From positions 9,669 through 73,668 of the forward strand of contig PFPL01000045.1 of the NCBI GenBank assembly GCA_002793035.1: DNA of 64,000 bases, given 5' to 3'. Numbering within the stretch: position 1 is the stretch's first letter; every line of letters starts with the position of its first letter. Of this stretch, positions 1 through 64,000 are shown piece after piece. The notes beneath the pieces are model-generated. The model was not told where the DNA came from. It saw nothing but the letters and a program-made list of their open reading frames with translations, and searched no databases. Source of the stretch: Candidatus Magasanikbacteria bacterium CG_4_10_14_0_2_um_filter_33_14 (GTDB taxonomy: Bacteria > Patescibacteriota > Patescibacteriia > Magasanikbacterales > UBA922). A program made the position numbers and the translations under genes.

Positions 1-370
1 ATGATAAAACAAAGATTATATAGTAATGCCGTCTAATAATTTCTTTCATTGTCAAATTCCTCAAGAAACTTTTTGAGGAATCTATCAAAAAAAGAAAAAT
101 AAATATCAAAAAACTGTACACAAAACTGTAGATAAACATCAAATAAGACTGTTAACAATAAAAATTAAATACACAGTGAATCCACAGAAAAAATGAACAA
201 AAAAAGTTATCCAAAATCAACCAACATTTTACAACACACATTATAAACAACTACCAACAACAAATTATTGCTCAACAAAAACAAAATAACCACTTTTCCA
301 CTCTGTACACAGGCCCTATAGTTTACTACTGGTTATATAAATATATATATACTAATAAAACAACAAACAT

Positions 371-1498
371 ATGAAATTCACATGCACAAAAGAAAACCTA
401 GAATATTCTTTGAGTCTCGTGAGTTCTCTAGCTAGTAAACATACAAACTTACCAATCCTGAGTAACGTGCTAATAAAAGCAACTGATTCAGGGATAGAAA
501 TAAGTTCCACTAACTTGGAGATAGCTATCAAAACACAGCTACGTGCCATGGTAGAACAAACTGGTTCTTTTACCGTCCCTGCAAAAACTCTGACTGACTA
601 TGTCCGTCTGCTTACCAACGAGCAAGTAGAAATTAGTTTGTCAGAAAATGAACTCTTGGTAACCTGTGGCAATTCAAGTACAAAAATAAAAGGTTCTTCT
701 GATGAAGATTATCCTATTTTGCCCGAAGTAGAAGAAATAAATTCTTATGTTTTGAAAGTAGACGATTTGAAAAGTGCTATCAGCAAAGTAATAATTGCTG
801 TAGCAAAAAATGAAATTCGTCCGGAACTGTCAGGTCTTTTTTGTTCATTTTTTACTGAAAAATTTGAAGGAATGATTTTGGCAGCTACTGATTCTTATCG
901 ATTAGCCGAAGCACGTCTGAAAGTCTCACAAGGGGAAACTAGAGAGGTAAAATGTATTATACCGTCTAGGGTCGCTTATGAGATAAACAGGCTCTTACAA
1001 GCTGCCAAAAGCCATGGAGGTGAAGAAAATGTACGTTTTTGGGTAAGTGAAAATCAGATAGCTATTCGCTATGATAATTTCGAGATGACTAGTCGTCTTA
1101 TCGAAGGTCGTTATCCTGATTATACTCAAATTATCCCAAATGATTTCAAAACCTCAGCTACCTTTCCACTCGACGTCATGGTGAACAAAATAAAAGCTGC
1201 TAGTTTATTTACTTCTTCTGGTGTAAATGCTGTTTCTTTTGATCTAAATGTAAAAGAAAAAAATATAGATGTCTCTTCTTCTAGTACACAAGCAGGTGAA
1301 CATACTTCTGCTATTGATGTAGAAATTGAAGGAGAAGAAAATTCAATATTACTCAATCACAGTTATGTGTTAGATGGACTTTCTCATATGGAAAGTGAAC
1401 ACGTTGTCTTTGGTGTAAATAGCAAAGACTCTCCTTGTATTTTTCGTCCTGAAGGCAAAGATAATTATTTGTATATTGTCATGCCTATTCGTCAGTAA
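371..1498 (+). CDS. dnaN: DNA polymerase III beta subunit (sliding clamp)
   Basis: 375 aa; N-terminal MKFTCTKENL...SNVLIKA, typical three-domain beta clamp length and motifs; ATG start. Confidence 0.9.
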   Translation: MKFTCTKENLEYSLSLVSSLASKHTNLPILSNVLIKATDSGIEISSTNLEIAIKTQLRAMVEQTGSFTVPAKTLTDYVRLLTNEQVEISLSENELLVTCGNSSTKIKGSSDEDYPILPEVEEINSYVLKVDDLKSAISKVIIAVAKNEIRPELSGLFCSFFTEKFEGMILAATDSYRLAEARLKVSQGETREVKCIIPSRVAYEINRLLQAAKSHGGEENVRFWVSENQIAIRYDNFEMTSRLIEGRYPDYTQIIPNDFKTSATFPLDVMVNKIKAASLFTSSGVNAVSFDLNVKEKNIDVSSSSTQAGEHTSAIDVEIEGEENSILLNHSYVLDGLSHMESEHVVFGVNSKDSPCIFRPEGKDNYLYIVMPIRQ

Positions 1499-1512
1499 TT
1501 TTTAAATACTAA

Positions 1513-1545
1513 ATCTTTCCCATCTTGGGAAGATTGTGGTTTTTA
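1513..1545 (+). terminator. hairpin plus T-tract after dnaN
   Basis: AATCTTTCCCA-tct-TGGGAAGATT stem followed by GTGGTTTTT. Confidence 0.45.
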
Positions 1546-1572
1546 AAATTACATTGAAATTTGTTTAAAACA

Positions 1573-1610
1573 AAAACAATTCCAACTTATCGGAATTGTT
1601 TTTGTGGTTT
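1573..1610. terminator. bidirectional hairpin terminator between dnaN (+) and the Qng1-like gene (-)
   Basis: AAAACAATTCC-aacttatc-GGAATTGTTTTT followed by a T-run. Confidence 0.45.
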
Positions 1611-1643
1611 TAATTATGTTTTATATATTAAATAATTTATTAT

Positions 1644-2621
1644 TTAATAAGCAGTTGTTCTTGTTAAGTGATAAGGTCTGTCTTCTGGAAAATCTTTTCT
1701 ACCTTCTAACCATAAAGAATCATTGATTTGAATTGCTGTTATGTTTGGAAAATTTTCTTGTACTTTTTGTTTGATAATTTCATTGGCCCAGACAGTGTTT
1801 GCTCTGATTTCAATTTCTTCCTCACTATTTTTTTCTAATTCAATTTTATTGTCTATCTTGTGACTTAGAGATTCATCATATTCTAAAATACCAAGCCTGC
1901 GTAAAACAAAAGGAACTTTATAATCAGCACAAGCTGTAAGTTTGTTTGTATTTTTTATCTGACAAAATTCTTCTCTACAAACTTGAGATATATCATTGAT
2001 AAGGACTTGTGCTCTTTTATAAAAATATATTTTTTCTCCTTTATAAGTAGCCTCATCTTGAAAAGATGGGAAATATTTTATTAGTAAATCTAATAATTTT
2101 TGTGAATCATTTTGTGTTTGCTTTATTAAATTAGAAAAACTTCCTGAAAAATTTTCTAATAAACTTTTTCCTATCTCTCTAACAATTTGCAATCTTTCTT
2201 TAAATAAAGGTATTTGTATATTACCTTCCAAAATTTTTGCAAAATCATTTTCGTCTATTTCTGATAAATATTTGGCATCTAAAATTGGAAAATTGTTTTC
2301 TAGTGCTTTACCAAGAGAAGTAATCATACAATATGAACCTCCTTTTATTTCTTTGTCTTTGTAAGTTATTTGCCATTTTGGTTTGCCCCAATAAGAAAAA
2401 TTTATGGAATTAAAAATTAATAGAAAATTTAGAAGTTCTTCTGTTTTTATTTTTGTTAGAGTAAAAGGAGAATTAGCAAACCAGTGAGTGACATTTTTTT
2501 GTAAAAAATTATTAGAAAATTCAATTATTTTATTTTCATTTATTTTTACATGTTGTGATTGTTCACTTACAAAGTGACAAGATTCTAATATTTTATTCAT
2601 ATTATTTTTATTATCAATCAA
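1644..2621 (-). CDS. queuosine salvage protein, DUF2419/Qng1 family (queuosine 5'-phosphate N-glycosylase/hydrolase-like)
   Basis: 325 aa. Motifs INFSYWGKP, FYKRAQVLINDI and CADYKVPFVLRRLGIL align with conserved blocks of the human C9orf64/Qng1 family (FVTDTLNFSFWSE, FYKRAQILVADTW, FADYRLPQVL). Confidence 0.65.
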   Translation of the reverse strand: MIDNKNNMNKILESCHFVSEQSQHVKINENKIIEFSNNFLQKNVTHWFANSPFTLTKIKTEELLNFLLIFNSINFSYWGKPKWQITYKDKEIKGGSYCMITSLGKALENNFPILDAKYLSEIDENDFAKILEGNIQIPLFKERLQIVREIGKSLLENFSGSFSNLIKQTQNDSQKLLDLLIKYFPSFQDEATYKGEKIYFYKRAQVLINDISQVCREEFCQIKNTNKLTACADYKVPFVLRRLGILEYDESLSHKIDNKIELEKNSEEEIEIRANTVWANEIIKQKVQENFPNITAIQINDSLWLEGRKDFPEDRPYHLTRTTAY

Positions 2622-2690
2622 TTATAATATAGAGTATTAAATTTGTAAAACAAAACAAAAACCACCGTTTGTACGATGGTTTTTTATTTT

Positions 2691-5531
2691 TTATTTTATC
2701 TCAGTATTCACACTTGTTACACTTATATTATCATCTTGATCTAGAGTTTCTGCTATTAGTTTGTATTGACCTTTGGCAGGAGCTTCTCTCCAGTTTATAA
2801 TCAACTGATTGTTTATTAGATTTCCAAAATTTGTTACTTCTCCAATCAAATTTTTATTTATACCTTGTTCATAATATAGGGATACTTTTTGGAAACTTTC
2901 CAATTTTATTGGTTTGAGTACAATAGCTTTTGGAAAATTGGAAATTTCAATAGAACTATAATCTCCTTGAAAGATGGCTTGAGATTTTACTTCTTCAGCG
3001 CTTAAACTGAATTTTACATCTTGATATCTTTTGTTGCCAATATCATCTTCTACAATTATTGTTAGTTTGTGTTCACCAGGACTTTGTTCTTGCATGTAGT
3101 AGTGTAAGTTGAAAGGGTGTGATGTCTCTACTCCAACATAGACATCATCTATTTTATAACTTACTTTGGCAACACCTCTTGGTGCACTAAAACGAATATC
3201 AGTATCAAGCTGTCTGTCGTACACATTTTGTCCTTCAGTAGGGTACACAACCTCCATACTTGGTATAAGATCTAGACTGTGGGCATCATCATATTCTGTT
3301 GGTGGTTCATCGAAGCTAAAATTCCAATCAGGGTTTGCTTCTTTGTTTCTTGTTATCCAATCTTGTATACCTTGTTCCCAAGCTTCATACTGTGGATCGC
3401 TAGCTGGATTTTCTGGTGCGTCTCCACGAGGATCATCTTTTTTCACGTAGTAAAGAATAGAATGTGGTTGGATAAAAGTCTTTTCTTCTATATATTCGGC
3501 AGGTGTAGAACTTGTTGCAATTTTGCCTGTGGCTTTGTCTACTTGAAGAGTAATTTTACCACCTTCTGATCCTCGGAGTACTGGTTTTTGTGCATCATTT
3601 TCTGGTAAAGCTGGGAAGCTTTCAACAGCAGATCCTTCCAAAGCTTGTTTCATATAACTATTCCAAATTTTGGCAGCGACCATACTACCACCAAAACCAC
3701 GTTTCATAGGAGTATTATCTGTATTTCCTGCCCAGACACCGGTGACAATTGATGGTGTATATCCAATTGTCCAAGCATCTACATAACCATTTGTGGTACC
3801 TGTTTTGGCCGCTACAGGTCTACCTGGCAATGTTAGCACTCCACCTGCTCCAAAAGCATAAGCACGTGCAGGATCATCACTCAAAATGTTGGAGATACTA
3901 TCAGCTACTTTTTCATCGAGCACTCTTTCACCTTTTTGATTTTTCCATTCTTCCAAAACTTTGCCGTTGGAATCTTCCACTTTTAGAATACTATTGATAT
4001 CGTGTCTATAACCTCTATCTGCAAAAACAGCAAAGGCATTTGTATGTTCAATAAGTTTTACTTCTCCTCCACCAAGAACAAGTGACAAACCAAAGTTTCC
4101 ATTACTCAAAGTGGTATAACCCATTTTTTCAGAAAATTTTTCTGCACCACCTTCTCCAACTAGATACATCATTTTGACAGCTGGAATATTTAGAGATCCT
4201 TGTAGTGCTTGGCGAACAGTGATAGGACCATGCTCTTTCAAATCATAATTTTTTGGAATGTAATCTCTTCCAGAAGAAGCAAAATTGGTAACTGTATCAA
4301 AGAGGACTGTGTCTGGTGTATAACCTTTTTCAAACCCTGCGGCATAGACAATTGGTTTGAAAGAAGAACCTGGTTGTCTATTTCCTAGTGTAGCTACATT
4401 GAATTGTCCATCTATTGAATCATCAAAAAAATCTTTGGAACCTATCATGGCTAAAATTTGTCCTGTTTTTGGATCGATAGAAACAAGAGATGTGTTGTCG
4501 GCATCTGCAGCGGATAATATATCGCCAGCTTCTTCGTCTATTACTTTTTGAGCGACTTCTTGTTTGTCCCAATCTAGAGTTGTAATAACTTTTAGACCAC
4601 CTGTGTCTACGGTACTTTCTCCATATTTTGAAACCAATTGTTCTTTGACATAAAGAACAAAGTGAGGTGCTTCAATATTATTGAAAGTTTGTTTTATTAT
4701 CAATTCTTCTGCCTGAGCCTCTTCCATAGCTTCTTTTGTGATGTAGCCTTCAGCTTGCATTCTACTCAATACAAAGTCACGGCGTTTTTTTAGAGCTTCA
4801 TGATTGTTTAGATATGTTGAAGGTGCTTTTGGTAGACCTGCTAAGGTAGCTGATTCAGCTAGATCAAGTTCACTGACATGTTTACCAAAATAACTTTGGG
4901 ATGCGGACTCTACACCATAGTTGCTAGAACCATAAGGAATTTCGTTGAAATAAATTTTTAGTATTTGATCTTTGCTATATTTTTGTTCTAGCTTGATAGT
5001 CATTACGGCTTCTTTTATTTTACGTAAGATAGAATGTTCATTGGTAAGAATAGCATTTTTGACAAGTTGTTGTGTTAGTGTGGAAGCACCACTACCAATA
5101 CTTTTTTTGGTGAAAATACCGACTATAATAGAACGTAAAATGGACATAGGTCTAATACCTTTGTGTTCATAAAATTTTGTATCTTCTGTTGCTACTAAAC
5201 CATTTATTAAATCTTTTGGAATCTTATCTAATTCTACAATTGTACGTTTTTCATCACCAAATATTTCATAGAGAAGATGTTCACCTGTTCTATCATAAAT
5301 CTTGGTACTTTGAGCTACTGTTCTATCTGTGAGTTTGTCTGGATCTGGTAGATCTTTACTAACCCAAGCTGTAAGTATTGTGAGAAATAAAAAACTAAAA
5401 ACAGCAACGAAAAGAGAAAAATATATTACAAATTTTTTGATTTTTCTTTTTAGTTCAGAATCTTTTTTGTTTTTATTTTTTTTATTTTTTAAATAGCCGT
5501 AGGAACGCTTATTTAGTTGTGGAATAGGCAT
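2691..5531 (-). CDS. class A penicillin-binding protein (PBP1A-type glycosyltransferase/transpeptidase)
   Basis: GT51 motifs EDTKFYEHKGI and GASTLTQQLVKN; transpeptidase SSFK (SxxK), SLN and KTGT; N-terminal TM. The ORF track starts at an upstream TTG (5582); the first ATG (MPIPQL) is at 5531. Confidence 0.85.
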   Translation of the reverse strand: MPIPQLNKRSYGYLKNKKNKNKKDSELKRKIKKFVIYFSLFVAVFSFLFLTILTAWVSKDLPDPDKLTDRTVAQSTKIYDRTGEHLLYEIFGDEKRTIVELDKIPKDLINGLVATEDTKFYEHKGIRPMSILRSIIVGIFTKKSIGSGASTLTQQLVKNAILTNEHSILRKIKEAVMTIKLEQKYSKDQILKIYFNEIPYGSSNYGVESASQSYFGKHVSELDLAESATLAGLPKAPSTYLNNHEALKKRRDFVLSRMQAEGYITKEAMEEAQAEELIIKQTFNNIEAPHFVLYVKEQLVSKYGESTVDTGGLKVITTLDWDKQEVAQKVIDEEAGDILSAADADNTSLVSIDPKTGQILAMIGSKDFFDDSIDGQFNVATLGNRQPGSSFKPIVYAAGFEKGYTPDTVLFDTVTNFASSGRDYIPKNYDLKEHGPITVRQALQGSLNIPAVKMMYLVGEGGAEKFSEKMGYTTLSNGNFGLSLVLGGGEVKLIEHTNAFAVFADRGYRHDINSILKVEDSNGKVLEEWKNQKGERVLDEKVADSISNILSDDPARAYAFGAGGVLTLPGRPVAAKTGTTNGYVDAWTIGYTPSIVTGVWAGNTDNTPMKRGFGGSMVAAKIWNSYMKQALEGSAVESFPALPENDAQKPVLRGSEGGKITLQVDKATGKIATSSTPAEYIEEKTFIQPHSILYYVKKDDPRGDAPENPASDPQYEAWEQGIQDWITRNKEANPDWNFSFDEPPTEYDDAHSLDLIPSMEVVYPTEGQNVYDRQLDTDIRFSAPRGVAKVSYKIDDVYVGVETSHPFNLHYYMQEQSPGEHKLTIIVEDDIGNKRYQDVKFSLSAEEVKSQAIFQGDYSSIEISNFPKAIVLKPIKLESFQKVSLYYEQGINKNLIGEVTNFGNLINNQLIINWREAPAKGQYKLIAETLDQDDNISVTSVNTEIK

Positions 5532-5736
5532 AAAATTGTTTTCTAAATTCTTAAAATTGAGAGTCAGAAATTTGACAATCAATTGTTGATATTGTATCAG
5601 ACTATTGACAAAAACACCATATTATGGTACAATAGGGCGTCGGTAAATAAAGGTACTTTGATTATAAGGTATCTTTTTGTTTTAGAGGATTCCATTTCTT
5701 TGAAACAATGAATTTTTACCTAAAATAAGCAAAAAT

Positions 5737-6282
5737 ATGAAATTTTCTTTCAAAAAAGTGCTAAGTAGACAGGTTTTTGAGGTAAGTATTTCGTTTGTTA
5801 TTGTTATCTCTTTCTTTACAAGTACTCTATTACCTCAAGTTGTAGATGCTCAAACTGGATTTTTCGCTAATCTTAGCGGAATATTCTCAAAAGATGATAT
5901 TTCTGAAGAAATTTTAGAAAATTCAGCTCTTTTCCCAGATCTTGAAGACGCTGAACCAAGAAAAATAGTTTATTCTGTCATGACCGCTTACTCTAGTGAA
6001 GCTGCTCAAACAGATGATTCACCTTGTATCCCTGCTGATTATAAATATAATTTGTGTGAACATTACGAACAAGAAGGTGAACAAAATAGTATTGCTGCCA
6101 ACTTTTTGCCTATGGGTACAAAAGTACGTTTTCCAGATCTATATGGTGATAAAATCTTCGTTGTTCGTGATCGTATGAATGCTAGATATGGATATGGTAG
6201 AGGAGATATTTGGATGCCTACCAAGGCTGAAGCTATTTCTTTTGGGGTCAAAAGAGTGAAGATGGAAATCTTTTATAGATAA
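5737..6282 (+). CDS. 3D-domain (MltA/YuiC-like) cell-wall protein with signal peptide
   Basis: 181 aa; signal/TM; the C-terminal MTAYSSEAAQTDDSPCIPADY...YGRGDIWMPTKAEAISFG resembles the 3D (Asp-rich) domain of YocH/YuiC-type proteins. Confidence 0.5.
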   Translation: MKFSFKKVLSRQVFEVSISFVIVISFFTSTLLPQVVDAQTGFFANLSGIFSKDDISEEILENSALFPDLEDAEPRKIVYSVMTAYSSEAAQTDDSPCIPADYKYNLCEHYEQEGEQNSIAANFLPMGTKVRFPDLYGDKIFVVRDRMNARYGYGRGDIWMPTKAEAISFGVKRVKMEIFYR

Positions 6283-6315
6283 AATTCACGAAAACATAAA
6301 AACACTAAAACAAAA

Positions 6316-6351
6316 AAACAATCCCAATAAAATTGGGATTGTTTTTATTTT
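6316..6351 (+). terminator. rho-independent terminator
   Basis: AAACAATCCCAAT-aaa-ATTGGGATTGTTT plus TTTATTTT. Confidence 0.5.
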
Positions 6352-6412
6352 GAAATTTTGATATTAAAAACTGTTTGGAAATTAAAAATTCCTAAATTTA
6401 GGAATTTTTATA

Positions 6413-6470
6413 GAGGTACCGGCGAGAATCGCCCCGCCCTTCGCGAAGGGCGGGGGTTGCAGACTCTGCT
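6413..6470 (-). repeat. partial duplicate of the tRNA-Cys 3' end (T-arm/acceptor) fused to a perfect 24-bp GC palindrome
   Basis: AGGTACCGGCGAGAATCG (18 bp) repeats the 3' end of the adjacent tRNA-Cys. It is followed by CCCCGCCCTTCGCGAAGGGCGGGG (a perfect palindrome). No 5' acceptor complement is present, so it is not a functional tRNA. Confidence 0.5.
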
Positions 6471-6487
6471 TTAATTTTAAGTTTGTT

Positions 6488-6562
6488 TGGAGGTACCGGC
6501 GAGAATCGAACTCACGAATAGAGGTTTTGCAGACCCCTGCCTTACCGCTTGGCTACGGTACC
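6488..6562 (-). tRNA. tRNA-Cys (GCA)
   Basis: Manual cloverleaf: acceptor GGTACCG/CGGTACC, D-arm GCC/GGC, anticodon loop CTGCAAA (GCA), T-arm GTGAG-TTCGATT-CTCGC, discriminator T, CCA encoded. Confidence 0.85.
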
Positions 6563-6827
6563 ATAATATTTTTTACCCAGCTATGATAACACAAAATCTT
6601 TTTAATTTCAATAGTTTACAATTTGTAAAGATAATCTTAACAAAAAGTTATATACATGTTATAGTATGCTGTTCCGTTTTATACGGATAAGTACATTACA
6701 AAAGATAGTTTTAGTGGAGTTTTTTGTCGGTAGGGGATTTTTGTTTCTTTTTTTAAGATATAGAAATCCCCATTCCGACAGGATAATTCTGTTCGGATTT
6801 TACTTTCCAGGGGGAAAGGAGTTTGCC

Positions 6828-7889
6828 GTGATTCTCAATTTCCGTTTCTTGAGCACTCTCGTGCTCATGGCGTTCTTCGTCCTCGTCTCGGCTTGCCGAT
6901 CGGGTGAAGAGGATACTTTCAACAAAGAACTGCTGAGCAACTCGGCTACGGTCGTCAAGCAGCCAAAACCTCAGTGGGGAGGCGCCAAGGAAGACCGCGA
7001 CCAGTGGGGTGAGAGCTCCAAGCCGGAGATGGTTGAGTGCCCTCTCGACCACAATAACCGGTTCAATAAACATTGGGATATGGTGTCCTCTGACACTTGT
7101 CTGGCGCGTGTTCGTCATTCTTCCCCCTCCTACCTCAAGCTACAGCAGGAGAACGACGAGCGTGTCAAGTTGGAGGCACAGCAGAAGACTCATGAAGAGC
7201 ATGAGAAGGCTCGTCGCATCGAAGAAAGGAAGGTGCTCGTAGAGCGTCTCAAGACTTGCTTCGACAAGGAAGATAGTCGTCCTCAGTGGCGACAGGATGT
7301 CGAGTTTGGACTTCGTGCCAAGGACGTTCTTCTCGAGGTGCAGTACGACGACTACGTCGACAGCAAGGTCTATCCCTGCTATGACGACGCGAGGCTCTGC
7401 GTCAAGGATGTCGAGGGCTGTGAGCTCGTCGAGCAGTCCAAGAAGTACAACCTCGAGCGAGACAAGAACTTCGTCGCGCTTATTTGGAAGATTCTCAACT
7501 CCAAGGAGGAGATCGCTCCCCGACAGTTCTGTTGGGATGGATGCTCGGTCTTCTCGCGTGGTGATCTCGCTCGTAAGACGATGGTTGTCATGGAGAAGTA
7601 CGGGTGGACGCCTGAGGACTTCGGCTCCAAGACCGATGACTTCGTGGTGGCCATCAAGAAGAGTTATCAAGAGGCCTTCAAGTTCGCCACCCAGGACATT
7701 GAAGTCGTCTTCAAATGCAAAAAGGACGACCAGGAGGGAGTATTCCTCGACGAGGATTGTCAGTTTCTCGAAACTGAGCAATCCGATGTTTTGTCGGCTC
7801 TCTGTGACGAGTTCTTGAGAACGGCTTCCTTTGCTGGGCTGACCTCTGAGCAGATCAGCAAGCTCCATTGTGAGGGTTTTGACGAGTAG
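6828..7889 (+). CDS. GC-rich, cysteine-rich, acidic putative lipoprotein (compositionally foreign)
   Basis: GTG start preceded by GGGGAAAGGAG; signal peptide ending in lipobox LVSAC; about 14 Cys; coiled-coil segment. GC content clearly far above the flanks by eye (codons ctc/gtc/gac/aag). The overlapping ORFs on the other strand and frame are GC-rich artefacts. Confidence 0.55.
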   Translation: MILNFRFLSTLVLMAFFVLVSACRSGEEDTFNKELLSNSATVVKQPKPQWGGAKEDRDQWGESSKPEMVECPLDHNNRFNKHWDMVSSDTCLARVRHSSPSYLKLQQENDERVKLEAQQKTHEEHEKARRIEERKVLVERLKTCFDKEDSRPQWRQDVEFGLRAKDVLLEVQYDDYVDSKVYPCYDDARLCVKDVEGCELVEQSKKYNLERDKNFVALIWKILNSKEEIAPRQFCWDGCSVFSRGDLARKTMVVMEKYGWTPEDFGSKTDDFVVAIKKSYQEAFKFATQDIEVVFKCKKDDQEGVFLDEDCQFLETEQSDVLSALCDEFLRTASFAGLTSEQISKLHCEGFDE

Positions 7890-8126
7890 ATCGTCGACAT
7901 TCTCCATCTAGACTATCTTTTGGAGGGGAGAACGGTAAACAGTGTAATATCTGTCCCGTTTTCCCATTCCATTCGACTATCTTTTTTATAAATTAGAAAA
8001 GATTGAGAAACAAAAAACTGCCTTAAAAAAGACGGTTTTTTGTTTTAGAGTAATTATTTTCTTTGAATTATTATGTCAATAAAAGGTTGAAAAATATCTT
8101 AAAATGAGTTATACTGCATCTCACTT

Positions 8127-9524
8127 ATGAATAAGACTTTTTACAAGCTATTGTTGTCTTTGTTGAAGGGCTTGGTTTTTTTGAAGAGAGCCTTGTTTTG
8201 GGTACTTGGATTTGTATGGAAGTTTTTACTTCTTATCAATGATTTGTATAAACATACCTTGGGTTTTGCTATTTTTAAAATATTTTTTTATATAAAAAAA
8301 TATTTTAATAAGTTTCGTTTTTTCAAACAAGAAAGTAAAATAGAATTTTTTGGTCGTAGAGGAACACTACAATTAGCTTTTTTTGTAGTGTTTTTTATTA
8401 TTATGATTCCACATACTCGTTTGTATAGTAAAGGCTTGGGAGAAATACCTGGTAGAAATTCTCTTTTTTATAGTGTTATTGATCATGGTGATCAAGATTT
8501 TTATGAAGATGAAATAGTAAATGTAGATATAAATGCTGGTCAAACGTCTATTGGTATTGATTGGAAATCGGGTAGTGTTTCTTCTCAAGATTTGAAAGAA
8601 GCTACAGGACAAAATAATTCAAACCAAGATTTGTTGGCACTCACTTCTGGTGGAACAGCTGTAACCAAACCAACTATAATACCTGGTGCTACTATTGTCT
8701 CAAATAATACTAACAATGATACTCAAATAATAAAAAATGGTTCGACAGAAATAAAAGAATATACCGTCCAAAATGGAGATGTGATTGGTGCTATTGCCGA
8801 AAAATTTGGTATTAGTGTTAGTACTATTTTGTGGGCCAATAATTTAAATAGTCGTTCCTATATTCGACCTGGACAGGTACTAACAATTTTACCAACTGAC
8901 GGAGTCACACACAAAGTAGTTGGTGGAGATACTGTTTCAAAAATTGCGAGACTCTATGATGCAGAAAGTGAAGATATTATAAAATTCAATAAATTAGAAG
9001 AAGGTGGTGCGGATATTGTAATAGGAGAAATGCTTATAATTCCTGGTGGAGAAAAACAAATAGCCGTAGTTGCTCCTTCTAAAACCACTGTGGTAACTCG
9101 TCCTTCTTCTTTTGACAATGTTGTACCTGTTTCTTCTCCGGAGACACCTGCTGGCTCTGGTTATTTGTGGCCAACCGATGCTCGTATTATTACTCAATAT
9201 TTTGGTCTTACTCACAATGCTATTGATATTGCTGGACCTATTGGTACGAGAATTTATGCAACAAAAGCGGGTAAAGTGATTACTTCACAATGTGGTTACA
9301 ATGGTGGTTATGGTTGTTATGTTAAGATTGATCATGGTAATGGAGTAATATCACTTTATGGTCATGCTTCAAAACTTCTGGTTAATCTCGGGGACTATGT
9401 TACTCAAGGTCAAAATATCATGTTGATGGGTTCTACTGGACGTTCTACTGGTCCTCATGTTCATTTTGAAATTCGTGTCAACGGACGAACGCAAAATCCT
9501 TTGTCTTATGTGAGAAAGCCGTAA
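8127..9524 (+). CDS. LysM-domain M23 family metallopeptidase
   Basis: Two LysM repeats (YTVQNGDVIGAIAEKFGISV; HKVVGGDTVSKIARLYD). C-terminal M23 motifs (IDHGNGVISLYGH ... TGPHVHFEIR). Confidence 0.8.
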   Translation: MNKTFYKLLLSLLKGLVFLKRALFWVLGFVWKFLLLINDLYKHTLGFAIFKIFFYIKKYFNKFRFFKQESKIEFFGRRGTLQLAFFVVFFIIMIPHTRLYSKGLGEIPGRNSLFYSVIDHGDQDFYEDEIVNVDINAGQTSIGIDWKSGSVSSQDLKEATGQNNSNQDLLALTSGGTAVTKPTIIPGATIVSNNTNNDTQIIKNGSTEIKEYTVQNGDVIGAIAEKFGISVSTILWANNLNSRSYIRPGQVLTILPTDGVTHKVVGGDTVSKIARLYDAESEDIIKFNKLEEGGADIVIGEMLIIPGGEKQIAVVAPSKTTVVTRPSSFDNVVPVSSPETPAGSGYLWPTDARIITQYFGLTHNAIDIAGPIGTRIYATKAGKVITSQCGYNGGYGCYVKIDHGNGVISLYGHASKLLVNLGDYVTQGQNIMLMGSTGRSTGPHVHFEIRVNGRTQNPLSYVRKP

Positions 9525-9554
9525 CGTGAGTTTATAAAGTTTTAAACTAAAAAC

Positions 9555-9589
9555 AAAGACCACTATATTATTTAGAGTGGTCTTTTTTT
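9555..9589. terminator. bidirectional hairpin terminator
   Basis: AAAGACCACT-atattatttag-AGTGGTCTTT plus TTTTT, between convergent genes. Confidence 0.5.
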
Positions 9590-9607
9590 GTGAAAAATAA
9601 TTTGATT

Positions 9608-9910
9608 TTAACTTTCTTCCAAAATTATTTTGTTTTGAAAGGTTCCTTTTTCTTCAGCTTTTGATTGTCTTGTTTTTTCTATATTTTCTTTGTCTATATT
9701 ATACAAATCGCAAAGAGCTAAAATTACTTCTTCTATATCAGCAAGTTCTTCTACATTTTTATCTGTCAAAAATTCTGTGACTTCTTCTTGTAATTTTTTT
9801 AGAAGTTTTTCTTCGTATTCTTTTTCATCAGCAATATGAATTTTGTATTTTACTTTTTTATCATCCAAAATTTTTGGAATTTTGTCACGGATTAGTTTGT
9901 TGTATTTCAT
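9608..9910 (-). CDS. MazG-like nucleotide pyrophosphohydrolase family small protein
   Basis: 100 aa; KLIRDKIPKIL ... EE..E..E.ADIEEVILAL pattern typical of the small MazG-like/YpjD-type NTP pyrophosphatase fold. Confidence 0.5.
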   Translation of the reverse strand: MKYNKLIRDKIPKILDDKKVKYKIHIADEKEYEEKLLKKLQEEVTEFLTDKNVEELADIEEVILALCDLYNIDKENIEKTRQSKAEEKGTFQNKIILEES

Positions 9911-10018
9911 AAAAATTTAAATTATATAAAAAGTATATCTTTATTTATCTTGATGTGTCAAATAAAATTAAACAAACAAAAAAAGAACTTTTTGGTTCTT
10001 ATATTTTTTATGGGGGTG

Positions 10019-10055
10019 CCTGCGAGGAAAAAGAAAAGTTCTCTTTCCTCGCAGG
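10019..10055. other. GC-rich 12-bp-stem hairpin in a divergent intergenic region
   Basis: CCTGCGAGGAAA-N13-TTTCCTCGCAGG. Confidence 0.3.
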
Positions 10056-10185
10056 ACTTGGTTGTTGGTCCCTGTTTAGTTGTGTGTGATCCACTGGTAG
10101 CAATACTTAATGATTTTTTTGATGTTAAAAAAACTTTGTGTTATAATCAAATAAATTTTACAAATTAATTTTTTAAGGAGGGCAT

Positions 10186-13100
10186 ATGGATAAAAGATTT
10201 TTTGTTATAAAAAAATTTTATTTTTTAATTTTGGTTACACTCTTTTTGAGTGTTTTTTTATTTATTAATTTTGTGCGAGGTTCAAATAATGATATTGTCA
10301 TCACTGAAATTTGTCCGACTGGTTGTGCCAGTAGTGGTGAACAGTGGATAGAAATTTATAACAAAGGTAGTGAAGATGTCGATTTGTCTGGTTGGCGTTT
10401 TTGGGAAGCTGAAACTAACCATACACTAAGTATTAGTGTGAGTAGTACGATTCAAAGTTTTGTTTTGTCACCAGGAAGTTACGCTATAATCTCGCAAAAT
10501 GATATTACATTTTTTGATTTGCACCCAGAAGTTTCAATTTTGGTTTTAGATAGCTCTTGGAGTACTTTAAATAAAAGTGGTGAAGAAATTGGGATAAAAA
10601 TGGGTAGTGGAGATAGTGAATTCATTGAAAAATTTATTTATAAGTCAATTGAAAATAATTTTTCTTTAGAAAAAATTGATTACAATATTAATTCAACTGA
10701 CGAAAATAATTGGAAAGAGCATCCTGATGGAAATACTGTTGGAGGAAAGAATTATTGGTTTGTTGCAAATAATGATAACGACACAAATATTGTACCTGTT
10801 ACCAAAATTATTACCAATGGTACAGATTTTAAAATTGGAGAAGAAATAAATTTTGATGGTAGTCATTCGAGAGATAGTGATGGTCAAATTGTAGATTATA
10901 AATGGATTTTCGATAATAATACTTTGGCGACAAGCTCTGTTTTTTCTTACATCTTTCAAACAGTTGGACAATATGAAATTAGATTAGAGGTAACTGATAA
11001 TGATGGAGCAAAAGCGAGTGATACTTTTAATTTAAATATTTTAGAAGATTCAACTACCTCAACTTTATCAATAGGAACAACGAGTACGGATAATATTTTT
11101 TATAATATTGTTATCAACGAATTTGTGAGCGATCCTGTTTTGGAAGAAGATGAGTGGATAGAAATTTATAATAATTCTACTTCAACAATAGATCTAATAA
11201 ACTGGGAATTACATGAAGGTATCAAAGATAGTACTAGTACAAAAAAAATGAAAACTTTAGATAGTGTTTTGGAGGCTAATAGTTTTCTTGTTATTAATTT
11301 TAGTTCTAGTAAACTGAATAATTCAGGGGATAGAATTGTTTTTTATGATGATTTGGGAAATATTGTTGATCAAGTACGCTATGGAGATTGGATAGATCCA
11401 GATGATGAAAATTTGGCTGACAATGCACCTGCTACTTCAGATCCAAATGCAGTGGCGAGAATTGTAGATGGACAAAATATAGGAAATAATAAAAATGATT
11501 TTGCTGTAACAACTGAAAAAACACAAGGAGAACCAAATATTATCAAAGCACTTGTACCAGAATCAAATAATTCAAGCGGTGGAGGTGGTTCAAATTATAC
11601 ACCAATTAAAACTTACAGTCCGAAAAATATTTTGATAAATGAAATAGTTTCTGATCCTGCCGACGGTGAAGAAGAATTTGTTGAGTTGTATAACAACACT
11701 TCAGAAACTATAGATTTAACAAATTGGAAATTATCTGATGGAAGTGAAGCTGATACAATTTTGGATGGAGAAATATTGGCAAAAAAATATTTTGTTGTAG
11801 AAAAACCAAAAGGTAGTCTCAACAACGCGGGAGACTTAGTATTACTGACCGATCCTAGTGGACAAGAAATTGACAAAGTTGTCTATGGTACTTGGGATGA
11901 CGGAAATATTTATGACAATGCTTCTCCTGCCAATGATCCTTATTCACTTATCAGAAAAGTAGAAGGTCAAGATTCTGACAATGATTATTATGATTTTGTA
12001 ATTACTGATACTATCACCAAAAATGCCAAAAATATTTTTTCGATGAGTGGAGAAGAAAAAAGTTTAAATGAAAATATAATTTTACAAAGTAATATTGTTA
12101 TCAATGAAGTCTTTCCCAATCCAAAAGGTAGTGATAGTGAAGATGAATTCATTGAACTCTTTAACAAAGGGCAAGAGACTTTAGACTTGAAAGATTGGCA
12201 ACTATCTGATTCCACTAAGAAAAAATATACTATCAAGCAAGGAATTTTGAAACCAGGTGACTATTTTTTATTTAAACGTTCGATGACGGGTATTGCTCTC
12301 AATAATACAGGAGGAGACGAAGTAAAATTATATTCAGTGAGTGGCTCTGTAGTTGATCAAGTTAGTTATCCTGGTAGTGCAGAAGAAGACCTTAGTTATG
12401 TAAAAACTGAAGAGGGTAACTGGGTTTGGACGAGCAAAATCACTGCTGGCACTAAAAATATTATTGAAGGAAAAAGTGCTGAACCAATTATTGTAATTGA
12501 TGCTGACACTGAAGTCGCTGTTAACGAGTGGGTAACTTTTGATGCTTCTGATACTGTTAGTCCTGATGGTAAAAAACTTAGTTTCAATTGGGATTTCGCT
12601 GATGGTACTGATGATGAAGGTGCGAGTGTGGAACACAAATTTAGAGAAGAAGGCGTTTACTCTGTAACTTTGAAAGTCGATGATGGCACAAATAGTACTG
12701 AAAAACAAATTATAGTTACTGTAAAACTTAGTAGTGATTTTGTAGGAGGTTACAATGGTATAAGTGATGTTTTCAATTTACAAATTTCAGAAATTTTACC
12801 AAATCCTACTGGTTCGGACACTACAGAATTTATTGAACTATATAATCTAACTGATGAAACTATAGATATTTCAGGTTTGAAACTTGACGATGAAGAAGGT
12901 GGCTCCAAAGCTTATACAATTCCTGATAACACAATTATTCTAGCTCATGAATACAAGGTTTTTGGAAGACAAGATACCAAGTTGGCTTTGAACAACACTA
13001 GTGATTCTGTTCGTATTCTTTATCCTGATGGGACAATAATCAATGAAATAAGATTCGATGATGTGGTAGAAGGGGCCTCTTATGTACGTGATAGCGAGGG

Positions 13101-13959
13101 ATCTTGGCTTTGGACTAGTAACGTGACACCAGGAGCTGAAAATTTTGTAGCTGTTGTGCCACAAGTAAAAGGAACTAAAATTATTAAAGGAAAAAGTAAC
13201 GACATCAAACCTATTATCAACACGACTTTGTCCAAAGTTCGAGATGAAGATATTGGAGACTTAGTCTTTGTGACTGGCACAGTAGCGGTCGAGCCAGGCG
13301 TAATGGGAACACAATATTTTTATATTGTAAATGAAGTGGCAGGGGTGCAAGTATATATGTATAGCAAAGATTTTCCAAAATTAGAAATTGGTGATGAAGT
13401 TGAAATTACTGGTGAAATCACTGAGAGTGGCAATGAAACGAGAATAAAACTGAAAGAAAAAAGTGATATCAAAAAAATAGGGCATACAGATTTACCACAA
13501 GGACAAGTGGTTGAATTGGCGAATATAGGAGAAAGTTTTGAAGGGAGTTTAATAAAAGTAAATGGGGAAATTACTGAAATAAAAACTTCTTATATGTATG
13601 TAGATGATGGAACAGAAGAAATAAAAGTCTATTTCAAAGCTGGATCTGGAATTAAAAAAGATGTTTTTCGTGAAGGTGACTTGGTTGTTGTCACTGGACT
13701 TTTGCACCAAACTAAAACAGAGTATCAGCTTTTACCACGTACACAAAATGATATTATGAAAACTGGTGTAACTGAAGATTTTGTGACAAAACAAGAACAA
13801 GCTAAGAATCAAGATAATGCTGATATGGTCGAAAAATATTTGACTGCGACAGCAGGAGGTGTGACAGCAATATTTTTTGGGTTGTTTGCCAAGAATAGTG
13901 GTGGTAAGTTTTGGGAGAAAGTGAGGGGCTTTTTGAGAAAGATTTTTAGTAAAAAATAA
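10186..13959 (+). CDS. giant surface protein: five lamin-tail-domain (LTD) repeats, two PKD-like domains, two C-terminal OB-fold nucleic-acid-binding domains, C-terminal TM anchor
   Basis: Strong RBS AAGGAGGG. Repeated LTD signature I.INE...G..E(W/F)IE(I/L)YN...DL..W.L.D occurs five times. PKD-like DGSHSRDSDGQIVDYKWIF and FDASDTVSPDGKKLSFNWDF. OB-fold-like LVFVTGTVAVEPG...IGDEVEITGEI and GSLIKVNGEITEIK...GDLVVVTGLL. Hydrophobic C-terminus. Confidence 0.75.
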   Translation: MDKRFFVIKKFYFLILVTLFLSVFLFINFVRGSNNDIVITEICPTGCASSGEQWIEIYNKGSEDVDLSGWRFWEAETNHTLSISVSSTIQSFVLSPGSYAIISQNDITFFDLHPEVSILVLDSSWSTLNKSGEEIGIKMGSGDSEFIEKFIYKSIENNFSLEKIDYNINSTDENNWKEHPDGNTVGGKNYWFVANNDNDTNIVPVTKIITNGTDFKIGEEINFDGSHSRDSDGQIVDYKWIFDNNTLATSSVFSYIFQTVGQYEIRLEVTDNDGAKASDTFNLNILEDSTTSTLSIGTTSTDNIFYNIVINEFVSDPVLEEDEWIEIYNNSTSTIDLINWELHEGIKDSTSTKKMKTLDSVLEANSFLVINFSSSKLNNSGDRIVFYDDLGNIVDQVRYGDWIDPDDENLADNAPATSDPNAVARIVDGQNIGNNKNDFAVTTEKTQGEPNIIKALVPESNNSSGGGGSNYTPIKTYSPKNILINEIVSDPADGEEEFVELYNNTSETIDLTNWKLSDGSEADTILDGEILAKKYFVVEKPKGSLNNAGDLVLLTDPSGQEIDKVVYGTWDDGNIYDNASPANDPYSLIRKVEGQDSDNDYYDFVITDTITKNAKNIFSMSGEEKSLNENIILQSNIVINEVFPNPKGSDSEDEFIELFNKGQETLDLKDWQLSDSTKKKYTIKQGILKPGDYFLFKRSMTGIALNNTGGDEVKLYSVSGSVVDQVSYPGSAEEDLSYVKTEEGNWVWTSKITAGTKNIIEGKSAEPIIVIDADTEVAVNEWVTFDASDTVSPDGKKLSFNWDFADGTDDEGASVEHKFREEGVYSVTLKVDDGTNSTEKQIIVTVKLSSDFVGGYNGISDVFNLQISEILPNPTGSDTTEFIELYNLTDETIDISGLKLDDEEGGSKAYTIPDNTIILAHEYKVFGRQDTKLALNNTSDSVRILYPDGTIINEIRFDDVVEGASYVRDSEGSWLWTSNVTPGAENFVAVVPQVKGTKIIKGKSNDIKPIINTTLSKVRDEDIGDLVFVTGTVAVEPGVMGTQYFYIVNEVAGVQVYMYSKDFPKLEIGDEVEITGEITESGNETRIKLKEKSDIKKIGHTDLPQGQVVELANIGESFEGSLIKVNGEITEIKTSYMYVDDGTEEIKVYFKAGSGIKKDVFREGDLVVVTGLLHQTKTEYQLLPRTQNDIMKTGVTEDFVTKQEQAKNQDNADMVEKYLTATAGGVTAIFFGLFAKNSGGKFWEKVRGFLRKIFSKK

Positions 13960-14073
13960 TTTTATTATTTAGATAGTAGTTAACAATTATTAATTAATAA
14001 TTAGTAATTATTAATTTTTTCTAGAAGTTTTTCTGATTTTTTGTTATAATATGTTTGTGATTTAAAATTTTTC

Positions 14074-15774
14074 ATGATTGATAATATTTTTATACAAATT
14101 TCCGTACTACTTGGCATTACAGTGTCCGTGGCTTTTTTGATGCGTGTTTTGCGCCAGCCTTTACTTATTGCTTATTTGATAGCTGGTATTATTGCAGGGC
14201 CGTTATTTTTGAATTTATTACAAAGTGGTGGTCAGACTTTCGATGCTTTGGCAGAATTTGGTGTAGTTTTGCTTTTGTTTGTAGTTGGTCTTAGTTTGAA
14301 TATACAACATATTAAAAGTATTGGTAAAGTAGCCGTGATTGCTGGACTAGCGCAGGTAATTTTTACAGCATCTTTAGGTTTTCTTATTTTGTTGGCCATG
14401 AAGTTTCCAGCTTCTTCAGCTATTTATTTGGCTTTAGCTTTGACTTTTTCTAGTACTATTATAATTGTTAAATTATTGGCTGACAAAAAGGATACTGAGA
14501 GTGTATATGGGCGCTATACGATTGGTCTCATGGTTGTACAAGACATTGTGGCTATTTTTCTTATGATGATAATTACTTCTCTTGGTCAAGGTAATAATAT
14601 TTGGATAGAAATAGGTGAGCTCGTGGGTAAAATATTTATTTTAGTGGGTTTTGTAGGTTTTACGGCTAGATATATTGTCCCAAAAATTTTGCAAAGCGTG
14701 GCTAAGTCTGGAGAGTTTCTTTTTATTTTTACGTTGACCTGGTGTTTTGGTATTGCTAGTTTACTTTATTGGTTGGGCTTTTCACTAGAAATTGGTGCTA
14801 TAGTGGCCGGACTGACTCTTGGCTCATCACCATTTCAATCAGAAATTTCTAGTCGTATTAAGCCTTTGCGAGATTTTTTTATTGTGATATTTTTTATCAT
14901 TTTGGGTAGTGAGATGGCTTTAAGTAATTTGGGAGATATTTGGTTACCAGGTTTAGTTTTATCTCTTTTTATTTTGATTGGCAATCCTTTTGTTCTTTAT
15001 TGGGCTTTTCGTTCCCAAAAATTTACCAGACGTAATAGTTTTTTAGCTGGTGTTACCGCCGCTCAGGTTAGTGAATTTGGTTTTGTGTTACTTATCGTGG
15101 GTAGAAATTTGGGGCATGTAATGGGAGCAGAATTGGAGGTCTTTACCATTGTGGCGTTGACCACTATTATTGTGTCTTCTTATTTGATTACTTATAGCGA
15201 GAAAATTTTTGAATTTTTGCGACCATTATTTAATCTGTTTGGGCCAGATAAGCATAGACAACGAGAAAAAAAACCAGAAATATTTAGCAACTGGGTTTTT
15301 GGCTACCATCGTATTGGTTGGAAAGTCTGTGAAGCCTTTTCGGAAAAAAATATGAAATATGCAGTAGTGGATTTCAATCCTGAAGCAGTGAAAACTTTGA
15401 AAAACAGAGGAATATCTGTATTTTTTGGGGATGTCAGTGATGTAGAATTTTTGGAGAGTCTTCCTTTGGAAAAAGCCAAGATGATAGTCTGTACTATACC
15501 AAGTGCTGAGGATCAAATAACTTTGTTTAAGCACATTAGAAAAATAAATAAGGGAGTGATTTTGGTGGGTAATTTGTATTATAATACTTATTTGGATGAT
15601 TTGTATGAAGCAGGAGCTAATTATGTTATGATGACTCATTTGTTGGGTGGTAGCTGGATTGCTGAGGTTATCAAAAATAAAACTTGGACAGATAAGACCT
15701 TTCAAGATCTTCGTAAAGATCAAAAAGAAGAAATGAAACTTCACTTCACTTCAGGAATTAATGAGACAAAATAG
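14074..15774 (+). CDS. CPA2-family cation/proton antiporter with C-terminal RCK/TrkA-N domain
   Basis: About 12 TM helices; C-terminal Rossmann-like VVDFNPEAVKTLKNRGISVFFGDVSD. Confidence 0.8.
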   Translation: MIDNIFIQISVLLGITVSVAFLMRVLRQPLLIAYLIAGIIAGPLFLNLLQSGGQTFDALAEFGVVLLLFVVGLSLNIQHIKSIGKVAVIAGLAQVIFTASLGFLILLAMKFPASSAIYLALALTFSSTIIIVKLLADKKDTESVYGRYTIGLMVVQDIVAIFLMMIITSLGQGNNIWIEIGELVGKIFILVGFVGFTARYIVPKILQSVAKSGEFLFIFTLTWCFGIASLLYWLGFSLEIGAIVAGLTLGSSPFQSEISSRIKPLRDFFIVIFFIILGSEMALSNLGDIWLPGLVLSLFILIGNPFVLYWAFRSQKFTRRNSFLAGVTAAQVSEFGFVLLIVGRNLGHVMGAELEVFTIVALTTIIVSSYLITYSEKIFEFLRPLFNLFGPDKHRQREKKPEIFSNWVFGYHRIGWKVCEAFSEKNMKYAVVDFNPEAVKTLKNRGISVFFGDVSDVEFLESLPLEKAKMIVCTIPSAEDQITLFKHIRKINKGVILVGNLYYNTYLDDLYEAGANYVMMTHLLGGSWIAEVIKNKTWTDKTFQDLRKDQKEEMKLHFTSGINETK

Positions 15775-15900
15775 GCTTGTGGAAGGAATAGTTATAAGTA
15801 TTGACTTTTTATTACATTATTGATATAATTTTCTCGTCTAAAAAAGTCTTATATCTCTTATGTAATTCGTAGCTTTTATGAATTATCCAAAGATATATAT

Positions 15901-15973
15901 GGGCCAGTAGCTCATCTGGTAGAGCGCCGCCCTTGCACGGCGGATGTGGCGGGTTCGAGTCCTGTCTGGTCCA
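15901..15973 (+). tRNA. tRNA-Ala (TGC)
   Basis: Acceptor GGGCCAG/CTGGTCC, D-arm GCTCA..AGAGC, anticodon loop CTTGCAC (TGC), T-loop TTCGAGT; CCA not encoded. Confidence 0.85.
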
Positions 15974-16031
15974 CAAGGCTTCGCTACGCTATGCCTTGTA
16001 AACTTATTAGTTTATAATATAGCGTTCGGAA

Positions 16032-16298
16032 TTGATTAAGTTTATCAGTATATTTATGTTATATTTTGTTTATATAATAAAGTGTGCTGATGACTCTTTT
16101 TATATAGGCCTTACTTCAAATTTGAATAGACGAATAAAACAAAATTCCGATGGTATAAAAAGTTGTTTGTCTAGTAAACAAAAACCTGTAAAATTAGTTT
16201 TCTTTTCTGCTTTTCCAAATAAATATATTACTGCTAAGTTTGAGAAGTACTTAAAAACTCATTCTGGCAGGAATTTTCGTGGTAAACATTTTATATAG
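16032..16298 (+). CDS. GIY-YIG nuclease superfamily small protein (UPF0213-like)
   Basis: YFVYIIKCADDSFYIGLTSNLNRRIKQ matches the GIY-YIG signature; start may be the internal ATG (MLYFVY) at 16056. Confidence 0.7.
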   Translation: MIKFISIFMLYFVYIIKCADDSFYIGLTSNLNRRIKQNSDGIKSCLSSKQKPVKLVFFSAFPNKYITAKFEKYLKTHSGRNFRGKHFI

Positions 16299-16329
16299 TT
16301 GCTTGCTCGGCAGAGCGAAGCGACGACGA

Positions 16330-16404
16330 GCCGAGGTAGCTCAGTGGTAGAGCAGTGGACTGAAAATCCTCGTGTCGGGAGTTCAATTCTCCCCCTCGGC
16401 ACCA
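16330..16404 (+). tRNA. tRNA-Phe (GAA)
   Basis: Acceptor GCCGAGG/CCTCGGC, anticodon loop CTGAAAA, T-arm GGGAG-TTCAATT-CTCCC, CCA encoded. Confidence 0.85.
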
Positions 16405-16505
16405 GTCTTCGTCAGGAGTATTTTCTCCTGACTACACCTGGTAAACGAATTTCTTTTTTAGAAATAGTTTACGAGGCGTAGCCTGATGAAATCAGGACGA
16501 AGCCT

Positions 16506-16579
16506 CGGAGTGTAGCTCAGTTGGCTAGAGCACTGCGTTTGGGACGCAGGGGTCGAAGGTTCAAGTCCTTTCACTCCGA
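16506..16579 (+). tRNA. tRNA-Pro (TGG)
   Basis: Acceptor CGGAGTG/CACTCCG, anticodon loop TTTGGGA, T-loop TTCAAGT. Confidence 0.85.
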
Positions 16580-16680
16580 CAAATTTTATAAGAAACTTTC
16601 CAAAGATGGAAAGTTTTTTGTTAGACAAATATTTGAAATTGTTATAAAGTTAATGAAAATAATTTATAAATTTTAAAAAT

Positions 16681-17253
16681 ATGGATATAGAATTTGAAGC
16701 TACGTTTATTGATATAGATTTAGATATCTTTCGTAAAAAATTGAAAAGTGTCGGAGCCGAGTTAATCAATCCAGAACGATTGATGAAAAGAGTTGTTTTT
16801 GATCCACCTCAAGATATGGCGGGAGCTTGGTTGCGTGTACGTGATGAAGGTGACAAAATTACGATGAGTATCAAACAAGTTACAGGAAACAAAATCGATG
16901 AACAAAAAGAGACGGAGTTAATAATTGATAATTTTGAAGAGGGTGTGAAATTTTTGGAATCAATTGGTGGTAAGAAAAAATCTTACCAAGAAAACAAGAG
17001 AGAATCTTGGTTGTATAGAGAGGCTAAGATAGAGATTGATACTTGGCCTGGGCTTGAATCCTTTGTTGAAGTTGAGGCAAAGTCAGAAAAAATGGTAAAA
17101 AGTATTTCTGAAGATTTGGGATTGGACTTTTCAAAAGGACTTTTTGGTTCTGTTGAGATTGTATACAAAATAAAATTAGGAATACCTCCCAAAGTTATAA
17201 ATGATGAAACACCAGAAATAACTTTTGAGAATCCACCATTACAATATAAATAA
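16681..17253 (+). CDS. CYTH-domain protein (class IV adenylate cyclase / triphosphatase family)
   Basis: 190 aa; N-terminal MDIEFEATFIDID and alternating acidic beta-strand pattern typical of CYTH. Confidence 0.6.
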   Translation: MDIEFEATFIDIDLDIFRKKLKSVGAELINPERLMKRVVFDPPQDMAGAWLRVRDEGDKITMSIKQVTGNKIDEQKETELIIDNFEEGVKFLESIGGKKKSYQENKRESWLYREAKIEIDTWPGLESFVEVEAKSEKMVKSISEDLGLDFSKGLFGSVEIVYKIKLGIPPKVINDETPEITFENPPLQYK

Positions 17254-17263
17254 TAATTTTTAT

Positions 17264-17719
17264 ATGTCAGACAAAAATACAAAATCATTATTCAAAGAAA
17301 CCTACTTGTCAGTAATAAAAAATAGTGTTGGAACCAAAAGTTTTCAAAATTTTTATGCTAAAATAAATAATAAAAAACAAGATATTATGAATGGTGGAGA
17401 ATTGTCTTGTGCTTTTTTTGTTTCTTCAATTACAACTATGTTTGGTTTATCTGCTAGAGTTCACGGAACTGTTGATAATGCTGTAAAAGATTTTTTAAAT
17501 TTTGGTTGGGTTGAAATTAAAAAACCTCGTATTGGTGCAATTTTAATTTGGGAAGATTTGAATTTTGAAGGAGAGAAACACAAACATATTGGTTTTTATA
17601 TTACAAAGGATGAGGCCATTAGTAATAATAGTGTGAAAAAAGTTCCACAAAAACACTCTTGGGATTTCAAAGGTAAGAGAAAAGTTGTAAAGATTTTGTG
17701 GAATGAAAAATTGAAATAA
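17264..17719 (+). CDS. hypothetical protein (possible Cys/His hydrolase-like)
   Basis: 151 aa from the internal ATG (MSDKNTKS), avoiding overlap with the upstream gene; no family recognised. Confidence 0.4.
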   Translation: MSDKNTKSLFKETYLSVIKNSVGTKSFQNFYAKINNKKQDIMNGGELSCAFFVSSITTMFGLSARVHGTVDNAVKDFLNFGWVEIKKPRIGAILIWEDLNFEGEKHKHIGFYITKDEAISNNSVKKVPQKHSWDFKGKRKVVKILWNEKLK

Positions 17720-17786
17720 TAATAAAAAAAGATTGAATTATAAATTTAATCTTTTTTTATTTCTTAATTTTATAACACTTAATTTA

Positions 17787-19310
17787 TTATTCCACCTTCG
17801 CTCGATACTGCAAAGCTTCCGCCACATGCTCGGTGGCAATATCTTCTACTCCAGCAAGATCAGCAATTGTTCTGGCTAGTTTTAGGATTCTATGATAACT
17901 ACGAGCAGAAAGATTCATGTGAGTAACAGCTTGTCTGAGTAAATCAATCGAATTATCATTTAGTTTACAAAAGTTTTTGATGTCTTTGTTTTTCATTTCG
18001 CTATTTGAACTATAAGAACTATTTTCAAATCTTTTGTTTTGAATTTCTCTAGCTTTTTCTACACGTTCACGAATTTTTTCTGAAGTCTCGGACATTGTGT
18101 CACCAGAAAGTTTTTCAAAAGGAACACGAGGTACTTCAACATGCAGGTCAATTCTATCGAGTAGGGGGCCACTGATTTTCTTTCTATACTTTTCTATTTG
18201 CAGTGGACTACAACTACAATTTTTATCAGGGTCGCTGGCATATCCACAAGGGCAAGGGTTTTGACTGGCAACTAGTGTAAAGCTCGCTGGGAAGCTCACA
18301 GTGCCTTGTGCGCGAGAAATAGTGACCACACCGTCTTCTAGTGGTTGTCTTAGATTTTCCAATACTAAGCGAGGGAATTCAGGAAATTCATCGAGGAAAA
18401 GTATGCCACGATGAGACAAAGAAATTTCGCCAGGTCTTGGATATTTTCCTCCACCAACTAGGGCGACAGCGGAAGCAGAGTGATGTGGTGTGCGAAATGG
18501 CCTTTGACTTATTATTGGTTTGTCTGGGGGGAGCATGCCCGCCACAGAATAGATTTTGGTGACCTCAATTGCTTCTTTGGTTGTCATTTGTGGCAGTATG
18601 GAAGGTAGAGTTCTTGCAAGCAAAGTTTTACCAGAACCAGGAGGTCCTGATAGTAAAATGTTGTGTCCACCGCTGGCCGCAATTTCCAAACCACGTTTGG
18701 CAAACTCTTGGCCTTTGACATAAGCCATGTCTAGTTCGTTGACAGGATTTTCAAACCATTCTTCTAGAGAAATGTTTTCCATTTTTTTTATTTCAGCTTC
18801 ACCTAGAATATGGTTTATTACTTCTGCAAAAGTTTTTACAGGATAAATATTTATGCCATGAATGATAGCAGCCTCTTTAGCATTGGCTTCTGGGACAAAA
18901 ATATTTTTATAACCTTTGTCTCGTGCGAAAATAGCCAAAGGAAGAATACCGTTGGTGTGTCGCAGAGTCCCGTCCAAAGCTAGCTCACCCACAAAAATAC
19001 TATCTTGCAAATTGATAGTAGTTAGTTTTTCTGAAGAGACATACATGCCGATAGCAATCGGTAAATCATAAGCAGTTCCTTCCTTACGGACGTCAGCAGG
19101 GGCTAGATTGATAATAATTCTACTATTGTTTGGGAAAGAAAGATTGGTGTTTTTCCATGCAGTTCTTATTCTTTCTTTGGCTTCTTGAATGGCCGTGTCT
19201 GGTAATCCTACTATTTGAAAACCTGGCCAACTACCTGAGATATCTACTTCCACTTCAATAGGAGTACAGTCTAAGCCCAAAATAGCGACAGAATTTATTT
19301 TTATAAACAT
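17787..19310 (-). CDS. comM: YifB/ComM family Mg-chelatase-like AAA+ ATPase (competence protein ComM)
   Basis: 507 aa; N-terminal Lon-like domain, Walker A GPPGSGKT, ChlI-type AAA domain, C-terminal helical domain. Confidence 0.85.
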   Translation of the reverse strand: MFIKINSVAILGLDCTPIEVEVDISGSWPGFQIVGLPDTAIQEAKERIRTAWKNTNLSFPNNSRIIINLAPADVRKEGTAYDLPIAIGMYVSSEKLTTINLQDSIFVGELALDGTLRHTNGILPLAIFARDKGYKNIFVPEANAKEAAIIHGINIYPVKTFAEVINHILGEAEIKKMENISLEEWFENPVNELDMAYVKGQEFAKRGLEIAASGGHNILLSGPPGSGKTLLARTLPSILPQMTTKEAIEVTKIYSVAGMLPPDKPIISQRPFRTPHHSASAVALVGGGKYPRPGEISLSHRGILFLDEFPEFPRLVLENLRQPLEDGVVTISRAQGTVSFPASFTLVASQNPCPCGYASDPDKNCSCSPLQIEKYRKKISGPLLDRIDLHVEVPRVPFEKLSGDTMSETSEKIRERVEKAREIQNKRFENSSYSSNSEMKNKDIKNFCKLNDNSIDLLRQAVTHMNLSARSYHRILKLARTIADLAGVEDIATEHVAEALQYRAKVE

Positions 19311-19440
19311 AAAGAAGTTTATTAGTTGATTGGTTTAATAGATTATTTGTTAATATATAAATTATAAAAAAATCTTCCCTTGCTGGAAGACTTTATTTGA
19401 AACTTATCTAATGCCCTCCAGCAAGAAATTGTTTTTTATA

Positions 19441-19878
19441 TTATTTACTTTTTTTATTTTTACTTAATAATAAAACCGCTCCAATTACAATAGTAATATC
19501 AGCTAGATTCATGACAGAAGTTAGAACACGAAAGTAATCGATAGTAATAGAAAAAACAATTCTATCAATAAGATTGGAAATGGCTCCAGCAAAGATAAGA
19601 CAGACTCCTAGATAGAAATGATTTGTTTTGTGTGTATTTTTATTCCACCAATAGGCTAGAGCTAGTAAAATAAGAGGTGTTAATAGTAATATAAAAAACT
19701 GTGGCACAGGTAGTCCAAAGGCAATGCCAGGATTAGGGAAGTATTCCCAGCCAAGCCAAGGCTTCAAGAGATAAAAACGAAAACTTTGATTGTGAAAAGC
19801 CAAGTATTTGAGAAATTGATCTAATACAAACAAAAAACCACTTAGCAGAAAATATATCTTCAAGTGGTTTGATTTCAT
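19441..19878 (-). CDS. lspA: lipoprotein signal peptidase II
   Basis: 145 aa, 4 TM; conserved NPGIAFG and ISNLIDR...LADITIVIGA blocks. Confidence 0.75.
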   Translation of the reverse strand: MKSNHLKIYFLLSGFLFVLDQFLKYLAFHNQSFRFYLLKPWLGWEYFPNPGIAFGLPVPQFFILLLTPLILLALAYWWNKNTHKTNHFYLGVCLIFAGAISNLIDRIVFSITIDYFRVLTSVMNLADITIVIGAVLLLSKNKKSK

Positions 19879-19899
19879 ATTAAAACTTTGAAAAGCTAA

Positions 19900-20286
19900 T
19901 TAAAGCTCTTGAGTGATAGTCTTTTTACAACTAACACAAGAACCAGAAGTAGGTCTTGCACGCAATCTTTTTTCTTCAATAGGTTGTTTACAGTATTTAC
20001 AAATACCATAAGTACCTGCTTTGATAGATTTCAAAGCCTTGTCTACATCTTTCAATTCTTTTTCAAGTTGTAGTTCTACAGGTTTGTTCGCTAAGTATTC
20101 TGTGACTTCTTGGGTGTTTTCGTCCACATCGTCGCCATATTCAGAGTAAGATGTTTCATATTCATCAGCTACATGTGGATCTTTTTTTGCAAATTTATCT
20201 AATTCAGCTACTAATTTAGCTCTTTGTTCGGTAATTAAAGTTTCCATCTCTTTGATAAGTTGTGGATCTAGTGTTATTTTTGTCAT
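19900..20286 (-). CDS. DksA/TraR-family C4 zinc-finger protein
   Basis: C-terminal CKYCKQPIEEKRLRARPTSGSCVSC; coiled-coil N-terminus. Confidence 0.7.
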   Translation of the reverse strand: MTKITLDPQLIKEMETLITEQRAKLVAELDKFAKKDPHVADEYETSYSEYGDDVDENTQEVTEYLANKPVELQLEKELKDVDKALKSIKAGTYGICKYCKQPIEEKRLRARPTSGSCVSCKKTITQEL

Positions 20287-20371
20287 ATTATTTTATTGTT
20301 TTTATAGGAAAATTATATAATAATTTAGCTAAAAAGGCAAGAGGGGAAGTTTTATTTTTAATTTTGGCAAA

Positions 20372-20640
20372 AAAAAAGAGGCAAACCGTGGCCCAAATAG
20401 AATTTAGTGGCTGGTGCCTCTAGTAATCCCAATGTGCCGGTATTGTCCAAGCTTCTTAAATACTTTAATTTCTTAAAATACTTAAATAGCTTGGAAAATG
20501 CCAGGTAAAACCTGGGATTTTATAGCTTTGACCGCTCGCTGGTGGAAGCCTCTGACAAGTTTCTGTTTAGGAACGCTTGTTATGGTAGAGGACACCTGTT
20601 AAACTTTTGTGTTTGTTTTTGGACATTCTCCGAAGAGATT
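20372..20640 (+). ncRNA. GC-rich structured RNA candidate, possibly RNase P RNA (rnpB)
   Basis: A GC-rich island in AT-rich context with no ORF. UGCCAGGUAAAACCUGGG resembles the E. coli RNase P segment UGCCAGGUAACGCCUGGG. GUAUUGUCCAAGC (P4 5' strand-like, cf. AAAGUCCGGGC) is complementary to the downstream UUUUUGGACAUUC (P4 3' strand-like). The conserved ACAGARA was not found, so the call is weak. Confidence 0.3.
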
Positions 20641-20851
20641 GTCTGGGTGCAAGCAGTGCTCTAAGCTGTGAGAGAGATTCCCACGTGTGTCTTCTTACCG
20701 TATATCTCTGATATCCGTTATCGAAGTCTTCATGTTGGAAACTCTTTTGTAATGTTCACAAATATATTATACCATTTTTTTCACTATTTGTCAATAGTGC
20801 GGGGTTATTGGCTTAGTTTAGCGTAAAAATAGTATATATTAGCCAAAAAAA

Positions 20852-20871
20852 TGTATAAACTAGTCTATACA
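20852..20871. repeat. dyad-symmetric motif copy 1 (TGTATAnnnnnnnnTATACA)
   Basis: tgtataaactagtctataca. Confidence 0.5.
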
Positions 20872-20891
20872 ATGTTAAAAAGAATGATAAC

Positions 20892-20932
20892 TTGTCCACA
20901 AAAGCGAAGAGTTTTCCACAGCTTTATCCACA
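20892..20932 (+). promoter_or_regulatory. cluster of three co-oriented DnaA boxes
   Basis: TTGTCCACA (20892-20900), TTTTCCACA (20913-20921), TTATCCACA (20924-20932, perfect consensus); a fourth TTGTCCACA lies at 21224-21232. Confidence 0.45.
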
Positions 20933-20933
20933 A

Positions 20934-20953
20934 TGTATAGGATAATCTATACA
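20934..20953. repeat. dyad motif copy 2
   Basis: tgtataggataatctataca, abutting the perfect DnaA box. Confidence 0.5.
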
Positions 20954-21079
20954 AAAACTAGTTTTCACTTGTGAAAAAACAGTGGATTTGTTGTGACTTG
21001 TTGTATTTTCAAATAGCTTGATCTATGTTTTTTGTGTGTAATACATCTTTTTATTGTTGTTCCCTAAGATTATGTACAA

Positions 21080-21099
21080 TGTATAGGAAAGTCTATACA
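21080..21099. repeat. dyad motif copy 3
   Basis: tgtataggaaagtctataca. Confidence 0.5.
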
Positions 21100-21234
21100 A
21101 ATATCAATATTCATTATGTTTGGGATTATTTTTTAAAAAATATTTGTATTCTCCAAAAAAGATAGATAAAATTTTTCATAAAATTTGACTGTTATACACA
21201 GTTTTTGAGTCTTTTCCCCAGTATTGTCCACATT

Positions 21235-21254
21235 TGTATAGGTTTTTGTAGACA
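21235..21254. repeat. dyad motif copy 4 (left boundary of the GC-rich islet)
   Basis: tgtataggtttttgtagaca; direct repeat of the copy at 22594-22613. Confidence 0.5.
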
Positions 21255-21385
21255 AATTATATAAAAACATTAACTTATAAAAAAAAACACCAATAAATTG
21301 GTGGGTTTGTAATATTGAATAGTATGTTGTGCAGGTTCCCGCGTCTTCCCTCCTTGTTTTAAGAGTTGACGCGGGTTACCTTGTT

Positions 21386-21864
21386 TTATCCCAAGTAGAG
21401 ACCTCTCTTTTTGAGCTTCTCCAGAGTGGTCCAGCCCTGCTTGAAGGCTCTCTGGGTAAACACCTGCCCTAAGCGTTTCAGCTTGTCGGTATATGGGGTC
21501 CAAGTAGAGCAGCGAACCCTTTCCTCTTCGTTGACACCACGCATGATGTCGAAACTATTGAGGGGTGGGCGTAGAGGTTGAGCAGGATGGTCTCGCCATC
21601 TGCTTTGTTTTCGGGGAGGTGGCCGTGTTCGAAGTAGTCGAGGGCTTCCTCTCAGGTGAGCCACTTTTTCTCCAGTCCGTGCAAGAACCAGCTGATCTGG
21701 TTTGTGCCGAGACGTTGGAAGCTCGGCATGATTTGCCGGAGATCTTCAAGAATTCTCTTGAGGATCTGGAAATCCTCACTAGAAATATTCTCGAGATCAG
21801 AGATCAGCTGCTCGCAGTCTCGCAAGGTGCAAGCCAGCTGTTGATATGTCCTGTCAATTGGCAA
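21386..21864 (-). pseudogene. third gene of the GC-rich islet operon, interrupted by an in-frame TGA and a frameshift
   Basis: TTG start 6 nt after GGAGGA. The 70-aa ORF ends at TGA (21652-21654); same-frame read-through gives a plausible RKPLDYFEHGHLPENKADGETILLNLYAHP. A second frame continues as ...EEERVRCSTWTPYTDKLKRLGQVFTQRAFKQGWTTLEKLKKRGLYLG to 21386. Confidence 0.4.
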
Positions 21865-21866
21865 TT

Positions 21867-22130
21867 TCAGTCCTCCTGGTTGCAGTTGCCTTTGCAGCAG
21901 CAGTTATCTCTTGGGTCGCACTTGTTGCATTTGGAACAGTGCCGGTAATGACAATGTTCACATTTGCAGGTGAAGCGTTCGTCGATGATAGCTCGACAGT
22001 AGAAGCAGGTTGTGAAGTACCATCTCTTTCCACAATTGGGACAAAGACGAGCAGGATAGCCGTCTTTTGTTTCGTCCGATGTGGAAATGTGTCCGCATTC
22101 GCAGACGTATTCGTTGGTCTGTCTGTTCAA
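21867..22130 (-). CDS. cysteine-rich zinc-ribbon-like small protein, paralog 2 (novel family)
   Basis: 87 aa, 17 Cys. Shares with the upstream paralog the pattern CxCG-x9/10-GxPARxC-x2-CxKxWYxTTCFxC-x4-DER-...-CDP-x3-CxCxGxC. GC-rich codon usage. Confidence 0.6.
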   Translation of the reverse strand: MNRQTNEYVCECGHISTSDETKDGYPARLCPNCGKRWYFTTCFYCRAIIDERFTCKCEHCHYRHCSKCNKCDPRDNCCCKGNCNQED

Positions 22131-22249
22131 ATTTGTTTCTCCTTTGTAAGTGGACTTATTTTAAGTATAGCTAGGGAAATTGTTAAATGTCAATTTTTTT
22201 TATAAACAATGAAGCCCTCTTGTATTTCACAAGTGGGCTTTATCATTGA

Positions 22250-22519
22250 TCAGCAGGACCCTTCGCAGGTGCATTCACCTGAAGGATCACAGCTTCCGCA
22301 AGTGGGGCAGTGGAGGTTTTTGCAGACATTACAGACCTTGTTGAGACGTTCGTCTAGATGAGTGTCACAGAGAAAACAGGTAGTATAGTACCAAATTTTC
22401 TCGCAACTAAGACAGCGCCTGGCAGGATTACCATGCTTGTAGTCAGCCGTGGTGTATCCTCCACAGTCGCAAATATTTTTTGGATCAATCTTTTTTGCAG
22501 GACCTTCTCTAACACGCAT
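22250..22519 (-). CDS. cysteine-rich zinc-ribbon-like small protein, paralog 1 (novel family)
   Basis: 89 aa, 16 Cys; RBS AAGGAG 6 nt upstream of ATG; first gene of the minus-strand operon. Confidence 0.6.
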   Translation of the reverse strand: MRVREGPAKKIDPKNICDCGGYTTADYKHGNPARRCLSCEKIWYYTTCFLCDTHLDERLNKVCNVCKNLHCPTCGSCDPSGECTCEGSC

Positions 22520-22559
22520 TTTGTAGCTCCTTCTTGGGAAGTGTCAAAGAGATACTTTT

Positions 22560-22587
22560 AGTATAGTACTTTGACATGTTATGTCAA
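22560..22587 (-). promoter_or_regulatory. near-consensus sigma70-type promoter for the islet operon
   Basis: On the minus strand: TTGACA-N16-TATACT, 39 nt upstream of the ATG. The -35 lies within the palindrome TTGACATAACATGTCAA. Confidence 0.45.
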
Positions 22588-22593
22588 TACTTT

Positions 22594-22613
22594 TGTATAG
22601 ATTGTTGTAGACA
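22594..22613. repeat. dyad motif copy 5 (right boundary of the islet, just upstream of the promoter)
   Basis: tgtatagattgttgtagaca. Confidence 0.5.
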
Positions 22614-22822
22614 AAGTGCATGAAAACATTTAAACATAAAAGTATCAAAACAATATAAATAAAAATAACAATAAAAAATTTATTATAAATATAAGTAAAA
22701 TGTTTTTATAATTTTGTTTTCTTGTTCTGGTATTTCATTGTTTTTATGAAATGAAATTATCAACACCTGCCCAATAATAGTAAAAAATGCTATACTACTT
22801 TTGTAACAATTAATCTTTTTAT

Positions 22823-23755
22823 ATGAATAAAAATATTGAAATCTTGCAAAATTTTAATTTGAAAAACATGCCCAATTTGGATGTGGCTGTGTTGGGAGCT
22901 CTGGAACTTTTTATGTCTGCTAAGTTACCAAAGTACACTGTAAAATTCAAAAAACCTTTGGTAGTTGGTAGTGGTAATGCTGCTGTTACTGGTAAGGTTT
23001 TGTTCTCTGATAGAGAAGCCGTCTTTGCTGACGAGAGTACTTATCTTGAAAAATTAAATACCATAAAGGGAATAGACGGAGCTATTCTTTTTTCTGCTTC
23101 TGGTAGTAAACATGCTATTCCAATTGCTAGAGAGCTAAAGAAACGTGGTATCAAAACTTTTTTAATTACTAACAATGGCAATGCTCCTGCAAAAAGATTT
23201 GTTACATCTGAAAATTTTTTTGTATTTCCAAAAAATCGTGAACCTTATACATATAATACGTCTACTTATATGGGAATGATTTTTGGAAAGACTCATGAAG
23301 AGCCAGAGCATATTTATAATTTTCTTTTGAAGAAAACTAGTAAAGAATTAAAAAAGAATTTTTTGAAATACGATGCTTTTTATTTGTTGATTCCTGAAGA
23401 ATTTTCTGCTATGAGTGAGATGTTTATGACAAAGTTTGATGAAATGTTTCAACCGGTTGTATCTGGTAGAGTTTTTACTATAGAGCAAAGCAAACATGCT
23501 AAGAGCGTTGTCAAAAATGATAAAGAACTTTTTATAAGTTTTGGTTATGAAAATAAGACTTTTGGTTTGGCAAAAAATAGACTAAATATTACTTTACCAA
23601 AACATGTGGATTATGCTGGTTTTATGTCTGTAGTTTATTATGTGATAGGTAATATTCAAGCAAGTCATCCTCCATATTTCAAAAAAGGAATTGTCAGTTA
23701 TTGTAAGAATGCTTCAAAGATTTTTGGGTATGAGATTAAGCCTATCGTAGAATAA
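22823..23755 (+). CDS. hypothetical protein (possible SIS-like sugar-phosphate-binding fold)
   Basis: 310 aa; LVVGSGNAAVTGKV...AILFSASGSKHAIPIARELKKRGIKTFLITNN resembles the SIS domain pattern; weak. Confidence 0.5.
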   Translation: MNKNIEILQNFNLKNMPNLDVAVLGALELFMSAKLPKYTVKFKKPLVVGSGNAAVTGKVLFSDREAVFADESTYLEKLNTIKGIDGAILFSASGSKHAIPIARELKKRGIKTFLITNNGNAPAKRFVTSENFFVFPKNREPYTYNTSTYMGMIFGKTHEEPEHIYNFLLKKTSKELKKNFLKYDAFYLLIPEEFSAMSEMFMTKFDEMFQPVVSGRVFTIEQSKHAKSVVKNDKELFISFGYENKTFGLAKNRLNITLPKHVDYAGFMSVVYYVIGNIQASHPPYFKKGIVSYCKNASKIFGYEIKPIVE

Positions 23756-23778
23756 AAACAAATACTTCAGAATAATTT

Positions 23779-23870
23779 CCCCTCCTAGTAGGAGGGGCTA
23801 GGGGAGGTCCACAGAAAATCAAGACGTTTTATTTTACAAAAGACCCCCTCTACCTCCCCCTAATAGGGGG
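23779..23870. other. nested GC-rich hairpin element upstream of the zwf-gnd fusion
   Basis: CCCCTCCTA-g-TAGGAGGGG; TAGGGGAGGT...ACCTCCCCCTA; CCCCCTAATAGGGGG. Confidence 0.3.
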
Positions 23871-23895
23871 AGAATCATTTTTTAAATTATTTATT

Positions 23896-26274
23896 ATGAA
23901 AAAACAAAAACAATTTTTAATTCCCGAAGTCCCAACAATATTTACCATCTTTGGAGCTACGGGAGACTTGATGGAACACAAAATTATTCCATCATTATTT
24001 TTTCTTTACAAACAAAAAAGATTACCAAAACATTTGAAAATTTTGGGCTTTGCGCGTCGTGATCTTAGTCATAAAGATTTTCGCAAAAAAGTATTGTCAG
24101 TTTTGCAAGAAATGAATTTTGTAAAAAATGAAAAACAGGCAGAAAAATTTTTGGAATTTTTTGAATACGTAAGAGGTGATTTTGCTGATGCTAAAAGTTT
24201 TGAAAGTTTGGGAGAAAAAGTAAAAGAAATAGAAGACGTTTGGAAAATTTGTGCTAACAAACTTTATTATTTAGCTGTGCCACCAAACTTCATGTCTGAA
24301 ATTGTGAGTAATTTGAAACGTACCAAACTTAGTGATCCTTGTGGTGGAAATATGGGATGGTCTCGTGTGATTGTGGAAAAACCAATTGGTTATGATAGAA
24401 ATAGTGCACAGGAATTGGAAAAGACATTGTCTATTTTGAAAGATGAACAAGTCTATCGCATTGATCATTATTTTGGTAAAGAAATGGTACAAGGAATTTT
24501 CAATTTTCGTTTTTCCAACAATTTTCTTGAGTCAGATTGGAACAATAAACATATTGAAAAAATTGAAATTAAGTTACTTGAAAGTATTGGCGTAGAAACT
24601 CGTGGAAATTTTTATGATAAAGTTGGTGCTTTGCGTGATGTGGGACAAAATCATTTACTTTCTGTTTTGGCTTTACTTGCCATGGACGATCCTCGTGATG
24701 CAAGTGCTGAAAGTGTGCGTGAGATGCGTGAAAAACTTTTGTCACAAATTACTATCATGAATAGTGAGGAAGTAAAAAAAAATACTTTTCGTGCTCAGTA
24801 CGAAGGTTATGACAATATTGCAGGAGTGGAAAAAAATTCTGAAACAGAAACTTATTTCAAATTGAAATTAAATATTGAATCTTTACGTTGGAGTGATGTA
24901 CCTATATATATTGAAAGTGGTAAGAAGGTTGGTCCTGCCAAAAAAGAAGTAGTAGTCACTTTCAAAGACCGTGAACCTTGTATTTGGTGTCAGCCGACTG
25001 GTCCTGCCAAAAATAAAGTAGTATTTTCTTTTGCACCTAAACAAGAAATAAATATAGATTTTTGGCAACGTAAACCAGGGTTTGAAGATGTACTAGAAAA
25101 ACGGGATTTCAAATTTTTGCTTTATAAAAAACAATCAAAATTTCCTTATGTGGAGGAGTATGCCAAACTTTTTTATGATGCCATACAGGGTCAACAGCGC
25201 TGGTTCATGACACGTGAAGAAGTTTTGCACGAATGGCGTATTGTTGATCCAATACTCAAAGCTTGGGAAAAAAGAAGTGTACCTCTTCATACGTATAAAG
25301 TGGATAATAGAGAAATTGTAGATATTGCTGACGACTTTTTCTTAACTAATGAAAAGAATTTCAAAAAAGAAATTGCTATTATGGGTCTTGGTCGTATGGG
25401 CGGAGGGTTGGCACAAAATTTGTTGGAAAAAGGCTGGAAAGTGGTTGGTCATAATAGAACTTGGGAAGTAACAGAAAAGTTGGAAAGTGTGGGTTTGACT
25501 GGCGCAAAAGAGGTAAAAGAAATGGTGGAAAAATTGATAGCGCCGAGAATAGTGTGGCTTATGTTACCAAACGGTAAACCTGTTGACGAGGCAATTTTTG
25601 ATAAAAAAGACGGGTTAATAAATTATTTAGAAAAAGGTGATATCATAATTGATGGAGGAAATTCTTATTTCAAGGACAGTGTTGAACGTGCTAAAAAATT
25701 GCAAAAATATGGTATTCACTTTCTCGATGCTGGTGTTTCGGGTGGTCCTGGTGGAGCTCGCAAAGGTGCTTGTGTGATGATTGGTGGTGACAAAAAAGTT
25801 TTCGCTAGTATTGAAACTCTTTTCAAAGATATGTCTGTTACCAATGGTTACGAATTTTTCCCTGGTTCTGGTGCTGGACACTTTGTCAAAATGGTTCACA
25901 ATGGAATTGAATATGGTATGATGCAAGCTCTTGGTGAAGGTTTCAATGTCATGAAAAAGTCTAATTACAAACTTGATTTGAAAAAAATCACTAGTGTGTA
26001 TAATAATGGTAGTGTGATTGAGTCCAGACTTGTTGGTTGGCTTTATGATGCTTTTGAAATTTATGGCATTGATCTCAAGAAGATAAGTGGTAAAGTAGAT
26101 AGTAATGGTGAAGGTGCTTGGACAGTAGATACTGCCAAAGCAATGAAATTGAAAGCAAAAGTAATAGAAGAATCTCTAAATTTTCGTAAACAATCACAAA
26201 AAAATCCAGATTATACTGGGCAAGTTGTTTCTGCTTTGCGGGGGCAGTTTGGGCAACACAAAGTAGAAAAGTGA
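23896..26274 (+). CDS. fused glucose-6-phosphate 1-dehydrogenase (Zwf) / 6-phosphogluconate dehydrogenase-like (Gnd) protein
   Basis: 792 aa. The N-terminus has G6PD motifs (FTIFGATGDLMEHKIIP; RIDHYFGKEMVQ). The C-terminal approx 300 aa has the 6PGDH NAD-binding fold (IAIMGLGRMGGGLAQNLLEKGWKVVGHNRT; GGNSYFKDSVERAKKLQKYGIHFLDAGVSGGPGGARKGACVMIGGD). Confidence 0.8.
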   Translation: MKKQKQFLIPEVPTIFTIFGATGDLMEHKIIPSLFFLYKQKRLPKHLKILGFARRDLSHKDFRKKVLSVLQEMNFVKNEKQAEKFLEFFEYVRGDFADAKSFESLGEKVKEIEDVWKICANKLYYLAVPPNFMSEIVSNLKRTKLSDPCGGNMGWSRVIVEKPIGYDRNSAQELEKTLSILKDEQVYRIDHYFGKEMVQGIFNFRFSNNFLESDWNNKHIEKIEIKLLESIGVETRGNFYDKVGALRDVGQNHLLSVLALLAMDDPRDASAESVREMREKLLSQITIMNSEEVKKNTFRAQYEGYDNIAGVEKNSETETYFKLKLNIESLRWSDVPIYIESGKKVGPAKKEVVVTFKDREPCIWCQPTGPAKNKVVFSFAPKQEINIDFWQRKPGFEDVLEKRDFKFLLYKKQSKFPYVEEYAKLFYDAIQGQQRWFMTREEVLHEWRIVDPILKAWEKRSVPLHTYKVDNREIVDIADDFFLTNEKNFKKEIAIMGLGRMGGGLAQNLLEKGWKVVGHNRTWEVTEKLESVGLTGAKEVKEMVEKLIAPRIVWLMLPNGKPVDEAIFDKKDGLINYLEKGDIIIDGGNSYFKDSVERAKKLQKYGIHFLDAGVSGGPGGARKGACVMIGGDKKVFASIETLFKDMSVTNGYEFFPGSGAGHFVKMVHNGIEYGMMQALGEGFNVMKKSNYKLDLKKITSVYNNGSVIESRLVGWLYDAFEIYGIDLKKISGKVDSNGEGAWTVDTAKAMKLKAKVIEESLNFRKQSQKNPDYTGQVVSALRGQFGQHKVEK

Positions 26275-26835
26275 GGTTAATCTGAAAATAACAATCCTGA
26301 TATCCGGATAATCCAGATTTACGGATATTTTTCTCCTATTAAGAGGGGGTAAGGGAAATCTTTAGTAAAGTAAAACATCAAGTTCAAATTTACTAGATAC
26401 TGAGTAAATAAAGATTCAACTATCCGGAAATTCCGGATAACTGAAAATGGCAATAACAAAAAACAATCTCTCAAGATTGTTTTTTGTTATTTATTAAGGA
26501 ATTTCTTTTTTTACATCGGGATCATTTTTCATATACTTCCATAATTCTTCAAAAAGCAGGGAATGTGTAACAATGAAATTCGTTATCCAGCGTTGTAACG
26601 AAATTCGTTCTTTCAGACTCATTTCGTCATTCCTTTTATATTTTAAAAGCTCTTGTTTTTCTCTTTTAACATTGACTAAAAGGTGTTTTTGTAATAGAAT
26701 TGGTTTGATTATGATTTGAAAAAAGTTATTTTCGTTTTCATTATTTTGTTAGAAAAAATTATTTATATTTAAGAAACCTGCCTGCCGGCAGGCAGGGATC
26801 CCTCTGCTTAAGGCTGTTCAGGATGACATAACCCT

Positions 26836-27927
26836 ATGCTATCACTCGCCATCGTCGGACTACCAAACGTCGGGAAATCTACACTTTTTAACGCACTTAC
26901 CAAAAGTAAACAAGCTGATGCTGCCAACTATCCTTTTTGTACTATTGAACCTAATGTGGGAGTGGTAGAGGTGCCTGATGAACGTCTGCAACCTTTGGCT
27001 GAGACTTCCAAAGCTCTGAAGATTGTACCAACCGCGATTGAATTTGTGGATGTGGCTGGTTTGGTGAAAGGTGCTTCAGAAGGTGAAGGACTTGGAAACA
27101 AATTTTTGTCTCATATCAGAGAATGTGATGCTATTATTCAAGTTGTGCGTGCTTTTGAGGATGGAAATATTACGCATGTGCATGGTAAAGTAGATCCAAA
27201 AGATGACAGTGAGGTAATCAATCTTGAACTTATTATGGCTGACTGGCAGACTGTAAGTAAAAGATTGGATAGAGTTCGAAAAGATGCCAAAGGTGTAAGA
27301 GCAAAAGAATTATCCAAAGAGTTGGAACTACTTGAAAAACTTGATGCGCATCTTCAATCTGGGAAACCTGCTAGAACTTTGGAAGATGATGGTTCGTTCG
27401 TTGTTGGTGAAGATGAACAATTGATTTTGCGTGATTTGCATCTTATTTCTATGAAGCCACTTATGTATGTGGTGAACATAGAGGAACGAGGAACGGGGAA
27501 TGAGGAACGAAACTATGATCTTGACGCACCATATATTGAAGTTTGTGCGAAGTTGGAAGCTGAACTTTCAGAGCTTAGCGATGAAGATTCTAAAGATTTT
27601 ATGGCAGATTTGGGAATGACACAAAGTGGTCTAGACAAATTGATTGTGGCTGGTTACAAACTTCTCAATCTCGTAACTTATTTTACTTCTGGTGTGCAAG
27701 AAACTAGGGCTTGGACTGTGACCAAAGGTGCCAAAGGTCCTGAAGCGGCTGGTGTAATTCATACAGATTTTATCAAGGGTTTTATCAAAGCTGATGTGGT
27801 AAACTGGAAAGATTTTGTAGAGCATGGTGGTTGGAATGGAATAAAGGGTACTGGTAAAATGCGTCTCGAAGGAAAAGAATATATTGTCGAAGATGGAGAT
27901 GTTGTTTATTTTCATGTGGCGACATAA
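26836..27927 (+). CDS. ychF: ribosome-binding ATPase YchF (Obg-family GTPase)
   Basis: [33 protein letters not shown]-terminal TGS domain. Confidence 0.85.
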
Positions 27928-28076
27928 AGTGGATTGTGGAACGGGGAATGACATACAGATTACAAATTATACAGATTTACAAAAAAGGATTTACTTACGA
28001 CCAGAGGGAGTAAGTTTGTATCGGATTAACTCACTCTTTTTAGTCGTGAGTATATTCCACATTATTAAATTTTTTT

Positions 28077-28472
28077 ATGCGAATTGGAGTAATTATCTTA
28101 CAAGATAAAAAAATATTATTAATGCATAGATTCAAAAAAGGTAGAGAATTTTTTTCTTTACCAGGTGGTGGAGTAGAGGAAAATGAAAGTGTAGAAGAAA
28201 CGGCAACTCGAGAAGCAAAGGAAGAAACAAGTTTAGATATTATTTTGGGAGAAAAGTTTTTTGAATATTATAATGATTTTGATAAGAGAAAAAACATCGT
28301 TTTCTTAACCAAAGAATTTTTAGGTGAAGTAAAGCTTGGTGGGCCTGAAGTAGATAGAATTTCAAAAGAAAATAAATATATGTTGGAGTGGCATGATTTG
28401 AGTGAATTAAAAAAATTGAATATTGTTCCAGAAATATTGAAAGATAAATTAGTCGAAAAATATGGAGTTTAA
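28077..28472 (+). CDS. NUDIX hydrolase
   Basis: Nudix box GGGVEENESVEETATREAKEETSL. Confidence 0.75.
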   Translation: MRIGVIILQDKKILLMHRFKKGREFFSLPGGGVEENESVEETATREAKEETSLDIILGEKFFEYYNDFDKRKNIVFLTKEFLGEVKLGGPEVDRISKENKYMLEWHDLSELKKLNIVPEILKDKLVEKYGV

Positions 28473-28854
28473 AAAGCTTTTGGAAGAACTAAAGAAATTA
28501 AATTTGCCTGTTGAACAATATGCAATATTTGGTAGTGGTCCAATGGCTATAAGAAGTATAAGAGAATCTAGTGATTTGGATATTGTTGTTTTAGATGAAC
28601 TTTGGCAAAAATTTGTTAGTAAATATTCAACAAAGGAAGGAAACGAAAGTATTATCCAAGTTGGCAACATTGAAATTTGCAAAGACATTTTGCCTTGGCT
28701 TGATGACACGGAAGAGATGATAAAGAGATCCGATATTATTGAGGGGTTACCTTTTTTAACTCTAGAAGATACAATTAATTTTAAAACAAAATTGGGAAGG
28801 GAGAAAGATAAAAAGGATATAGAACTTATAAAAGAGTATTTAGAAAAAAACTAG
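28462..28854 (+). CDS. minimal nucleotidyltransferase-fold protein
   Basis: AIFGSGPMAIRSIRESSDLDIVV (GS...D.D pattern). Confidence 0.5.
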   Translation: MEFKKLLEELKKLNLPVEQYAIFGSGPMAIRSIRESSDLDIVVLDELWQKFVSKYSTKEGNESIIQVGNIEICKDILPWLDDTEEMIKRSDIIEGLPFLTLEDTINFKTKLGREKDKKDIELIKEYLEKN

Positions 28855-28862
28855 CTTGTAAG

Positions 28863-30053
28863 CTAGTTATTTTTTATAAATTTCCAAATCTCTCTCCCAA
28901 CAAACTGAGCAGGTCGGTGATAAAGTAGTGATCTTTCACCATTGGCAAAATTTTCAATTTCAAAACCTAGATTTTTTATTTCATCGAGGCATCTTATATA
29001 TAGCCAGACATTTCCAAACTTGAATTTTGGAATGATGAAAATAACAGTCCCTTCATTTTTCAAAATTTTATAAAAAGTCTTGAAAGTGTTTATATACAAT
29101 TTTGCTAGTTCATCTGTTTGGTTATCAAGCACAATTTTTGGTTCACGTCCGTGGAGAGGTTTGCCCATGTATGGTTCAGCCACGATAGCATCTATACTTT
29201 GTGGTTTTAGTTTGCCAGATAGTTCTGTACTAGGACTTAAAAAAATATTTGTTTTAATCTTCTTTAAATTATCTTTTTCTATCAACCAAGCTACATTTTT
29301 TTCACTATCTGCTACGGCTTTTTCACTGATATCACTACCAATAATATTTTTGAAACCAAGAGAAAGAGCTTCGTTCAAAACAGTACCTGAACCGCAAAAA
29401 GGATCTAATATTACAGCTTCGGTATCTACTTCGGCTAGATTGATCATAGTTCTCGCTAGTTTTGGTGGGAGCATTCCAGAGACATTGTCGGCCACAGGTC
29501 TATCGTAGTCGCGAGCACTAAAGCCTTCGATATCTTGGATATAGATAGTTTTATAAACATTATTTTGAAAAACGGTAAAATGGCTTTTACTTTCTATTAG
29601 TTTATTGTGCAAAATAGTTGCGGTATTTTTGGTCTCGACATAGCGGACAGATTTGCCAAGAGCTTTTAATTCTTTTTTGATAGAGATAGCTAGTTTGCTG
29701 TTGGTAGGAGAAATAGAAAAATTGATTTTGCCAGTTTCTTGTTTTGATAAATAATCGACGATTATGTTTTGAGGATAACCATCACTCTCTACATGGACTC
29801 CGACTTGGATAATAGCCCCAAACTTTTTGGACAATTCTTCGATTTCTTCTTCTGTGGCAATTACGTCTAGAATAAAAAAATCATTTTTGTTTTCGATTTC
29901 TTTGTATTCTATTTGGGCGTGCTTTAAAACCGCCAAGACTTCGGCGGTTGAGATATGAGGTTGATGTCCTAGTTCGAATAAATATTTCATAGATGATTTT
30001 GATACTATTCTTAGTGTATGGTCTAGACTACAGGTATTTGGGGTATATGTCAA
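28863..30053 (-). CDS. THUMP-domain / UPF0020-family RNA (guanine-N2) methyltransferase-like protein
   Basis: MLPPKLARTMINLA...ILDPFCGSGTVLNEA (SAM motif I) and AEPYMG (DPPY-like motif IV). Confidence 0.65.
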   Translation of the reverse strand: MTYTPNTCSLDHTLRIVSKSSMKYLFELGHQPHISTAEVLAVLKHAQIEYKEIENKNDFFILDVIATEEEIEELSKKFGAIIQVGVHVESDGYPQNIIVDYLSKQETGKINFSISPTNSKLAISIKKELKALGKSVRYVETKNTATILHNKLIESKSHFTVFQNNVYKTIYIQDIEGFSARDYDRPVADNVSGMLPPKLARTMINLAEVDTEAVILDPFCGSGTVLNEALSLGFKNIIGSDISEKAVADSEKNVAWLIEKDNLKKIKTNIFLSPSTELSGKLKPQSIDAIVAEPYMGKPLHGREPKIVLDNQTDELAKLYINTFKTFYKILKNEGTVIFIIPKFKFGNVWLYIRCLDEIKNLGFEIENFANGERSLLYHRPAQFVGREIWKFIKNN

Positions 30054-30428
30054 TTAGTTACTATCTGTAGTTGTTGCGAATTGTGTAGTAGAAGTAGGTA
30101 GTATAAGTGTTTTGTTGAATAAATCACGGGATATTTGAAGTTCTTTAGTATCTTGATTTTTATTGTCCCATGCAGCAACGGCATCTTCATAATTTTTGAA
30201 GTTTATTGCTTCAAAATTTTTGATATTATTTACGATAGCTAGGGTATCCAGTTGTCCTAATGTTTTGTAAACATTGTTATAAACGAAATAAGCCGTAGTG
30301 ACAAAAGTACCTAGAAGTATAAATAAGGAAAATAGATTAACTATTTTTATTTTTTTGAAGCGATTATATTCTCTTGATTGAGGTAGTTCAGGCTTTGTAT
30401 TTGATTTTATTTTTTTGAAAAAGTTCAT
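30054..30428 (-). CDS. small membrane protein, last gene of the T4P operon (PilP-like position)
   Basis: 124 aa, single N-terminal TM; operonic with pilMNO. Confidence 0.4.
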   Translation of the reverse strand: MNFFKKIKSNTKPELPQSREYNRFKKIKIVNLFSLFILLGTFVTTAYFVYNNVYKTLGQLDTLAIVNNIKNFEAINFKNYEDAVAAWDNKNQDTKELQISRDLFNKTLILPTSTTQFATTTDSN

Positions 30429-30437
30429 AAGAAGATT

Positions 30438-30977
30438 TTATTTTGTAAATACAGAGGCACTAAAAGACAAAGAAACAGTTTGTTCAGCTGTTTTTGTCCA
30501 GCTAAGAGAGTCTATAATTAAGTAAAAAGGTAATTGTTCTAAAGTAGATAAATATTGCAAGCAATCGTAAAAGGTACCTCTAATACTAAAGTTTAAAATA
30601 AAACTTTTTTCAGCACCTTCTTGGATGGTTAGGCTCTGTGTTACTTTTTTTTCTATAGCCAAGTCTTCAAGGTTTTGTATAAGATTTATAGCTTCATCTT
30701 TTTCTATAATACTTTGTCTTAGCGGGATTACTTTTTCTTTTATAGTGTCTAATTCAGCTATAGATTTTTTTAGAAGTTTTATTTTTTTATATTGATCTTC
30801 TGATTTTTGTTCTATGTTTTGGATATCATTTTTTAAATTTTTTATTTGTTGTATGGCAGGTAAAATAACAAAAATAATAATAGTTGATGCTAAAAAAACA
30901 ACTATCAAAGTAGAGGTTAGTAGCTGTATTGTAGGGTTCTTTTTTTTGTTTGCCATATTATTTGATTTTAGCATCAA
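30438..30977 (-). CDS. type IV pilus assembly protein PilO-like
   Basis: 179 aa, N-terminal TM, coiled-coil, operon position after PilN. Confidence 0.5.
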   Translation of the reverse strand: MMLKSNNMANKKKNPTIQLLTSTLIVVFLASTIIIFVILPAIQQIKNLKNDIQNIEQKSEDQYKKIKLLKKSIAELDTIKEKVIPLRQSIIEKDEAINLIQNLEDLAIEKKVTQSLTIQEGAEKSFILNFSIRGTFYDCLQYLSTLEQLPFYLIIDSLSWTKTAEQTVSLSFSASVFTK

Positions 30978-31503
30978 TATTAAAGGCGATGTTTTCTTTT
31001 TTTGTTAAATCAGAAACAGGTGAGTTTATATTGGACAAATTTTCATTTTTATTTAATGCTTCTTGAAAATCCAAAAAATTTTGTCTAGTTTCTGCAGTAC
31101 CTGAAAATTTTATAGTTTTATTTTTGTAATCAATATTTAAACTAGTTAGTATTATTCCTGGGGGAGTAGAGGATGCCAAGGAAATAATTGTTGGTGTTAC
31201 AATATGATATTTTGATTGAATATCTACTACCTGTTTAGTGAGATTGTTTATATCAGAAATTTCTTTGGTGGCTGAAGTGTAGTTACTGCTTACGACCACA
31301 GTATTTTGGGCAATATTTGTAAAGTATTTTTCTAATAAATTTTGTGAAAAAAGTAAGGTCATTGCTGCAATACTAATACCAATCAAGATCATTTGGAAAA
31401 GACTTTGTACAAACTTAAATTGAGCCGTGTGGAGGTTCTTTTCTTGTTTTTTTTTGTTTAGTAAATTTAATCTAAGAGGATACATATTTTTATATAGAGT
31501 CAC
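30958..31503 (-). CDS. type IV pilus assembly protein PilN-like
   Basis: 181 aa, N-terminal TM, follows pilM with overlap. Confidence 0.5.
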   Translation of the reverse strand: MTLYKNMYPLRLNLLNKKKQEKNLHTAQFKFVQSLFQMILIGISIAAMTLLFSQNLLEKYFTNIAQNTVVVSSNYTSATKEISDINNLTKQVVDIQSKYHIVTPTIISLASSTPPGIILTSLNIDYKNKTIKFSGTAETRQNFLDFQEALNKNENLSNINSPVSDLTKKENIAFNIDAKIK

Positions 31504-32590
31504 TTTTGGTAAAAGGATTGTCTGCTGCTCTGAGAGCTAGTCCAATAGCAACAGAATATTTGATAGATTCTTCATAAGGTATACCTATCATTTTTTTACT
31601 ATTAAGATTTTTCCACATTCTACCTGCTTTGCATTCAATGTTTAGTTCTTTTGATAAAATTTTGTCTAACCCTTTTAAGATTGAGCCTCCTCCACACATA
31701 GTGATATGAGTAATTTTATTCGTTTCAGGGAAATGACTATAATAAAAATAAATATCTTTTTGGATTTGTTCAACAAATTTTTGAGTTTGTCCCATGAGTG
31801 TCAACCAAGCTTTGTTTTTGTTTTTGTATTCCAAACCATTTTCTATTTTTTCTTTCTCGGCTTGTTCATGGGTAAGAGATAATTTTTGGGATAAAGCTGT
31901 TGTGAGTAGTTCTCCAGAATAATTTATAGTAGAACTAAATTGGATTGTTTCATTGTCATAAATTATTATACTACTACGTGTGCCCCCAATGTCTAGTATA
32001 GCTCTAGCTTCGTTTTCATATTTTTTTTCAGCTGTGACCATCGCTCTAGAAATAGCAATTGATTCTAAGTCAATTGCCAATATATTTAATCCTGCCTTTT
32101 CTATTAGGCTTATATAACTATCTGTAATTACTTTTGGTGCTGCCGCTAGGACTACTTTTGTTTTTCCACCTTGAGAAGGTATCGCTTCCCAATCTAGATA
32201 GCGACCATCTTTTTCTTCAAAAGGAATATATTTTTGTGCTTCTATTTCAATATCATCTTGGATTATTTCATCAATATTTTTGTTGATGATAATCAGTTTT
32301 ACAAATGTATGAATCTCTGGCAAATTTATTACTACCCAAGGACTTTTTATTGGTTTTTCTTTTTGATTACTGCCTTTTAATAATTTTTGTATATAGTGTA
32401 TGACCTGTGCTTCTGCCATAATTTCACCGTTTATGATAAGTCCTGGTGGTAGTGAAATGTTTCTGACATTTTTTATATTAAAAGAGGGTTCGCTATTTTC
32501 ATGCGAGACATTTTCTAATTGGACTAATTTGATAGAAAGATCACTGATATCAAGTCCAAAAGCTCCTGGAAAGGGATTAGCACTAAACAT
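31490..32590 (-). CDS. pilM: type IV pilus assembly protein PilM (actin-like ATPase fold)
   Basis: 366 aa; ILAIDLESIAISRAM...ILDIGGTRSSIIIYD blocks typical of PilM/FtsA-like. Confidence 0.75.
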   Translation of the reverse strand: MFSANPFPGAFGLDISDLSIKLVQLENVSHENSEPSFNIKNVRNISLPPGLIINGEIMAEAQVIHYIQKLLKGSNQKEKPIKSPWVVINLPEIHTFVKLIIINKNIDEIIQDDIEIEAQKYIPFEEKDGRYLDWEAIPSQGGKTKVVLAAAPKVITDSYISLIEKAGLNILAIDLESIAISRAMVTAEKKYENEARAILDIGGTRSSIIIYDNETIQFSSTINYSGELLTTALSQKLSLTHEQAEKEKIENGLEYKNKNKAWLTLMGQTQKFVEQIQKDIYFYYSHFPETNKITHITMCGGGSILKGLDKILSKELNIECKAGRMWKNLNSKKMIGIPYEESIKYSVAIGLALRAADNPFTKSDSI

Positions 32591-32592
32591 AA

Positions 32593-33720
32593 TTAAAAAT
32601 TTTGTGTTAGGTTGTACATTGGCATAACGACAGCTACTGCAATACCACCAACACCAAGACCTAATAATAAAATTATGGCTGGTTCAATGATTGTTGAAAA
32701 GTTTTTCATAGTTTTGTCTACTTCATTGGAGTAAAACTTGGAAAGTTCATGTAATAATTTGTCTATTTCACCTGTTTTTTCTCCAACCATAATCATTTCT
32801 GTAACCATTGGTGGAAAAATAGCGTCATACTCTCGTAAACATTGTGACAATGTGATACCTTTTTTAATTTTTTCTGTAGATTCTTTCAATGCTTCTCTAT
32901 ATATTAGATTACTACAAATTTCACTACTAATATCTACTGCTTGTACTATAGGAATGGTACTTTTGAGGAGAGAAGAAAGTGTTAGGGAAAATCTAGCTAA
33001 ATTTATCTGTTTTATTATTTTGCCAGCGATAGGTAAGTTGATATTTATTTTATGAATAAATCTTTTGAAGTTAATAGATTTTTTTAGAGTATAAATATAC
33101 AATGCGAGAAAAGAAGCAATAGATAATAGGACTATTATCATATTGATAGGTTGACTCAAAAAGTCAGTCACGGCGACGAGCACTCTTGTTGGTAGGGGTA
33201 GTTCTGTATCTATGTCTTTGAAAAGTACTGTGATTTTTGGTAAAACGAAAGTTACCATGACAATACCAACTGCTGAAATAGCTATCAAAATTACAATAGG
33301 ATATATCATAGCTCCTTTTATCGTAGAAGTCAGTTCATAATTTTTTTTCATTTGGTTTACTACTTGCCCCAAAGATTCTTCTAGTTTACCAGACAGCTCT
33401 CCTGACGCAATCATTTTTACGTAAATTGGTTGAAATACCTTTGGAAATTCATTTAGTGTTTCACTAAGTTGACTTCCACTTTCTACACCTGCTTTTATAC
33501 TATTTACTACAGATTGCAATTTTTTGTTTTCAATTTCTTTACTTAATACATCTAGACTTTCTAATAGTGATAAGCCTGCACCAAGCATGGTATTTAGGTG
33601 TTCCAAAAAGAAGACTTTATCAATAGCTTTTATTTTTGTAAAATTTTTTATAAAAAAATCATTCATCTTTTTCTCAAAAGCTGACAATTCTTTTTCTTTT
33701 TTCTTTTTCTTAGAAAACAT
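32593..33720 (-). CDS. pilC: type IV pilus platform protein PilC (GspF family)
   Basis: 375 aa; duplicated T2SS-F domains; 3 TM. Confidence 0.8.
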   Translation of the reverse strand: MFSKKKKKEKELSAFEKKMNDFFIKNFTKIKAIDKVFFLEHLNTMLGAGLSLLESLDVLSKEIENKKLQSVVNSIKAGVESGSQLSETLNEFPKVFQPIYVKMIASGELSGKLEESLGQVVNQMKKNYELTSTIKGAMIYPIVILIAISAVGIVMVTFVLPKITVLFKDIDTELPLPTRVLVAVTDFLSQPINMIIVLLSIASFLALYIYTLKKSINFKRFIHKININLPIAGKIIKQINLARFSLTLSSLLKSTIPIVQAVDISSEICSNLIYREALKESTEKIKKGITLSQCLREYDAIFPPMVTEMIMVGEKTGEIDKLLHELSKFYSNEVDKTMKNFSTIIEPAIILLLGLGVGGIAVAVVMPMYNLTQNF

Positions 33721-33818
33721 ATATTCAATAAATTACAAATTTCAAAATCCAAATTATTTTTTTAATAAAACTATTTTATTTTTGATATTTGGATTTTGTT
33801 ATTTAATATTTATTAAAA

Positions 33819-35555
33819 TTATTCTTTTGTTACTCGCAATACTTCTTCTATAGTAGTAGTTCCTTGTTTGGCTTTTATGAGACCATCTTCAAAAAGATTT
33901 ATCATACCGTTGCTTTCTGCATAATTTTTTATATCTTGGGCGGTGCCTCTTTCATTGATCATTTTTGTTAATGGTTCATCTATTACTAATACTTCATAAA
34001 TACCTAGACGACCTTTGTAGCCAGTGTTGCCACACTTACTACAACCTTCACCTCTATAGAACGTCATTTGAGAAATATTGGATGTTATATCTTTGTCCTG
34101 TATATTTTCTGAGGTAAAAAGTTTTCCTAAATTTTGTCCGTGAGTCATCTTTTCTAATTCTTTTATTTCTTCTTTTGATAGCTTGTAATCTTTTTTACAA
34201 TAAGGGCATATTTTTCTTACTAGACGTTGGGCTATAATTATATTGGTAGTAAATCCTACTAAAAAAGGAGGTATATCCATATCTACCAGACGAGGTAGTG
34301 TGGTAGGAGCATCATTGGTATGAAGAGTCGAGAGAACTAAGTGTCCAGTCATAGCCGCGTGGATGGCTACTTCGGCAGTTTCTTTATCACGTATTTCTCC
34401 AACCATAATGACATCTGGATCTTGGCGCAAAAATGCACGTAAACCAGATGCAAAAGTAAATCCTGCTTTTGGATTTATTTGACTTTGATTAATACCGGCG
34501 ACATGGTATTCGATAGGGTCTTCAATAGTACAGATATTTATATTTGGTCTGTTTAAAATTCCTAATACTGAATATAGTGTTGTGGTTTTACCACTACCTG
34601 TTGGACCGGTGACCAAGATCATCCCATGTGGTTTTTTGATAGAGTCTTCAACTAAAACTTTTACTTTTGGTGAGAAACCAAGATTTTCTAGACTTAGAGC
34701 TTTTTGACCTTCGTGCAAAAGACGCATAACTATTTTTTCACCGTCGTATACAGGCATGATGGAAACACGAAAAGACAGTTTTTCATCTCCCAATTTTATT
34801 TTGAAACGACCATCTTGAGGGAGCATGTGCTCATCAATTTTTAGTTCTGACAAAATTTTGATACGTGCTGTGACACCACTTTGTACCAATTTTGGTAAGG
34901 ACATGACTTGTGCTAATAGTCCATCAATACGATAACGTACGATAACTTCTTTTTCTGTTGGTTCAATATGGATATCACTAGCACCTTCTAGCACCGCATG
35001 TTCTAAAATAGAGTTCACGATATTTATGATAGGAAGTTCTTCTGCTATTTTTTTTAGGTTAGCTGGATTGGAAGTATTTTCATCTAAGTCACTATGTAAT
35101 TGCAAAATCACTTTGTCTGTTGAAATATCGGAGTGATATTTTTTTAGAGCATCTTTTATTTGTCCTGGAGTAGATAAGTATACTTTTGGTGTAAGACCTG
35201 TTTTTCTTCTCAAAAATTCTATAGTTTGAATATCATTTGGATCTACCATCGCGACACTAAGTTCATTTTCTGTTTTTTGAAAAGCTACAGTGCCGTGTTC
35301 GTGAGCAAATTCATCTGGGATTAAACTCAAAACATCTTGTCTTATTTCTTTTCCTTTTAGATCTATAAAAGGAGTAGAAAATAGTTGGGCAGCTGCTTGA
35401 TACAGTTCATCTTCTTTTATAATATTTTCAGCAGTAAGATATTCTTCCAGAGAAACTTTTTTTTCTTTGGCTTCTTTTTTGTATTTTTTTAAATTTTTAT
35501 CGTCTATTTTGAAACTATTTTTGAGAAGTGTTTCTAGAATATTTTTGACAAGCAT
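33819..35555 (-). CDS. pilB: type IV pilus assembly ATPase PilB (GspE family)
   Basis: Walker A GPTGSGKTTTLYS; Asp box; C-terminal CxxC tetracysteine (CPYCKK...CSKCGNTG). Confidence 0.85.
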   Translation of the reverse strand: MLVKNILETLLKNSFKIDDKNLKKYKKEAKEKKVSLEEYLTAENIIKEDELYQAAAQLFSTPFIDLKGKEIRQDVLSLIPDEFAHEHGTVAFQKTENELSVAMVDPNDIQTIEFLRRKTGLTPKVYLSTPGQIKDALKKYHSDISTDKVILQLHSDLDENTSNPANLKKIAEELPIINIVNSILEHAVLEGASDIHIEPTEKEVIVRYRIDGLLAQVMSLPKLVQSGVTARIKILSELKIDEHMLPQDGRFKIKLGDEKLSFRVSIMPVYDGEKIVMRLLHEGQKALSLENLGFSPKVKVLVEDSIKKPHGMILVTGPTGSGKTTTLYSVLGILNRPNINICTIEDPIEYHVAGINQSQINPKAGFTFASGLRAFLRQDPDVIMVGEIRDKETAEVAIHAAMTGHLVLSTLHTNDAPTTLPRLVDMDIPPFLVGFTTNIIIAQRLVRKICPYCKKDYKLSKEEIKELEKMTHGQNLGKLFTSENIQDKDITSNISQMTFYRGEGCSKCGNTGYKGRLGIYEVLVIDEPLTKMINERGTAQDIKNYAESNGMINLFEDGLIKAKQGTTTIEEVLRVTKE

Positions 35556-35715
35556 AAAATTTTTTTAGATATTGTAATTATAACATATTTTTTGTAATTA
35601 GGTAACTAGGTCGTAGGTGTGAAAAATAAAACAGAGATACAATTTATATAAAAGGGAGATAATAAAAAAACTAGCTTATGAGCTAGTAGATATTTTTTAA
35701 ATTGTGTGTACCTCT

Positions 35716-35758
35716 CCGTCCCGATCGAATTGACTTCGATCGGGACGGATTGGGGTGG
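35716..35758. repeat. GC-rich hairpin repeat, copy 1
   Basis: CCGTCCCGATCGAA-ttgac-TTCGATCGGGACGG followed by attgGGGTGG; near-identical to the copy at 38309-38346. Confidence 0.55.
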
Positions 35759-36313
35759 TGCGTTCACTTGGGTTCGTCACTATCCTTTTGAGACAGTTTC
35801 TGAAACTCCTCTAATTTCTTTTCCAGTTTCTTGATTCTCTTATTGTCTAGCATTCCTCCTATTCCCAGGAAGATGACAGCTAGCTCGAGTAAGATATGTG
35901 TGAGGGTGTCTGGCACTTTTTACCTTTGCACCCGGGGGGACGTGGGAATCCGGGCGACAGCTGAATTTAGCACATTATTATTATGTCAAGAATTAGAGGT
36001 GAATTTATGGAGTGAAAAAGGTCTGTTTGATTAGTTTCAAAGCTCTTTAAATAAGGCAAACTGACGTTTGCCACTCCTAATTTTTCAAAAAATCTTATTA
36101 ATTAATAAACAAATTAACGAAAAAACCTAAGTTTAGACCTTTTCCTTGACAATTTAGGTCTTTTTTGTTATAGTGTTTTCACCTTTGGTGTTTTGTAAAA
36201 CTTAAAAAATAAGTGTTTTATTTTGAACTTGTTAATAGAAGCTAAAATGTCGAATTTAGCCAAAATTAGCCTTAAAAAAAGACAACATAAAACTTGCAAA
36301 ACAAAAAAAAATT

Positions 36314-36904
36314 ATGAAATATTACGAAATGTTGTGTGTCCTTCCAGGGACAATGACTGAAGAAGAGGTTAAATCTGATGTAGATTTGGTCTCTCAAAGT
36401 GTCGCTAAGTATGAAGCTAGCGATGTTACTATAGAGGATATGGGGAAAAGTCGTTTGGCTTATCCTATAAAACATATTCGCTATGGTTATTTCCAATTGT
36501 ATAGATTCAATTTGGAAGAAGAAAATATCACAAAATTGGAAAAAGAATTACGCCTAATGGACAAAATGTTGCGTATTACTGTTTCTGTTTGTGATCCTAG
36601 TAACACTGTTAGTTATAAATTAGCTTTAGATCCTACTGCTCCTAGTGCTCCACCAAAAGCTGACAAGGAAGACAGACCTAGAACTAATAGAACAAACAGA
36701 ACAGAAGAAAAGAAGGAAGAAAAAACTTCTGATGAGGTAAAAGAAACTGTAGAAGAAAAGAAGGAAGAAGTGAAAGAAGAAGTCGTTGTTGAAAAGACAG
36801 TTGAAAAACCTGTAGAAGAAAAATCTGAAAAAACAAAAATGAGTGTGGAAGATATTGATAAAAAATTGGACGAAATCTTGCAAGATGATATAGATAAGGT
36901 ATAA
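36314..36904 (+). CDS. rpsF: 30S ribosomal protein S6 with long K/E-rich C-terminal extension
   Basis: MKYYEMLCVLPG...; approx 100 aa core plus approx 95 aa charged tail. Confidence 0.85.
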   Translation: MKYYEMLCVLPGTMTEEEVKSDVDLVSQSVAKYEASDVTIEDMGKSRLAYPIKHIRYGYFQLYRFNLEEENITKLEKELRLMDKMLRITVSVCDPSNTVSYKLALDPTAPSAPPKADKEDRPRTNRTNRTEEKKEEKTSDEVKETVEEKKEEVKEEVVVEKTVEKPVEEKSEKTKMSVEDIDKKLDEILQDDIDKV

Positions 36905-36947
36905 AATAATATTATAGTTAAATTTACTTATCTTTAATTAAAAAAAT

Positions 36948-37388
36948 ATGGACCTAAACAGAGCAACCATTATCGGACGTCTTACCCGAGATCCAGAAGT
37001 AAAGACTACTCCTTCTGGACAAACTGTCGCTAATCTTAGCGCCGCTACCAATCGTGTTTGGACTGATAAATCAGGTGTCAAACAAGAAAAAGTAGAATTC
37101 CATAACATAGTTATTTGGGGAAAGCTAGCTGAAATAGCTGGTCAGTATCTAAGTAAAGGACGTCAAGTTTATCTTGAAGGACGTCTTGAAACTCGTGATT
37201 GGACAGGACAAGATGGTGTCAAAAAATATCGTACAGAGATTGTTGCCGATAATATGATTATGCTTGGTGGTAATAATTCTGGTGCTGGTAAAGGTTCTTT
37301 TGGAAATGATACTTCTGTTTCTAATGACAACACTGATCAAAGTAGTTCAGACAGTGATGAAATCAAAGTAGAAGATATTCCATTCTAA
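36948..37388 (+). CDS. ssb: single-stranded DNA-binding protein
   Basis: OB-fold; acidic C-terminal DIPF tip. Confidence 0.85.
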
Positions 37389-37401
37389 GACAATTGTTAT
37401 T

Positions 37402-37635
37402 ATGATTAGAAATAATAATCAAACACAAAAAAAAGAAAAACAATGTTTCTTTTGTGTCAATAAAGACAAACATATTGATTACAAAGACAATGAAACTTTG
37501 CGCAGATTTACATCTTCATATATGAAGATCCAACCTCGTAGACGTAGTGGTCTTTGTGCCAAACATCAACGTCAAGTAGCGAAAGCTATCAAGCAAGCTC
37601 GTATTGCTGGACTTCTAGCTTTTGTTCCTAAATAA
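37402..37635 (+). CDS. rpsR: 30S ribosomal protein S18
   Basis: CFFC...[27 protein letters not shown]. Confidence 0.85.
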
Positions 37636-37922
37636 GACACTGATTACACTGATTAGTGAAAGATTACACAGATTATAAAAAACTCTCGAGAATTCGGGAG
37701 TTTTTTGTTTTGAAAAAATTTAATGTTATGGAGTGACAAGTAAAAGCTTGTCACTTATGCACTAGACAAGCTGTCACTTGTCATTTCTTTTTTTGTGGGA
37801 TGGCGGGAAGCGAGCGAGGATTAGCTTGTTGACATTTTTGGTAGATTATGTTAATTTCAAATGTCCTTTTGGACTGTGTTGCCATGAGGTGACATATTAC
37901 ATAAGTTGAAAAAGGGGATAAA

Positions 37923-38291
37923 ATGTCAGAAAATGCAAAAGTAAGTTGGGTAATATTTTTTATTTTTACCATTGGCTTTGGGTCTGGAGGTATTTTCGAT
38001 AACTGTGTGGTACACAGCGAAAACTGCTTCACGGCCAAGGAGGCCAAGGCTTGTGACATCTTCACGCTCGATGGTAAGACTGTCTACACCGTCAGCTGGC
38101 CCTACCCGGAGGATAAGGAGCACAAGTACTGCTCCGTGCCTGACATCATGGTCAGGTGCAAGGGACCTTCTGGAGAGCCGGCCTGTTTTGAGAAGGTGAT
38201 GATAAACGACGATGTCTACAACTTTCCGGAGTGGGGCATCTGCCCTGCAACACCGCCAGCTCCGAAGGCTGAGGCGGAGCCTGGAAGCTGA
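37923..38291 (+). CDS. small secreted/membrane-anchored Cys-rich protein with a GC-rich mature domain
   Basis: 122 aa. AT-rich N-terminal hydrophobic segment (VSWVIFFIFTIGFGSGG) followed by a GC-rich region with 8 Cys. Terminated by hairpin repeat copy 2. Confidence 0.5.
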   Translation: MSENAKVSWVIFFIFTIGFGSGGIFDNCVVHSENCFTAKEAKACDIFTLDGKTVYTVSWPYPEDKEHKYCSVPDIMVRCKGPSGEPACFEKVMINDDVYNFPEWGICPATPPAPKAEAEPGS

Positions 38292-38308
38292 CAACACGCG
38301 CTGCCAAA

Positions 38309-38346
38309 CCGTCCCTTTCGAATTATATTCGATCGGGACGGGGTGG
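38309..38346. repeat. GC-rich hairpin repeat, copy 2
   Basis: CCGTCCCTTTCGAA-ttata-TTCGATCGGGACGG-GGTGG. Confidence 0.55.
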
Positions 38347-38466
38347 CTCATCAAAATATTTTTGAAAATATAAGTTAGTTTAAAAACTAATTTTTTTATT
38401 TAACTATTTTTCCAAAATAAGGTATAATACACAAGAATAAAAATAATGCTTCAAATTTTTTTAGTT

Positions 38467-38916
38467 ATGGAAAATATTGAAAAAAATAATTTACATGAAA
38501 GAGAAAAAAATCCTGAAATTAATAAAGAAAAAGAAATTACACCTGAAGTAAAAGCAGCCGCGACAATGGAGCGTGCTGATATTTTGGTCAAAGAATTAAA
38601 GTCTAGCAAACAACAATTGCAAAATATCATGATAAACATTACTCAAGTTATGCAGGCCATCCAAGCTCTTCGAAAGCAATTGCAACTAGCGGTTAATGAT
38701 GAAAATATTTCTTCTATTGAACAAGATAAAAAAATGATAGAAAAACTGAAGAAAAAAATAGCAGGACATACTGATGAATTAATCAAGATGAAAGAAAATT
38801 TGATAACTGCCCAAACTATTCAATTGAGTGAAGCTGAAGGTGGTGAAATTACAGAAAATATGAAAAATAAAGCAAGAGAAATGGTTGAAAATATTATTGC
38901 TAAAATTTCTTCTTAA
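38467..38916 (+). CDS. hypothetical coiled-coil protein
   Basis: About 150 aa from the internal ATG (MENIEKNN); K/E-rich helical. Confidence 0.4.
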   Translation: MENIEKNNLHEREKNPEINKEKEITPEVKAAATMERADILVKELKSSKQQLQNIMINITQVMQAIQALRKQLQLAVNDENISSIEQDKKMIEKLKKKIAGHTDELIKMKENLITAQTIQLSEAEGGEITENMKNKAREMVENIIAKISS

Positions 38917-38921
38917 AAAAT

Positions 38922-40745
38922 ATGCAGAGCCTGTCAAAACTCAACAAAAATAAAAAAGCTTTTAGCCTCGTAGAAACTGTGGTGGCTATCGCTATTTTTG
39001 TTATTTTTGCTTTGGGTATTTATGGTAGTATCCAGTATATTTATAAAGTTATTTATAGTTCACGTGTCCAAATTATTGAGACAGCTATTTTAAACGAACA
39101 AATGGAAGTAATTAGAAATATGGATTTCAATGATGTTGGAATTGTTTCTTCGGTTCCTTTGGGTATCTTAAATAGAAATGTTACTGTGACTCGTAATGAC
39201 ATGGATTTTCTCGTTACTAGAAGTATTAGAAATATGGATGATCCGGCAGACGGTCTAATTGAAAATGGTACTGATAGTAATCCAAATGATTACAAATTAG
39301 TTTTTTTAGAAGTGATGTGTGTAAATTGTGCACAGCAAAAACCTCTTTCTATTTCTTCTTATGTGGCTGATTCTTTTCCTGAAAGTACCACCAATGCTGG
39401 AGCACTCTTTGTCAATGTGACAGATTCAAATTATAATCCTATGCAAGGTGCTACTGTTCACATTGTAAGTAATGAACCAAGTATTGATATCGACATGACT
39501 GATACTACAGATAATAATGGACAATTGAAAATATATAGTATCACTTCTTGTTACAAATGTTATGAAATAACAGTGTCTAAATCTGGTTATTTGTCTGATA
39601 GGACTTGGTCTGTTAGTGAATTTACCAGTTCAACTCCAGTAAATGAACATGCTACTGTAAATACTGAGGATGTGACTGATACTTTTTTTCAATTAGATGT
39701 GTCTTCTCAAGTTGATATTCAGACACTTAATCAAGAATGTACACCTGTAGGTAATGTTAGTTTGGATATAAAAGGTGGAGGTATTATTGGAACTGTAGAC
39801 GATGTGTATAGATTGGAAAGTACGATACAAACCGATAGTAATGGCGATTATTCTCTTACAAATTTACATTGGGGAGATTACGATTTTATGGTTAATAATT
39901 TCAATTATCTAGGTTCTATCCCTGCCCAACCTTTGGGTGTGTTGGCTGATTCTACTCAAATTCAAAGTATTATTGTGGCACCAAGTACTGCAAAATCTTT
40001 ATCTATTTTGGTCAAAGATGCTGGTAGTCAGTTGCCAATATCCAATGCCAAAGTGACTTTGACATCAGGGAGCAATGATTATATTAATTATACAGGTCTT
40101 GGTTTTTTGTATCAAAATGATTGGTCAGGTTTGTCTGGACATGAATTTTATGATTTTACTGTTGGTTATTGGTTGGCTAATAATATAGAGTACAATTCTA
40201 GTGAAAATCCTTTTGGTTTGAGATTGTCAGAAGTAAGTTCTGGACTTTATGAAAATTCTGGAACTCTTGAATCTGCTACTTTTGATTTTGGTAGTACAGA
40301 CGTTGATTATATTAATCTTGATTGGCAATATGACCAACCAACAAGTACTACAATTAAGTTTCAAATAGCCACTAGCAATTCTTCGACACCTAGTATTTGG
40401 GATTATTTAGGATCAGATGGTACAGGAGCTACTTATTATGATATTACGACTCAAGATATAAATGATATTCATGATGGTGATCGTTATTTACGTTATAAAG
40501 TATATTTGGACTCAGTAGATGAGGATCCTATTTCTGGTTATTCTCGTTATACTCCTACCGTTTCTGAAGTGGATATTTTTTATGTAAAGATTTGTAGTCT
40601 TCCTGGGCAATCTTATTTTGATACCATTGACCAAAGTTCTGGCAATACTATAAGTATTGAAGCTGATGGTTATGAGATATTAACTATAACGGATGTAGAC
40701 ATTAGTAGTAATATTACTACTTCTACAGAGTTGAATGCTTTATAG
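38922..40745 (+). CDS. large type IV pilin-like protein (prepilin-type N-terminus, big extracellular domain)
   Basis: N-terminal KKAFSLVETVVAIAIFVIF (prepilin cleavage/methylation-like, Ala at -1); 607 aa. Confidence 0.6.
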   Translation: MQSLSKLNKNKKAFSLVETVVAIAIFVIFALGIYGSIQYIYKVIYSSRVQIIETAILNEQMEVIRNMDFNDVGIVSSVPLGILNRNVTVTRNDMDFLVTRSIRNMDDPADGLIENGTDSNPNDYKLVFLEVMCVNCAQQKPLSISSYVADSFPESTTNAGALFVNVTDSNYNPMQGATVHIVSNEPSIDIDMTDTTDNNGQLKIYSITSCYKCYEITVSKSGYLSDRTWSVSEFTSSTPVNEHATVNTEDVTDTFFQLDVSSQVDIQTLNQECTPVGNVSLDIKGGGIIGTVDDVYRLESTIQTDSNGDYSLTNLHWGDYDFMVNNFNYLGSIPAQPLGVLADSTQIQSIIVAPSTAKSLSILVKDAGSQLPISNAKVTLTSGSNDYINYTGLGFLYQNDWSGLSGHEFYDFTVGYWLANNIEYNSSENPFGLRLSEVSSGLYENSGTLESATFDFGSTDVDYINLDWQYDQPTSTTIKFQIATSNSSTPSIWDYLGSDGTGATYYDITTQDINDIHDGDRYLRYKVYLDSVDEDPISGYSRYTPTVSEVDIFYVKICSLPGQSYFDTIDQSSGNTISIEADGYEILTITDVDISSNITTSTELNAL

Positions 40746-40760
40746 TTTAAAATTATTATT

Positions 40761-41378
40761 ATGATCAAAAATAAAAAAGCTTTTACTCTAATTGAAATTA
40801 TCGTTGTGATGGCTATTTTTTCTATTTTGGTGGCAGGATCTTCTTGGTTTGTGATTGGTACCAACAAAGATTTGGCGGTAATGTGGGAGCAACTAATCAC
40901 TCAAAATGAAGGTAAAAAAACTATTGATCATGTTGTCAATTATGTACGTCGTGCTGAGACATCTAGTGTTGGAGCTTATGCTTTGGATACTACAGAAGAG
41001 TACAATTTGGTTTTTTATGCCAATGTAGATGATGATTCTATGATAGAAAAGGTGAAATTTTGGTTGGATACAGATAATATCTTAAAAGAAACTATAACCA
41101 AGCCAAGTAGTACAGCTTCTTCCAATTTATATGAAAATGGATCATCATATACAGTAAATTTAGCTGAAAATGTGAAAAATATGATTGTTGGTAATCCTGT
41201 CTTTTTGTATTATGACGAAAATTATACGGGGATAGGTAGTCCTCTTAGTGGTAATTTCAATTTTACTGATGTACGTGTAGTACAGGTTCAGTTAGAATTA
41301 GAAAAAGATCCTACAAAAACACCAGTACCTTTGCATGTAGAGAGTAAAGCTTTTATTAGGAGTACGAAAACAAATTAA
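40761..41378 (+). CDS. type IV pilin / pseudopilin-like protein
   Basis: N-terminal KKAFTLIEIIVVMAIFSILVAG. Confidence 0.65.
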   Translation: MIKNKKAFTLIEIIVVMAIFSILVAGSSWFVIGTNKDLAVMWEQLITQNEGKKTIDHVVNYVRRAETSSVGAYALDTTEEYNLVFYANVDDDSMIEKVKFWLDTDNILKETITKPSSTASSNLYENGSSYTVNLAENVKNMIVGNPVFLYYDENYTGIGSPLSGNFNFTDVRVVQVQLELEKDPTKTPVPLHVESKAFIRSTKTN

Positions 41379-41417
41379 TTATTTCAATGTAGAATAAATA
41401 TACACGAATAACTTTGT

Positions 41418-42746
41418 ATGAAAGATTTTTTTAAGAAGTTAAAACTAAATAAAAAAGGATCGGCTTTTCTTTTTGTCATGGTTTTTGGTTTTATTGGTTT
41501 TATGACTATTACTATTGGGATGACTTCTTATGCTATTTTCGAGTCCAAGGCTTCGAAACAGACTTATCGAAAAGATCTAGCCTTTCATATTGCGGAAGCT
41601 GGAATAGATTATTATCGTTGGCATCTAATGAGTTCTCCAGAAGATTATTATGATGGACAGGGTAGTGGTGCTATTGGTCCTTATGTTCATGATTATTATG
41701 ATAAAGATGGTAATGTTGTTGGTACTTTTTCTATTGAAATAGATGTGCCTCCACAGGGTACTTATGTTGTGGCTGTTCGTTCGACTGGTTGGTCACTTGA
41801 AAATCCTAATAGTAAACGCACTATAGAAGCTTATTTTGGTTATGAATCTTTTAGTGATTCTTCTTTTGTTGTTAATGCTGATATGCGCTTTAGTTCTACT
41901 AGTTTTGTTCATGGTAAGACATTTGCTAATGGTTGTATAGAGTTTGATGGTACTAGTGATTCTTGGGTAGATAGTGCTAAAGGAGCCAATCAGTGTTCTT
42001 ATGGCAATGATGGCGTTTATGGTACAGGTGGACCAACAGAATTTTGGCGTTATGGTTTGCCGGTAAGAAGTTTTGCTGGTATTGGTGATAATTTTGATAT
42101 GTTAAAAGATATGGCCAATTCACCAGAAGGAATCAATTTAGGATCATCAAGTCGTTGGCATATTGTCTTTTTAGACAATGGTACTTTCAATTTGTATCGT
42201 GTAAATAATTATTCTTCAACTAAATATGATATAACTTCAGAAACTTTTCAAAGTAATCAGAGTTTACCTGAAAATGGTGTTATTTATAGTACTCGTAGTA
42301 TTTGGGTAGAAGGTGTTGTCAAAGGTAGAGTCAGTGTTGTAGCTGATAATGGGGCGGCAATTTTAATCCCGGGTAATCTCTTATATAGTGAAAAACATGC
42401 TGATGATATTTTGGGTTTATTGTCTGACACAAATATCATAATTCCGTATGATGTCCCTAATGATATGGAAATTGATGGAGCTTTATTGGCTAAATCGGGA
42501 AGTATTTCTAGGCCATATTTTTCTTATAGTTATGGAAGCAAATACATTAGAGATTCTTTGAGTGTTTTTGGTTCACAAATACAATATTCTAGCGGTGGTT
42601 TAAAATGGGTTAATAGTTATGGTACAATAATATCTGGATTTATTGATACTATTTATACCTATGATGGAAATTTACTTTATAAACCACCCGTTGGTATTCC
42701 TGTTATTCCGGAATATAAGCTTATTAGTTGGCATGAACTTAATTAG
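41418..42746 (+). CDS. PilX-like pilus-associated protein
   Basis: N-terminal KKGSAFLFVMVFGFIGFMTITIGMTSYAI resembles the PilX N-terminal domain. Confidence 0.45.
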   Translation: MKDFFKKLKLNKKGSAFLFVMVFGFIGFMTITIGMTSYAIFESKASKQTYRKDLAFHIAEAGIDYYRWHLMSSPEDYYDGQGSGAIGPYVHDYYDKDGNVVGTFSIEIDVPPQGTYVVAVRSTGWSLENPNSKRTIEAYFGYESFSDSSFVVNADMRFSSTSFVHGKTFANGCIEFDGTSDSWVDSAKGANQCSYGNDGVYGTGGPTEFWRYGLPVRSFAGIGDNFDMLKDMANSPEGINLGSSSRWHIVFLDNGTFNLYRVNNYSSTKYDITSETFQSNQSLPENGVIYSTRSIWVEGVVKGRVSVVADNGAAILIPGNLLYSEKHADDILGLLSDTNIIIPYDVPNDMEIDGALLAKSGSISRPYFSYSYGSKYIRDSLSVFGSQIQYSSGGLKWVNSYGTIISGFIDTIYTYDGNLLYKPPVGIPVIPEYKLISWHELN

Positions 42747-42826
42747 TTAACAATTTTAAAATTTTTGTTGGTAAAAAAATCAATACTTTGTTATAATATA
42801 GCAAAGTAATTTTATTAAAATATTTT

Positions 42827-43693
42827 ATGCAAAAAGTTCGTAAAGGAGTAATAACTGTGGCTGGGTTTGGGACTAGGTTTTTACCTGCTACCAAAGCCAT
42901 GCCAAAAGAAATGTTGCCTGTTTTAGATAAACCAGTTTTGCAATATATAGTAGAAGAAATGGTGGCTAGTGGAATTACCGAAATTATTTTGGTAACAAGT
43001 TCACAAAAGCGTGCTATCGAGGACCATTTTGATAGAGACAAAGATTTTGAAAATTTTTTAGAGAGTAAAGGAAAGCTAGAAAAAATTAGTTCATTAATTG
43101 ATTTATCAAAAAAAGTAAGATTTTTTTATACTAGACAAGCAGAACCTTTGGGTAATGGTCATGCTTTGTTATGTGCTCGTGAATTTATAGGTGACGAGCC
43201 TTTTGTATTTTCTGATGGGGATAGTATTATCGATTCAAATGTACCTGTAGTCAAACAACTTTTGAAAGTTTTCAAAAAACAAAATGCTTCGGTAATTGGG
43301 GTGCAAAAAATAACAGACACAGAAGCTATGACTAAGTATGGCAATGTCTATGGTAAAGCTATCAAAGAAAAAAAGACATATAGAGTAACAGAATTCATAG
43401 AGAAACCAAGTATAGAAAAAGTATCCAAAGATGGTTTGATTGTGGGTGGAATGCGTTATGTTTTTACCAAAGATATTTGGGCGATGCTTGAGTCACAAAA
43501 GAAGGGAAGAGATGGTGAAATTTGGTTGTCAGATGCTGCCAATGCTTTGGCTCAAAAGAAAAAATTTATGGCTTATGAATATGAAGGTGTTTATTTTGAT
43601 ACGGGAGACAAATTAGCCTTACTCAAGGCCTCCATACATTTCGCCAAAAAAGATCCGGATATTAAAGATAAAATAGACGAATTATTAGTTTAG
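42827..43693 (+). CDS. galU: UTP--glucose-1-phosphate uridylyltransferase
   Basis: GVITVAGFGTRFLPATKAMPKEMLPV... Confidence 0.85.
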   Translation: MQKVRKGVITVAGFGTRFLPATKAMPKEMLPVLDKPVLQYIVEEMVASGITEIILVTSSQKRAIEDHFDRDKDFENFLESKGKLEKISSLIDLSKKVRFFYTRQAEPLGNGHALLCAREFIGDEPFVFSDGDSIIDSNVPVVKQLLKVFKKQNASVIGVQKITDTEAMTKYGNVYGKAIKEKKTYRVTEFIEKPSIEKVSKDGLIVGGMRYVFTKDIWAMLESQKKGRDGEIWLSDAANALAQKKKFMAYEYEGVYFDTGDKLALLKASIHFAKKDPDIKDKIDELLV

Positions 43694-43708
43694 TAATTAA
43701 AATTCTTT

Positions 43709-44440
43709 ATGAAGTTTGGAATTTATAAAATATTTGGAATATTGGTGTTTGTTTTTGTTATATCTTTTTTTAAGATTGATTTGGTTTTTTCTGAAAGTAA
43801 ATATTGTAAGTGTACTTCAGACAAAGGTGTTTGCGAAGAAGGGGCAAAGTTAAAAAGTGATTGTGATAAGATGGTACAAGATTCAAATGGTCAATTTACT
43901 CAATGTGTAATGACAACTACTGATAAAAATTGTTCTGCTCTTGCTACGTCTAGAAAATTCTGTGCTTGTGCTGCTGACAAAAGCGATTGTGGTCCTACTA
44001 TTTATGCTGACTTACCAGAATGTGATAGGAACAAAGGTGCTGTCAATGCTAGTTACCAATGTATTCAAGTTGAAAATGGAAAAGGCTGTAGTTCACTTGT
44101 GGATGCTACCCAAAATGGTGATCAATCTGGTAGTAGTCAAGGAGGTTCAGCTTCTAGCTTTCTAGGTGATTTGGACCCACAAATAAAAGGATTAAATAAA
44201 TTACAAGGTGTAGATAATTTACAACAACTGATTGGTCGTGCCATTTCTGCTCTCTTGGGTATTTTGGGTTCTATAGCTTTGGTTATGATGCTTTTTGGTG
44301 GATTTACTTGGATGACTTCTGCTGGTAATGTTGAAAAAAGGAAAAAAGCTACAGGTATTATAATTTGGTCTGTGTTGGGCGTGTCTATCATTTTTGCTAG
44401 TTACGCTATGGTTAATTTTGTTTTGGATATCTTTAAATAA
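43709..44440 (+). CDS. VirB2/TrbC-like (T4SS-pilin-like) two-TM protein with N-terminal Cys-rich ectodomain
   Basis: Signal peptide, about 10 Cys, then LFGGFTWMTSAGNVEKRKKATGII + second TM (family core). Confidence 0.5.
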   Translation: MKFGIYKIFGILVFVFVISFFKIDLVFSESKYCKCTSDKGVCEEGAKLKSDCDKMVQDSNGQFTQCVMTTTDKNCSALATSRKFCACAADKSDCGPTIYADLPECDRNKGAVNASYQCIQVENGKGCSSLVDATQNGDQSGSSQGGSASSFLGDLDPQIKGLNKLQGVDNLQQLIGRAISALLGILGSIALVMMLFGGFTWMTSAGNVEKRKKATGIIIWSVLGVSIIFASYAMVNFVLDIFK

Positions 44441-44445
44441 ATATT

Positions 44446-45825
44446 ATGTTTAAAAAAATTTCAGTGCTCTCTCTTCTTTCTATATTTTTGTTGACAGCTG
44501 GGTTTGGTTGTAAGAGTGTTTCACAAACTGAGCAAGCATCTATTAAGGCGGTTAAGCTTACTTATTGGACTGTGTATAATGATGTGGATGAGTTACGTGT
44601 TTTGGCACAACAATATACACAGCGTTATCCACATGTGTCTATCAATATAAAACAAGTAAAATATGAGGAATTTGATAGTTTGTTTACCAATGCTTTGGCT
44701 GATGATGTTGGTCCAGATATTGTTTCTCAGCACGTGAGGTGGCTTCGTAAAAATCAATCTAGATTATTACCAGCACCTGGAGTAACAAAGATGCATCGTA
44801 TTGTAATTGCCAATAATTTTTCAAAAGAACAACAATTTTTGACAGATTCCAATGCTTTGCCTTCTGCTAGTTATATAAAAAATAATTATGTTCAAACTGT
44901 TTATAATGATGTTGTGCTCGACAAACAAATTTATGGTTTGCCTTTGTCTATGGATACTCTTTCTATTTTTTATAATCAGGATTTACTTGATAGAGCAGGT
45001 ATTGCCGAAGCCCCAAAAAATTGGAATGCTTTTGCTGAAGATGTCCAAAAACTTACTAAGTTCAATAGTATTGGAGATATCATCCAATCTGGTGCAGCTC
45101 TTGGTACTGCCAATAATATCAATGCCGCTACAGATATCATTGCTATGTTTATTATGCAAAGTGGACTAAAAGTAGCTAGTGGTAATACAGTTACTTTTGC
45201 GGCAGGTATAGACAAAGCTCAAGATAGAAATGTATCTATTTTGAGTGCTCTTGATTTTTATACTGATTTTGCTAGACCTACCAAAGAAGTTTATAGTTGG
45301 AATGAAAAGAAAGGTGATGCCTTAGATGAATTTGTTCGTGGTAGAGTAGGTTTTTATTTTGGTTATTCTTATGATTTTGCAACTATAAAACAAAGATCTC
45401 CTCAAATGAATTTACGTATTATGCCAATGCTACAGCTTGATCCAGAAAATCCAAGCAATGTAGCTAATTATTGGGTGGAGTCAGTCGTCCAAAAAACAAA
45501 ATATCCAAATGAAGCTTGGGATTTTGTAAGGTTTATTACTTCTCCAGAAAATGTAGCCAAGTATACAGAAAAGATTTTTAGTCCAAGTCCAATTCGTGCA
45601 CAAATCACACTTCAACAGGAAGATGAAAATCTTGGACCTTTTGCTACGCAAGCTTTATTTGCTGAAAATTGGTACAAAGGTAAAGATGTGGATGCTGTCG
45701 CTACTTCTTTTGATTCTATGATTACAGAACTTTTGAAACCATCTGATGATGAAAATGATTTATTGAAAAAAGATAAGCAAATCATTATTAATACCGCTGC
45801 CAGAATTCAGCAGACAATGCAATAA
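44446..45825 (+). CDS. orphan extracellular solute-binding lipoprotein (SBP family 1-like)
   Basis: Lipobox LTAGFGC; MalE-like sugar SBP blocks; no adjacent permease or ATPase. Confidence 0.65.
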   Translation: MFKKISVLSLLSIFLLTAGFGCKSVSQTEQASIKAVKLTYWTVYNDVDELRVLAQQYTQRYPHVSINIKQVKYEEFDSLFTNALADDVGPDIVSQHVRWLRKNQSRLLPAPGVTKMHRIVIANNFSKEQQFLTDSNALPSASYIKNNYVQTVYNDVVLDKQIYGLPLSMDTLSIFYNQDLLDRAGIAEAPKNWNAFAEDVQKLTKFNSIGDIIQSGAALGTANNINAATDIIAMFIMQSGLKVASGNTVTFAAGIDKAQDRNVSILSALDFYTDFARPTKEVYSWNEKKGDALDEFVRGRVGFYFGYSYDFATIKQRSPQMNLRIMPMLQLDPENPSNVANYWVESVVQKTKYPNEAWDFVRFITSPENVAKYTEKIFSPSPIRAQITLQQEDENLGPFATQALFAENWYKGKDVDAVATSFDSMITELLKPSDDENDLLKKDKQIIINTAARIQQTMQ

Positions 45826-45828
45826 TAT

Positions 45829-47112
45829 ATGAAAAATTTTTATAAAATTTTATTTTTTACAGTAATATTGTTTGCTTCATTATTTTCTTTGCAGAGTACT
45901 GTTTTAGCAGCTGGTCCTGTAGATGATTTTTTTTCTTCCGTAGACAAAGGTTTGAATTATCAGTGTTGCCTGTTGAAAAGGTCAAATGATCAGACTGTAG
46001 CTTGTGTAAAAAATCATACAGTAGGGGGTGGTTCAAGAATAGGTTGTTATGAAAATTATTCTGATCCTGAAACTGTAAATGCTAGGATTCAAGAAATGTA
46101 TTATAGTGGTGATACTTTGTATGATTTTAGGACTCAAAATATAACAAAGTTAGAGAATGTCGACTGTAATGCTATTGCTGCTTGTGTAGAGTTTTCAGAT
46201 CAAGAAAAAATGTTTTCAGGTACAATAAGTAAAAGTGATTTTGATTTAATTAATATAGCTACTTTCAATGTCAAAGTATCAAAAATGTTGCCTGTTACTG
46301 ATTATAATTTTAGTAAATTAGAATGTATCAATTGTAATATCACGCCAGGATTAAAAGCTACTAGTGGTAGTTTTTCTATATCAAATAGTAATTTGAGTGT
46401 ACATGAACTAACTATGAATTTTGAGTTGACGCCTTACGAGTATATAAAGGGGAGTCAAGACAAAAAGTTGCCAGCTACTGTTAATTTAGAATTTAAGGCT
46501 AGTGGAAAAACATCTGAGGGTAAAGATCTTACAACTTTTTTAAAATTTCCTTTGATTATAAAAGGAGCCAACTGTAAAGATTTTGATAATGATGAAGCAA
46601 AATGTTCTACCAATAGTGGCTGTCTGTTTGTTTCTGCAACCAAAAAATGTGGAGAAGTCGCCGATGCTTCTCTATGTAGTGTCTTGAACAAAAATGAGTG
46701 TGCCGTTTCTATAGCTTGTACACAGGATGCTAACGAAAAGTGTGTAAGCAATGTTTCCAAAGCTGTAGATGAATATATTGCCAAGGATCATCAAATGCCT
46801 AAAGGTTATTCAGGGCCTTTACCTGAGTGTGCTTTTGATGGCTCTTGTCGTGATGTAAACAAGTTGGTAGAGCTAGCGCTAAAAGTAGTTGATTATTTGT
46901 TTTCTATTGTAGCTGGTTTAGCTTTCGTTTTCTTTATTTATGGAGGATTTACTTGGATATTTTCTTTTGGAAATCCCGAAAAAGTAAAAAAAGGTCAACA
47001 GATTTTTGTCTATGCTGTGATTGGTCTTATCATTGTATTTAGTGCTTATATATTGGTTAGTTTCTTGCTCAATGTTTTGGGTGTGAATGATGCATATATA
47101 ATTATAAATTAA
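45829..47112 (+). CDS. VirB2/TrbC-like two-TM protein with large N-terminal Cys-rich ectodomain
   Basis: Signal peptide, approx 330-aa Cys-rich region, then IYGGFTWIFSFGNPEKVKKGQQI + TM. Confidence 0.5.
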   Translation: MKNFYKILFFTVILFASLFSLQSTVLAAGPVDDFFSSVDKGLNYQCCLLKRSNDQTVACVKNHTVGGGSRIGCYENYSDPETVNARIQEMYYSGDTLYDFRTQNITKLENVDCNAIAACVEFSDQEKMFSGTISKSDFDLINIATFNVKVSKMLPVTDYNFSKLECINCNITPGLKATSGSFSISNSNLSVHELTMNFELTPYEYIKGSQDKKLPATVNLEFKASGKTSEGKDLTTFLKFPLIIKGANCKDFDNDEAKCSTNSGCLFVSATKKCGEVADASLCSVLNKNECAVSIACTQDANEKCVSNVSKAVDEYIAKDHQMPKGYSGPLPECAFDGSCRDVNKLVELALKVVDYLFSIVAGLAFVFFIYGGFTWIFSFGNPEKVKKGQQIFVYAVIGLIIVFSAYILVSFLLNVLGVNDAYIIIN

Positions 47113-47119
47113 AAAAATT

Positions 47120-47482
47120 ATGAAAATATCTTTTAAGAGTTCATTTTTTCTTATAATGTCTGTGGCTTTATCATTTTTTGTTTATAATTTGGTACAGGCT
47201 GTGAATTGTGAGGACAATAGAACTTGTCTAGAAAACCCCATAAAAAGTAATACTATTCCGGAAATTTTTGGTAATGGAATTAAGATATCTACTGGTATTA
47301 TGGGTTCACTTGCGTTGTTAGTTTTTATTTATGGTGGGGCTGTTTGGCTTACTTCTGCAGGCAATCCAGAAAAAGTAAAGAAAGGTACGAGTGCTATGGT
47401 TTGGGCTGTGTTGGGTATGGTTGTTATTTTTAGTAGTTATGCTATAATTAACCTAGTTTTGAATGGGTTGGGAGTAAATTAA
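47120..47482 (+). CDS. VirB2/TrbC-like small two-TM protein (paralog)
   Basis: IYGGAVWLTSAGNPEKVKKGTSA. Confidence 0.55.
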   Translation: MKISFKSSFFLIMSVALSFFVYNLVQAVNCEDNRTCLENPIKSNTIPEIFGNGIKISTGIMGSLALLVFIYGGAVWLTSAGNPEKVKKGTSAMVWAVLGMVVIFSSYAIINLVLNGLGVN

Positions 47483-47633
47483 AACATTGATTGCACGGAT
47501 TTAATAAGATTACACTGATATTTACTTAGTAAGAATATAATTACGATAAATAAGTTATAAAATACTTACAATATTTTTTAAAAAAATATAATTATGTTAA
47601 AAAAAACTTTTGCATTGAAGGGAGGTGATACAC

Positions 47634-48083
47634 ATGAATTTGTTATATAAGCTTGCTAAATACAAAACAGTTCTTTCAATTATTTTTGTATTAGCTTTAG
47701 GACTTGTGCTATCACCAAATTTGGCTATGGGTCAAGGTTATGATCCAAATGATCCATTCGGCGTTGACGTCGTTGAACAAGGTGATGGTTCAGAGGGAGG
47801 CGGACTTGCTCTAGGTACTTCAGATTTGAGAGCTACTATCGTTAGAGTAATCAATATCGCTTTGAGTTTACTTGGTATCGTAGCTGTTGTCGTCGTACTT
47901 ATCGGTGGTTTCCAATGGATGACTGCTGGTGGTGATGACGGTAAAGTAGAAACAGCTCGTAAATGGATTTTCTCAGGTATTATTGGTCTTGCTATTATTC
48001 TTAGTGCTTGGGCTATCGCTAGATTTGCTCTTGTCAATCTTGGTAACGCTACCAACACTCCTGGTGCTGAAAATTATCAATAA
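47634..48083 (+). CDS. VirB2/TrbC-like small two-TM protein (paralog)
   Basis: GGGAGGTG RBS then ATG; LIGGFQWMTAGGDDGKVETARKWI. Confidence 0.55.
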   Translation: MNLLYKLAKYKTVLSIIFVLALGLVLSPNLAMGQGYDPNDPFGVDVVEQGDGSEGGGLALGTSDLRATIVRVINIALSLLGIVAVVVVLIGGFQWMTAGGDDGKVETARKWIFSGIIGLAIILSAWAIARFALVNLGNATNTPGAENYQ

Positions 48084-48205
48084 ATTTAAATTTCAGAGCA
48101 GATATTTGCAAAAATATTCTGCTCTGAATATTTATTTTGAGAGGATAAAAAATTATTTTTCACAAAAATTTTTGGAAAATCATCTTTTATTCTTTATAAA
48201 ACATT

Positions 48206-48634
48206 ATGATAAACAAAAAGTTAATTAATTTAGTTTTTGTTTTTTTATTTGCTTTCGCTGTCTTGGTACCAGCTAGTGCACCAACTTTGGCAGCGCCTAG
48301 TTCTACTTGTGATCAAGAAGGGGATTTATTGGGTCTTGGTTGTGTAGGAAGTAATACAGGTCTTAGTGACAAAGATCCTCGTATTATTATTGTCCAAATT
48401 ATAAATGTTATACTTGGTTTATTGGGAATCGTAGTTACTGTGCTTATTGTCTATGCTGGATTTTTGTGGATGACAGCCGGTGGTGAAGAGTCAAAAGTAG
48501 AAAAGGCAAGAAAGATTATTGTTGCAGCCATTATTGGACTTGCTATTATCTTGTCAGCTTTTGCTATTACTAGGTTTGTTTCTTTTGGTCTTTATCAAGC
48601 AACAATGGGTAGTGAATATCCTGTTGCTAAATAA
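48206..48634 (+). CDS. VirB2/TrbC-like small two-TM protein (paralog)
   Basis: VYAGFLWMTAGGEESKVEKARKII. Confidence 0.55.
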   Translation: MINKKLINLVFVFLFAFAVLVPASAPTLAAPSSTCDQEGDLLGLGCVGSNTGLSDKDPRIIIVQIINVILGLLGIVVTVLIVYAGFLWMTAGGEESKVEKARKIIVAAIIGLAIILSAFAITRFVSFGLYQATMGSEYPVAK

Positions 48635-48644
48635 TTTTGTATTT

Positions 48645-49310
48645 ATGAATAATAAAAAATTTTTTTTAACATTTGGATTCCTTACTGGTTTTTTTCTTCT
48701 GGTTATGATGTTTGCTCCAGGTTTTGCTTTTGCTGACAATTATGGTCTAGATGCAACTGCTGGAGCCGCAGGTTTGCCTAGTGGTGTAGATTTGCCAACT
48801 GTTTTGGGTAATGTGATTGGTACAGCACTTTCTATGATTTCTGTATTATTTTTTGGTCTCATGCTTTATGGTGGAATTATGTGGATGACAGCCAGGGGAA
48901 AGAGTGAAAACACTCAAAAAGCACTTGATACTATTATCGCAGCTATCATTGGTGTGGTGATTGTCTTGGCTGCTTATGCTATTACCAATTTTGTTTTTAG
49001 TAACGTTCAATCTGGAGCGGGTGGTGCAGGTGGCGGAACTGGAGGAACTGGAGGCAATAATACTCCACCTGTTTCTCAGTCATGTGTTATTGGTAATACA
49101 GAGGTTTCTAGTTTTTGTTCTACAGCATGTAATGTTGTTCAGGATGCTTGTACAGGAAATGATTACTGTCAAGATTTTTGTAAACCTAATGATACAGGTC
49201 TTCTTTGTATTCCTATGGCTTCTCAATCCTCTTTGTGTTCTGTATATTCTAATGTTATTGCAAATTGTACAGCTGTAGAGTCTGACACAGAATTGTGTAA
49301 AGTACAATAA
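48645..49310 (+). CDS. VirB2/TrbC-like two-TM protein with Gly-rich linker and C-terminal Cys-rich domain
   Basis: LYGGIMWMTARGKSENTQKALDTI; SGAGGAGGGTGGTGGNN linker; 12 Cys in the last approx 85 aa. Confidence 0.5.
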   Translation: MNNKKFFLTFGFLTGFFLLVMMFAPGFAFADNYGLDATAGAAGLPSGVDLPTVLGNVIGTALSMISVLFFGLMLYGGIMWMTARGKSENTQKALDTIIAAIIGVVIVLAAYAITNFVFSNVQSGAGGAGGGTGGTGGNNTPPVSQSCVIGNTEVSSFCSTACNVVQDACTGNDYCQDFCKPNDTGLLCIPMASQSSLCSVYSNVIANCTAVESDTELCKVQ

Positions 49311-49314
49311 ATTT

Positions 49315-49686
49315 ATGCGTAAATTTTTGGTAACAATTTTATTTGTAGGAATTAGTCTATTTTCTGTTTCCAATGTTTATGCAAAAAAAACTTTGAATGA
49401 TGCTGATAGTGCACTAGATACTGTATCTCAAAAAACAGGAATTGATCAAAAAGATTTTTCAGCTGTTACAGGAAATGTAGTGAACATGATTTTTATTTTT
49501 GTAGGGTTGATATTTTTTGCTTTGATGGTCTATGCTGGTCTCCGTTGGATGACAGCTCGTGATCAAGCCGACAAAGTAGAAAAGGCTAGAAATACGATGA
49601 TAGCCGCTGTGATAGGTCTTATAATCGTCGTAGCCGCTTATGCTATTACCAATTTCTTACAAACCAAAATTATAAATGGTGGTTAA
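49315..49686 (+). CDS. VirB2/TrbC-like small two-TM protein (paralog)
   Basis: VYAGLRWMTARDQADKVEKARNTM. Confidence 0.55.
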   Translation: MRKFLVTILFVGISLFSVSNVYAKKTLNDADSALDTVSQKTGIDQKDFSAVTGNVVNMIFIFVGLIFFALMVYAGLRWMTARDQADKVEKARNTMIAAVIGLIIVVAAYAITNFLQTKIINGG

Positions 49687-49695
49687 AATTTTCAT

Positions 49696-50067
49696 ATGAA
49701 AAAAATAAAAAATATTTTTGCAAATTTGTTTATAGCTTTTATATTGGCTTCATCTTTTACTTTGCCGGTATTTGCTCAAGGTATCAAAAATGCTGGTGAT
49801 AATCTAGATCCTATCGCTCAAAAAGCGGGGATTACTGAAGGTGATGTCGGAAATATTACGGGTACTGTTATCTCTGCTATTTTGAGTCTGGTTGGTATTA
49901 TTTTTCTAATTCTCATGGTTTACGCTGGTATTATTTGGATGACAGCCAGAGGTGATGATAGTAAGACTGAAAATGCTAAGAAAACGATTACAGCCTCAAT
50001 AATAGGTCTTTTTATAGTAGTAAGTGCTTATGCTATTACTCAATTTGTAACTAGTAGATTTAACTAA
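49696..50067 (+). CDS. VirB2/TrbC-like small two-TM protein (paralog)
   Basis: VYAGIIWMTARGDDSKTENAKKTI. Confidence 0.55.
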   Translation: MKKIKNIFANLFIAFILASSFTLPVFAQGIKNAGDNLDPIAQKAGITEGDVGNITGTVISAILSLVGIIFLILMVYAGIIWMTARGDDSKTENAKKTITASIIGLFIVVSAYAITQFVTSRFN

Positions 50068-50072
50068 ATTTT

Positions 50073-50480
50073 ATGAAATATATATTTTTTTCTTTTCTAC
50101 TTATTTTTTCTTTTGTTACTTTTGCGCCACAAGCTTTGGCTTTGGATTTGGGAGGTGACACTCTAAAAAATGCTGCTGACAAAGGTGGTTATGACAAAAA
50201 TACCAATGAAACAACTTTGGCTAGCAATATTGGTATGGTAGTGAATATTATCTTGTCTATTATTGGTGTTTTGTTCACTGTTTTGATGGTTTATGCTGGA
50301 TATACTTGGATGGTAGCTAGAGGTGATGAGACAAAGATAGATAAGGCTAAGAAAATTATTACAGCTTCTATTATTGGACTTATTATTACACTTGGAGCTT
50401 ATAGTATTACCAACTTCATTATTCCAAGAATACTTGATCAGACTCTTGCTCAAGTAAATAGTTGGTTATTATTTGTCTAA
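50073..50480 (+). CDS. VirB2/TrbC-like small two-TM protein (paralog)
   Basis: VYAGYTWMVARGDETKIDKAKKII. Confidence 0.55.
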   Translation: MKYIFFSFLLIFSFVTFAPQALALDLGGDTLKNAADKGGYDKNTNETTLASNIGMVVNIILSIIGVLFTVLMVYAGYTWMVARGDETKIDKAKKIITASIIGLIITLGAYSITNFIIPRILDQTLAQVNSWLLFV

Positions 50481-50482
50481 TT

Positions 50483-50899
50483 ATGAATAAATTCTCAAAA
50501 ATTATTTTAACTTTAATTTTTTCAGTGATAATTTTGTCTCCTTCGCTTTCTTTGGCACAGACAAATACCTCTACCAAAAGTACCAAAGACTCAGCTTTGG
50601 AACAACTTCACGCTGGCGCAAATGGAGCAGGCCTTCAAGAACAATCTAGTGATCCTAGAATTATTGCCTCTCGTATTATAAAAACATTCCTTAGTTTATT
50701 GGGTACGATGTCAATTTTCTTGTTTGTATATGCTGGATATCTACTTATAACATCACATGGTGAATCAGAAAAAGTGACAAAAGCCCGAAAGATTATGACT
50801 GGGGCAGTGATTGGTATGCTTTTGATATTACTTTCATTTAGTATTACGAATTTTGTAGGTAACAAATTGCAAGAGAGTATAAATCAGACTTCTAATTAA
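50483..50899 (+). CDS. VirB2/TrbC-like small two-TM protein (divergent paralog)
   Basis: VYAGYLLITSHGESEKVTKARKIM. Confidence 0.5.
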   Translation: MNKFSKIILTLIFSVIILSPSLSLAQTNTSTKSTKDSALEQLHAGANGAGLQEQSSDPRIIASRIIKTFLSLLGTMSIFLFVYAGYLLITSHGESEKVTKARKIMTGAVIGMLLILLSFSITNFVGNKLQESINQTSN

Positions 50900-50904
50900 T
50901 ATTT

Positions 50905-51372
50905 ATGATTAGAAAAAAAATAATTTTATTTTTGTTGGTAATCCTTGGTGTTTTCTGCTTTACAAATTTTTCTTTAGCGGTAAACTCTACTACTGAGAGT
51001 CTTATTGATTCTATAAATTCTCAGAACCAGGCTTTTGAAAATAGTTCAGAAGTGGGTGCCCCACAAGACATTAGAATAATTATAGCTAAAATTATAAAAA
51101 TATTTTTGGGTTTTGTTGGGTTTTTAGCCACTGCCTATTTGGTATATGGTGGTTATTTGTATATGACTTCTGCTGGTAATGAAACTAGAGCAGAGGATGC
51201 TAGTAAAATTATGCTGTATAGTGCTCTAGGTATCTTTATTATTTTGGCTTCTTATAGTATAACCAATTTTGTATATAAATCATTTCAAGCAAGTTTAGAA
51301 CAGACACAGACGACAGGTAGCCAAAATTCTGGTGGAACAAATTTTTCCAATGAAAATTCTTTTAGACCGTAA
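50905..51372 (+). CDS. VirB2/TrbC-like small two-TM protein (divergent paralog)
   Basis: VYGGYLYMTSAGNETRAEDASKIM. Confidence 0.5.
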   Translation: MIRKKIILFLLVILGVFCFTNFSLAVNSTTESLIDSINSQNQAFENSSEVGAPQDIRIIIAKIIKIFLGFVGFLATAYLVYGGYLYMTSAGNETRAEDASKIMLYSALGIFIILASYSITNFVYKSFQASLEQTQTTGSQNSGGTNFSNENSFRP

Positions 51373-51416
51373 CTTGAAAAGAAATTAATTTTTTAGTCTG
51401 ATGAAAAGTCAGACTT

Positions 51417-52223
51417 TTGTTTATAAGTGAAGATATGACCGAAAAAATACAAGGACCTTTATTTTCTATAGTAATCCCAGCCTACAATGAAGAGAAAACA
51501 ATAAGCTCTTGTCTTGATTGTGCCAAAAAAGTCAAAATAGATTTTGACTATGAAATCATTGTTGTGGACAATAACTCAAAAGATAAAACTTCTCAAATTG
51601 CTAAAGATGCAGGAGTAAAAGTATTTTTAGAAACCAAACAGGGTGTGGGAGCCGCTAGAAAAAAAGGTACACAAGAGGCTACTGGTTTTTTTATATTACA
51701 CATAGACGCTGACACTCATTTACCAGAAAATTATTTGGAAGAGGTTTTGAAGAGATTCGAAAAAGATTCGGATTTGGTTTGTGTGGGTGGTCAAATGTTT
51801 TTTTATGATGCTCCTCTTTGGAAAGATATTATGAGAGTTTTTTTGCATCATGCTCTTTGGTTTTTTGCGGTAATTATCTCTCGTAAATCACAAGGTCCTA
51901 TGGGTAACAATATGACTTTTCGTAAAGATGTTTATGATCTGACTAGTGGTTTTGATGAAACTTTGCATTTTGGTGAGGATATGGATATCAGCAAAAAAAT
52001 GTCAGACTTTGGGAAAGTAAAACTCGACATGTCTCTTAAGTGCCCAGTGTCTTCTCGTCGTTATAAGATAAATAAAAGTTTGTTTGATTATTCTATGAAT
52101 TTTTTCAAGATGAGTACCAAAGGGGAATTACACAAAAATGAACTTCCTCCTGCCAATGAAGTGGTCAAAAAACATTTTCCAAAATTGAAAGATATTATAC
52201 ACAAAAATAAAAAAAGGGACTAA
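51417..52223 (+). CDS. family 2 glycosyltransferase
   Basis: FSIVIPAYNEEKTISSCLD...IIVVDNNSKD, DAD motif (HIDADT). Confidence 0.75.
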   Translation: MFISEDMTEKIQGPLFSIVIPAYNEEKTISSCLDCAKKVKIDFDYEIIVVDNNSKDKTSQIAKDAGVKVFLETKQGVGAARKKGTQEATGFFILHIDADTHLPENYLEEVLKRFEKDSDLVCVGGQMFFYDAPLWKDIMRVFLHHALWFFAVIISRKSQGPMGNNMTFRKDVYDLTSGFDETLHFGEDMDISKKMSDFGKVKLDMSLKCPVSSRRYKINKSLFDYSMNFFKMSTKGELHKNELPPANEVVKKHFPKLKDIIHKNKKRD

Positions 52224-52231
52224 GTCCCTTT

Positions 52232-52777
52232 TTATTTTTCCCAAGTAACTTCTGCTATACTTTCTTTTTTATTTAGATATCGTGCCAAAGTAAATAAGTA
52301 ATCACTTAGCCTATTTAAATATTTTGGAATATTTGTTTCTAGTTCGTAGTGTTGATCTAGCTTGATAATCACTCGTTCAGCACGACGACATACCGCTCTG
52401 GCCTGAAAAGCAAGAGAAGCTGTAACAGAACCACCTGGTAATATAAACTGTGTGAGTTCTGGTAGTTCTATCGACATTTCATCAATATTATTTTCTAAAA
52501 ATTCTAAATCATTATCTTTTATTTTTGGTATTTTTACTAAATCTGTTTGTACTGCTGCTAAGTTTGAACCAAGATTAAATAGTTTGTTTTGTATTTTTTG
52601 TAAAGATTTTTTTTCGATGTCAAATTTTTCATCTAAATAAGAAATAAGTGTACCTAAAAAACTATTGAGTTCGTCGACTTCTCCAATAGCTTCCATTTCT
52701 ACACAATTTTTGAAAACTCGTTTACCACCAAGCAGAGAAGTCTCTCCTTGGTCTCCAGTTTTGGTATAGATTTTCAT
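52232..52777 (-). CDS. PduO-type ATP:cob(I)alamin adenosyltransferase
   Basis: MKIYTKTGDQGETSLLGGKRV...; conserved C-terminal helices. Confidence 0.8.
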   Translation of the reverse strand: MKIYTKTGDQGETSLLGGKRVFKNCVEMEAIGEVDELNSFLGTLISYLDEKFDIEKKSLQKIQNKLFNLGSNLAAVQTDLVKIPKIKDNDLEFLENNIDEMSIELPELTQFILPGGSVTASLAFQARAVCRRAERVIIKLDQHYELETNIPKYLNRLSDYLFTLARYLNKKESIAEVTWEK

Positions 52778-52914
52778 ATAATATAGTCTAATGTCGAAAG
52801 TCTATAAAGTCCTTAAAGTCGACAGTGAATTAATTTTTTAGTTTAAACTTTTTATAAATCCATAAAGTAATTTTCATATAAGAAAGACTTTATAAACTTT
52901 ATGAACTTTAGACT

Positions 52915-53331
52915 TTACAAACTCTTGTTTATATATTTTTTTTCATTGAAAAGTAACACTATGAGTATCAGAAATGATGCAATACAAGATTCTATCAACC
53001 AGCCGACACCAATTGCCATACCAATAGCCGCTGTAGCCCAGAGACCTGCTGCTGTAGTCAAACCAACGATTATATCGCCATTTAGTTTGTGTTTGTGTAT
53101 AATGACACCAACACCCAAGAAACCTATTCCTGTGACTATTTGAGCAGCTACACGGCCTGTTTCTACACCAAAGGCATTGATAGAAAGAATTGTAAACAAA
53201 GCAGAACCGACTGAAACTAGTGCATAAGTTCGTGGGCCAGCCATTTTGCCGATAGCTACTCTTTGCCAGCCGAGCATACCACCTAAGATGATTGCTAGTA
53301 ATAGTTGTCCGGTAAAGTACAAATAATGCAT
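52915..53331 (-). CDS. MgtC/SapB family membrane protein
   Basis: LGWQRVAIGKMAGPRTYALVSVGSALFT...GLWATAAIGMAIGVG. Confidence 0.75.
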   Translation of the reverse strand: MHYLYFTGQLLLAIILGGMLGWQRVAIGKMAGPRTYALVSVGSALFTILSINAFGVETGRVAAQIVTGIGFLGVGVIIHKHKLNGDIIVGLTTAAGLWATAAIGMAIGVGWLIESCIASFLILIVLLFNEKKYINKSL

Positions 53332-53467
53332 AGATATTGATTTATTTTGTAATTAAGTATAGTATACCAAATAGTTTATAAAGTAGAAAGTTTATAAAGT
53401 TAATTCAAGCGGAAATGGGAACGGGGAATGAGGAATGAATTTTTTAAATCAGTGAAATCAATGTTTT

Positions 53468-54487
53468 ATGAGCCAAGTTTTTCATATAGCAAAAAATAAA
53501 GAAATTTTGGAAAAACGTTTCGAAATAATTAAGTTAATTCGTGAGTTTTTTTGGTCACGTGATTTTGTGGAAGTCGAAGTTCCACTCATAATCAAACATC
53601 CTGGACAAGAACCAAACATTTCAGCGATTGAAACAATTTTTCATAATGAAATGAAACAAGAATTTAGAGGATATCTACATACTTCACCAGAATATACGAT
53701 GAAAAAAATGTTGGCAGCAGGTTTCACAAATATTTTTTATTTGGGCAAGACTTTTCGTGATGAAGAAAGTTTTGGTGGTACTCACAATCCTGAATTTACC
53801 ATGTTAGAGTGGTACCAAGTAAACTCTAATATGTTTGATATTATGCGAGATGTTGAAGGTTTGTTCAAATTTATAATGGAACGAGGAATGGGGAATCCCG
53901 AAAAGCTTCGCATCGGGACAAGTGAGGAACGAAGTTTTAATTTTGAGCGTATAGAAATGAAGAAATTGTGGAAAGAAATAGTGAATGTTGATTTAGATAA
54001 TTATCTTACTCTAGAAAAAATGTTGGAATTGTGCAAACAAAAAAAATATAATATTGAAGATACTGAAAGTTACGAAGAGTTGTTTTATCGTATTTTTTTG
54101 CAAGAAATTGAACCTGAACTAAAAAATATGGGAGCGGTAATCGTTTACAATTATCCGAGCTCTATGGCTTCACTTTCTAGACTTTCTGAAACTGATCCAA
54201 ATTATGCTGAGCGTTTCGAAGTCTATATCGATGGTTTAGAGCTTGCCAATGCTTTTTCGGAATTGACAGACAAAGACGAACAGTTGAAACGTTTGCAAGA
54301 AGAACAACAAGAACGTGAAAGACAAGGAAAAAAGGTCTATGAAATAGATATGGAATTTATAGAAGCTGTAGGTCAAATGCCAAAATCAGCGGGGATTGCT
54401 CTTGGTGTAGACAGACTTATACAAGTTCTTACATCTTGTCAAAATATAGATAATGTGTTAACATTGCCCTTAAGTAAGCTATTTTAA
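53468..54487 (+). CDS. epmA: EF-P (R)-beta-lysine ligase EpmA (PoxA; truncated LysRS-like class II core)
   Basis: 339 aa; class II motifs (FRDEES, HNPEFTMLEWY, GIALGVDRL); located immediately upstream of efp. Confidence 0.7.
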   Translation: MSQVFHIAKNKEILEKRFEIIKLIREFFWSRDFVEVEVPLIIKHPGQEPNISAIETIFHNEMKQEFRGYLHTSPEYTMKKMLAAGFTNIFYLGKTFRDEESFGGTHNPEFTMLEWYQVNSNMFDIMRDVEGLFKFIMERGMGNPEKLRIGTSEERSFNFERIEMKKLWKEIVNVDLDNYLTLEKMLELCKQKKYNIEDTESYEELFYRIFLQEIEPELKNMGAVIVYNYPSSMASLSRLSETDPNYAERFEVYIDGLELANAFSELTDKDEQLKRLQEEQQERERQGKKVYEIDMEFIEAVGQMPKSAGIALGVDRLIQVLTSCQNIDNVLTLPLSKLF

Positions 54488-54506
54488 TGCTTTAATGTAA
54501 AATCAT

Positions 54507-55070
54507 ATGGGAGATACAACTGATATCAAAAAGGGTGCTGTGATTCGTCACAATAATCAATTATACGTCATCAACACTTTCCAATTTGTGAATCCTGGCA
54601 AAGGCCAAGCTTTTTTCAAATGTAAATTGAAAAGTATTGGTGGTGACAAAGGTATGGAACTTACTTACAAAAGTGGAGAAACTATAGACTCAGTGGAAGT
54701 TCAAAGTCAAAATGTTCAATTTTTATATAAGACTGGTAGTGTCTATTCTTTTATGAATCAAGATACTTATGAAACTATTGAAGTTTCAGAAGATGTTATT
54801 GCTGAAGATGGTAAATATTTGAAGGAAGGTTTAGATGTCGTAGCTTCTATGCACGATGGACAAATCGTAGCTATCAACCTACCAAAAAAAATAAATTACA
54901 AAGTAGTGACTGCTCCACCAGCTGTAAAAGGTGACAGTAGTAGTGGTAATGTTACTAAAGAAATTATTCTTGACAATGGCTTAATAGTTTATGCGCCTAT
55001 CTTTATCAAAGAAGGAGAAGAAATATTGGTCAATACTGAGACGGGTGAATATGGTGGAAGAGTAGTCTAA
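54507..55070 (+). CDS. efp: translation elongation factor P
   Basis: 187 aa; KGAVIRHNNQLYVI...NPGKGQAFFKCKLK loop. Confidence 0.9.
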   Translation: MGDTTDIKKGAVIRHNNQLYVINTFQFVNPGKGQAFFKCKLKSIGGDKGMELTYKSGETIDSVEVQSQNVQFLYKTGSVYSFMNQDTYETIEVSEDVIAEDGKYLKEGLDVVASMHDGQIVAINLPKKINYKVVTAPPAVKGDSSSGNVTKEIILDNGLIVYAPIFIKEGEEILVNTETGEYGGRVV

Positions 55071-55093
55071 AAATTATTCAAAAATTACAAAAA

Positions 55094-55130
55094 AAAGTAG
55101 GGACAGGTCTAGACCTGTCCCTACTTTTTT
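55094..55130. terminator. perfect 15-bp-stem hairpin terminator
   Basis: AAAGTAGGGACAGGTCTAGACCTGTCCCTACTTTTTT. Confidence 0.6.
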
Positions 55131-55152
55131 AGAAAATAATTTATAAAAACAA

Positions 55153-55185
55153 AAAATCCTATGTAGTTTACATAGGATTTTTTTT
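55153..55185. terminator. second hairpin terminator
   Basis: AAAATCCTATGTA-gttt-ACATAGGATTTTTTTT. Confidence 0.55.
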
Positions 55186-55189
55186 AATT

Positions 55190-55468
55190 TTATTTTAAAA
55201 TCAAATAAATTATAAATATTTGCAGCATCAGTATTACCGCCATCATCGCTTGAAAACTTAGTTTTTTAGTTTTGTGTCTAAACATTTTCATGCCGAGTAA
55301 TGCTCCAAGTGACCCTCCAATTAGAGACATAATCCATAGAGTTTTTTCACTTACACGTCTATTGTTGTTTATCGCTTTTCCTTTGTCTATTCCAAAGGTA
55401 ATAAATGTTATCAAATTAATTAGTATAAAATAGATAATTATAAATTGTAAACTCAATGTTTTTAACAT
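55190..55468 (-). CDS. DUF1294 family membrane protein
   Basis: FGIDKGKAINNNRRVSEKTLWIMSLIGGSLGALLGMKMFRHKT. Confidence 0.6.
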   Translation of the reverse strand: MLKTLSLQFIIIYFILINLITFITFGIDKGKAINNNRRVSEKTLWIMSLIGGSLGALLGMKMFRHKTKKLSFQAMMAVILMLQIFIIYLILK

Positions 55469-55574
55469 AGTATAAGTTCATAAAGTTAAAAGCCTGCCTG
55501 CAGGTTCATAAAGTAATTGTAAATTTAAAATACTTTTAACTTTAAAAACTTTATGAACTTTGTAAACTTAGTTT

Positions 55575-56132
55575 TTAATTCATATCAAGTTTAATATCTT
55601 GCATGTGATATTTTCGGTCTTCATCGGCTAGTTTGATAAGTTGTTCACGTACATGATTTGGTCTGTGAACATTTTTAAAAATTATATTAGTATTAGAAGA
55701 GGCTGTTTTGATGAATACATCGCCGTATTGGAAAATAGTAGCAAAAAAACCTTGTACTGTGGCTGTAGCATCTTGAATTCTATACAAATCTAATTCGGTA
55801 ATTTCTCTATGAAAAAGTCCATGTTGTTCAATATCCACTATTCTATCATTGGTTACAATCCACATGTCGAGATAAAAATCTAGGAATCTAACATAAAAAA
55901 ACAGATAAGTAGATAGATAGTAGACACTACCAAATAAAATAAAAGTTGTTTTTATTTCTGTATTCAAAAAAAGTTGAGGGTAAAGACTGTTTATCATGAA
56001 GTACAGTGCTACTGGTGTAAGTAGTAAAACAATGAATAGAAGAACAACAGGAATGAAAGTAAAAGGATGGCGGTGCAATACAAAAATTATTTTTTCATAA
56101 CTTTTTTGTTTGATGACTTTTGAAACGCTCAT
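55575..56132 (-). CDS. membrane protein with bacterial PH (bPH_2/YdbT-like) domain
   Basis: Two N-terminal TM helices then a PH-like beta domain. Confidence 0.5.
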   Translation of the reverse strand: MSVSKVIKQKSYEKIIFVLHRHPFTFIPVVLLFIVLLLTPVALYFMINSLYPQLFLNTEIKTTFILFGSVYYLSTYLFFYVRFLDFYLDMWIVTNDRIVDIEQHGLFHREITELDLYRIQDATATVQGFFATIFQYGDVFIKTASSNTNIIFKNVHRPNHVREQLIKLADEDRKYHMQDIKLDMN

Positions 56133-56187
56133 ATATTTTTATTACGTAAAAAATGTAAAATTTTTGTTGAGTATAATTAATAATATT

Positions 56188-56478
56188 TTATTTGAACCAA
56201 TTAATATCAAGTAAAACAATACTTTGTGACCAATCCACTTGAGCTACAACTTGCCAAGTATAATAGAGTGTAAGCATGGTCAAAGCGAGCATAATAAAGG
56301 TAACACTAAAACTAGTAAAATTGATAGAACTCATGGTGACAATGTGATAAAAATTTATTAGTGAAAAAATAAAAAAAATACAAAGGAATATTAAGTAGGC
56401 GAAGAGTATAATGTAGAAAGGTATACTTATCATAAAATATAAAATTACAATATTTATTATTAATTTACAAATTTTCAA
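56188..56478 (-). CDS. hypothetical hydrophobic small protein (doubtful)
   Basis: TTG start, AT-rich, 96 aa, may be spurious. Confidence 0.2.
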   Translation of the reverse strand: MKICKLIINIVILYFMISIPFYIILFAYLIFLCIFFIFSLINFYHIVTMSSINFTSFSVTFIMLALTMLTLYYTWQVVAQVDWSQSIVLLDINWFK

Positions 56479-56849
56479 TTTTCATTTTTCAAAATTTTTT
56501 TTGTACTTCTTATTATACTAGCAAAAATGAGATTAAGTTCATGAGCTTCTTTCCATAATGTTCGAGCTTTATCTATGTTTGTTTCATTACCGTGTGCAAT
56601 TATTTCCAACTAAAGTTTTGTCTCCTTTATTTCTTTTTTTGCAATATCAATTTTGTGTACAAAATCTTTCTTTGATTCGGCCTCGTTGGCTTCATAGTAA
56701 TTTGCAGCTTGGCTAGTACCAGACTTAATCAGTTGATTAATCATTGTATTATTAATTTGATTAGTACTAATAGATTTGCAAAAGCTAATTATTTCTTTTG
56801 CAAATTGTGCAGTACGTTTTTCTAAGTCATATTCTTTTTTATCCTCCAT
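56474..56849 (-). pseudogene. four-helix-bundle protein (23S rRNA IVS-protein family) with in-frame TAG at a conserved Trp position
   Basis: The 79-aa ORF ends KKEIKETKL-TAG (56610-56612). The same frame continues as LEIIAHGNETNIDKARTLWKEAHELNL, matching the family's ETxYWLEL... block; the TAG sits where W is expected. Confidence 0.45.
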
Positions 56850-56887
56850 AGAAATATTTGAAAATTGTAAATTGTAAAATTGAAAAT

Positions 56888-57961
56888 TTACATAAGTTCA
56901 CTTTGTCTTGGCATTTTCTTTCCCAAGTGTTCGTAAGCTTTTCCTGTTGCTTTTCGTCCTCTTGGAGTTCTTTCTAGCATTCCAATTTGAAGCAAAAATG
57001 GTTCGTAGATAGTTTCGACAGTATCCATCTCTTCAGCTATAGCAGAGGACAATGTGTTTAGTCCTACAGGACCACCAGCAAAGTTGTCAATAATAAAATG
57101 TAATATTTTTCTATCAATTTCATCAAGTCCATATTCGTCAACATTGAGCATGTCGAGAGCTGCCTTTGCAATTTCTATATTTATTATACCATTATGTTTG
57201 ACTTGTGCGTAGTCCCTGACTCTTTTTAACAATCTATTAGCTATACGAGGAGTTTTGCGTGAGCGGATAGCTATTACTTTGTCAGCATTATTTTCAATAT
57301 TCACCTCAAGAAGTTCGGCGTTACGATTTATGATTTTTTCAATGTCGCTGTCTTCATAAAAGTTTAGATGATAAACATGACCAAAGCGATCACGGAGTGG
57401 GGAAGACAACAGGTTTAATTTGGTAGTAGCTCCAATTAAGGTAAATTTTTCAAGAGGCATTCGAAGTGTACGTGCTGTTGGTCCTTTGCCGATGATGATG
57501 TCGAGGGCATAATCTTCCATGGCACTATAGAGTACTTCTTCAACAGATTTGTTGACGCGATGTATTTCATCGATAAACAAAATATCACCTTCTGACAAGT
57601 TTGAAAGAATTGCGGCAAGATCACTGACACGTTCGAGTGCTGGTCCTGCTGTTACTTTTATATTCACACCCATTTCTTTGGCGATGATATTGGCTAGAGT
57701 AGTTTTGCCAAGACCAGGGTTACCATAGAGCAATACGTGTTCTATTGGCTCTTCTCTTTTTTTTGCGGCTTCAATGGAAATGATGAGAGGTTCTTTGATA
57801 TGGTTTTGTCCGACAAACTCAATCAGATTTTGAGGACGCAAAGAATTTTCAATAGATTGTTCCTCTTTATCATCAAGTTCTGTTGGTGTAACCAAACGTT
57901 CCTCTTCATTTTTTAATGAGGGATTCAATTCATCATCTAGTTCGTAAACTTCGTAGGTCAT
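56888..57961 (-). CDS. ruvB: Holliday junction branch migration helicase RuvB
   Basis: [18 protein letters not shown]...[10 protein letters not shown]. Confidence 0.9.
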
Positions 57962-58448
57962 AGGGTGATTTTTACTTGTTTTTATTTAGGAAAAGGTCTG
58001 TATTTTCTTTCGGTATTGGAATAACACAAATTTTACACAAATCGACACAAATATTTTTAAAGACTTTCGACTTTATAAACTTTATGAACTTTTGACTCAT
58101 GTATATTTTACGCTATTTTGTGAACTTAATCAATCTATACAAGGCGGACTAAATTTTTTTTAAAACATTTTTTGGATAACATCTGTACATTTTGTGGATA
58201 ACTTTTTTATTTTTGTGCGTATCTTTTTTGTGCTTGTTTTTTTATGGCTAAACTAAGCCGAAGATAGGTCGTTTTGAGCAATTCAAAACTATGTGTTATA
58301 ATAGTTATTGTCTACAAAAAACACAAGATGTTGTGTGAAAAGATTTATTAGACCACTATATATAGTATTATTTTAATTTAGAATTTTTTAGAAAAGAAAA
58401 ATTAGTTTGTGTGATTTTTGTTTTTTAAATTCTAATTTTTTATAAATT

Positions 58449-61400
58449 ATGAGCGCTGTCAATTTGAAAGTTTTCCAAGGTTTGAACCTAGGACAGGAGA
58501 CTGATGTGCAGTTTTCCTATGAAGAAAATGGTTTGCATTTTCGTCGCGTTTTCAGTCAAGAAGGCAAAAGCCCTTTTGATATGGTAGAGTATGAAAAGAG
58601 GACTTCTATAATCCGTGAGCCAAGTGGTACAGTGGTTTTTGAAATGAAAGATATTGAAATCCCAAAAAACTGGTCACAAGTAGCCACTGATATTATCGCT
58701 CAAAAATATTTTCGTAAAACTGGCGTACCACAATATAATGACGATGGTACAATGAAGCTAAACGCTGACGGGTCACCCATGCTTGGACCTGAAACTAGCG
58801 TAAAGCAGACTGTCCATCGTCTCGCTGGTACTTGGCGTTATTGGGCTGAAAAGTATGGTTATTTTGCTTCGTCCAAAGATGCTGAGATTTTTTATGATGA
58901 AATTATTGTGATGCTTTTGCGTCAGATGGTAGCTCCAAATTCTCCACAGTGGTTCAATACAGGTCTCAATTGGGCTTATGGAATCAATAGTGAGTCTCAA
59001 GGACATTATTATGTAGATAATGAAAGTGGTGAAACAAGACGTTCCGAAGATGCTTATACTCATCCTCAACCACATGCATGTTTTATCCAATCTATCAAAG
59101 ATGATTTGGTAAACGAAGGTGGTATTATGGATCTTTGGGTGAGAGAAGCAAGACTTTTCAAATATGGTTCGGGTACTGGTACCAATTTTTCCAATCTTCG
59201 TGGTCGTGGTGAGCCTTTGTCTGGCGGTGGTAGATCCAGTGGTCTTATGAGTTGGCTTCGTATTGGTGATCGTGCAGCAGGAGCTATCAAATCAGGTGGA
59301 ACTACAAGACGTGCTGCCAAGATGGTAACTCTCAATCTTGATCATCCAGATATTGAAGAATTTATCAATTGGAAAGTAGAAGAAGAAAAGAAAGTGGCCG
59401 CTCTTATCGCTGCGGGTTATCCAAGTGATTACGAAGGTGAAGCTTATCAGACAGTTTCAGGTCAAAACTCCAACAATTCAGTTCGTGTTCCAAACAAATT
59501 CATGACAGCTCTAGACAACGATGCTAGTTGGAATCTTACTTGGCGTATAGACGGAAGTGTTTGTAAGACTATCAAAGCTCGTAAACTTTGGGATGAAATT
59601 GCTTATGCTGCTTGGTCTTGTGCTGATCCAGGTCTTCAATATGATGACAATATCAACGAATGGCATACTTGTCCTCAATCGGGCAGAATCAATGGTTCAA
59701 ATCCTTGTAGTGAATACATGTTCCTCGACAACACTGCTTGTAATCTAGCATCATTTAATCTTGCTCACTTTTTTGAAAATAGTACCAATACTTTTTTGGT
59801 TGATGAATTCAAACATGGTGTTCGTCTTATGACAACAGTATTGGAGATTTCTGTGCTTATGGCACAATTTCCAAGTGAAGAAATTGCTCGTGGTAGTTAT
59901 GATTTCCGTACTCTTGGTCTTGGTTATGCCAATTTAGGTTCAGTACTTATGACAGCAGGAATTTCTTATGAATCAAATGAGGCTTATGGATTTTCTGCAT
60001 CTGTGACAGCTCTTATGACTGCTGAAAGTTATAAGACTAGTGCGGAGATGGCCAAGTTCAAAGGTCCTTTTATAAAATTTGAAAAAAATAGGGAAGACAT
60101 GCTTCGCGTCATGCGCAATCATAGACGTGCTGCTTTCAATTCACCTATTACTGAATATGAAAAACTTGCTGTAAAACCAGTAGCTATCAATCCACAATAT
60201 GCTCCAGCTTATTTGCTTGCCGCTGCTCGTGAAAGTTGGAATGATGCCGTAGACATGGGTGAAAAATTTGGGTTTAGAAATGCACAAACAACTTTGCTTG
60301 CGCCAACTGGTACTATTGGATTACTTATGGATTGTTCTACTACAGGTGTTGAGCCAGATTTTGCTCTTGTAAAATTCAAAAAGCTGGCAGGTGGAGGATA
60401 TTTTCGTATTGTCAACGAAGCTGTTCCAGAAGCCTTGCGCAATTTGAACTATAGTGAAAATGAAATCAAAGATATTTTGAATTACATGCGTGGTACTGCG
60501 GATATCACCAAAGCTCCACATATCAATGCTGAGACTTTGAAAGCAAAAGGCTTCAACAATGAAGATATCGCTGCTATAAACAAAGCTCTCGAAGGTGCTT
60601 TTGAAATAAAATTCATTTTCAATGTTTGGACATTGGGTGAAGAAACATTACAAAGACTTGGTTTCAAAGAAGAAAAATACAATGATCCAAGTTTTGATTT
60701 ATTAAAAGAATTAGGATTCACTGCTCAACAAATTGAAGAAGCAAATGATTATGCTTGTGGTACAATGACAATTGAAGGTGCCCCACACTTGAAAGAATCT
60801 GATTACAAAGTATTTGATACTGCCAACAAAAATGGTAAAAAAGGGACAAGATTTATTCATTATCTTGGTCACATTCGTATGATGGCTGCTGTACAACCAT
60901 TCCTCTCAGGTGCGATTTCAAAGACTATAAACATGCCAAATGAAGTCAGTCTCGAAGATGTGAAGACTGCTTATGAAGAAGGTTGGAAACTTGGTCTAAA
61001 AGCGGTTGCTCTTTATAGAGACGGATGTAAATTGAGTCAACCTCTAGCTACTTCTTCTAAAAACAATGATAAAAAAGAAGATGAAGAATTAGAAGAAACT
61101 GTAGAAGAAAAAATGGCAGAAGAGATTATTGAAAGAAGTAAAGAACAAATCGAGCAAATCGCCAAGATGTTGCCAGTAAGTGAAGAAGATGTGAACGATG
61201 CTGTATTTCAAGCTAGTCAAATCCTTAGTAATCACGCTGGTATTCACACTCCGATGGAATCTTATACCAAAGATGGTCAAGTAGCCGAACGTCGTGTTTA
61301 TCTTCATGGTGAAAAACGCAGACTTCCTTCCAAACGTGGAGGTATCACTGTTGCTACCAAGATTGGTAATCAACAAATCTGGCTTCGTACTGGTGAATAT

Positions 61401-61973
61401 CCAGATGGCAAGCTAGCGGAAATATTTATCGATATGTACAAAGAAGGTGCGACTGTCAGAAGTCTACTAAACATGTTTGCAATTTCTGTTTCTATGGGCT
61501 TGCAATACGGTGTACCTCTTGAGAAATATGTTGAAAATTTTGTCTTTACAAGATTTGAACCTAGTGGTTTCACAGATCATCCAAATGTAAAAAATTCTAC
61601 TTCTATTCTAGATTTCGTCTTCCGTATTTTGGGAATGGAATATCTTGGAAGGACAGATTTTGTCCAAGTACCACCAAAAGGAATTCAAAAAAACAAATTT
61701 GAAAATATGGTGAAGATGAGAGAGGGCATGAAGATGCAAGAAAGTCTAGAATTGAAAAGTGTTGTTGAAGAAAAACCAGTTGTGAACAATGATTTACAAG
61801 CCGAGCTTCCTGTGGTTTCTGAGGTCAGAAACGAAGCTGTGAGTGCTTCAGACGCCGCACTTTCAGAAATGATGGGAGATGCACCCGCTTGTCCGACTTG
61901 TGGGCATATTACTGTACGAAATGGGAGTTGTTATAAGTGTTTGAATTGTGGAGATAGTTTGGGGTGTAGTTAA
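58449..61973 (+). CDS. nrdJ: class II adenosylcobalamin-dependent ribonucleotide reductase
   Basis: 1174 aa; NPCSEYMFLDNTACNLAS active-site block; C-terminal zinc ribbon CPTCG...CYKCLNCG. Confidence 0.9.
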   Translation: MSAVNLKVFQGLNLGQETDVQFSYEENGLHFRRVFSQEGKSPFDMVEYEKRTSIIREPSGTVVFEMKDIEIPKNWSQVATDIIAQKYFRKTGVPQYNDDGTMKLNADGSPMLGPETSVKQTVHRLAGTWRYWAEKYGYFASSKDAEIFYDEIIVMLLRQMVAPNSPQWFNTGLNWAYGINSESQGHYYVDNESGETRRSEDAYTHPQPHACFIQSIKDDLVNEGGIMDLWVREARLFKYGSGTGTNFSNLRGRGEPLSGGGRSSGLMSWLRIGDRAAGAIKSGGTTRRAAKMVTLNLDHPDIEEFINWKVEEEKKVAALIAAGYPSDYEGEAYQTVSGQNSNNSVRVPNKFMTALDNDASWNLTWRIDGSVCKTIKARKLWDEIAYAAWSCADPGLQYDDNINEWHTCPQSGRINGSNPCSEYMFLDNTACNLASFNLAHFFENSTNTFLVDEFKHGVRLMTTVLEISVLMAQFPSEEIARGSYDFRTLGLGYANLGSVLMTAGISYESNEAYGFSASVTALMTAESYKTSAEMAKFKGPFIKFEKNREDMLRVMRNHRRAAFNSPITEYEKLAVKPVAINPQYAPAYLLAAARESWNDAVDMGEKFGFRNAQTTLLAPTGTIGLLMDCSTTGVEPDFALVKFKKLAGGGYFRIVNEAVPEALRNLNYSENEIKDILNYMRGTADITKAPHINAETLKAKGFNNEDIAAINKALEGAFEIKFIFNVWTLGEETLQRLGFKEEKYNDPSFDLLKELGFTAQQIEEANDYACGTMTIEGAPHLKESDYKVFDTANKNGKKGTRFIHYLGHIRMMAAVQPFLSGAISKTINMPNEVSLEDVKTAYEEGWKLGLKAVALYRDGCKLSQPLATSSKNNDKKEDEELEETVEEKMAEEIIERSKEQIEQIAKMLPVSEEDVNDAVFQASQILSNHAGIHTPMESYTKDGQVAERRVYLHGEKRRLPSKRGGITVATKIGNQQIWLRTGEYPDGKLAEIFIDMYKEGATVRSLLNMFAISVSMGLQYGVPLEKYVENFVFTRFEPSGFTDHPNVKNSTSILDFVFRILGMEYLGRTDFVQVPPKGIQKNKFENMVKMREGMKMQESLELKSVVEEKPVVNNDLQAELPVVSEVRNEAVSASDAALSEMMGDAPACPTCGHITVRNGSCYKCLNCGDSLGCS

Positions 61974-61994
61974 TTTGAAAAATTATAGAAAAAC

Positions 61995-62029
61995 AAAACC
62001 AGTTTTGAAAGAGACTGGTTTTTTATTTT
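61995..62029 (+). terminator. rho-independent terminator after nrdJ
   Basis: AAAACCAGT-tttgaaagag-ACTGGTTTTTTATTTT. Confidence 0.55.
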
Positions 62030-62034
62030 ACTAT

Positions 62035-62090
62035 ACAATTGGTTGACAATTATTTTAATTTACCAAAATTATTTATTGTCAACCAATTGT
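62035..62090. repeat. perfect 16-bp inverted repeat pair
   Basis: ACAATTGGTTGACAAT-N24-ATTGTCAACCAATTGT between convergent nrdJ and the kinase gene. Confidence 0.5.
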
Positions 62091-62095
62091 CAACT

Positions 62096-62932
62096 TTAAT
62101 AATTGCTAAACTTTTTCAACAACTTCACAGACTTTTCATATCTTTTTCTATTTACCTTATAAAAATATGGCATCATATAGAGTAAATGTAAAATTGCAAA
62201 GTATTTTATTTTTTTCATGTCCAATTTTTCTTTATATCCTTCCAAAACACTCTTAAACATTTTATTGGATATCTCTAGGTAGAGTTTTCCAAAGTCGTAT
62301 TCTACTGGTCCACAATTTACGTCTCCAAAATCGATGATACCAACCAATTTGTTATTTTTTATCAAAATGTTATCTGGAGTTAGATCAAAATGTAAAAGAA
62401 AAGATTTTTTTTCATCAAAAAAGTTTATATTTTCATAAATAAATTTTTCTAAATGTTTTAGAAGTTTTTTATTAAAAGATTTTATTTTTTTGAGTCTTGG
62501 AAAAGTTTGTTTGATTAAACTGTCTAGAAAATCTCTGGGGTTTTTGTGTTCACCTTTGCCGTTTTTTTGTAATTCTCCAAAACCAGACATTTTTATCTTG
62601 TGGATTTTTTTTAGATTTTTACCCAAAGAAAAAAAGAATTCTTCTGGTTTATTTCTTTCTGGCTTTTTACCGTCTAGAAAACTTTCAATCAAATAATTTT
62701 TGCCTTTGAAAAAAATTTTTGGAATAAATTTTTGATTGAGATTAGAACAAACAAAGTTTTCTCTATAAACCATTATTTCTTTTCCTGCTTGTGGTTTTTT
62801 AAAAATGTATTTTTTACTTTTTGTTTCTACTATTTTTACTATTTGTTCTAAACCGTTTGACGAATCAGTCATTTTAACTACATTTTCATTTAGTTTTTCT
62901 TTGAAAATTTTTATGATTTGTTTGTCGAGCAT
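62096..62932 (-). CDS. aminoglycoside/choline-kinase-family phosphotransferase (APH-like)
   Basis: HFDLTPDNILIKNNKLVGIIDFGDV (Brenner/APH motif). Confidence 0.65.
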   Translation of the reverse strand: MLDKQIIKIFKEKLNENVVKMTDSSNGLEQIVKIVETKSKKYIFKKPQAGKEIMVYRENFVCSNLNQKFIPKIFFKGKNYLIESFLDGKKPERNKPEEFFFSLGKNLKKIHKIKMSGFGELQKNGKGEHKNPRDFLDSLIKQTFPRLKKIKSFNKKLLKHLEKFIYENINFFDEKKSFLLHFDLTPDNILIKNNKLVGIIDFGDVNCGPVEYDFGKLYLEISNKMFKSVLEGYKEKLDMKKIKYFAILHLLYMMPYFYKVNRKRYEKSVKLLKKFSNY

Positions 62933-62941
62933 ATTTTTAAG

Positions 62942-63724
62942 TTAATTTTCTTTAGAAGCTTCCCACAAAGTATCAAAAATACTGCGAAGCATTTGTACTA
63001 CATATTCATCTTCAATGAGTACTACTAGGGGAGCTTTAGGTTGCCAGATAGTTACTTTGTTGGCATAGAGCATGAAGCCAGTAACAAAAGGAAGTTTTCC
63101 TTTAAAAAATCTAGTAGTACGCATTTGTTCTTCGTCGGTGTTTCGTAGAGTTGTGGCATCATCGCCCTGTGTAAGGAGGGCGTTTAGATGTAAATTTTTT
63201 TCTGTTCTCTTTTTTATCCATTGTAATTCAGTATCCCAAGAAATCATATCAATAAAAGCATCTGCTGAACCAAAAAAACTAATTGTATCTTTTGTTTCAT
63301 CAATAACTTGAAAAAATAATTTAAGCCACTCATCTTCACCTTGAAATATTTTTACTTTTGTTGGAGTTTCTCCTTGGTGATAGAGAGCAAGTAAATCTGG
63401 CATTGATCCAACGAGTGTGTGATCGAGATTATTCACTGTTCTTTTTTTATCACGCAATTTTTCTAGTACGGTTGTTGGTGGCTCGACCATGAAAGTGCGG
63501 GTGTATTTTTTTCTTTCCGAAAATTTGGCTAGGCCGTATTTTTCAAGACCAGCAATGACCTTGTAAACATTGGGTCTTGGCATATCTAAGTGTTCTGCCA
63601 AGGAGGCTATAGTAGATGGGCCTAGTGAAAGTGAGATTGTGTATAAGTCGGCTTCATTATCTGTCAAACCAAGCTCTTTTAGGGAAGTGTAGAGATTTTG
63701 TTTCATTTCTATATCTGTAGGCAT
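62942..63724 (-). CDS. TrmB-family transcriptional regulator
   Basis: N-terminal wHTH LGLTDNEADLYTISLSLGPSTIASLAEHLDMPRPNVYKVIAGLE; first ATG (MPTDIEM) taken as the start. Confidence 0.6.
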   Translation of the reverse strand: MPTDIEMKQNLYTSLKELGLTDNEADLYTISLSLGPSTIASLAEHLDMPRPNVYKVIAGLEKYGLAKFSERKKYTRTFMVEPPTTVLEKLRDKKRTVNNLDHTLVGSMPDLLALYHQGETPTKVKIFQGEDEWLKLFFQVIDETKDTISFFGSADAFIDMISWDTELQWIKKRTEKNLHLNALLTQGDDATTLRNTDEEQMRTTRFFKGKLPFVTGFMLYANKVTIWQPKAPLVVLIEDEYVVQMLRSIFDTLWEASKEN

Positions 63725-63879
63725 AGCTGATATTTTTAAGAAGTGTATATAATTATTATACACTATATAATAAATTAAGTCAATATATTGACAGATATGT
63801 ATAAATATAGTATATTCAACTGTCTGAAATCTACAACTAGGTAGGTGGAAGACATGTTCTTTACAAGGAGGTCACAGCA

Positions 63880-64000
63880 GTGAAGATTGATCCTGGAGAG
63901 ATTAAACAGAATTTTGAGAAGAATAATTCGCTGAAGAAGGTCCTTGTTCTTCGCGATATTCTCATCAAGACTTTGTTGTACAACGTCTTTATGACAGGTG
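63880..64000 (+). CDS. partial CDS (5' end only), unknown function
   Basis: AAGGAGGT RBS then GTG; VKIDPGEIKQNFEKNN...; runs off the window edge. Confidence 0.3.
   Translation, partial: MKIDPGEIKQNFEKNNSLKKVLVLRDILIKTLLYNVFMTG

What the first reader, a model, noticed from the sequence alone, without database searches (positions are those of the whole stretch)
43709..51372. Tandem array of about 11 divergent VirB2/TrbC-like (T4SS-pilin-like) two-TM paralogs
Eleven consecutive same-strand genes encode proteins of the same architecture. Each has a signal peptide and a short variable segment, then TM1 ending in (V/I)YAG or YGG, a conserved loop (F/Y)xWMTAxGxxxKxxKA(R/K)K, and TM2 (IIGLxIIxSAYAITNF). 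This is the architecture of conjugative T4SS pilins (VirB2/TrbC), not of type IV prepilins. No VirB4 or VirD4 is in the window. The paralogs are highly diverged outside the core, which suggests diversifying selection or host-range variation. An orphan SBP lipoprotein is embedded in the array and galU and a GT2 flank it, hinting at a glycosylated surface filament or adhesin system. If this is a Patescibacteria-type genome, the dedicated cell-surface appendage is so far undescribed. A window-length paralog array of this size is unusual.
Basis: partly seen in the sequence, partly recalled or inferred. Interest (0 to 1): 0.8.

Follow-up and report, generated by a model that had tools for sequence, protein, structure and literature searches.

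The report
Eleven-gene T4SS-type pilin operon, Magasanikbacteria
This is a real, tightly packed operon of eleven distantly related "conjugative-pilus-type" membrane proteins in an ultrasmall groundwater bacterium (Candidatus Magasanikbacteria). Such arrays are already described in this phylum, but here the comparison shows an ancient fixed set with one probable high-expression main subunit, seven small partners and three carriers of swappable surface domains, not a rapidly diversifying gene family.

Summary
Eleven same-strand genes (43709-51372) share a signal peptide, a variable segment and a two-helix hairpin. All match Pfam PF18895 (T4SS_pilin), 10 of 11 above threshold. An SBP gene is embedded, and no VirB4, VirD4 or VirB6 lies in the window.

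The kind is already known. VirB2-like arrays of 2-11 genes in Patescibacteria were catalogued in 2025, and one such array is essential in Southlakia.

Comparison with 80 related loci adds four points:
- **Ancient set:** the 11 paralogs are positional orthologs across Magasanikbacteria (order A-SBP-B...K; median tau 0.95). Most are under strong purifying selection (dN/dS 0.02-0.11).
- **One special gene:** D (47634-48083) alone has a strong Shine-Dalgarno, expression-type codon bias and a conserved downstream stem-loop. It is the candidate major subunit.
- **Local diversification:** change is confined to the Cys-rich ectodomains of A, B and F, including whole-module replacement.
- **Fixed SBP:** the SBP directly precedes B in 52/52 loci.

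GT2 linkage is weak. VirB4 exists elsewhere in related genomes according to the literature, but I did not verify it for this genome.

Verdict: a new member of a known kind, with informative internal organisation.

The parts
38922..42746 (+). Context: three type IV pilus minor-pilin-like genes (r 38922-40745, q 40761-41378, p 41418-42746) directly upstream of galU
   Evidence: N_methyl motif in r and q. The order r-q-p-galU-array recurs in related loci. p is present in 13/16 loci with at least 4 kb upstream.
42827..43693 (+). GalU-like UTP-glucose-1-phosphate uridylyltransferase, 15 nt upstream of pilin A. A promoter-like site lies at 42768-42797.
   Evidence: PF00483, E 3e-31. Promoter-like match 10/12 with a TG extension. 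Upstream of the array in 31/43 loci. dN/dS 0.09.
43709..44440 (+). Pilin A (243 aa): signal peptide, two tandem 6-Cys modules (12 Cys), then the pilin hairpin. A modular ectodomain carrier.
   Evidence: PF18895 39.2 bits. The sister lineage L100 carries an extra 93-aa Cys-rich module right after the signal peptide; the rest has dN/dS 0.17. Ortholog length ranges 201-563 aa.
44446..45825 (+). Embedded solute-binding protein (459 aa, CUT1-like, probable lipoprotein with Cys22). Its stop lies 3 nt before the start of B.
   Evidence: SBP_bac_1/SBP_bac_8, E 1e-21. Directly upstream of the B-type pilin in 52/52 assessable loci. Homologs are 48-78% identical and about 457 aa. dN/dS 0.07.
45829..47112 (+). 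Pilin B (427 aa, 18 Cys): variable distal region, Ig-like beta-sandwich, conserved Cys-stapled membrane-proximal module, then the pilin hairpin.
   Evidence: PF18895 50.4 bits. AF2 model pLDDT 72: beta-sandwich about 129-245, helices 343-378 and 383-416. Foldseek matches Ig/MG-like adhesin-type sandwiches at E 1e-4 to 1e-3. Ectodomain dN/dS 0.44 against core 0.04. Conserved Cys columns.
47120..47482 (+). Pilin C (120 aa), short here. Orthologs reach 414 aa.
   Evidence: PF18895 38.3 bits. dN/dS 0.05. Lengths.
47565..47633 (+). Promoter-like site (CTTACA-16-TATAAT, 47565-47592) and strong Shine-Dalgarno GGGAGGTGA ahead of D
   Evidence: SD duplex -12.9 kcal/mol, the strongest of 54 window genes.
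47634..48083 (+). Pilin D (149 aa): candidate major subunit, its own expression unit
   Evidence: PF18895 42.9 bits. Strongest SD in 19/19 canonical loci and 62/67 of all loci. Strongest downstream hairpin in 58/67. Highest C-ending codon ratio among the pilins in 17/19 loci (pooled 0.447 against 0.20-0.28). The mature protein is nearly invariant against the sister lineage.
48094..48138 (+). Stem-loop (CAGAGCAGATATTT...AATATTCTGCTCTG) plus a T-rich tail just after D's stop. Terminator, attenuator or mRNA stabiliser.
   Evidence: (I13). A hairpin at this position is present in 19/19 loci with different stem sequences. Median -19.7 against -3.5 to -5.8 kcal/mol elsewhere, p=1.8e-12. The consensus terminator scan does not call it because the T-run is imperfect.
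48206..48634 (+). Pilin E (142 aa)
   Evidence: PF18895 35.0 bits. dN/dS 0.03.
48645..49310 (+). Pilin F (221 aa): pilin hairpin, Gly-rich linker, then a C-terminal Cys-rich domain (10 Cys)
   Evidence: PF18895 34.2 bits. The anchor (aa 1-134) is about 99% identical to the sister lineage. The C-terminal domain is replaced by unrelated sequence right after GAGGAGGGTGG; only 403/666 nt align.
49315..51372 (+). Pilins G (49315-49686), H (49696-50067), I (50073-50480), J (50483-50899) and K (50905-51372): short members separated by 2-9 nt
   Evidence: PF18895 scores 40.4, 44.7, 35.0, 26.4 and 29.4 bits. dN/dS 0.11, 0.03, 0.02, 0.08 and 0.06. H also passes NCBIfam NF045849 (44.5 against cutoff 40). 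AF2 model of H: helices 51-83 and 88-120, core pLDDT above 90.
51395..51415 (+). Terminator-like hairpin between K and the GT2 gene (probable operon end)
   Evidence: The hairpin after position K has a median of -11.7 kcal/mol across 19 loci.
51417..52223 (+). GT2 glycosyltransferase: a neighbour, probably a separate transcription unit
   Evidence: PF00535, E 8e-29. Directly downstream in only 17/71 loci. A bidirectional terminator lies at 52211-52233.

Best explanation
The region is a chromosomal, origin-proximal operon of a Candidatus Magasanikbacteria (Patescibacteria, class ABY1) genome. It encodes a fixed, ancient set of eleven non-redundant T4SS-type pilin-like proteins (Pfam PF18895) plus one solute-binding protein.

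**Proposed working**
- All eleven are Sec-exported and signal-peptidase-I processed. They insert as helical hairpins with both ends outside and the basic loop in the cytoplasm.
- D is made in large excess. It has its own promoter-like site, one of only three strong Shine-Dalgarno sequences in the window, expression-type codons and a 3' stem-loop. D is the bulk (major) subunit of a VirB2-like, probably lipid-containing, envelope-spanning or extracellular polymer.
- The other ten are low-abundance minor subunits.
- Three of them (A, B, F) present Cys-rich or Ig-like ectodomains on the outside. These are exchanged between lineages and most plausibly mediate host-cell recognition or adhesion.
- The SBP, translationally coupled to B, acts at the same surface.
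- Assembly would be driven by the VirB4-TrsD-VirB3 machinery that related genomes encode elsewhere.

**Shown**
- Family membership.
- Positional orthology.
- Purifying selection on most members against ectodomain turnover in A, B and F.
- The unique expression signals of D.
- The invariant SBP-B pairing.

**Inferred**
- High expression of D.
- Polymer formation.
- Outside display of the ectodomains.
- Dependence on VirB4.
- An adhesive role for the ectodomains.
For: **Family**
- PF18895 is significant for all 11.
- NCBIfam NF045849, a pilin-like conjugal transfer protein, passes its cutoff for H.
- The AF2 model of H is a helical hairpin with core pLDDT above 90.
- W-M-x-x-R aligns in register with VirB2 W87-R91. 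In the T-pilus, that Arg binds phospholipid in the lumen and the termini face outward (bioRxiv 10.1101/2022.09.25.509369).

**Ancient fixed set**
- Kendall tau between gene order and best window paralog has a median of 0.95 in 78 loci (null about 0).
- 197/198 best between-genome hits fall at the same position.
- Ortholog bit scores exceed the best paralog score for 95% of proteins.

**Co-expression, not switching**
- Intergenic gaps are 2-10 nt, except around D.
- There are no long repeats and no inversion-type inverted repeats.
- Ten same-species contigs are 99.5-100% identical.

**D is special**
- SD of -12.9 kcal/mol, strongest in 19/19 canonical loci and 62/67 of all loci.
- Downstream hairpin strongest in 58/67 loci.
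- Codon bias top in 17/19 loci.
- Only 3/54 window genes have an SD at all.

**Selection**
- dN/dS is 0.02-0.11 for C, E, G, H, I, J and K.
- B ectodomain 0.44 against core 0.04.
- The C-terminal domain of F is replaced. A gains or loses a 93-aa module.
- The B ectodomain is an Ig-like sandwich as in adhesin stalks.

**Neighbours and lineage**
- SBP-B adjacency in 52/52 loci.
- The lineage has VirB4-TrsD-VirB3 elsewhere (PMC12102498 Tables S1 and S3).
- A homologous array is essential in Southlakia.
Against: - No pilus built from PF18895 proteins has been observed in any organism.
- PF04956 (TrbC/VirB2) never reaches its gathering score. The best is 23.7 against 27.9.
- hhalign against VirB2 is not significant (E 0.015, probability 3%) and gives nothing against F-pilin TraA.
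- Foldseek of the H model against the PDB finds no pilin (best E about 2).
- No T4SS machinery gene is linked to the array. VirB4 was not verified for this genome.
- Expression of D is inferred from sequence signals only.
- D's loop has net charge 0, less basic than typical VirB2 loops.
Confidence: 0.55

Rival explanations
1. The hairpins are membrane anchors or subunits of a membrane-embedded complex, not a filament. On this reading the two-helix hairpin anchors small surface proteins and displayed domains (A, B, F) in the cytoplasmic membrane of a monoderm cell. Alternatively it forms part of the T4SS channel, as VirB2 is also thought to do within the machine. The SBP would act as a co-receptor, and no extracellular pilus would be made.
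For: - Monoderm (MPF-FATA) T4SSs generally lack pili.
- No pilus of this family has ever been seen.
- The array is unlinked to VirB4 here.
- The co-encoded SBP is a membrane-surface protein.
- Fold and profile comparisons to solved pilins are not significant.
Against: - One member carries strong high-expression signals while ten do not. That is the pattern of a polymer with a bulk subunit rather than a stoichiometric complex.
- The proteins belong to the pilin-named families PF18895 and NF045849.
- In other classes the arrays lie inside T4SS loci and are essential.
Confidence: 0.25
2. The genes form an antigenic or host-range variation array. On this reading the paralogs are alternative major pilins, expressed one at a time or selected for diversity. 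This is what has been proposed for the VirB2 paralogs of Bartonella and Anaplasma, and what PMC12102498 and the first reader suggested for Patescibacteria.
For: - Identity between paralogs is low (mean 29%).
- The literature proposes this explanation.
- The ectodomains of A, B and F do turn over between lineages.
Against: - Each paralog has a same-position ortholog across the order.
- dN/dS is 0.02-0.11 for seven members. There are zero nonsynonymous changes in the N-terminal segments of G, J and K.
- Operon spacing is tight.
- There are no recombination or inversion repeats.
- The population is clonal across metagenomes.
- Only D carries expression signals.
Confidence: 0.07
3. The array is an accessory module of the neighbouring type IV pilus. 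On this reading its products work with the T4P minor pilins encoded just upstream, not with a T4SS.
For: - The order r-q-p (T4P minor pilins), galU, array is conserved (13/16 loci).
- The T4P machinery PilB/C/M/N/O lies in the same window.
- No T4SS gene is nearby.
Against: - None of the eleven has a class III (N_methyl) signal or the G/FTLIE processing site.
- Their family is T4SS-associated in other classes.
- Synteny within one order can simply be inherited, and it was not tested outside the order.
Confidence: 0.05

Closest known systems
VirB2-like pilin arrays of Patescibacteria (Quinonero-Coronel et al. 2025, PMC12102498; the 6-gene essential array of Ca. Southlakia epibionticum, Wang et al. 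2023, PMC10633639; the 'Sec-secreted array' of TM7x)
   Same: - Same Pfam family (PF18895).
- Same phylum.
- Tandem arrangement, sometimes interrupted by a non-pilin gene.
- Very low identity between paralogs. The publication reports mean 25% and max 54%; here it is 29% and 43%.
- Eleven genes is the top of the published range.
   Different: - Here the array is not next to virB4. In Saccharimonadia and Microgenomatia it usually is.
- Table S3 of that paper lists only 1-3 VirB2 hits for Magasanikbacteria genomes, found with the T_virB2 profile and flagged not near VirB4. The 9-14-gene Magasanikbacteria arrays were therefore largely not captured.
- I found no published report of the positional orthology, the single SD-led gene with a hairpin, the modular ectodomains or the invariant SBP.
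NCBIfam NF045849, Mbov_0395 family pilin-like conjugal transfer protein (Mycoplasma ICEs)
   Same: - An 80-residue two-helix profile aligns end to end with the cores.
- H passes the curated cutoff (44.5 against 40). A, K, D and F give significant sub-cutoff hits.
- Both belong to the wall-less or monoderm MPF-FATA world, to which Patescibacteria VirB4 is related.
   Different: - That family sits on mobile ICEs as a single gene.
- Here there are eleven chromosomal paralogs in a conserved housekeeping neighbourhood, with no integrase or relaxase in the window.
- I found no functional literature on the family.
VirB2/TrbC conjugative pilins (Pfam PF04956; T-pilus, F-pilus) with the VirB5 minor pilin
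   Same: - Signal peptide, two hydrophobic helices and a short charged loop.
- The W-M-x-x-R register matches VirB2 W87-R91.
- The topology puts both termini outside, as in the T-pilus.
- The proposed major/minor division parallels VirB2/VirB5.
   Different: - PF04956 stays below its gathering score.
- No significant profile or fold match to solved pilins.
- The loop is longer.
- There are eleven paralogs instead of one.
- Three members have large grafted ectodomains.
- The cell envelope is monoderm.
- No linked VirB machinery.
VirB2 paralog arrays of Bartonella and Anaplasma (antigenic variation; cited in PMC12102498)
   Same: Tandem, sequence-divergent VirB2-type genes.
   Different: Here the paralogs are conserved one-to-one across an order and are under purifying selection. 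Nothing indicates alternative expression.
Modular type IV pilins (for example Streptococcus sanguinis PilB, PMC8179133). An analogy only.
   Same: A conserved pilin anchor carries a grafted functional or adhesive module, present as a low-abundance subunit.
   Different: The pilin superfamily and assembly machinery are unrelated. I took the analogy from that paper's abstract and did not test it.

Membership tests
Pfam PF18895 T4SS_pilin | Whole-protein HMM score at or above the gathering score (26.6 bits) | tested here: met
   Ten of 11 score 29.4-50.4 bits. J scores 26.4 bits (E 7e-6), 0.2 bits short. Precomputed PF18895 hits appear on all 11 gene calls in public contigs.
Pfam PF18895 T4SS_pilin | Architecture: N-terminal signal, two hydrophobic helices, short charged connecting loop | tested here: met
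   Hydropathy, alignment, and the AF2 hairpin 51-83/88-120 with pLDDT above 90.
VirB2/TrbC pilins (Pfam PF04956) | HMM score at or above the gathering score (27.9 bits) | tested here: not met
   The best is B at 23.7 bits. Nine of 11 have in-register hits at E 6e-5 to 0.03, all below threshold.
VirB2/TrbC pilins (Pfam PF04956) | Significant sequence-profile or fold similarity to solved conjugative pilins (VirB2, TraA) | tested here: inconclusive
   - hhalign against VirB2: E 0.015, probability 3%, but W-M-x-x-R is in register.
- hhalign against TraA: nothing.
- Foldseek against the PDB: best E about 2.
- PDB sequence search: only spurious repeat proteins.
VirB2 numbering agrees with the T-pilus paper.
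VirB2/TrbC pilins (Pfam PF04956) | Encoded with the T4SS machinery (VirB4, VirB3, VirB6 and others) | tested here: not met
   None in the 64-kb window. None lies within 10 kb upstream of dnaA, and contigs that extend about 3 kb beyond the window's downstream end show none either. Related genomes encode VirB4-TrsD-VirB3 elsewhere.
VirB2/TrbC pilins (Pfam PF04956) | Polymerises with phospholipid into an extracellular pilus | not testable with these tools
   Needs cryo-EM or cryo-ET, or surface shearing plus mass spectrometry. No such observation exists for any PF18895 protein.
Patescibacteria VirB2-like pilin array (as defined in PMC12102498) | At least 2 PF18895/PF04956 genes in tandem or separated by one non-pilin gene, in a Patescibacteria genome | tested here: met
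   Eleven genes with one intervening SBP gene. Closest proteins are Candidatus Magasanikbacteria.
Patescibacteria VirB2-like pilin array (as defined in PMC12102498) | The genome also encodes VirB4 | not tested
   Only lineage-level literature evidence is available. Table S1 gives VirB4 = Yes for most Magasanikbacteria listed, including the genomes of L009, L022, L061 and L072. The sister MAG GCA_001784405.1 is not in that table.
NCBIfam NF045849 (Mbov_0395 pilin-like conjugal transfer protein) | Score at or above the curated cutoff (40 bits) | tested here: inconclusive
   H scores 44.5, which passes. A 38.6, K 32.6, D 27.2, F 24.7 and B 15.6 fall below. Five paralogs were not scanned.
NCBIfam NF045849 (Mbov_0395 pilin-like conjugal transfer protein) | Carried on an integrative conjugative element | tested here: not met
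   The neighbourhood is conserved chromosomal sequence (dnaN, T4P, galU, EF-P, RNR) across the order, with no integrase or relaxase domains in the window.
Antigenic-variation pilin arrays (Bartonella/Anaplasma type) | Lineage-specific expansion, rapid turnover or gene conversion among paralogs | tested here: not met
   One-to-one positional orthologs. dN/dS 0.02-0.11 for seven members. No long DNA repeats. The population is clonal.
Type IV (T4P) pilins | Class III signal peptide / N_methyl motif processed by the prepilin peptidase | tested here: not met
   None of the 11 array proteins hits PF07963. The upstream genes r and q do.

The most novel reading that the evidence does not exclude
Magasanikbacteria, and perhaps Patescibacteria in general, build a heteropolymeric VirB2-type organelle in a monoderm envelope. 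It would have:
- one dedicated major subunit (the D type);
- seven conserved minor subunits;
- three modular pilins whose Cys-rich or Ig-like ectodomains are swapped between lineages to match host surfaces;
- an obligatory solute-binding partner.

This would be a host-contact or uptake device, genetically uncoupled from its VirB4 motor.
Probability: 0.3. Interest if true: 0.8.

Novelty: new member of a known kind. Interest (0 to 1): 0.5.

Why it matters
The function of the Patescibacteria T4SS and its pilin arrays is an open question. The arrays are essential in the one species tested, yet their role is "completely unknown" (PMC11665869) and no pilus has ever been seen.

Three results change how that question can be approached:
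- **Fixed set:** in Magasanikbacteria the array is an anciently fixed set, which argues against the published "variation for host range" idea for most members.
- **Bulk subunit:** D can be named as the likely bulk subunit. That gives a concrete target for antibodies, metaproteomics, cryo-ET and filament modelling.
- **Recognition candidates:** the ectodomains of A, B and F, together with the SBP, can be named as the probable host-recognition parts.

The match to a Mycoplasma ICE pilin-like family also suggests the pilin may have arrived with the MPF-FATA machinery, instead of being co-opted from diderm systems.

Tried and rejected
- **Genome-collection scan with the 11-paralog core alignment.** It failed because no stretch was conserved enough. 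I repeated it with the H-ortholog alignment.
- **Fold search of the H model against the PDB.** It returned only generic helical hairpins.
- **PDB sequence search with the core profile.** It returned only designed "Pizza" beta-propellers, through summed weak repeats, which is spurious.
- **hhalign against VirB2 and TraA.** Not significant. Membership of PF04956 is therefore not claimed.
- **Looking for VirB4 by walking out of the window.** Ten kb upstream of dnaA holds only rnpA, rpmH, yidD, trigger factor and H+-PPase. Downstream, the contigs end about 3 kb past the window.
- **SBP homolog search to test SBP-array linkage outside the order.** The best 120 hits are all Magasanikbacteria-like, so this stays untested.
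- **Rfam scan for RNA genes or elements in the array.** Only tRNAs elsewhere in the window.
- **Repeat scan for shufflon or cassette signatures.** Nothing beyond 60-76% core similarity.
I did not attempt it. At 12-43% amino-acid identity, synonymous sites are saturated. I used ortholog pairs instead.
- **The apparent dN/dS of 1.5 in F's C-terminal domain.** This is not evidence of positive selection. The two sequences are unalignable, so it is a replacement.
- **Holin or bacteriocin-immunity readings.** Rejected: no such family appears at E < 0.1.

Full report
**1. Observation**

The ORF map shows eleven consecutive + strand genes between 43709 and 51372, with one 459-aa gene (44446-45825) between the first and second. 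I label the pilin genes A to K:

| Gene | Coordinates |
|---|---|
| A | 43709-44440 |
| B | 45829-47112 |
| C | 47120-47482 |
| D | 47634-48083 |
| E | 48206-48634 |
| F | 48645-49310 |
| G | 49315-49686 |
| H | 49696-50067 |
| I | 50073-50480 |
| J | 50483-50899 |
| K | 50905-51372 |

The starts of D, F and J were refined from the sequence and from public gene calls. Every protein has an N-terminal hydrophobic signal-like segment and two C-terminal hydrophobic helices. Paralog identity is low: mean 29% full-length (12-43%) and 37% in the 69-column core.

**2. Family**

All eleven match Pfam PF18895, T4SS_pilin (E 2e-13 to 7e-6). Ten exceed the gathering score and J misses it by 0.2 bits. PF04956 (TrbC/VirB2) gives in-register hits for nine of them, but none reaches its threshold (best 23.7 against 27.9 bits). 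NCBIfam adds NF045849, "Mbov_0395 family pilin-like conjugal transfer protein" from Mycoplasma ICEs. H passes the curated cutoff (44.5 against 40), and A, K, D, F and B give weaker hits. None has the N_methyl signal of type IV pilins, whereas two genes just upstream do.

An AlphaFold2 model of H is a helical hairpin (helices 51-83 and 88-120, pLDDT above 90 in the core). This fold is too generic for a fold search: Foldseek against the PDB gives nothing below E about 2. A profile search of PDB sequences returns only spurious repeat proteins. hhalign against A. tumefaciens VirB2 aligns VYAGIIWMTARG with VAIGISWMFGRA in register, but is not significant (E 0.015, probability 3%). F-pilin TraA gives nothing.

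So I claim membership of PF18895. I do not claim membership of the VirB2/TrbC family proper.

**3. Organism and context**

The closest proteins are from Candidatus Magasanikbacteria MAGs from aquifers. H is 98% identical to a protein of a RIFOXYC12_FULL_33 MAG, which places the genome in Patescibacteria class ABY1.

Window contents:
- dnaN at 371-1498, with dnaA just upstream of the window.
- A full type IV pilus machinery, PilB/C/M/N/O, on the minus strand (30438-35555).
- Ribosomal protein S6 and SSB.
- T4P minor-pilin-like genes (38922-42746).
- galU, the array and a GT2.
- Housekeeping genes: EF-P, RuvB and a class II RNR.

No VirB4, VirD4 or VirB6 lies in the window. None lies within 10 kb upstream of dnaA, and contigs that extend about 3 kb beyond the window's downstream end show none either.

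**4. What is already known**

Quinonero-Coronel et al. 2025 (PMC12102498) searched 3,035 Patescibacteria genomes with PF04956 and PF18895. [quoted passage not shown] They suggest this versatility may help adaptation to different host strains.

In Ca. Southlakia epibionticum, a series of predicted pilin genes (six) inside the T4SS locus is essential (PMC10633639; PMC12857230). The role of the T4SS is called "completely unknown" (PMC11665869), and no pilus has been seen.

Their Table S1 lists VirB4 = Yes for most Magasanikbacteria, including the genomes that gave my loci L009, L022, L061 and L072. In Table S3, the VirB4-TrsD-VirB3 genes sit elsewhere. Only one to three VirB2 hits per Magasanikbacteria genome are listed, all flagged as not near VirB4. 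The large Magasanikbacteria arrays were therefore largely not captured there.

**5. Comparative genomics: an ancient, fixed set**

A scan of one genome per species returned 80 related loci, mostly Magasanikbacteria. An HMM built from the window cores finds 9-14 pilin ORFs in each complete locus.

I labelled every ORF by its best window homolog. This gives the recurring order r-q-p (T4P minor pilins), galU, A, SBP, B, C, D, E, F, G, H, I, J, K, then GT2 in the closest relatives.
- Kendall tau between gene order and label has a median of 0.95 in 78 loci. The shuffled median is about 0.
- In 18 loci with the exact order, leaving the window out, 197 of 198 best between-genome hits fall at the same array position. 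Same-position orthologs outscore the best within-genome paralog for 95% of proteins. Those 18 loci were chosen by their labels, so the tau statistic is the unbiased one.

About ten loci show a variant order (SBP, B, A, C, D ...).

The paralogs therefore predate the radiation of the order, and each has been kept. The DNA shows no long near-identical repeats and no inversion-type inverted repeats. Ten contigs of the same species from different metagenomes are 99.5-100% identical over the whole array.

**6. One gene is different: D**

Intergenic gaps are 2-10 nt everywhere except before D (151 nt) and after D (122 nt).

D has:
- A promoter-like site (CTTACA-16-TATAAT, 47565-47592).
- A strong Shine-Dalgarno, GGGAGGTGA.
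- A stem-loop with a T-rich tail immediately after its stop (48094-48138).

How selective are these signals?

| Signal | Position D | Other array positions | Counts |
|---|---|---|---|
| SD:anti-SD duplex (median, 19 loci) | -12.9 kcal/mol | -1.9 to -3.7 | strongest in 19/19 canonical loci (p = 3e-13) and 62/67 of all loci with a D-type gene |
| Best 45-nt hairpin after the stop (median) | -19.7 kcal/mol | -3.5 to -5.8 internal; -11.7 after K | p = 1.8e-12; strongest in 58/67 loci |
| C-ending two-fold codon ratio (pooled, 19 loci) | 0.447 | 0.20-0.28 | highest in 17/19 loci; in the window 14/37 against 72/532, p = 4e-4 |

In this genome almost no gene has an SD, not even S6, S18 or EF-P. Only 3 of 54 window genes do, and D's is the strongest. 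The stems after D differ in sequence between lineages (CAGAGCAGA..., GGGGGATC..., GGGCAGGGG...), so the structure is what is conserved, not the sequence.

Three independent signals thus pick out the same position. I read this as one highly expressed major subunit among ten low-expression partners. The logic is familiar from fimbrial operons (my own knowledge), where a stem-loop after the major subunit gene sets stoichiometry. Expression itself was not measured.

**7. Selection**

The sister lineage L100 (GCA_001784405.1) has dS of about 0.1-0.4 against the window in this locus. Nei-Gojobori dN/dS values:

| Gene | dN/dS |
|---|---|
| C | 0.05 |
| E | 0.03 |
| G | 0.11 |
| H | 0.03 |
| I | 0.02 |
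| J | 0.08 |
| K | 0.06 |
| SBP | 0.07 |
| GalU | 0.09 |
| EF-P | 0.10 |
| A | 0.21 |
| D | 0.22 |
| B | 0.41 |
| F | 0.72 |

Resolved by domain:
- **D:** the changes are concentrated in the signal peptide (9 of 13 nonsynonymous changes fall in its 32 residues). The mature protein has four nonsynonymous changes in 117 residues.
- **G, J, K:** the N-terminal segments have no nonsynonymous change.
- **B:** ectodomain 0.44 against core 0.04.
- **A:** differs by a whole 93-aa Cys-rich module inserted after the signal peptide.
- **F:** about 99% identical through the anchor, then replaced by unrelated sequence right after the Gly-rich linker GAGGAGGGTGG. Only 403 of 666 nt align.

Across the order, lengths vary widely at A (201-563 aa), B (240-501), C (120-414), F (169-395) and G (123-259). 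D, E, H, I, J and K stay much more uniform, mostly between about 120 and 210 aa. Diversification is therefore real, but it is confined to grafted ectodomains.

The AF2 model of B (pLDDT 72, confident from about residue 125) shows a beta-sandwich, small Cys-stapled modules, a linker helix and the pilin hairpin. Foldseek matches Ig/macroglobulin-like sandwiches of the kind used in adhesin stalks, and a conjugative-transposon lipoprotein, at E 1e-4 to 1e-3. This is a generic fold, not a specific function. B-type proteins share eight conserved membrane-proximal cysteines, and the distal part varies.

**8. The neighbours**

- **SBP.** It directly precedes the B-type pilin in 52 of 52 loci where this can be judged, with a 3-nt gap in the window. 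It is 48-78% identical across the order at constant length and is under purifying selection. It is a fixed part of the operon. Its ligand and role are unknown, and no ABC permease is in the window.
- **galU.** Upstream in 31/43 loci.
- **GT2.** Directly downstream in only 17/71 loci and separated from K by a hairpin. The glycosylation idea has no support beyond proximity.
- **T4P minor pilins.** The adjacency is conserved (13/16 loci), but it may simply be inherited synteny.

**9. How it most likely works**

In the T-pilus, VirB2 is U-shaped with both termini on the outside. The inter-helix loop lies in the lumen, where Arg91 of W-M-F-G-R contacts phospholipid headgroups, and basic luminal loops are a conserved trait of VirB2/TraA pilins. 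The window proteins have the same layout. F, G, H and I have W-M-x-A-R in the same register, and loop net charge ranges from -1 to +3.

By analogy, N- or C-terminal additions would be displayed on the outside. I therefore propose a VirB2-like polymer whose bulk is D, with ten minor subunits. A, B and F would carry exchangeable surface modules for host contact. The SBP would work at the same surface. Assembly would depend on a VirB4-TrsD-VirB3 motor encoded elsewhere.

Family membership, orthology, the selection pattern, D's signals and the SBP pairing are shown. Polymerisation, display, the motor and the adhesive role are inferred. Confidence is about 0.55.

**10. Rivals**

- **Membrane anchors or a channel complex without a filament (0.25).** This fits the lack of any observed pilus and the monoderm setting. 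It explains the one-against-ten expression asymmetry less well.
- **Antigenic or host-range variation by alternative pilins (0.07).** Orthology, purifying selection, operon structure and the clonal population all contradict it.
- **A type IV pilus accessory module (0.05).** It rests only on adjacency.

**11. Verdict**

The finding is not new as a kind, since such arrays are published. I file it as a new member of a known kind.

My own contribution is the internal organisation of the array:
- the fixed positional set;
- the candidate major subunit D;
- the modular, swappable ectodomains;
- the obligatory SBP;
- the lack of linkage to VirB4;
- the link to a Mycoplasma ICE pilin-like family.

It makes an open question more testable. 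Interest 0.5.

Noticed in passing
whole window; strongest sites ahead of 47634, 10186 and 37923: Shine-Dalgarno sequences are almost absent in this genome. S6, S18, EF-P, dnaN and others have none. Only 3 of 54 genes have a strong one: pilin D, the 1257-aa LTD/PKD/OB-fold surface protein, and orf37923.
   Followed up: partly
window 10186-13959 (+): A giant secreted protein with five lamin-tail domains, PKD domains and a C-terminal OB-fold (tRNA_anti-codon). It is one of the few SD-led genes and may be an extracellular nucleic-acid-binding surface protein.
   Followed up: no
window 37923-38291 (+): A 122-aa ORF with 51% GC and 61% GC3 in a genome of about 33% GC. It has a signal-like N-terminus and several cysteines. 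No Pfam, NCBIfam or Rfam hit. It sits between S18 and the T4P minor pilin genes.
   Followed up: partly
window 6001-8000: A GC-rich patch (45%) with long overlapping ORFs on both strands (6666-7889 +, 7140-7907 -). No Pfam or Rfam hit. Public gene calls disagree on the strand between contigs L001 and L004.
   Followed up: no
window 21867-22130 and 22250-22519 (-): Two paralogous small Cys-rich (CxxC-rich, zinc-ribbon-like) ORFs in a GC-richer stretch that has few other convincing genes (20.3-22.8 kb).
   Followed up: no
window 23896-26274 (+): Glucose-6-phosphate dehydrogenase and 6-phosphogluconate dehydrogenase are fused in one 792-aa ORF.
   Followed up: no
window 30438-35555 (-) and 38922-42746 (+): A complete type IV pilus assembly set (PilB, PilC, PilM, PilN, PilO) and three minor-pilin-like genes lie next to the array. 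No obvious T4P major pilin was identified in the window.
   Followed up: partly
L044, L052, L054, L059, L061, L062, L067, L073, L077, L079: A variant array form in about ten genomes. The order is SBP-B-A-C-D..., with only 9-10 pilin genes, and the last pilin is separated from the rest by a gap of about 1.4 kb.
   Followed up: no
L027, L029, L034, L035 and many other loci (record titles): Many loci that clearly carry the Magasanikbacteria-type array are deposited under the titles 'uncultured Gammaproteobacteria bacterium' or 'Candidatus Udaeobacter sp.'. These are probably mislabelled MAG records.
   Followed up: no

Follow-up and report, generated by a model that had tools for sequence, protein, structure and literature searches.

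Strain-variable cysteine-rich modules at either end of VirB2-like pilin cores in a Candidatus Magasanikbacteria gene array

It is an open question how ultrasmall epibiotic Patescibacteria choose and attach to their hosts. Only one species of the group is genetically tractable, and in it a type IV secretion system (T4SS) and a VirB2-like pilin array are essential, with a function described as 'completely unknown' (PMC11665869). A 64-kb stretch of DNA (hereafter the window) from Candidatus Magasanikbacteria, an ultrasmall groundwater bacterium, carries a pilin array in which some members bear large cysteine-rich domains. An earlier note had read these proteins as pilin-like cores with extracellular, adhesin-like modules appended, unusually, at either end, and had suggested that they may be tip or adhesin variants of one filament. 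In the current study, we asked whether these fusions are real, what the cores and modules are, and what such proteins may do at the cell surface.

The array comprises 11 VirB2-like pilin paralogues on the plus strand between 43709 and 51372, with core identities of 22-43% and a single solute-binding protein gene (SBP_bac_1, 44446..45825, plus strand; Pfam and synteny) between members 1 and 2. Position 1 (43709..44440; Pfam PF18895, E=7.4e-10) encodes an N-extended pilin of 243 aa, and position 2 (45829..47112; Pfam PF18895) an N-extended pilin of 427 aa. These are followed by three plain pilins assigned by Pfam: position 3 (47120..47482), of 120 aa with one Cys pair just before the core; position 4 (47634..48083), of 149 aa when counted from the ATG at 47634 (GGAGG lies 8 nt upstream); and position 5 (48206..48634), of 142 aa. 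Position 6 (48645..49310; Pfam PF18895, AF2) encodes a C-extended pilin of 221 aa, and five plain pilins complete the array (positions 7-11: 49315-49686, 49696-50067, 50073-50480, 50483-50899, and 50905-51372; Pfam). A terminator scan found a terminator-like hairpin just past the final pilin gene (51395-51415); a promoter scan yielded 46 candidates against 41 expected from shuffles, i.e. no excess. Upstream, also on the plus strand, lie a modular type IV pilin gene of 607 aa with N_methyl and CarboxypepD_reg domains (38922-40745; Pfam), an N_methyl type IV pilin-like gene (40761-41378; Pfam), a third type IV pilin-like gene (41418-42746), and a GalU-like nucleotidyltransferase gene (42827-43693). 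The order of these upstream partners (38922..43693) is common to the related genomes L005, L008, L010, L012, L013, and L014, even with a differing downstream flank, and the 11-gene array itself is syntenic in at least seven other genomes, including these six. The SBP gene kept its place within the array in the seven syntenic arrays with gene order read, and a homologous cluster of large ORFs was found in 45 of 80 related loci.

The description of the cores as pilin-like held, with the family now specified as the VirB2/TrbC type rather than type IV pilin. Ten of the 11 members, all three fusions included, matched PF18895 (T4SS_pilin, VirB2/TrbC-like) at 29.4-50.4 bits against a gathering score of 26.6 bits, and the eleventh (50483-50899) scored 26.4, just under this cut-off. 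Hydropathy analysis indicated a signal-peptide-like N-terminus in every member and a hairpin hydrophobic enough for two TM segments, and the inter-helix loops were Lys/Arg-rich (2-5 Lys/Arg each); this is the PF18895 layout, in which a predicted signal sequence precedes two hydrophobic helices connected by a short basic loop. AF2 predicted a confident helix-loop-helix both in the 427-aa protein (H343-378/H383-416) and in the 221-aa protein (H50-82/H87-124; core pLDDT 84-89), with the hairpin helices of the two proteins at pLDDT 78-89. Eight of the 10 members scanned against classical TrbC/VirB2 (PF04956) gave sub-threshold matches, the best of which (427-aa protein; 23.7 bits, E=5.7e-5) fell below the gathering score of 27.9 bits; judged from these profiles, the array pilins are distant relatives of classical TrbC/VirB2 and not members of PF04956. 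NCBIfam NF045849 was matched by 10/10 scanned members, with only 49696-50067 passing (44.5 versus a cut-off of 40). An N_methyl match (PF07963, IPR012902) was found in none of the PF18895 proteins, in contrast to the first two upstream pilin-like genes. A solved conjugative pilin was recovered from the PDB by neither sequence nor fold search: the core profile retrieved only spurious designed 'Pizza' propellers, via a short GxxWxT motif, and Foldseek with the 221-aa model gave no PDB match below E=1, helical hairpins being uninformative in such searches.

The three decorated proteins share this core and differ in what is attached to it. In the 243-aa protein, a signal-peptide-like segment (residues 1-28; 43709-43792) is followed by a tandem pair of 6-Cys repeats (12 Cys over residues 31-131; 43799-43945 and 43955-44101), which align to each other with a score of 76.5 (versus -1 +/- 9 for shuffles), then by a Gly/Ser linker (44102-44203) and the PF18895 core (residues 168-238; 44204-44437). 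The copy number of the 6-Cys repeat at this array position is 1-3 in other genomes. The 427-aa protein has a signal peptide (residues 1-27; 45829-45909) and a 313-aa ectodomain with 18 Cys, consisting of a fast-evolving distal alpha/beta domain (45910-46203), an Ig-like beta-sandwich (46204-46563), and a Cys-rich region with a conserved PxCAFxGxC motif (46564-46848), before the PF18895 hairpin (core residues 343-413; 46849-47109). The earlier note had thus placed the N-terminal modules correctly, and the order that it gave for the 221-aa protein was likewise found: a signal peptide (residues 1-30; 48645-48734), the mature N-terminus and PF18895 hairpin (core residues 50-117; 48735-49010), a Gly-rich linker SGAGGAGGGTGGTGGNN (residues 123-139; 49011-49061), and an orphan C-terminal Cys-rich tail (residues 140-221; 49062-49307). 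For this tail 12 Cys had been claimed; we counted 10, the only error in what that note observed. Cysteines make up 5.8-11.8% of the three modules, compared with 0.7% across 42 other window genes (binomial P 1e-10 to 1e-12). The modules resemble recognition or adhesin domains: the structural neighbours of the Ig-like sandwich include adhesin and pilin domains, and the extracellular location and the disulfides are predicted. AF2 was unusable for the 221-aa tail (pLDDT below 50). A phmmer search with its 86 residues against 1.84 billion (1.84e9) representative proteins returned 0 homologues, nor was any found among 170 relatives or in 94 related loci. Pfam searches of the relatives' ectodomains gave essentially nothing beyond one Dickkopf_N-like match (28.4 versus a cut-off of 25 bits), with DUF7107, DUF4215, SH3_3, and EB below threshold; an SGNH-like N-domain in gene 1 of L008 was apparent at first and went unconfirmed.

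We also considered a frameshift or misassembly that joined separate genes. ORFs 43709-44440, 45829-47112, and 48645-49310 proved to be single genes with no internal stops. The exact fusion proteins recur on 17, 18, and 23 independent contigs from several projects, and orthologous fusions occur in many assemblies. Moreover, purifying selection acts on both sides of the junction in the 427-aa protein, where dN/dS is 0.21 over residues 246-340 and 0.04 in the core. Given this recurrence and the syntenic arrays, the fusions are not artefacts; the conservation of uninterrupted ORFs refutes an artefactual join, to which we assign a negligible probability. A test for internal ribosome-binding sites would be uninformative, because the genome is without clear Shine-Dalgarno motifs.

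Attachment of a module at either end, which the earlier note had considered unusual, is so relative to classical VirB2 and is routine in this clade. Across 80 related genomes, extensions were present in 270 of the 677 array members (~40%). The N-extended genes open the array, and the C-extended ones follow further along; both termini bear a module in nine proteins, and the position-3 gene is of this kind in L008 and L010. Ectodomains reach about 500 aa. The 427-aa protein has 44 homologues, of which 40 share its N-extended layout and four (P0041-P0044) are C-extended, and 111 of 120 homologues of the 221-aa protein, among the matches listed, have a C-tail. BLAST divided these 111 tails into 66 clusters, whereas the cores all align mutually (median identity 65%). 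The number of cysteines is even in 250 of 279 extensions from the 80 genomes (N-extensions, 101/110; C-extensions, 149/169), and is even and non-zero in 110/111 C-tails of the 221-aa homologues and in 41/44 N-extensions. Patescibacteria (CPR) are enriched in an MdbA-like oxidoreductase and VKOR (bioRxiv 10.1101/335083).

Strain comparison separated modules from cores. When the array was compared with that of L005, the plain pilins were 93-100% identical (position 3, 47120-47482, at 99%), with dN of 0.017, dS of 0.23, and dN/dS of 0.08, whereas the three fusions were 63-74% identical. Within the 427-aa protein, dN fell from tip to core as 0.46, 0.11, 0.07, and 0.01. Between the two strains, the membrane-distal modules were diverged, deleted, or replaced; in the L005 orthologue of the 243-aa protein, the signal peptide is followed immediately by an additional Cys module of 93 aa, and the 221-aa protein has a completely different tail in L005 and in L011, with the breakpoint inside the Gly linker. 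In the L011 allele, represented by one 981-bp contig of low coverage, the DNA is ~100% identical up to the linker and 33-55% beyond it. The modules are strain-level replacement hot spots on cores under strong purifying selection. This replacement against constant cores is the strongest signal in the locus, and the earlier note had missed it. A DGR or silent-cassette (pilS-like) mechanism was set aside: no DNA repeat in the 64 kb involves ectodomain-coding segments, the repeats present (60-76% identity) being of paralogous cores only, and no reverse transcriptase was found among the ORFs scanned.

The exchange of modules on near-constant cores suggests variable surface-recognition devices, most likely binding modules that a scaffold at the cell surface or on a pilus presents. 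We give about even chances to a model in which the array members are modular VirB2-like pilins and the decorated ones, with their variable recognition modules, are decorating subunits of a VirB2-type polymer. In this model, a Sec-type signal peptide would export each member, and the two-helix hairpin would insert in the membrane with its short Lys/Arg-rich loop facing the cytoplasm. After signal-peptide cleavage, the mature N-terminus and the C-terminus would both be outside the cell. Since both hairpin termini should lie outside, attachment at either end would not be topologically odd, which plausibly explains the architecture; grafts at either or both ends would share the outer face, where paired cysteines could form disulfides. 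The hairpin would be the conserved scaffold and the grafted modules the variable, ligand-facing parts, with the membrane-distal piece probably swapped between strains by recombination, one breakpoint lying in the Gly-linker coding sequence. Decorated positions 1, 2, and 6 may then determine which hosts or surfaces an epibiotic Patescibacterium recognises. Since a VirB2-type helix would be expected to become crowded if each subunit bore a 313-aa module, the decorated paralogues would be minor subunits at best; the polymer would consist mostly of plain paralogues, built by a T4SS encoded elsewhere. To our knowledge, PF18895 proteins have been shown to polymerise in no organism.

The location of the secretion machinery bears on a competing explanation, in which the PF18895 hairpin never leaves the membrane and simply holds variable Cys-rich ectodomains, or short peptides in the plain members, at the surface, with no pilus being made. 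Neither the 64-kb window nor the adjoining 10 kb upstream contained virB4, virD4, or virB6, and a crude Walker-A and size filter detected no VirB4-like Walker-A ORF in the 10 kb on either side of 80 related arrays, such that linkage to T4SS genes was absent throughout these regions. A simple anchor would fit this absence of a T4SS ATPase, the two TM segments that the hairpin can provide, and the ectodomains of up to about 500 aa, which suit an anchor better than a tightly packed helical polymer. However, an anchor would have no need of 11 conserved paralogues, including six that expose only 20-40 residues at dN/dS 0.08; moreover, the family is homologous to conjugative pilins, and its members in Saccharibacteria lie inside an essential T4SS cluster (PMC10633639, PMC12857230). 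On balance, we consider a pilus-free anchor unlikely, though a serious competitor. It is improbable that the array instead serves as a membrane platform or accessory for the upstream modular type IV pilins. The block of three type IV pilin-like genes, galU, one PF18895 gene, SBP, and ten PF18895 genes, kept in seven genomes despite a changing downstream flank, would accord with such a partnership, as would pilB, pilC, pilM, pilN, and pilO, which lie in the window 3-12 kb upstream of the array. Yet type IV pilus machinery could not process or polymerise the PF18895 proteins, because these are without the N-methylation/class III signal motif, and the linkage may simply be gene order inherited within one class.

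The hypervariable tails also recall polymorphic toxin loci, with a conserved N-terminal part, a fixed linker, and a variable C-terminal part, and some tails match Cys-knot-like models (Dickkopf_N, DUF4215, EB module). The tails might accordingly be cut at the Gly linker and secreted as disulfide-rich peptides (toxins, signals, or effectors), the hairpin being an export carrier. Of the hallmarks of CdiA-CT/Rhs-like systems, however, only the variable C-terminus was present: the downstream gene is not a variable immunity-like gene but a pilin paralogue, 95% identical between strains, and the searches gave no co-varying immunity gene and no domain of a toxin or peptidase. The N-terminal modules behave alike, which tail release does not explain, and we regard this possibility as highly improbable.

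Returning to modular VirB2-like pilins, comparison with known systems indicates which features are shared. VirB2-like pilin arrays of Patescibacteria are already published: Quinonero-Coronel et al. 2025 (PMC12102498) reported 441, each with 2-11 genes, and Southlakia epibionticum ML1 has an essential 6-gene array (Wang et al. 2023, PMC10633639). By the definition in the former (at least two pilin genes, in tandem or one non-pilin gene apart), the present locus is such an array: it shares the PF18895 core, the low-identity tandem paralogues, the tolerance of one non-pilin gene, and the patescibacterial chromosome, and its 11 members equal the maximum reported there. In contrast, the searched portions of those papers describe small pilins only and mention no ectodomains, Cys-rich modules, or cassette exchange, and we found no description of modular, cassette-swapping VirB2-like array members in the literature, as far as the accessible texts extend. 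The array here is also located away from virB4 and is linked to type IV pilin-like genes, galU, and SBP; the ABY1 T4SS locus sits with comF, recG, and radA, and Magasanikbacteria listed in Table S1 of PMC12102498, in its available part, are mostly VirB4-positive.

Modular type IV pilins such as PilB and PilC of Streptococcus sanguinis, for which a tip location of the bulky modules was proposed (Raynaud et al. 2021, PMC8179133), similarly combine a small polymerising or anchoring pilin module with a functional module grafted on a short linker. The likeness is an analogy only, as these belong to a different superfamily; their class III signal peptide and single N-terminal helix restrict modules to the C-terminal end, whereas the VirB2-type hairpin should accept them at either or both termini. 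Bartonella Trw and Anaplasma VirB2 paralogues vary within short exposed segments, and Bartonella Trw adhesion involves a separate VirB5-like protein, TrwJ; we know of no grafted domains or disulfide-rich modules described for them. What they share with the present array is that T4SS surface subunits have been amplified in tandem, which has been taken to broaden or alter the recognition of host surfaces, with trwL and trwJ copies as the amplified variants in Bartonella (PMC2883598, PMC3406051). The proposed role, bringing a T4SS surface structure into contact with a target cell, is that of VirB5/TraC/CagL and PrgB-type adhesins, although such adhesins are proteins in their own right, soluble or attached to the wall, and have no pilin hairpin, and here the module would be built into the pilin gene. 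Decorated pilins could fill the role of VirB5 or PrgB adhesins, which Patescibacteria appear to lack; PMC12102498 reports a PrgB-type adhesin as undetected in the group. The Mycoplasma ICE Mbov_0395 family (NF045849) likewise comprises small two-helix proteins of a monoderm conjugation system, but its profile of 80 positions implies short proteins without ectodomains, and 9/10 scanned window proteins fell below its cut-off.

A broader proposal, which we advance only tentatively and consider rather doubtful, is that Magasanikbacteria and related ABY1 possess a stand-alone 'modular VirB2 pilin' organelle locus, made up of type IV pilin-like genes, galU, SBP, and 9-14 PF18895 genes. In such a locus, the conjugative-pilin fold would have become a general display scaffold open to modules at one terminus or both, on which orphan disulfide-rich tip cassettes, swapped by recombination, set host recognition. 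If true, the locus would determine host range in a manner analogous to phage tail-fibre tips, and the VirB2 class would gain its first modular-pilin system. With ~40% modular members in one large clade, the arrays offer concrete candidate specificity determinants, and the model predicts that module alleles track host or partner identity across samples. The conserved core and the linker breakpoint provide a handle with which to mine and classify cassettes in metagenomes, and the 'modular pilin' idea, developed for type IV pili, would come to include the conjugative-pilin fold.

The array lies in a chromosome segment of low GC content (~33%) that begins just past dnaA, with dnaN at 371-1498; the lineage is placed in the Patescibacteria class ABY1 in a table of PMC12102498. 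Eleven genes are carried on one strand (43709-51372), and all of the encoded proteins have a signal-peptide-like N-terminus and two long hydrophobic helices with a short Lys/Arg-rich loop between them. The gathering score of Pfam PF18895 (T4SS_pilin) was reached by 10 of the 11 proteins, and the eleventh scored 26.4 versus 26.6 bits. Among ten proteins scanned, eight gave sub-threshold matches to TrbC/VirB2 (PF04956), and all ten matched NCBIfam NF045849 (pilin-like conjugal transfer protein, Mycoplasma ICEs), one of them above the cut-off. The core is therefore of the conjugative (VirB2) type; the label "pilin" used in an earlier note on this DNA holds in that sense, but not in the sense of a type IV pilin. 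ORF and Pfam analyses also bore out that note's description of three array members with extra domains, in the layouts it gave. The 243-aa protein (43709-44440) has an N-terminal module with 12 Cys, comprising two tandem 6-Cys repeats, and the 427-aa protein (45829-47112) has an N-terminal ectodomain of 313 aa with 18 Cys. In the 221-aa protein (48645-49310), the core is followed by the linker SGAGGAGGGTGGTGGNN and an 82-residue tail, in which we counted 10 Cys rather than the 12 given previously. Cys density in these modules was 6-12%, compared with 0.7% in the 42 other window genes (P ~1e-10 to 1e-12). The three proteins are identical to PIZ95785.1, PIZ95787.1, and PIZ95791.1, annotated as hypothetical proteins in a Candidatus Magasanikbacteria MAG from Crystal Geyser (89.8-kb contig).

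Frameshift or assembly errors joining separate genes, which the earlier note had named as grounds for rejecting the fusions, were ruled out. None of the three ORFs contained an internal stop. Across several data sources, each fusion protein recurred in identical form, on 17, 18, and 23 independent contigs. Moreover, a second Magasanikbacteria genome (GCA_001784405.1, locus L005) matched the 11 genes in content and order, including the solute-binding protein (SBP) gene that separates members 1 and 2, and the arrangement was found again in six more distant loci (L006, L008, L010, L012, L013, and L014). Obvious Shine-Dalgarno sites are not used in this genome, so the search for an internal ribosome-binding site suggested before is uninformative, and it is better to rely on the ORFs being conserved intact. 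The fusions are real.

The strongest new result was that strain variation is localised in the modules. When window proteins were compared with those of L005, identity was 92-100% for the flanking genes and each of the eight plain pilins (array members without a large module), whereas it was only 65%, 74%, and 63% for the three fusions. Gene 1 of L005 encodes an additional 93-aa Cys module straight after the signal peptide. In the 427-aa protein, the first ~100 mature residues had diverged (49% DNA identity over 45843-46127; 43% protein identity by tblastn). The tail of the 221-aa protein was wholly replaced; identity extended through the last Gly-linker codon and returned with the initiation codon of the following gene. 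When substitutions between the window and L005 were estimated by the Nei-Gojobori method, the pooled plain pilins gave a dN of 0.017 and a dS of 0.228 (dN/dS 0.08); within the 427-aa protein, dN was 0.46 for residues 28-125, 0.11 for 126-245, 0.07 for 246-340, and 0.01 for the core. L011, a short contig recovered from a different sample, was ~100% identical to window DNA over 48372-49031; past 49031, identity fell to 33-55%, and the tail there resembled that of L005 (75-88% identity). These data, from a 981-bp contig of low coverage, indicate alternative tail alleles on a near-identical background. No homologue of the window's own tail (86 residues) was found in 1.84 billion representative proteins, 170 relatives, or 94 related loci. 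No repeat of module DNA was found in the 64-kb window, and thus neither a DGR nor a pilS-like silent-cassette mechanism is supported as a local source of the variation.

Extended cores were also common among relatives. Of 44 detectable homologues of the 427-aa protein, 40 shared its layout, with 157-531 aa of Cys-rich sequence added N-terminally and PF18895 at the other end. The other four (P0041-P0044) were C-extended by 519-603 aa and combined PF18895 with a Big_5 domain (PF13205). A PxCAFxGxC motif lay immediately before the first core helix, both Cys being at least 90% conserved. The 221-aa protein had 185 homologues; among the matches listed, 111 of 120 carried a C-terminal tail of 41-234 aa, and the number of Cys was even and non-zero in 110 of these 111 tails. 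BLAST placed 111 tails in 66 clusters, including 44 singletons, whereas the 111 cores were all mutually alignable (median identity, 65%). GTDB species representatives contained at least 560 relatives. Eighty loci, mostly from Magasanikbacteria and Falkowbacteria, were kept from the GTDB scan and analysed with an ORF and HMM pipeline in which start codons were heuristic. Among their 677 core-containing ORFs, 407 were plain, 110 were N-extended by 100 aa or more (Cys number even in 101), 169 were C-extended by 40 aa or more (Cys number even in 149), and 9 were extended at both ends. Related arrays contained up to 14 genes and were polar, with N-extended genes at the start, plain genes next, and C-extended genes in the distal half. 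Position 1 was N-extended in 4 of 4 genomes (167, 260, 376, and 487 aa), with one to three copies of the 6-Cys repeat beside the core, and position 6 was C-extended in 4 of 4 (99, 99, 273, and 229 aa); position 3, plain in the window, carried modules at both ends in L008 and L010. Some related arrays of 13-14 members, such as L028, had extensions of >500 aa at either end (in L028, 504 aa N-terminal and 506 aa C-terminal).

The AF2 model of the 427-aa protein (mean pLDDT 81; 39 aligned sequences) had at its distal end a small alpha/beta domain (residues 45-125), followed by an Ig-like beta-sandwich (129-245), a Cys-rich region (249-307), a short helix, and the hairpin (helices 343-378 and 383-416). 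For the 221-aa protein, hairpin helices were predicted at 50-82 and 87-124, and its tail gave no usable AF2 model. The signal peptide would place the mature N-terminus outside the cell, the positive-inside rule would keep the basic loop in the cytoplasm, and the hairpin would bring the C-terminus back to the same outer side. Such a topology plausibly explains how modules can be attached at either end. In F-pilin, the N- and C-terminus are both periplasmic, and in TrbC and VirB2 the two ends are joined into a ring; the predicted placement of both termini outside agrees with these VirB2-family pilins. The near-universal even Cys counts would be consistent with oxidative folding outside the cell, as would the reported enrichment of MdbA-like oxidoreductase and VKOR in Patescibacteria (10.1101/335083).

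Such a scaffold may form part of a pilus or may be a membrane anchor only. The hairpin could not be linked to solved pilins by sequence search or fold search, and no virB4, virD4, or virB6 was found in the 64-kb window or 10 kb upstream. Within 10 kb on either side of the 80 related arrays, 181 ORFs were 450 aa or longer, and a Walker A motif, applied as a crude filter, occurred in only 11 of them; judged by N-terminal sequences, those that clustered looked DnaA-, FtsH-, or PilB-like, and none looked VirB4-like. In PMC12102498, most Magasanikbacteria are given as VirB4-positive, and ABY1 T4SS loci are placed beside comF, recG, and radA. A putative T4SS is probably encoded elsewhere in the genome. 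We regard the anchor-only reading as rather unlikely.

The conserved neighbours of the array were three type-IV-pilin-like genes, a GalU-like gene, and the embedded SBP gene, retained despite a changed downstream flank; the pilin-like and GalU-like genes always lay ahead of the array. In the window, the upstream segment (38922-43693) encodes a 607-aa modular pilin (N_methyl + CarboxypepD_reg), a 205-aa N_methyl pilin, a 442-aa pilin-like protein with no Pfam match, and the GalU-like protein; together with the array, these genes may constitute a functional unit joining two pilin classes. In all seven syntenic arrays in which gene order was read, the SBP gene (SBP_bac_1; 44446-45825) separated members 1 and 2, and a homologous group of large ORFs was present in 45 of the 80 related loci. 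Next to the SBP gene, neither an ABC permease gene nor an ATPase gene was seen.

Other features were noted elsewhere in the window. Two copies of a GC-rich palindrome (CCGTCCC..TCGAATT..TTCGATCGGGACGG; 35711-35753 and 38304-38346) lie on either side of rpsF-ssb-rpsR and a short ORF for a secreted Cys-rich protein (37923-38291, 8 Cys) with no Pfam match. The motif GACTTTATAAACTTTATGAACTTT, a candidate shared promoter or operator, is repeated at 52867-52909, 55519-55561, and 58050-58092, with an inverted copy at 53368-53405. A GC spike at 6001-8000 (0.45 versus ~0.32) covers an ORF (6666-7889; 407 aa, no Pfam match) that has long antisense ORFs and adjoins tRNA-Cys (6488-6562); given that one strain (L004) has other genes there, this segment is a strain-variable islet. 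A 1257-aa secreted protein (10186-13959) is another large surface protein, possibly nucleic-acid-binding; it contains five lamin-tail domains as well as PKD domains and an OB fold (tRNA_anti-codon). A single 792-aa ORF (23896-26274) combines glucose-6-phosphate dehydrogenase and 6-phosphogluconate dehydrogenase domains. The region 20300-22800 has few long ORFs, two direct-repeat pairs (20924-20967/21070-21113 and 21230-21282/22589-22641), and no Rfam match at the gathering threshold.

VirB2-like pilin arrays of 2-11 genes are already known from Patescibacteria (PMC12102498, PMC10633639, and PMC12857230); S. epibionticum cannot do without them, and among monoderm T4SSs they are found nowhere else. 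Neither the searched sections of these papers nor full-text searching for PF18895 pilins yielded an account of array members that bear ectodomains or swap cassettes. The closest concept is the type IV "modular pilin" (PMC8179133), which is analogous in design; however, it belongs to a different pilin superfamily, and its modules are possible only after the pilin module. In one related locus, the ~270-aa N-extension of array gene 1 (L008, 7248-8603) had no Pfam match and looked by eye like an SGNH/GDSL-type hydrolase (…VLVIGSSL…); if this likeness is true, enzymatic as well as Cys-rich modules would be grafted onto VirB2-like cores. For the fusions described here, the most likely role is to present rapidly changing recognition modules, stabilised by disulfides, on a conserved scaffold, and we give roughly even weight for and against this full proposal.
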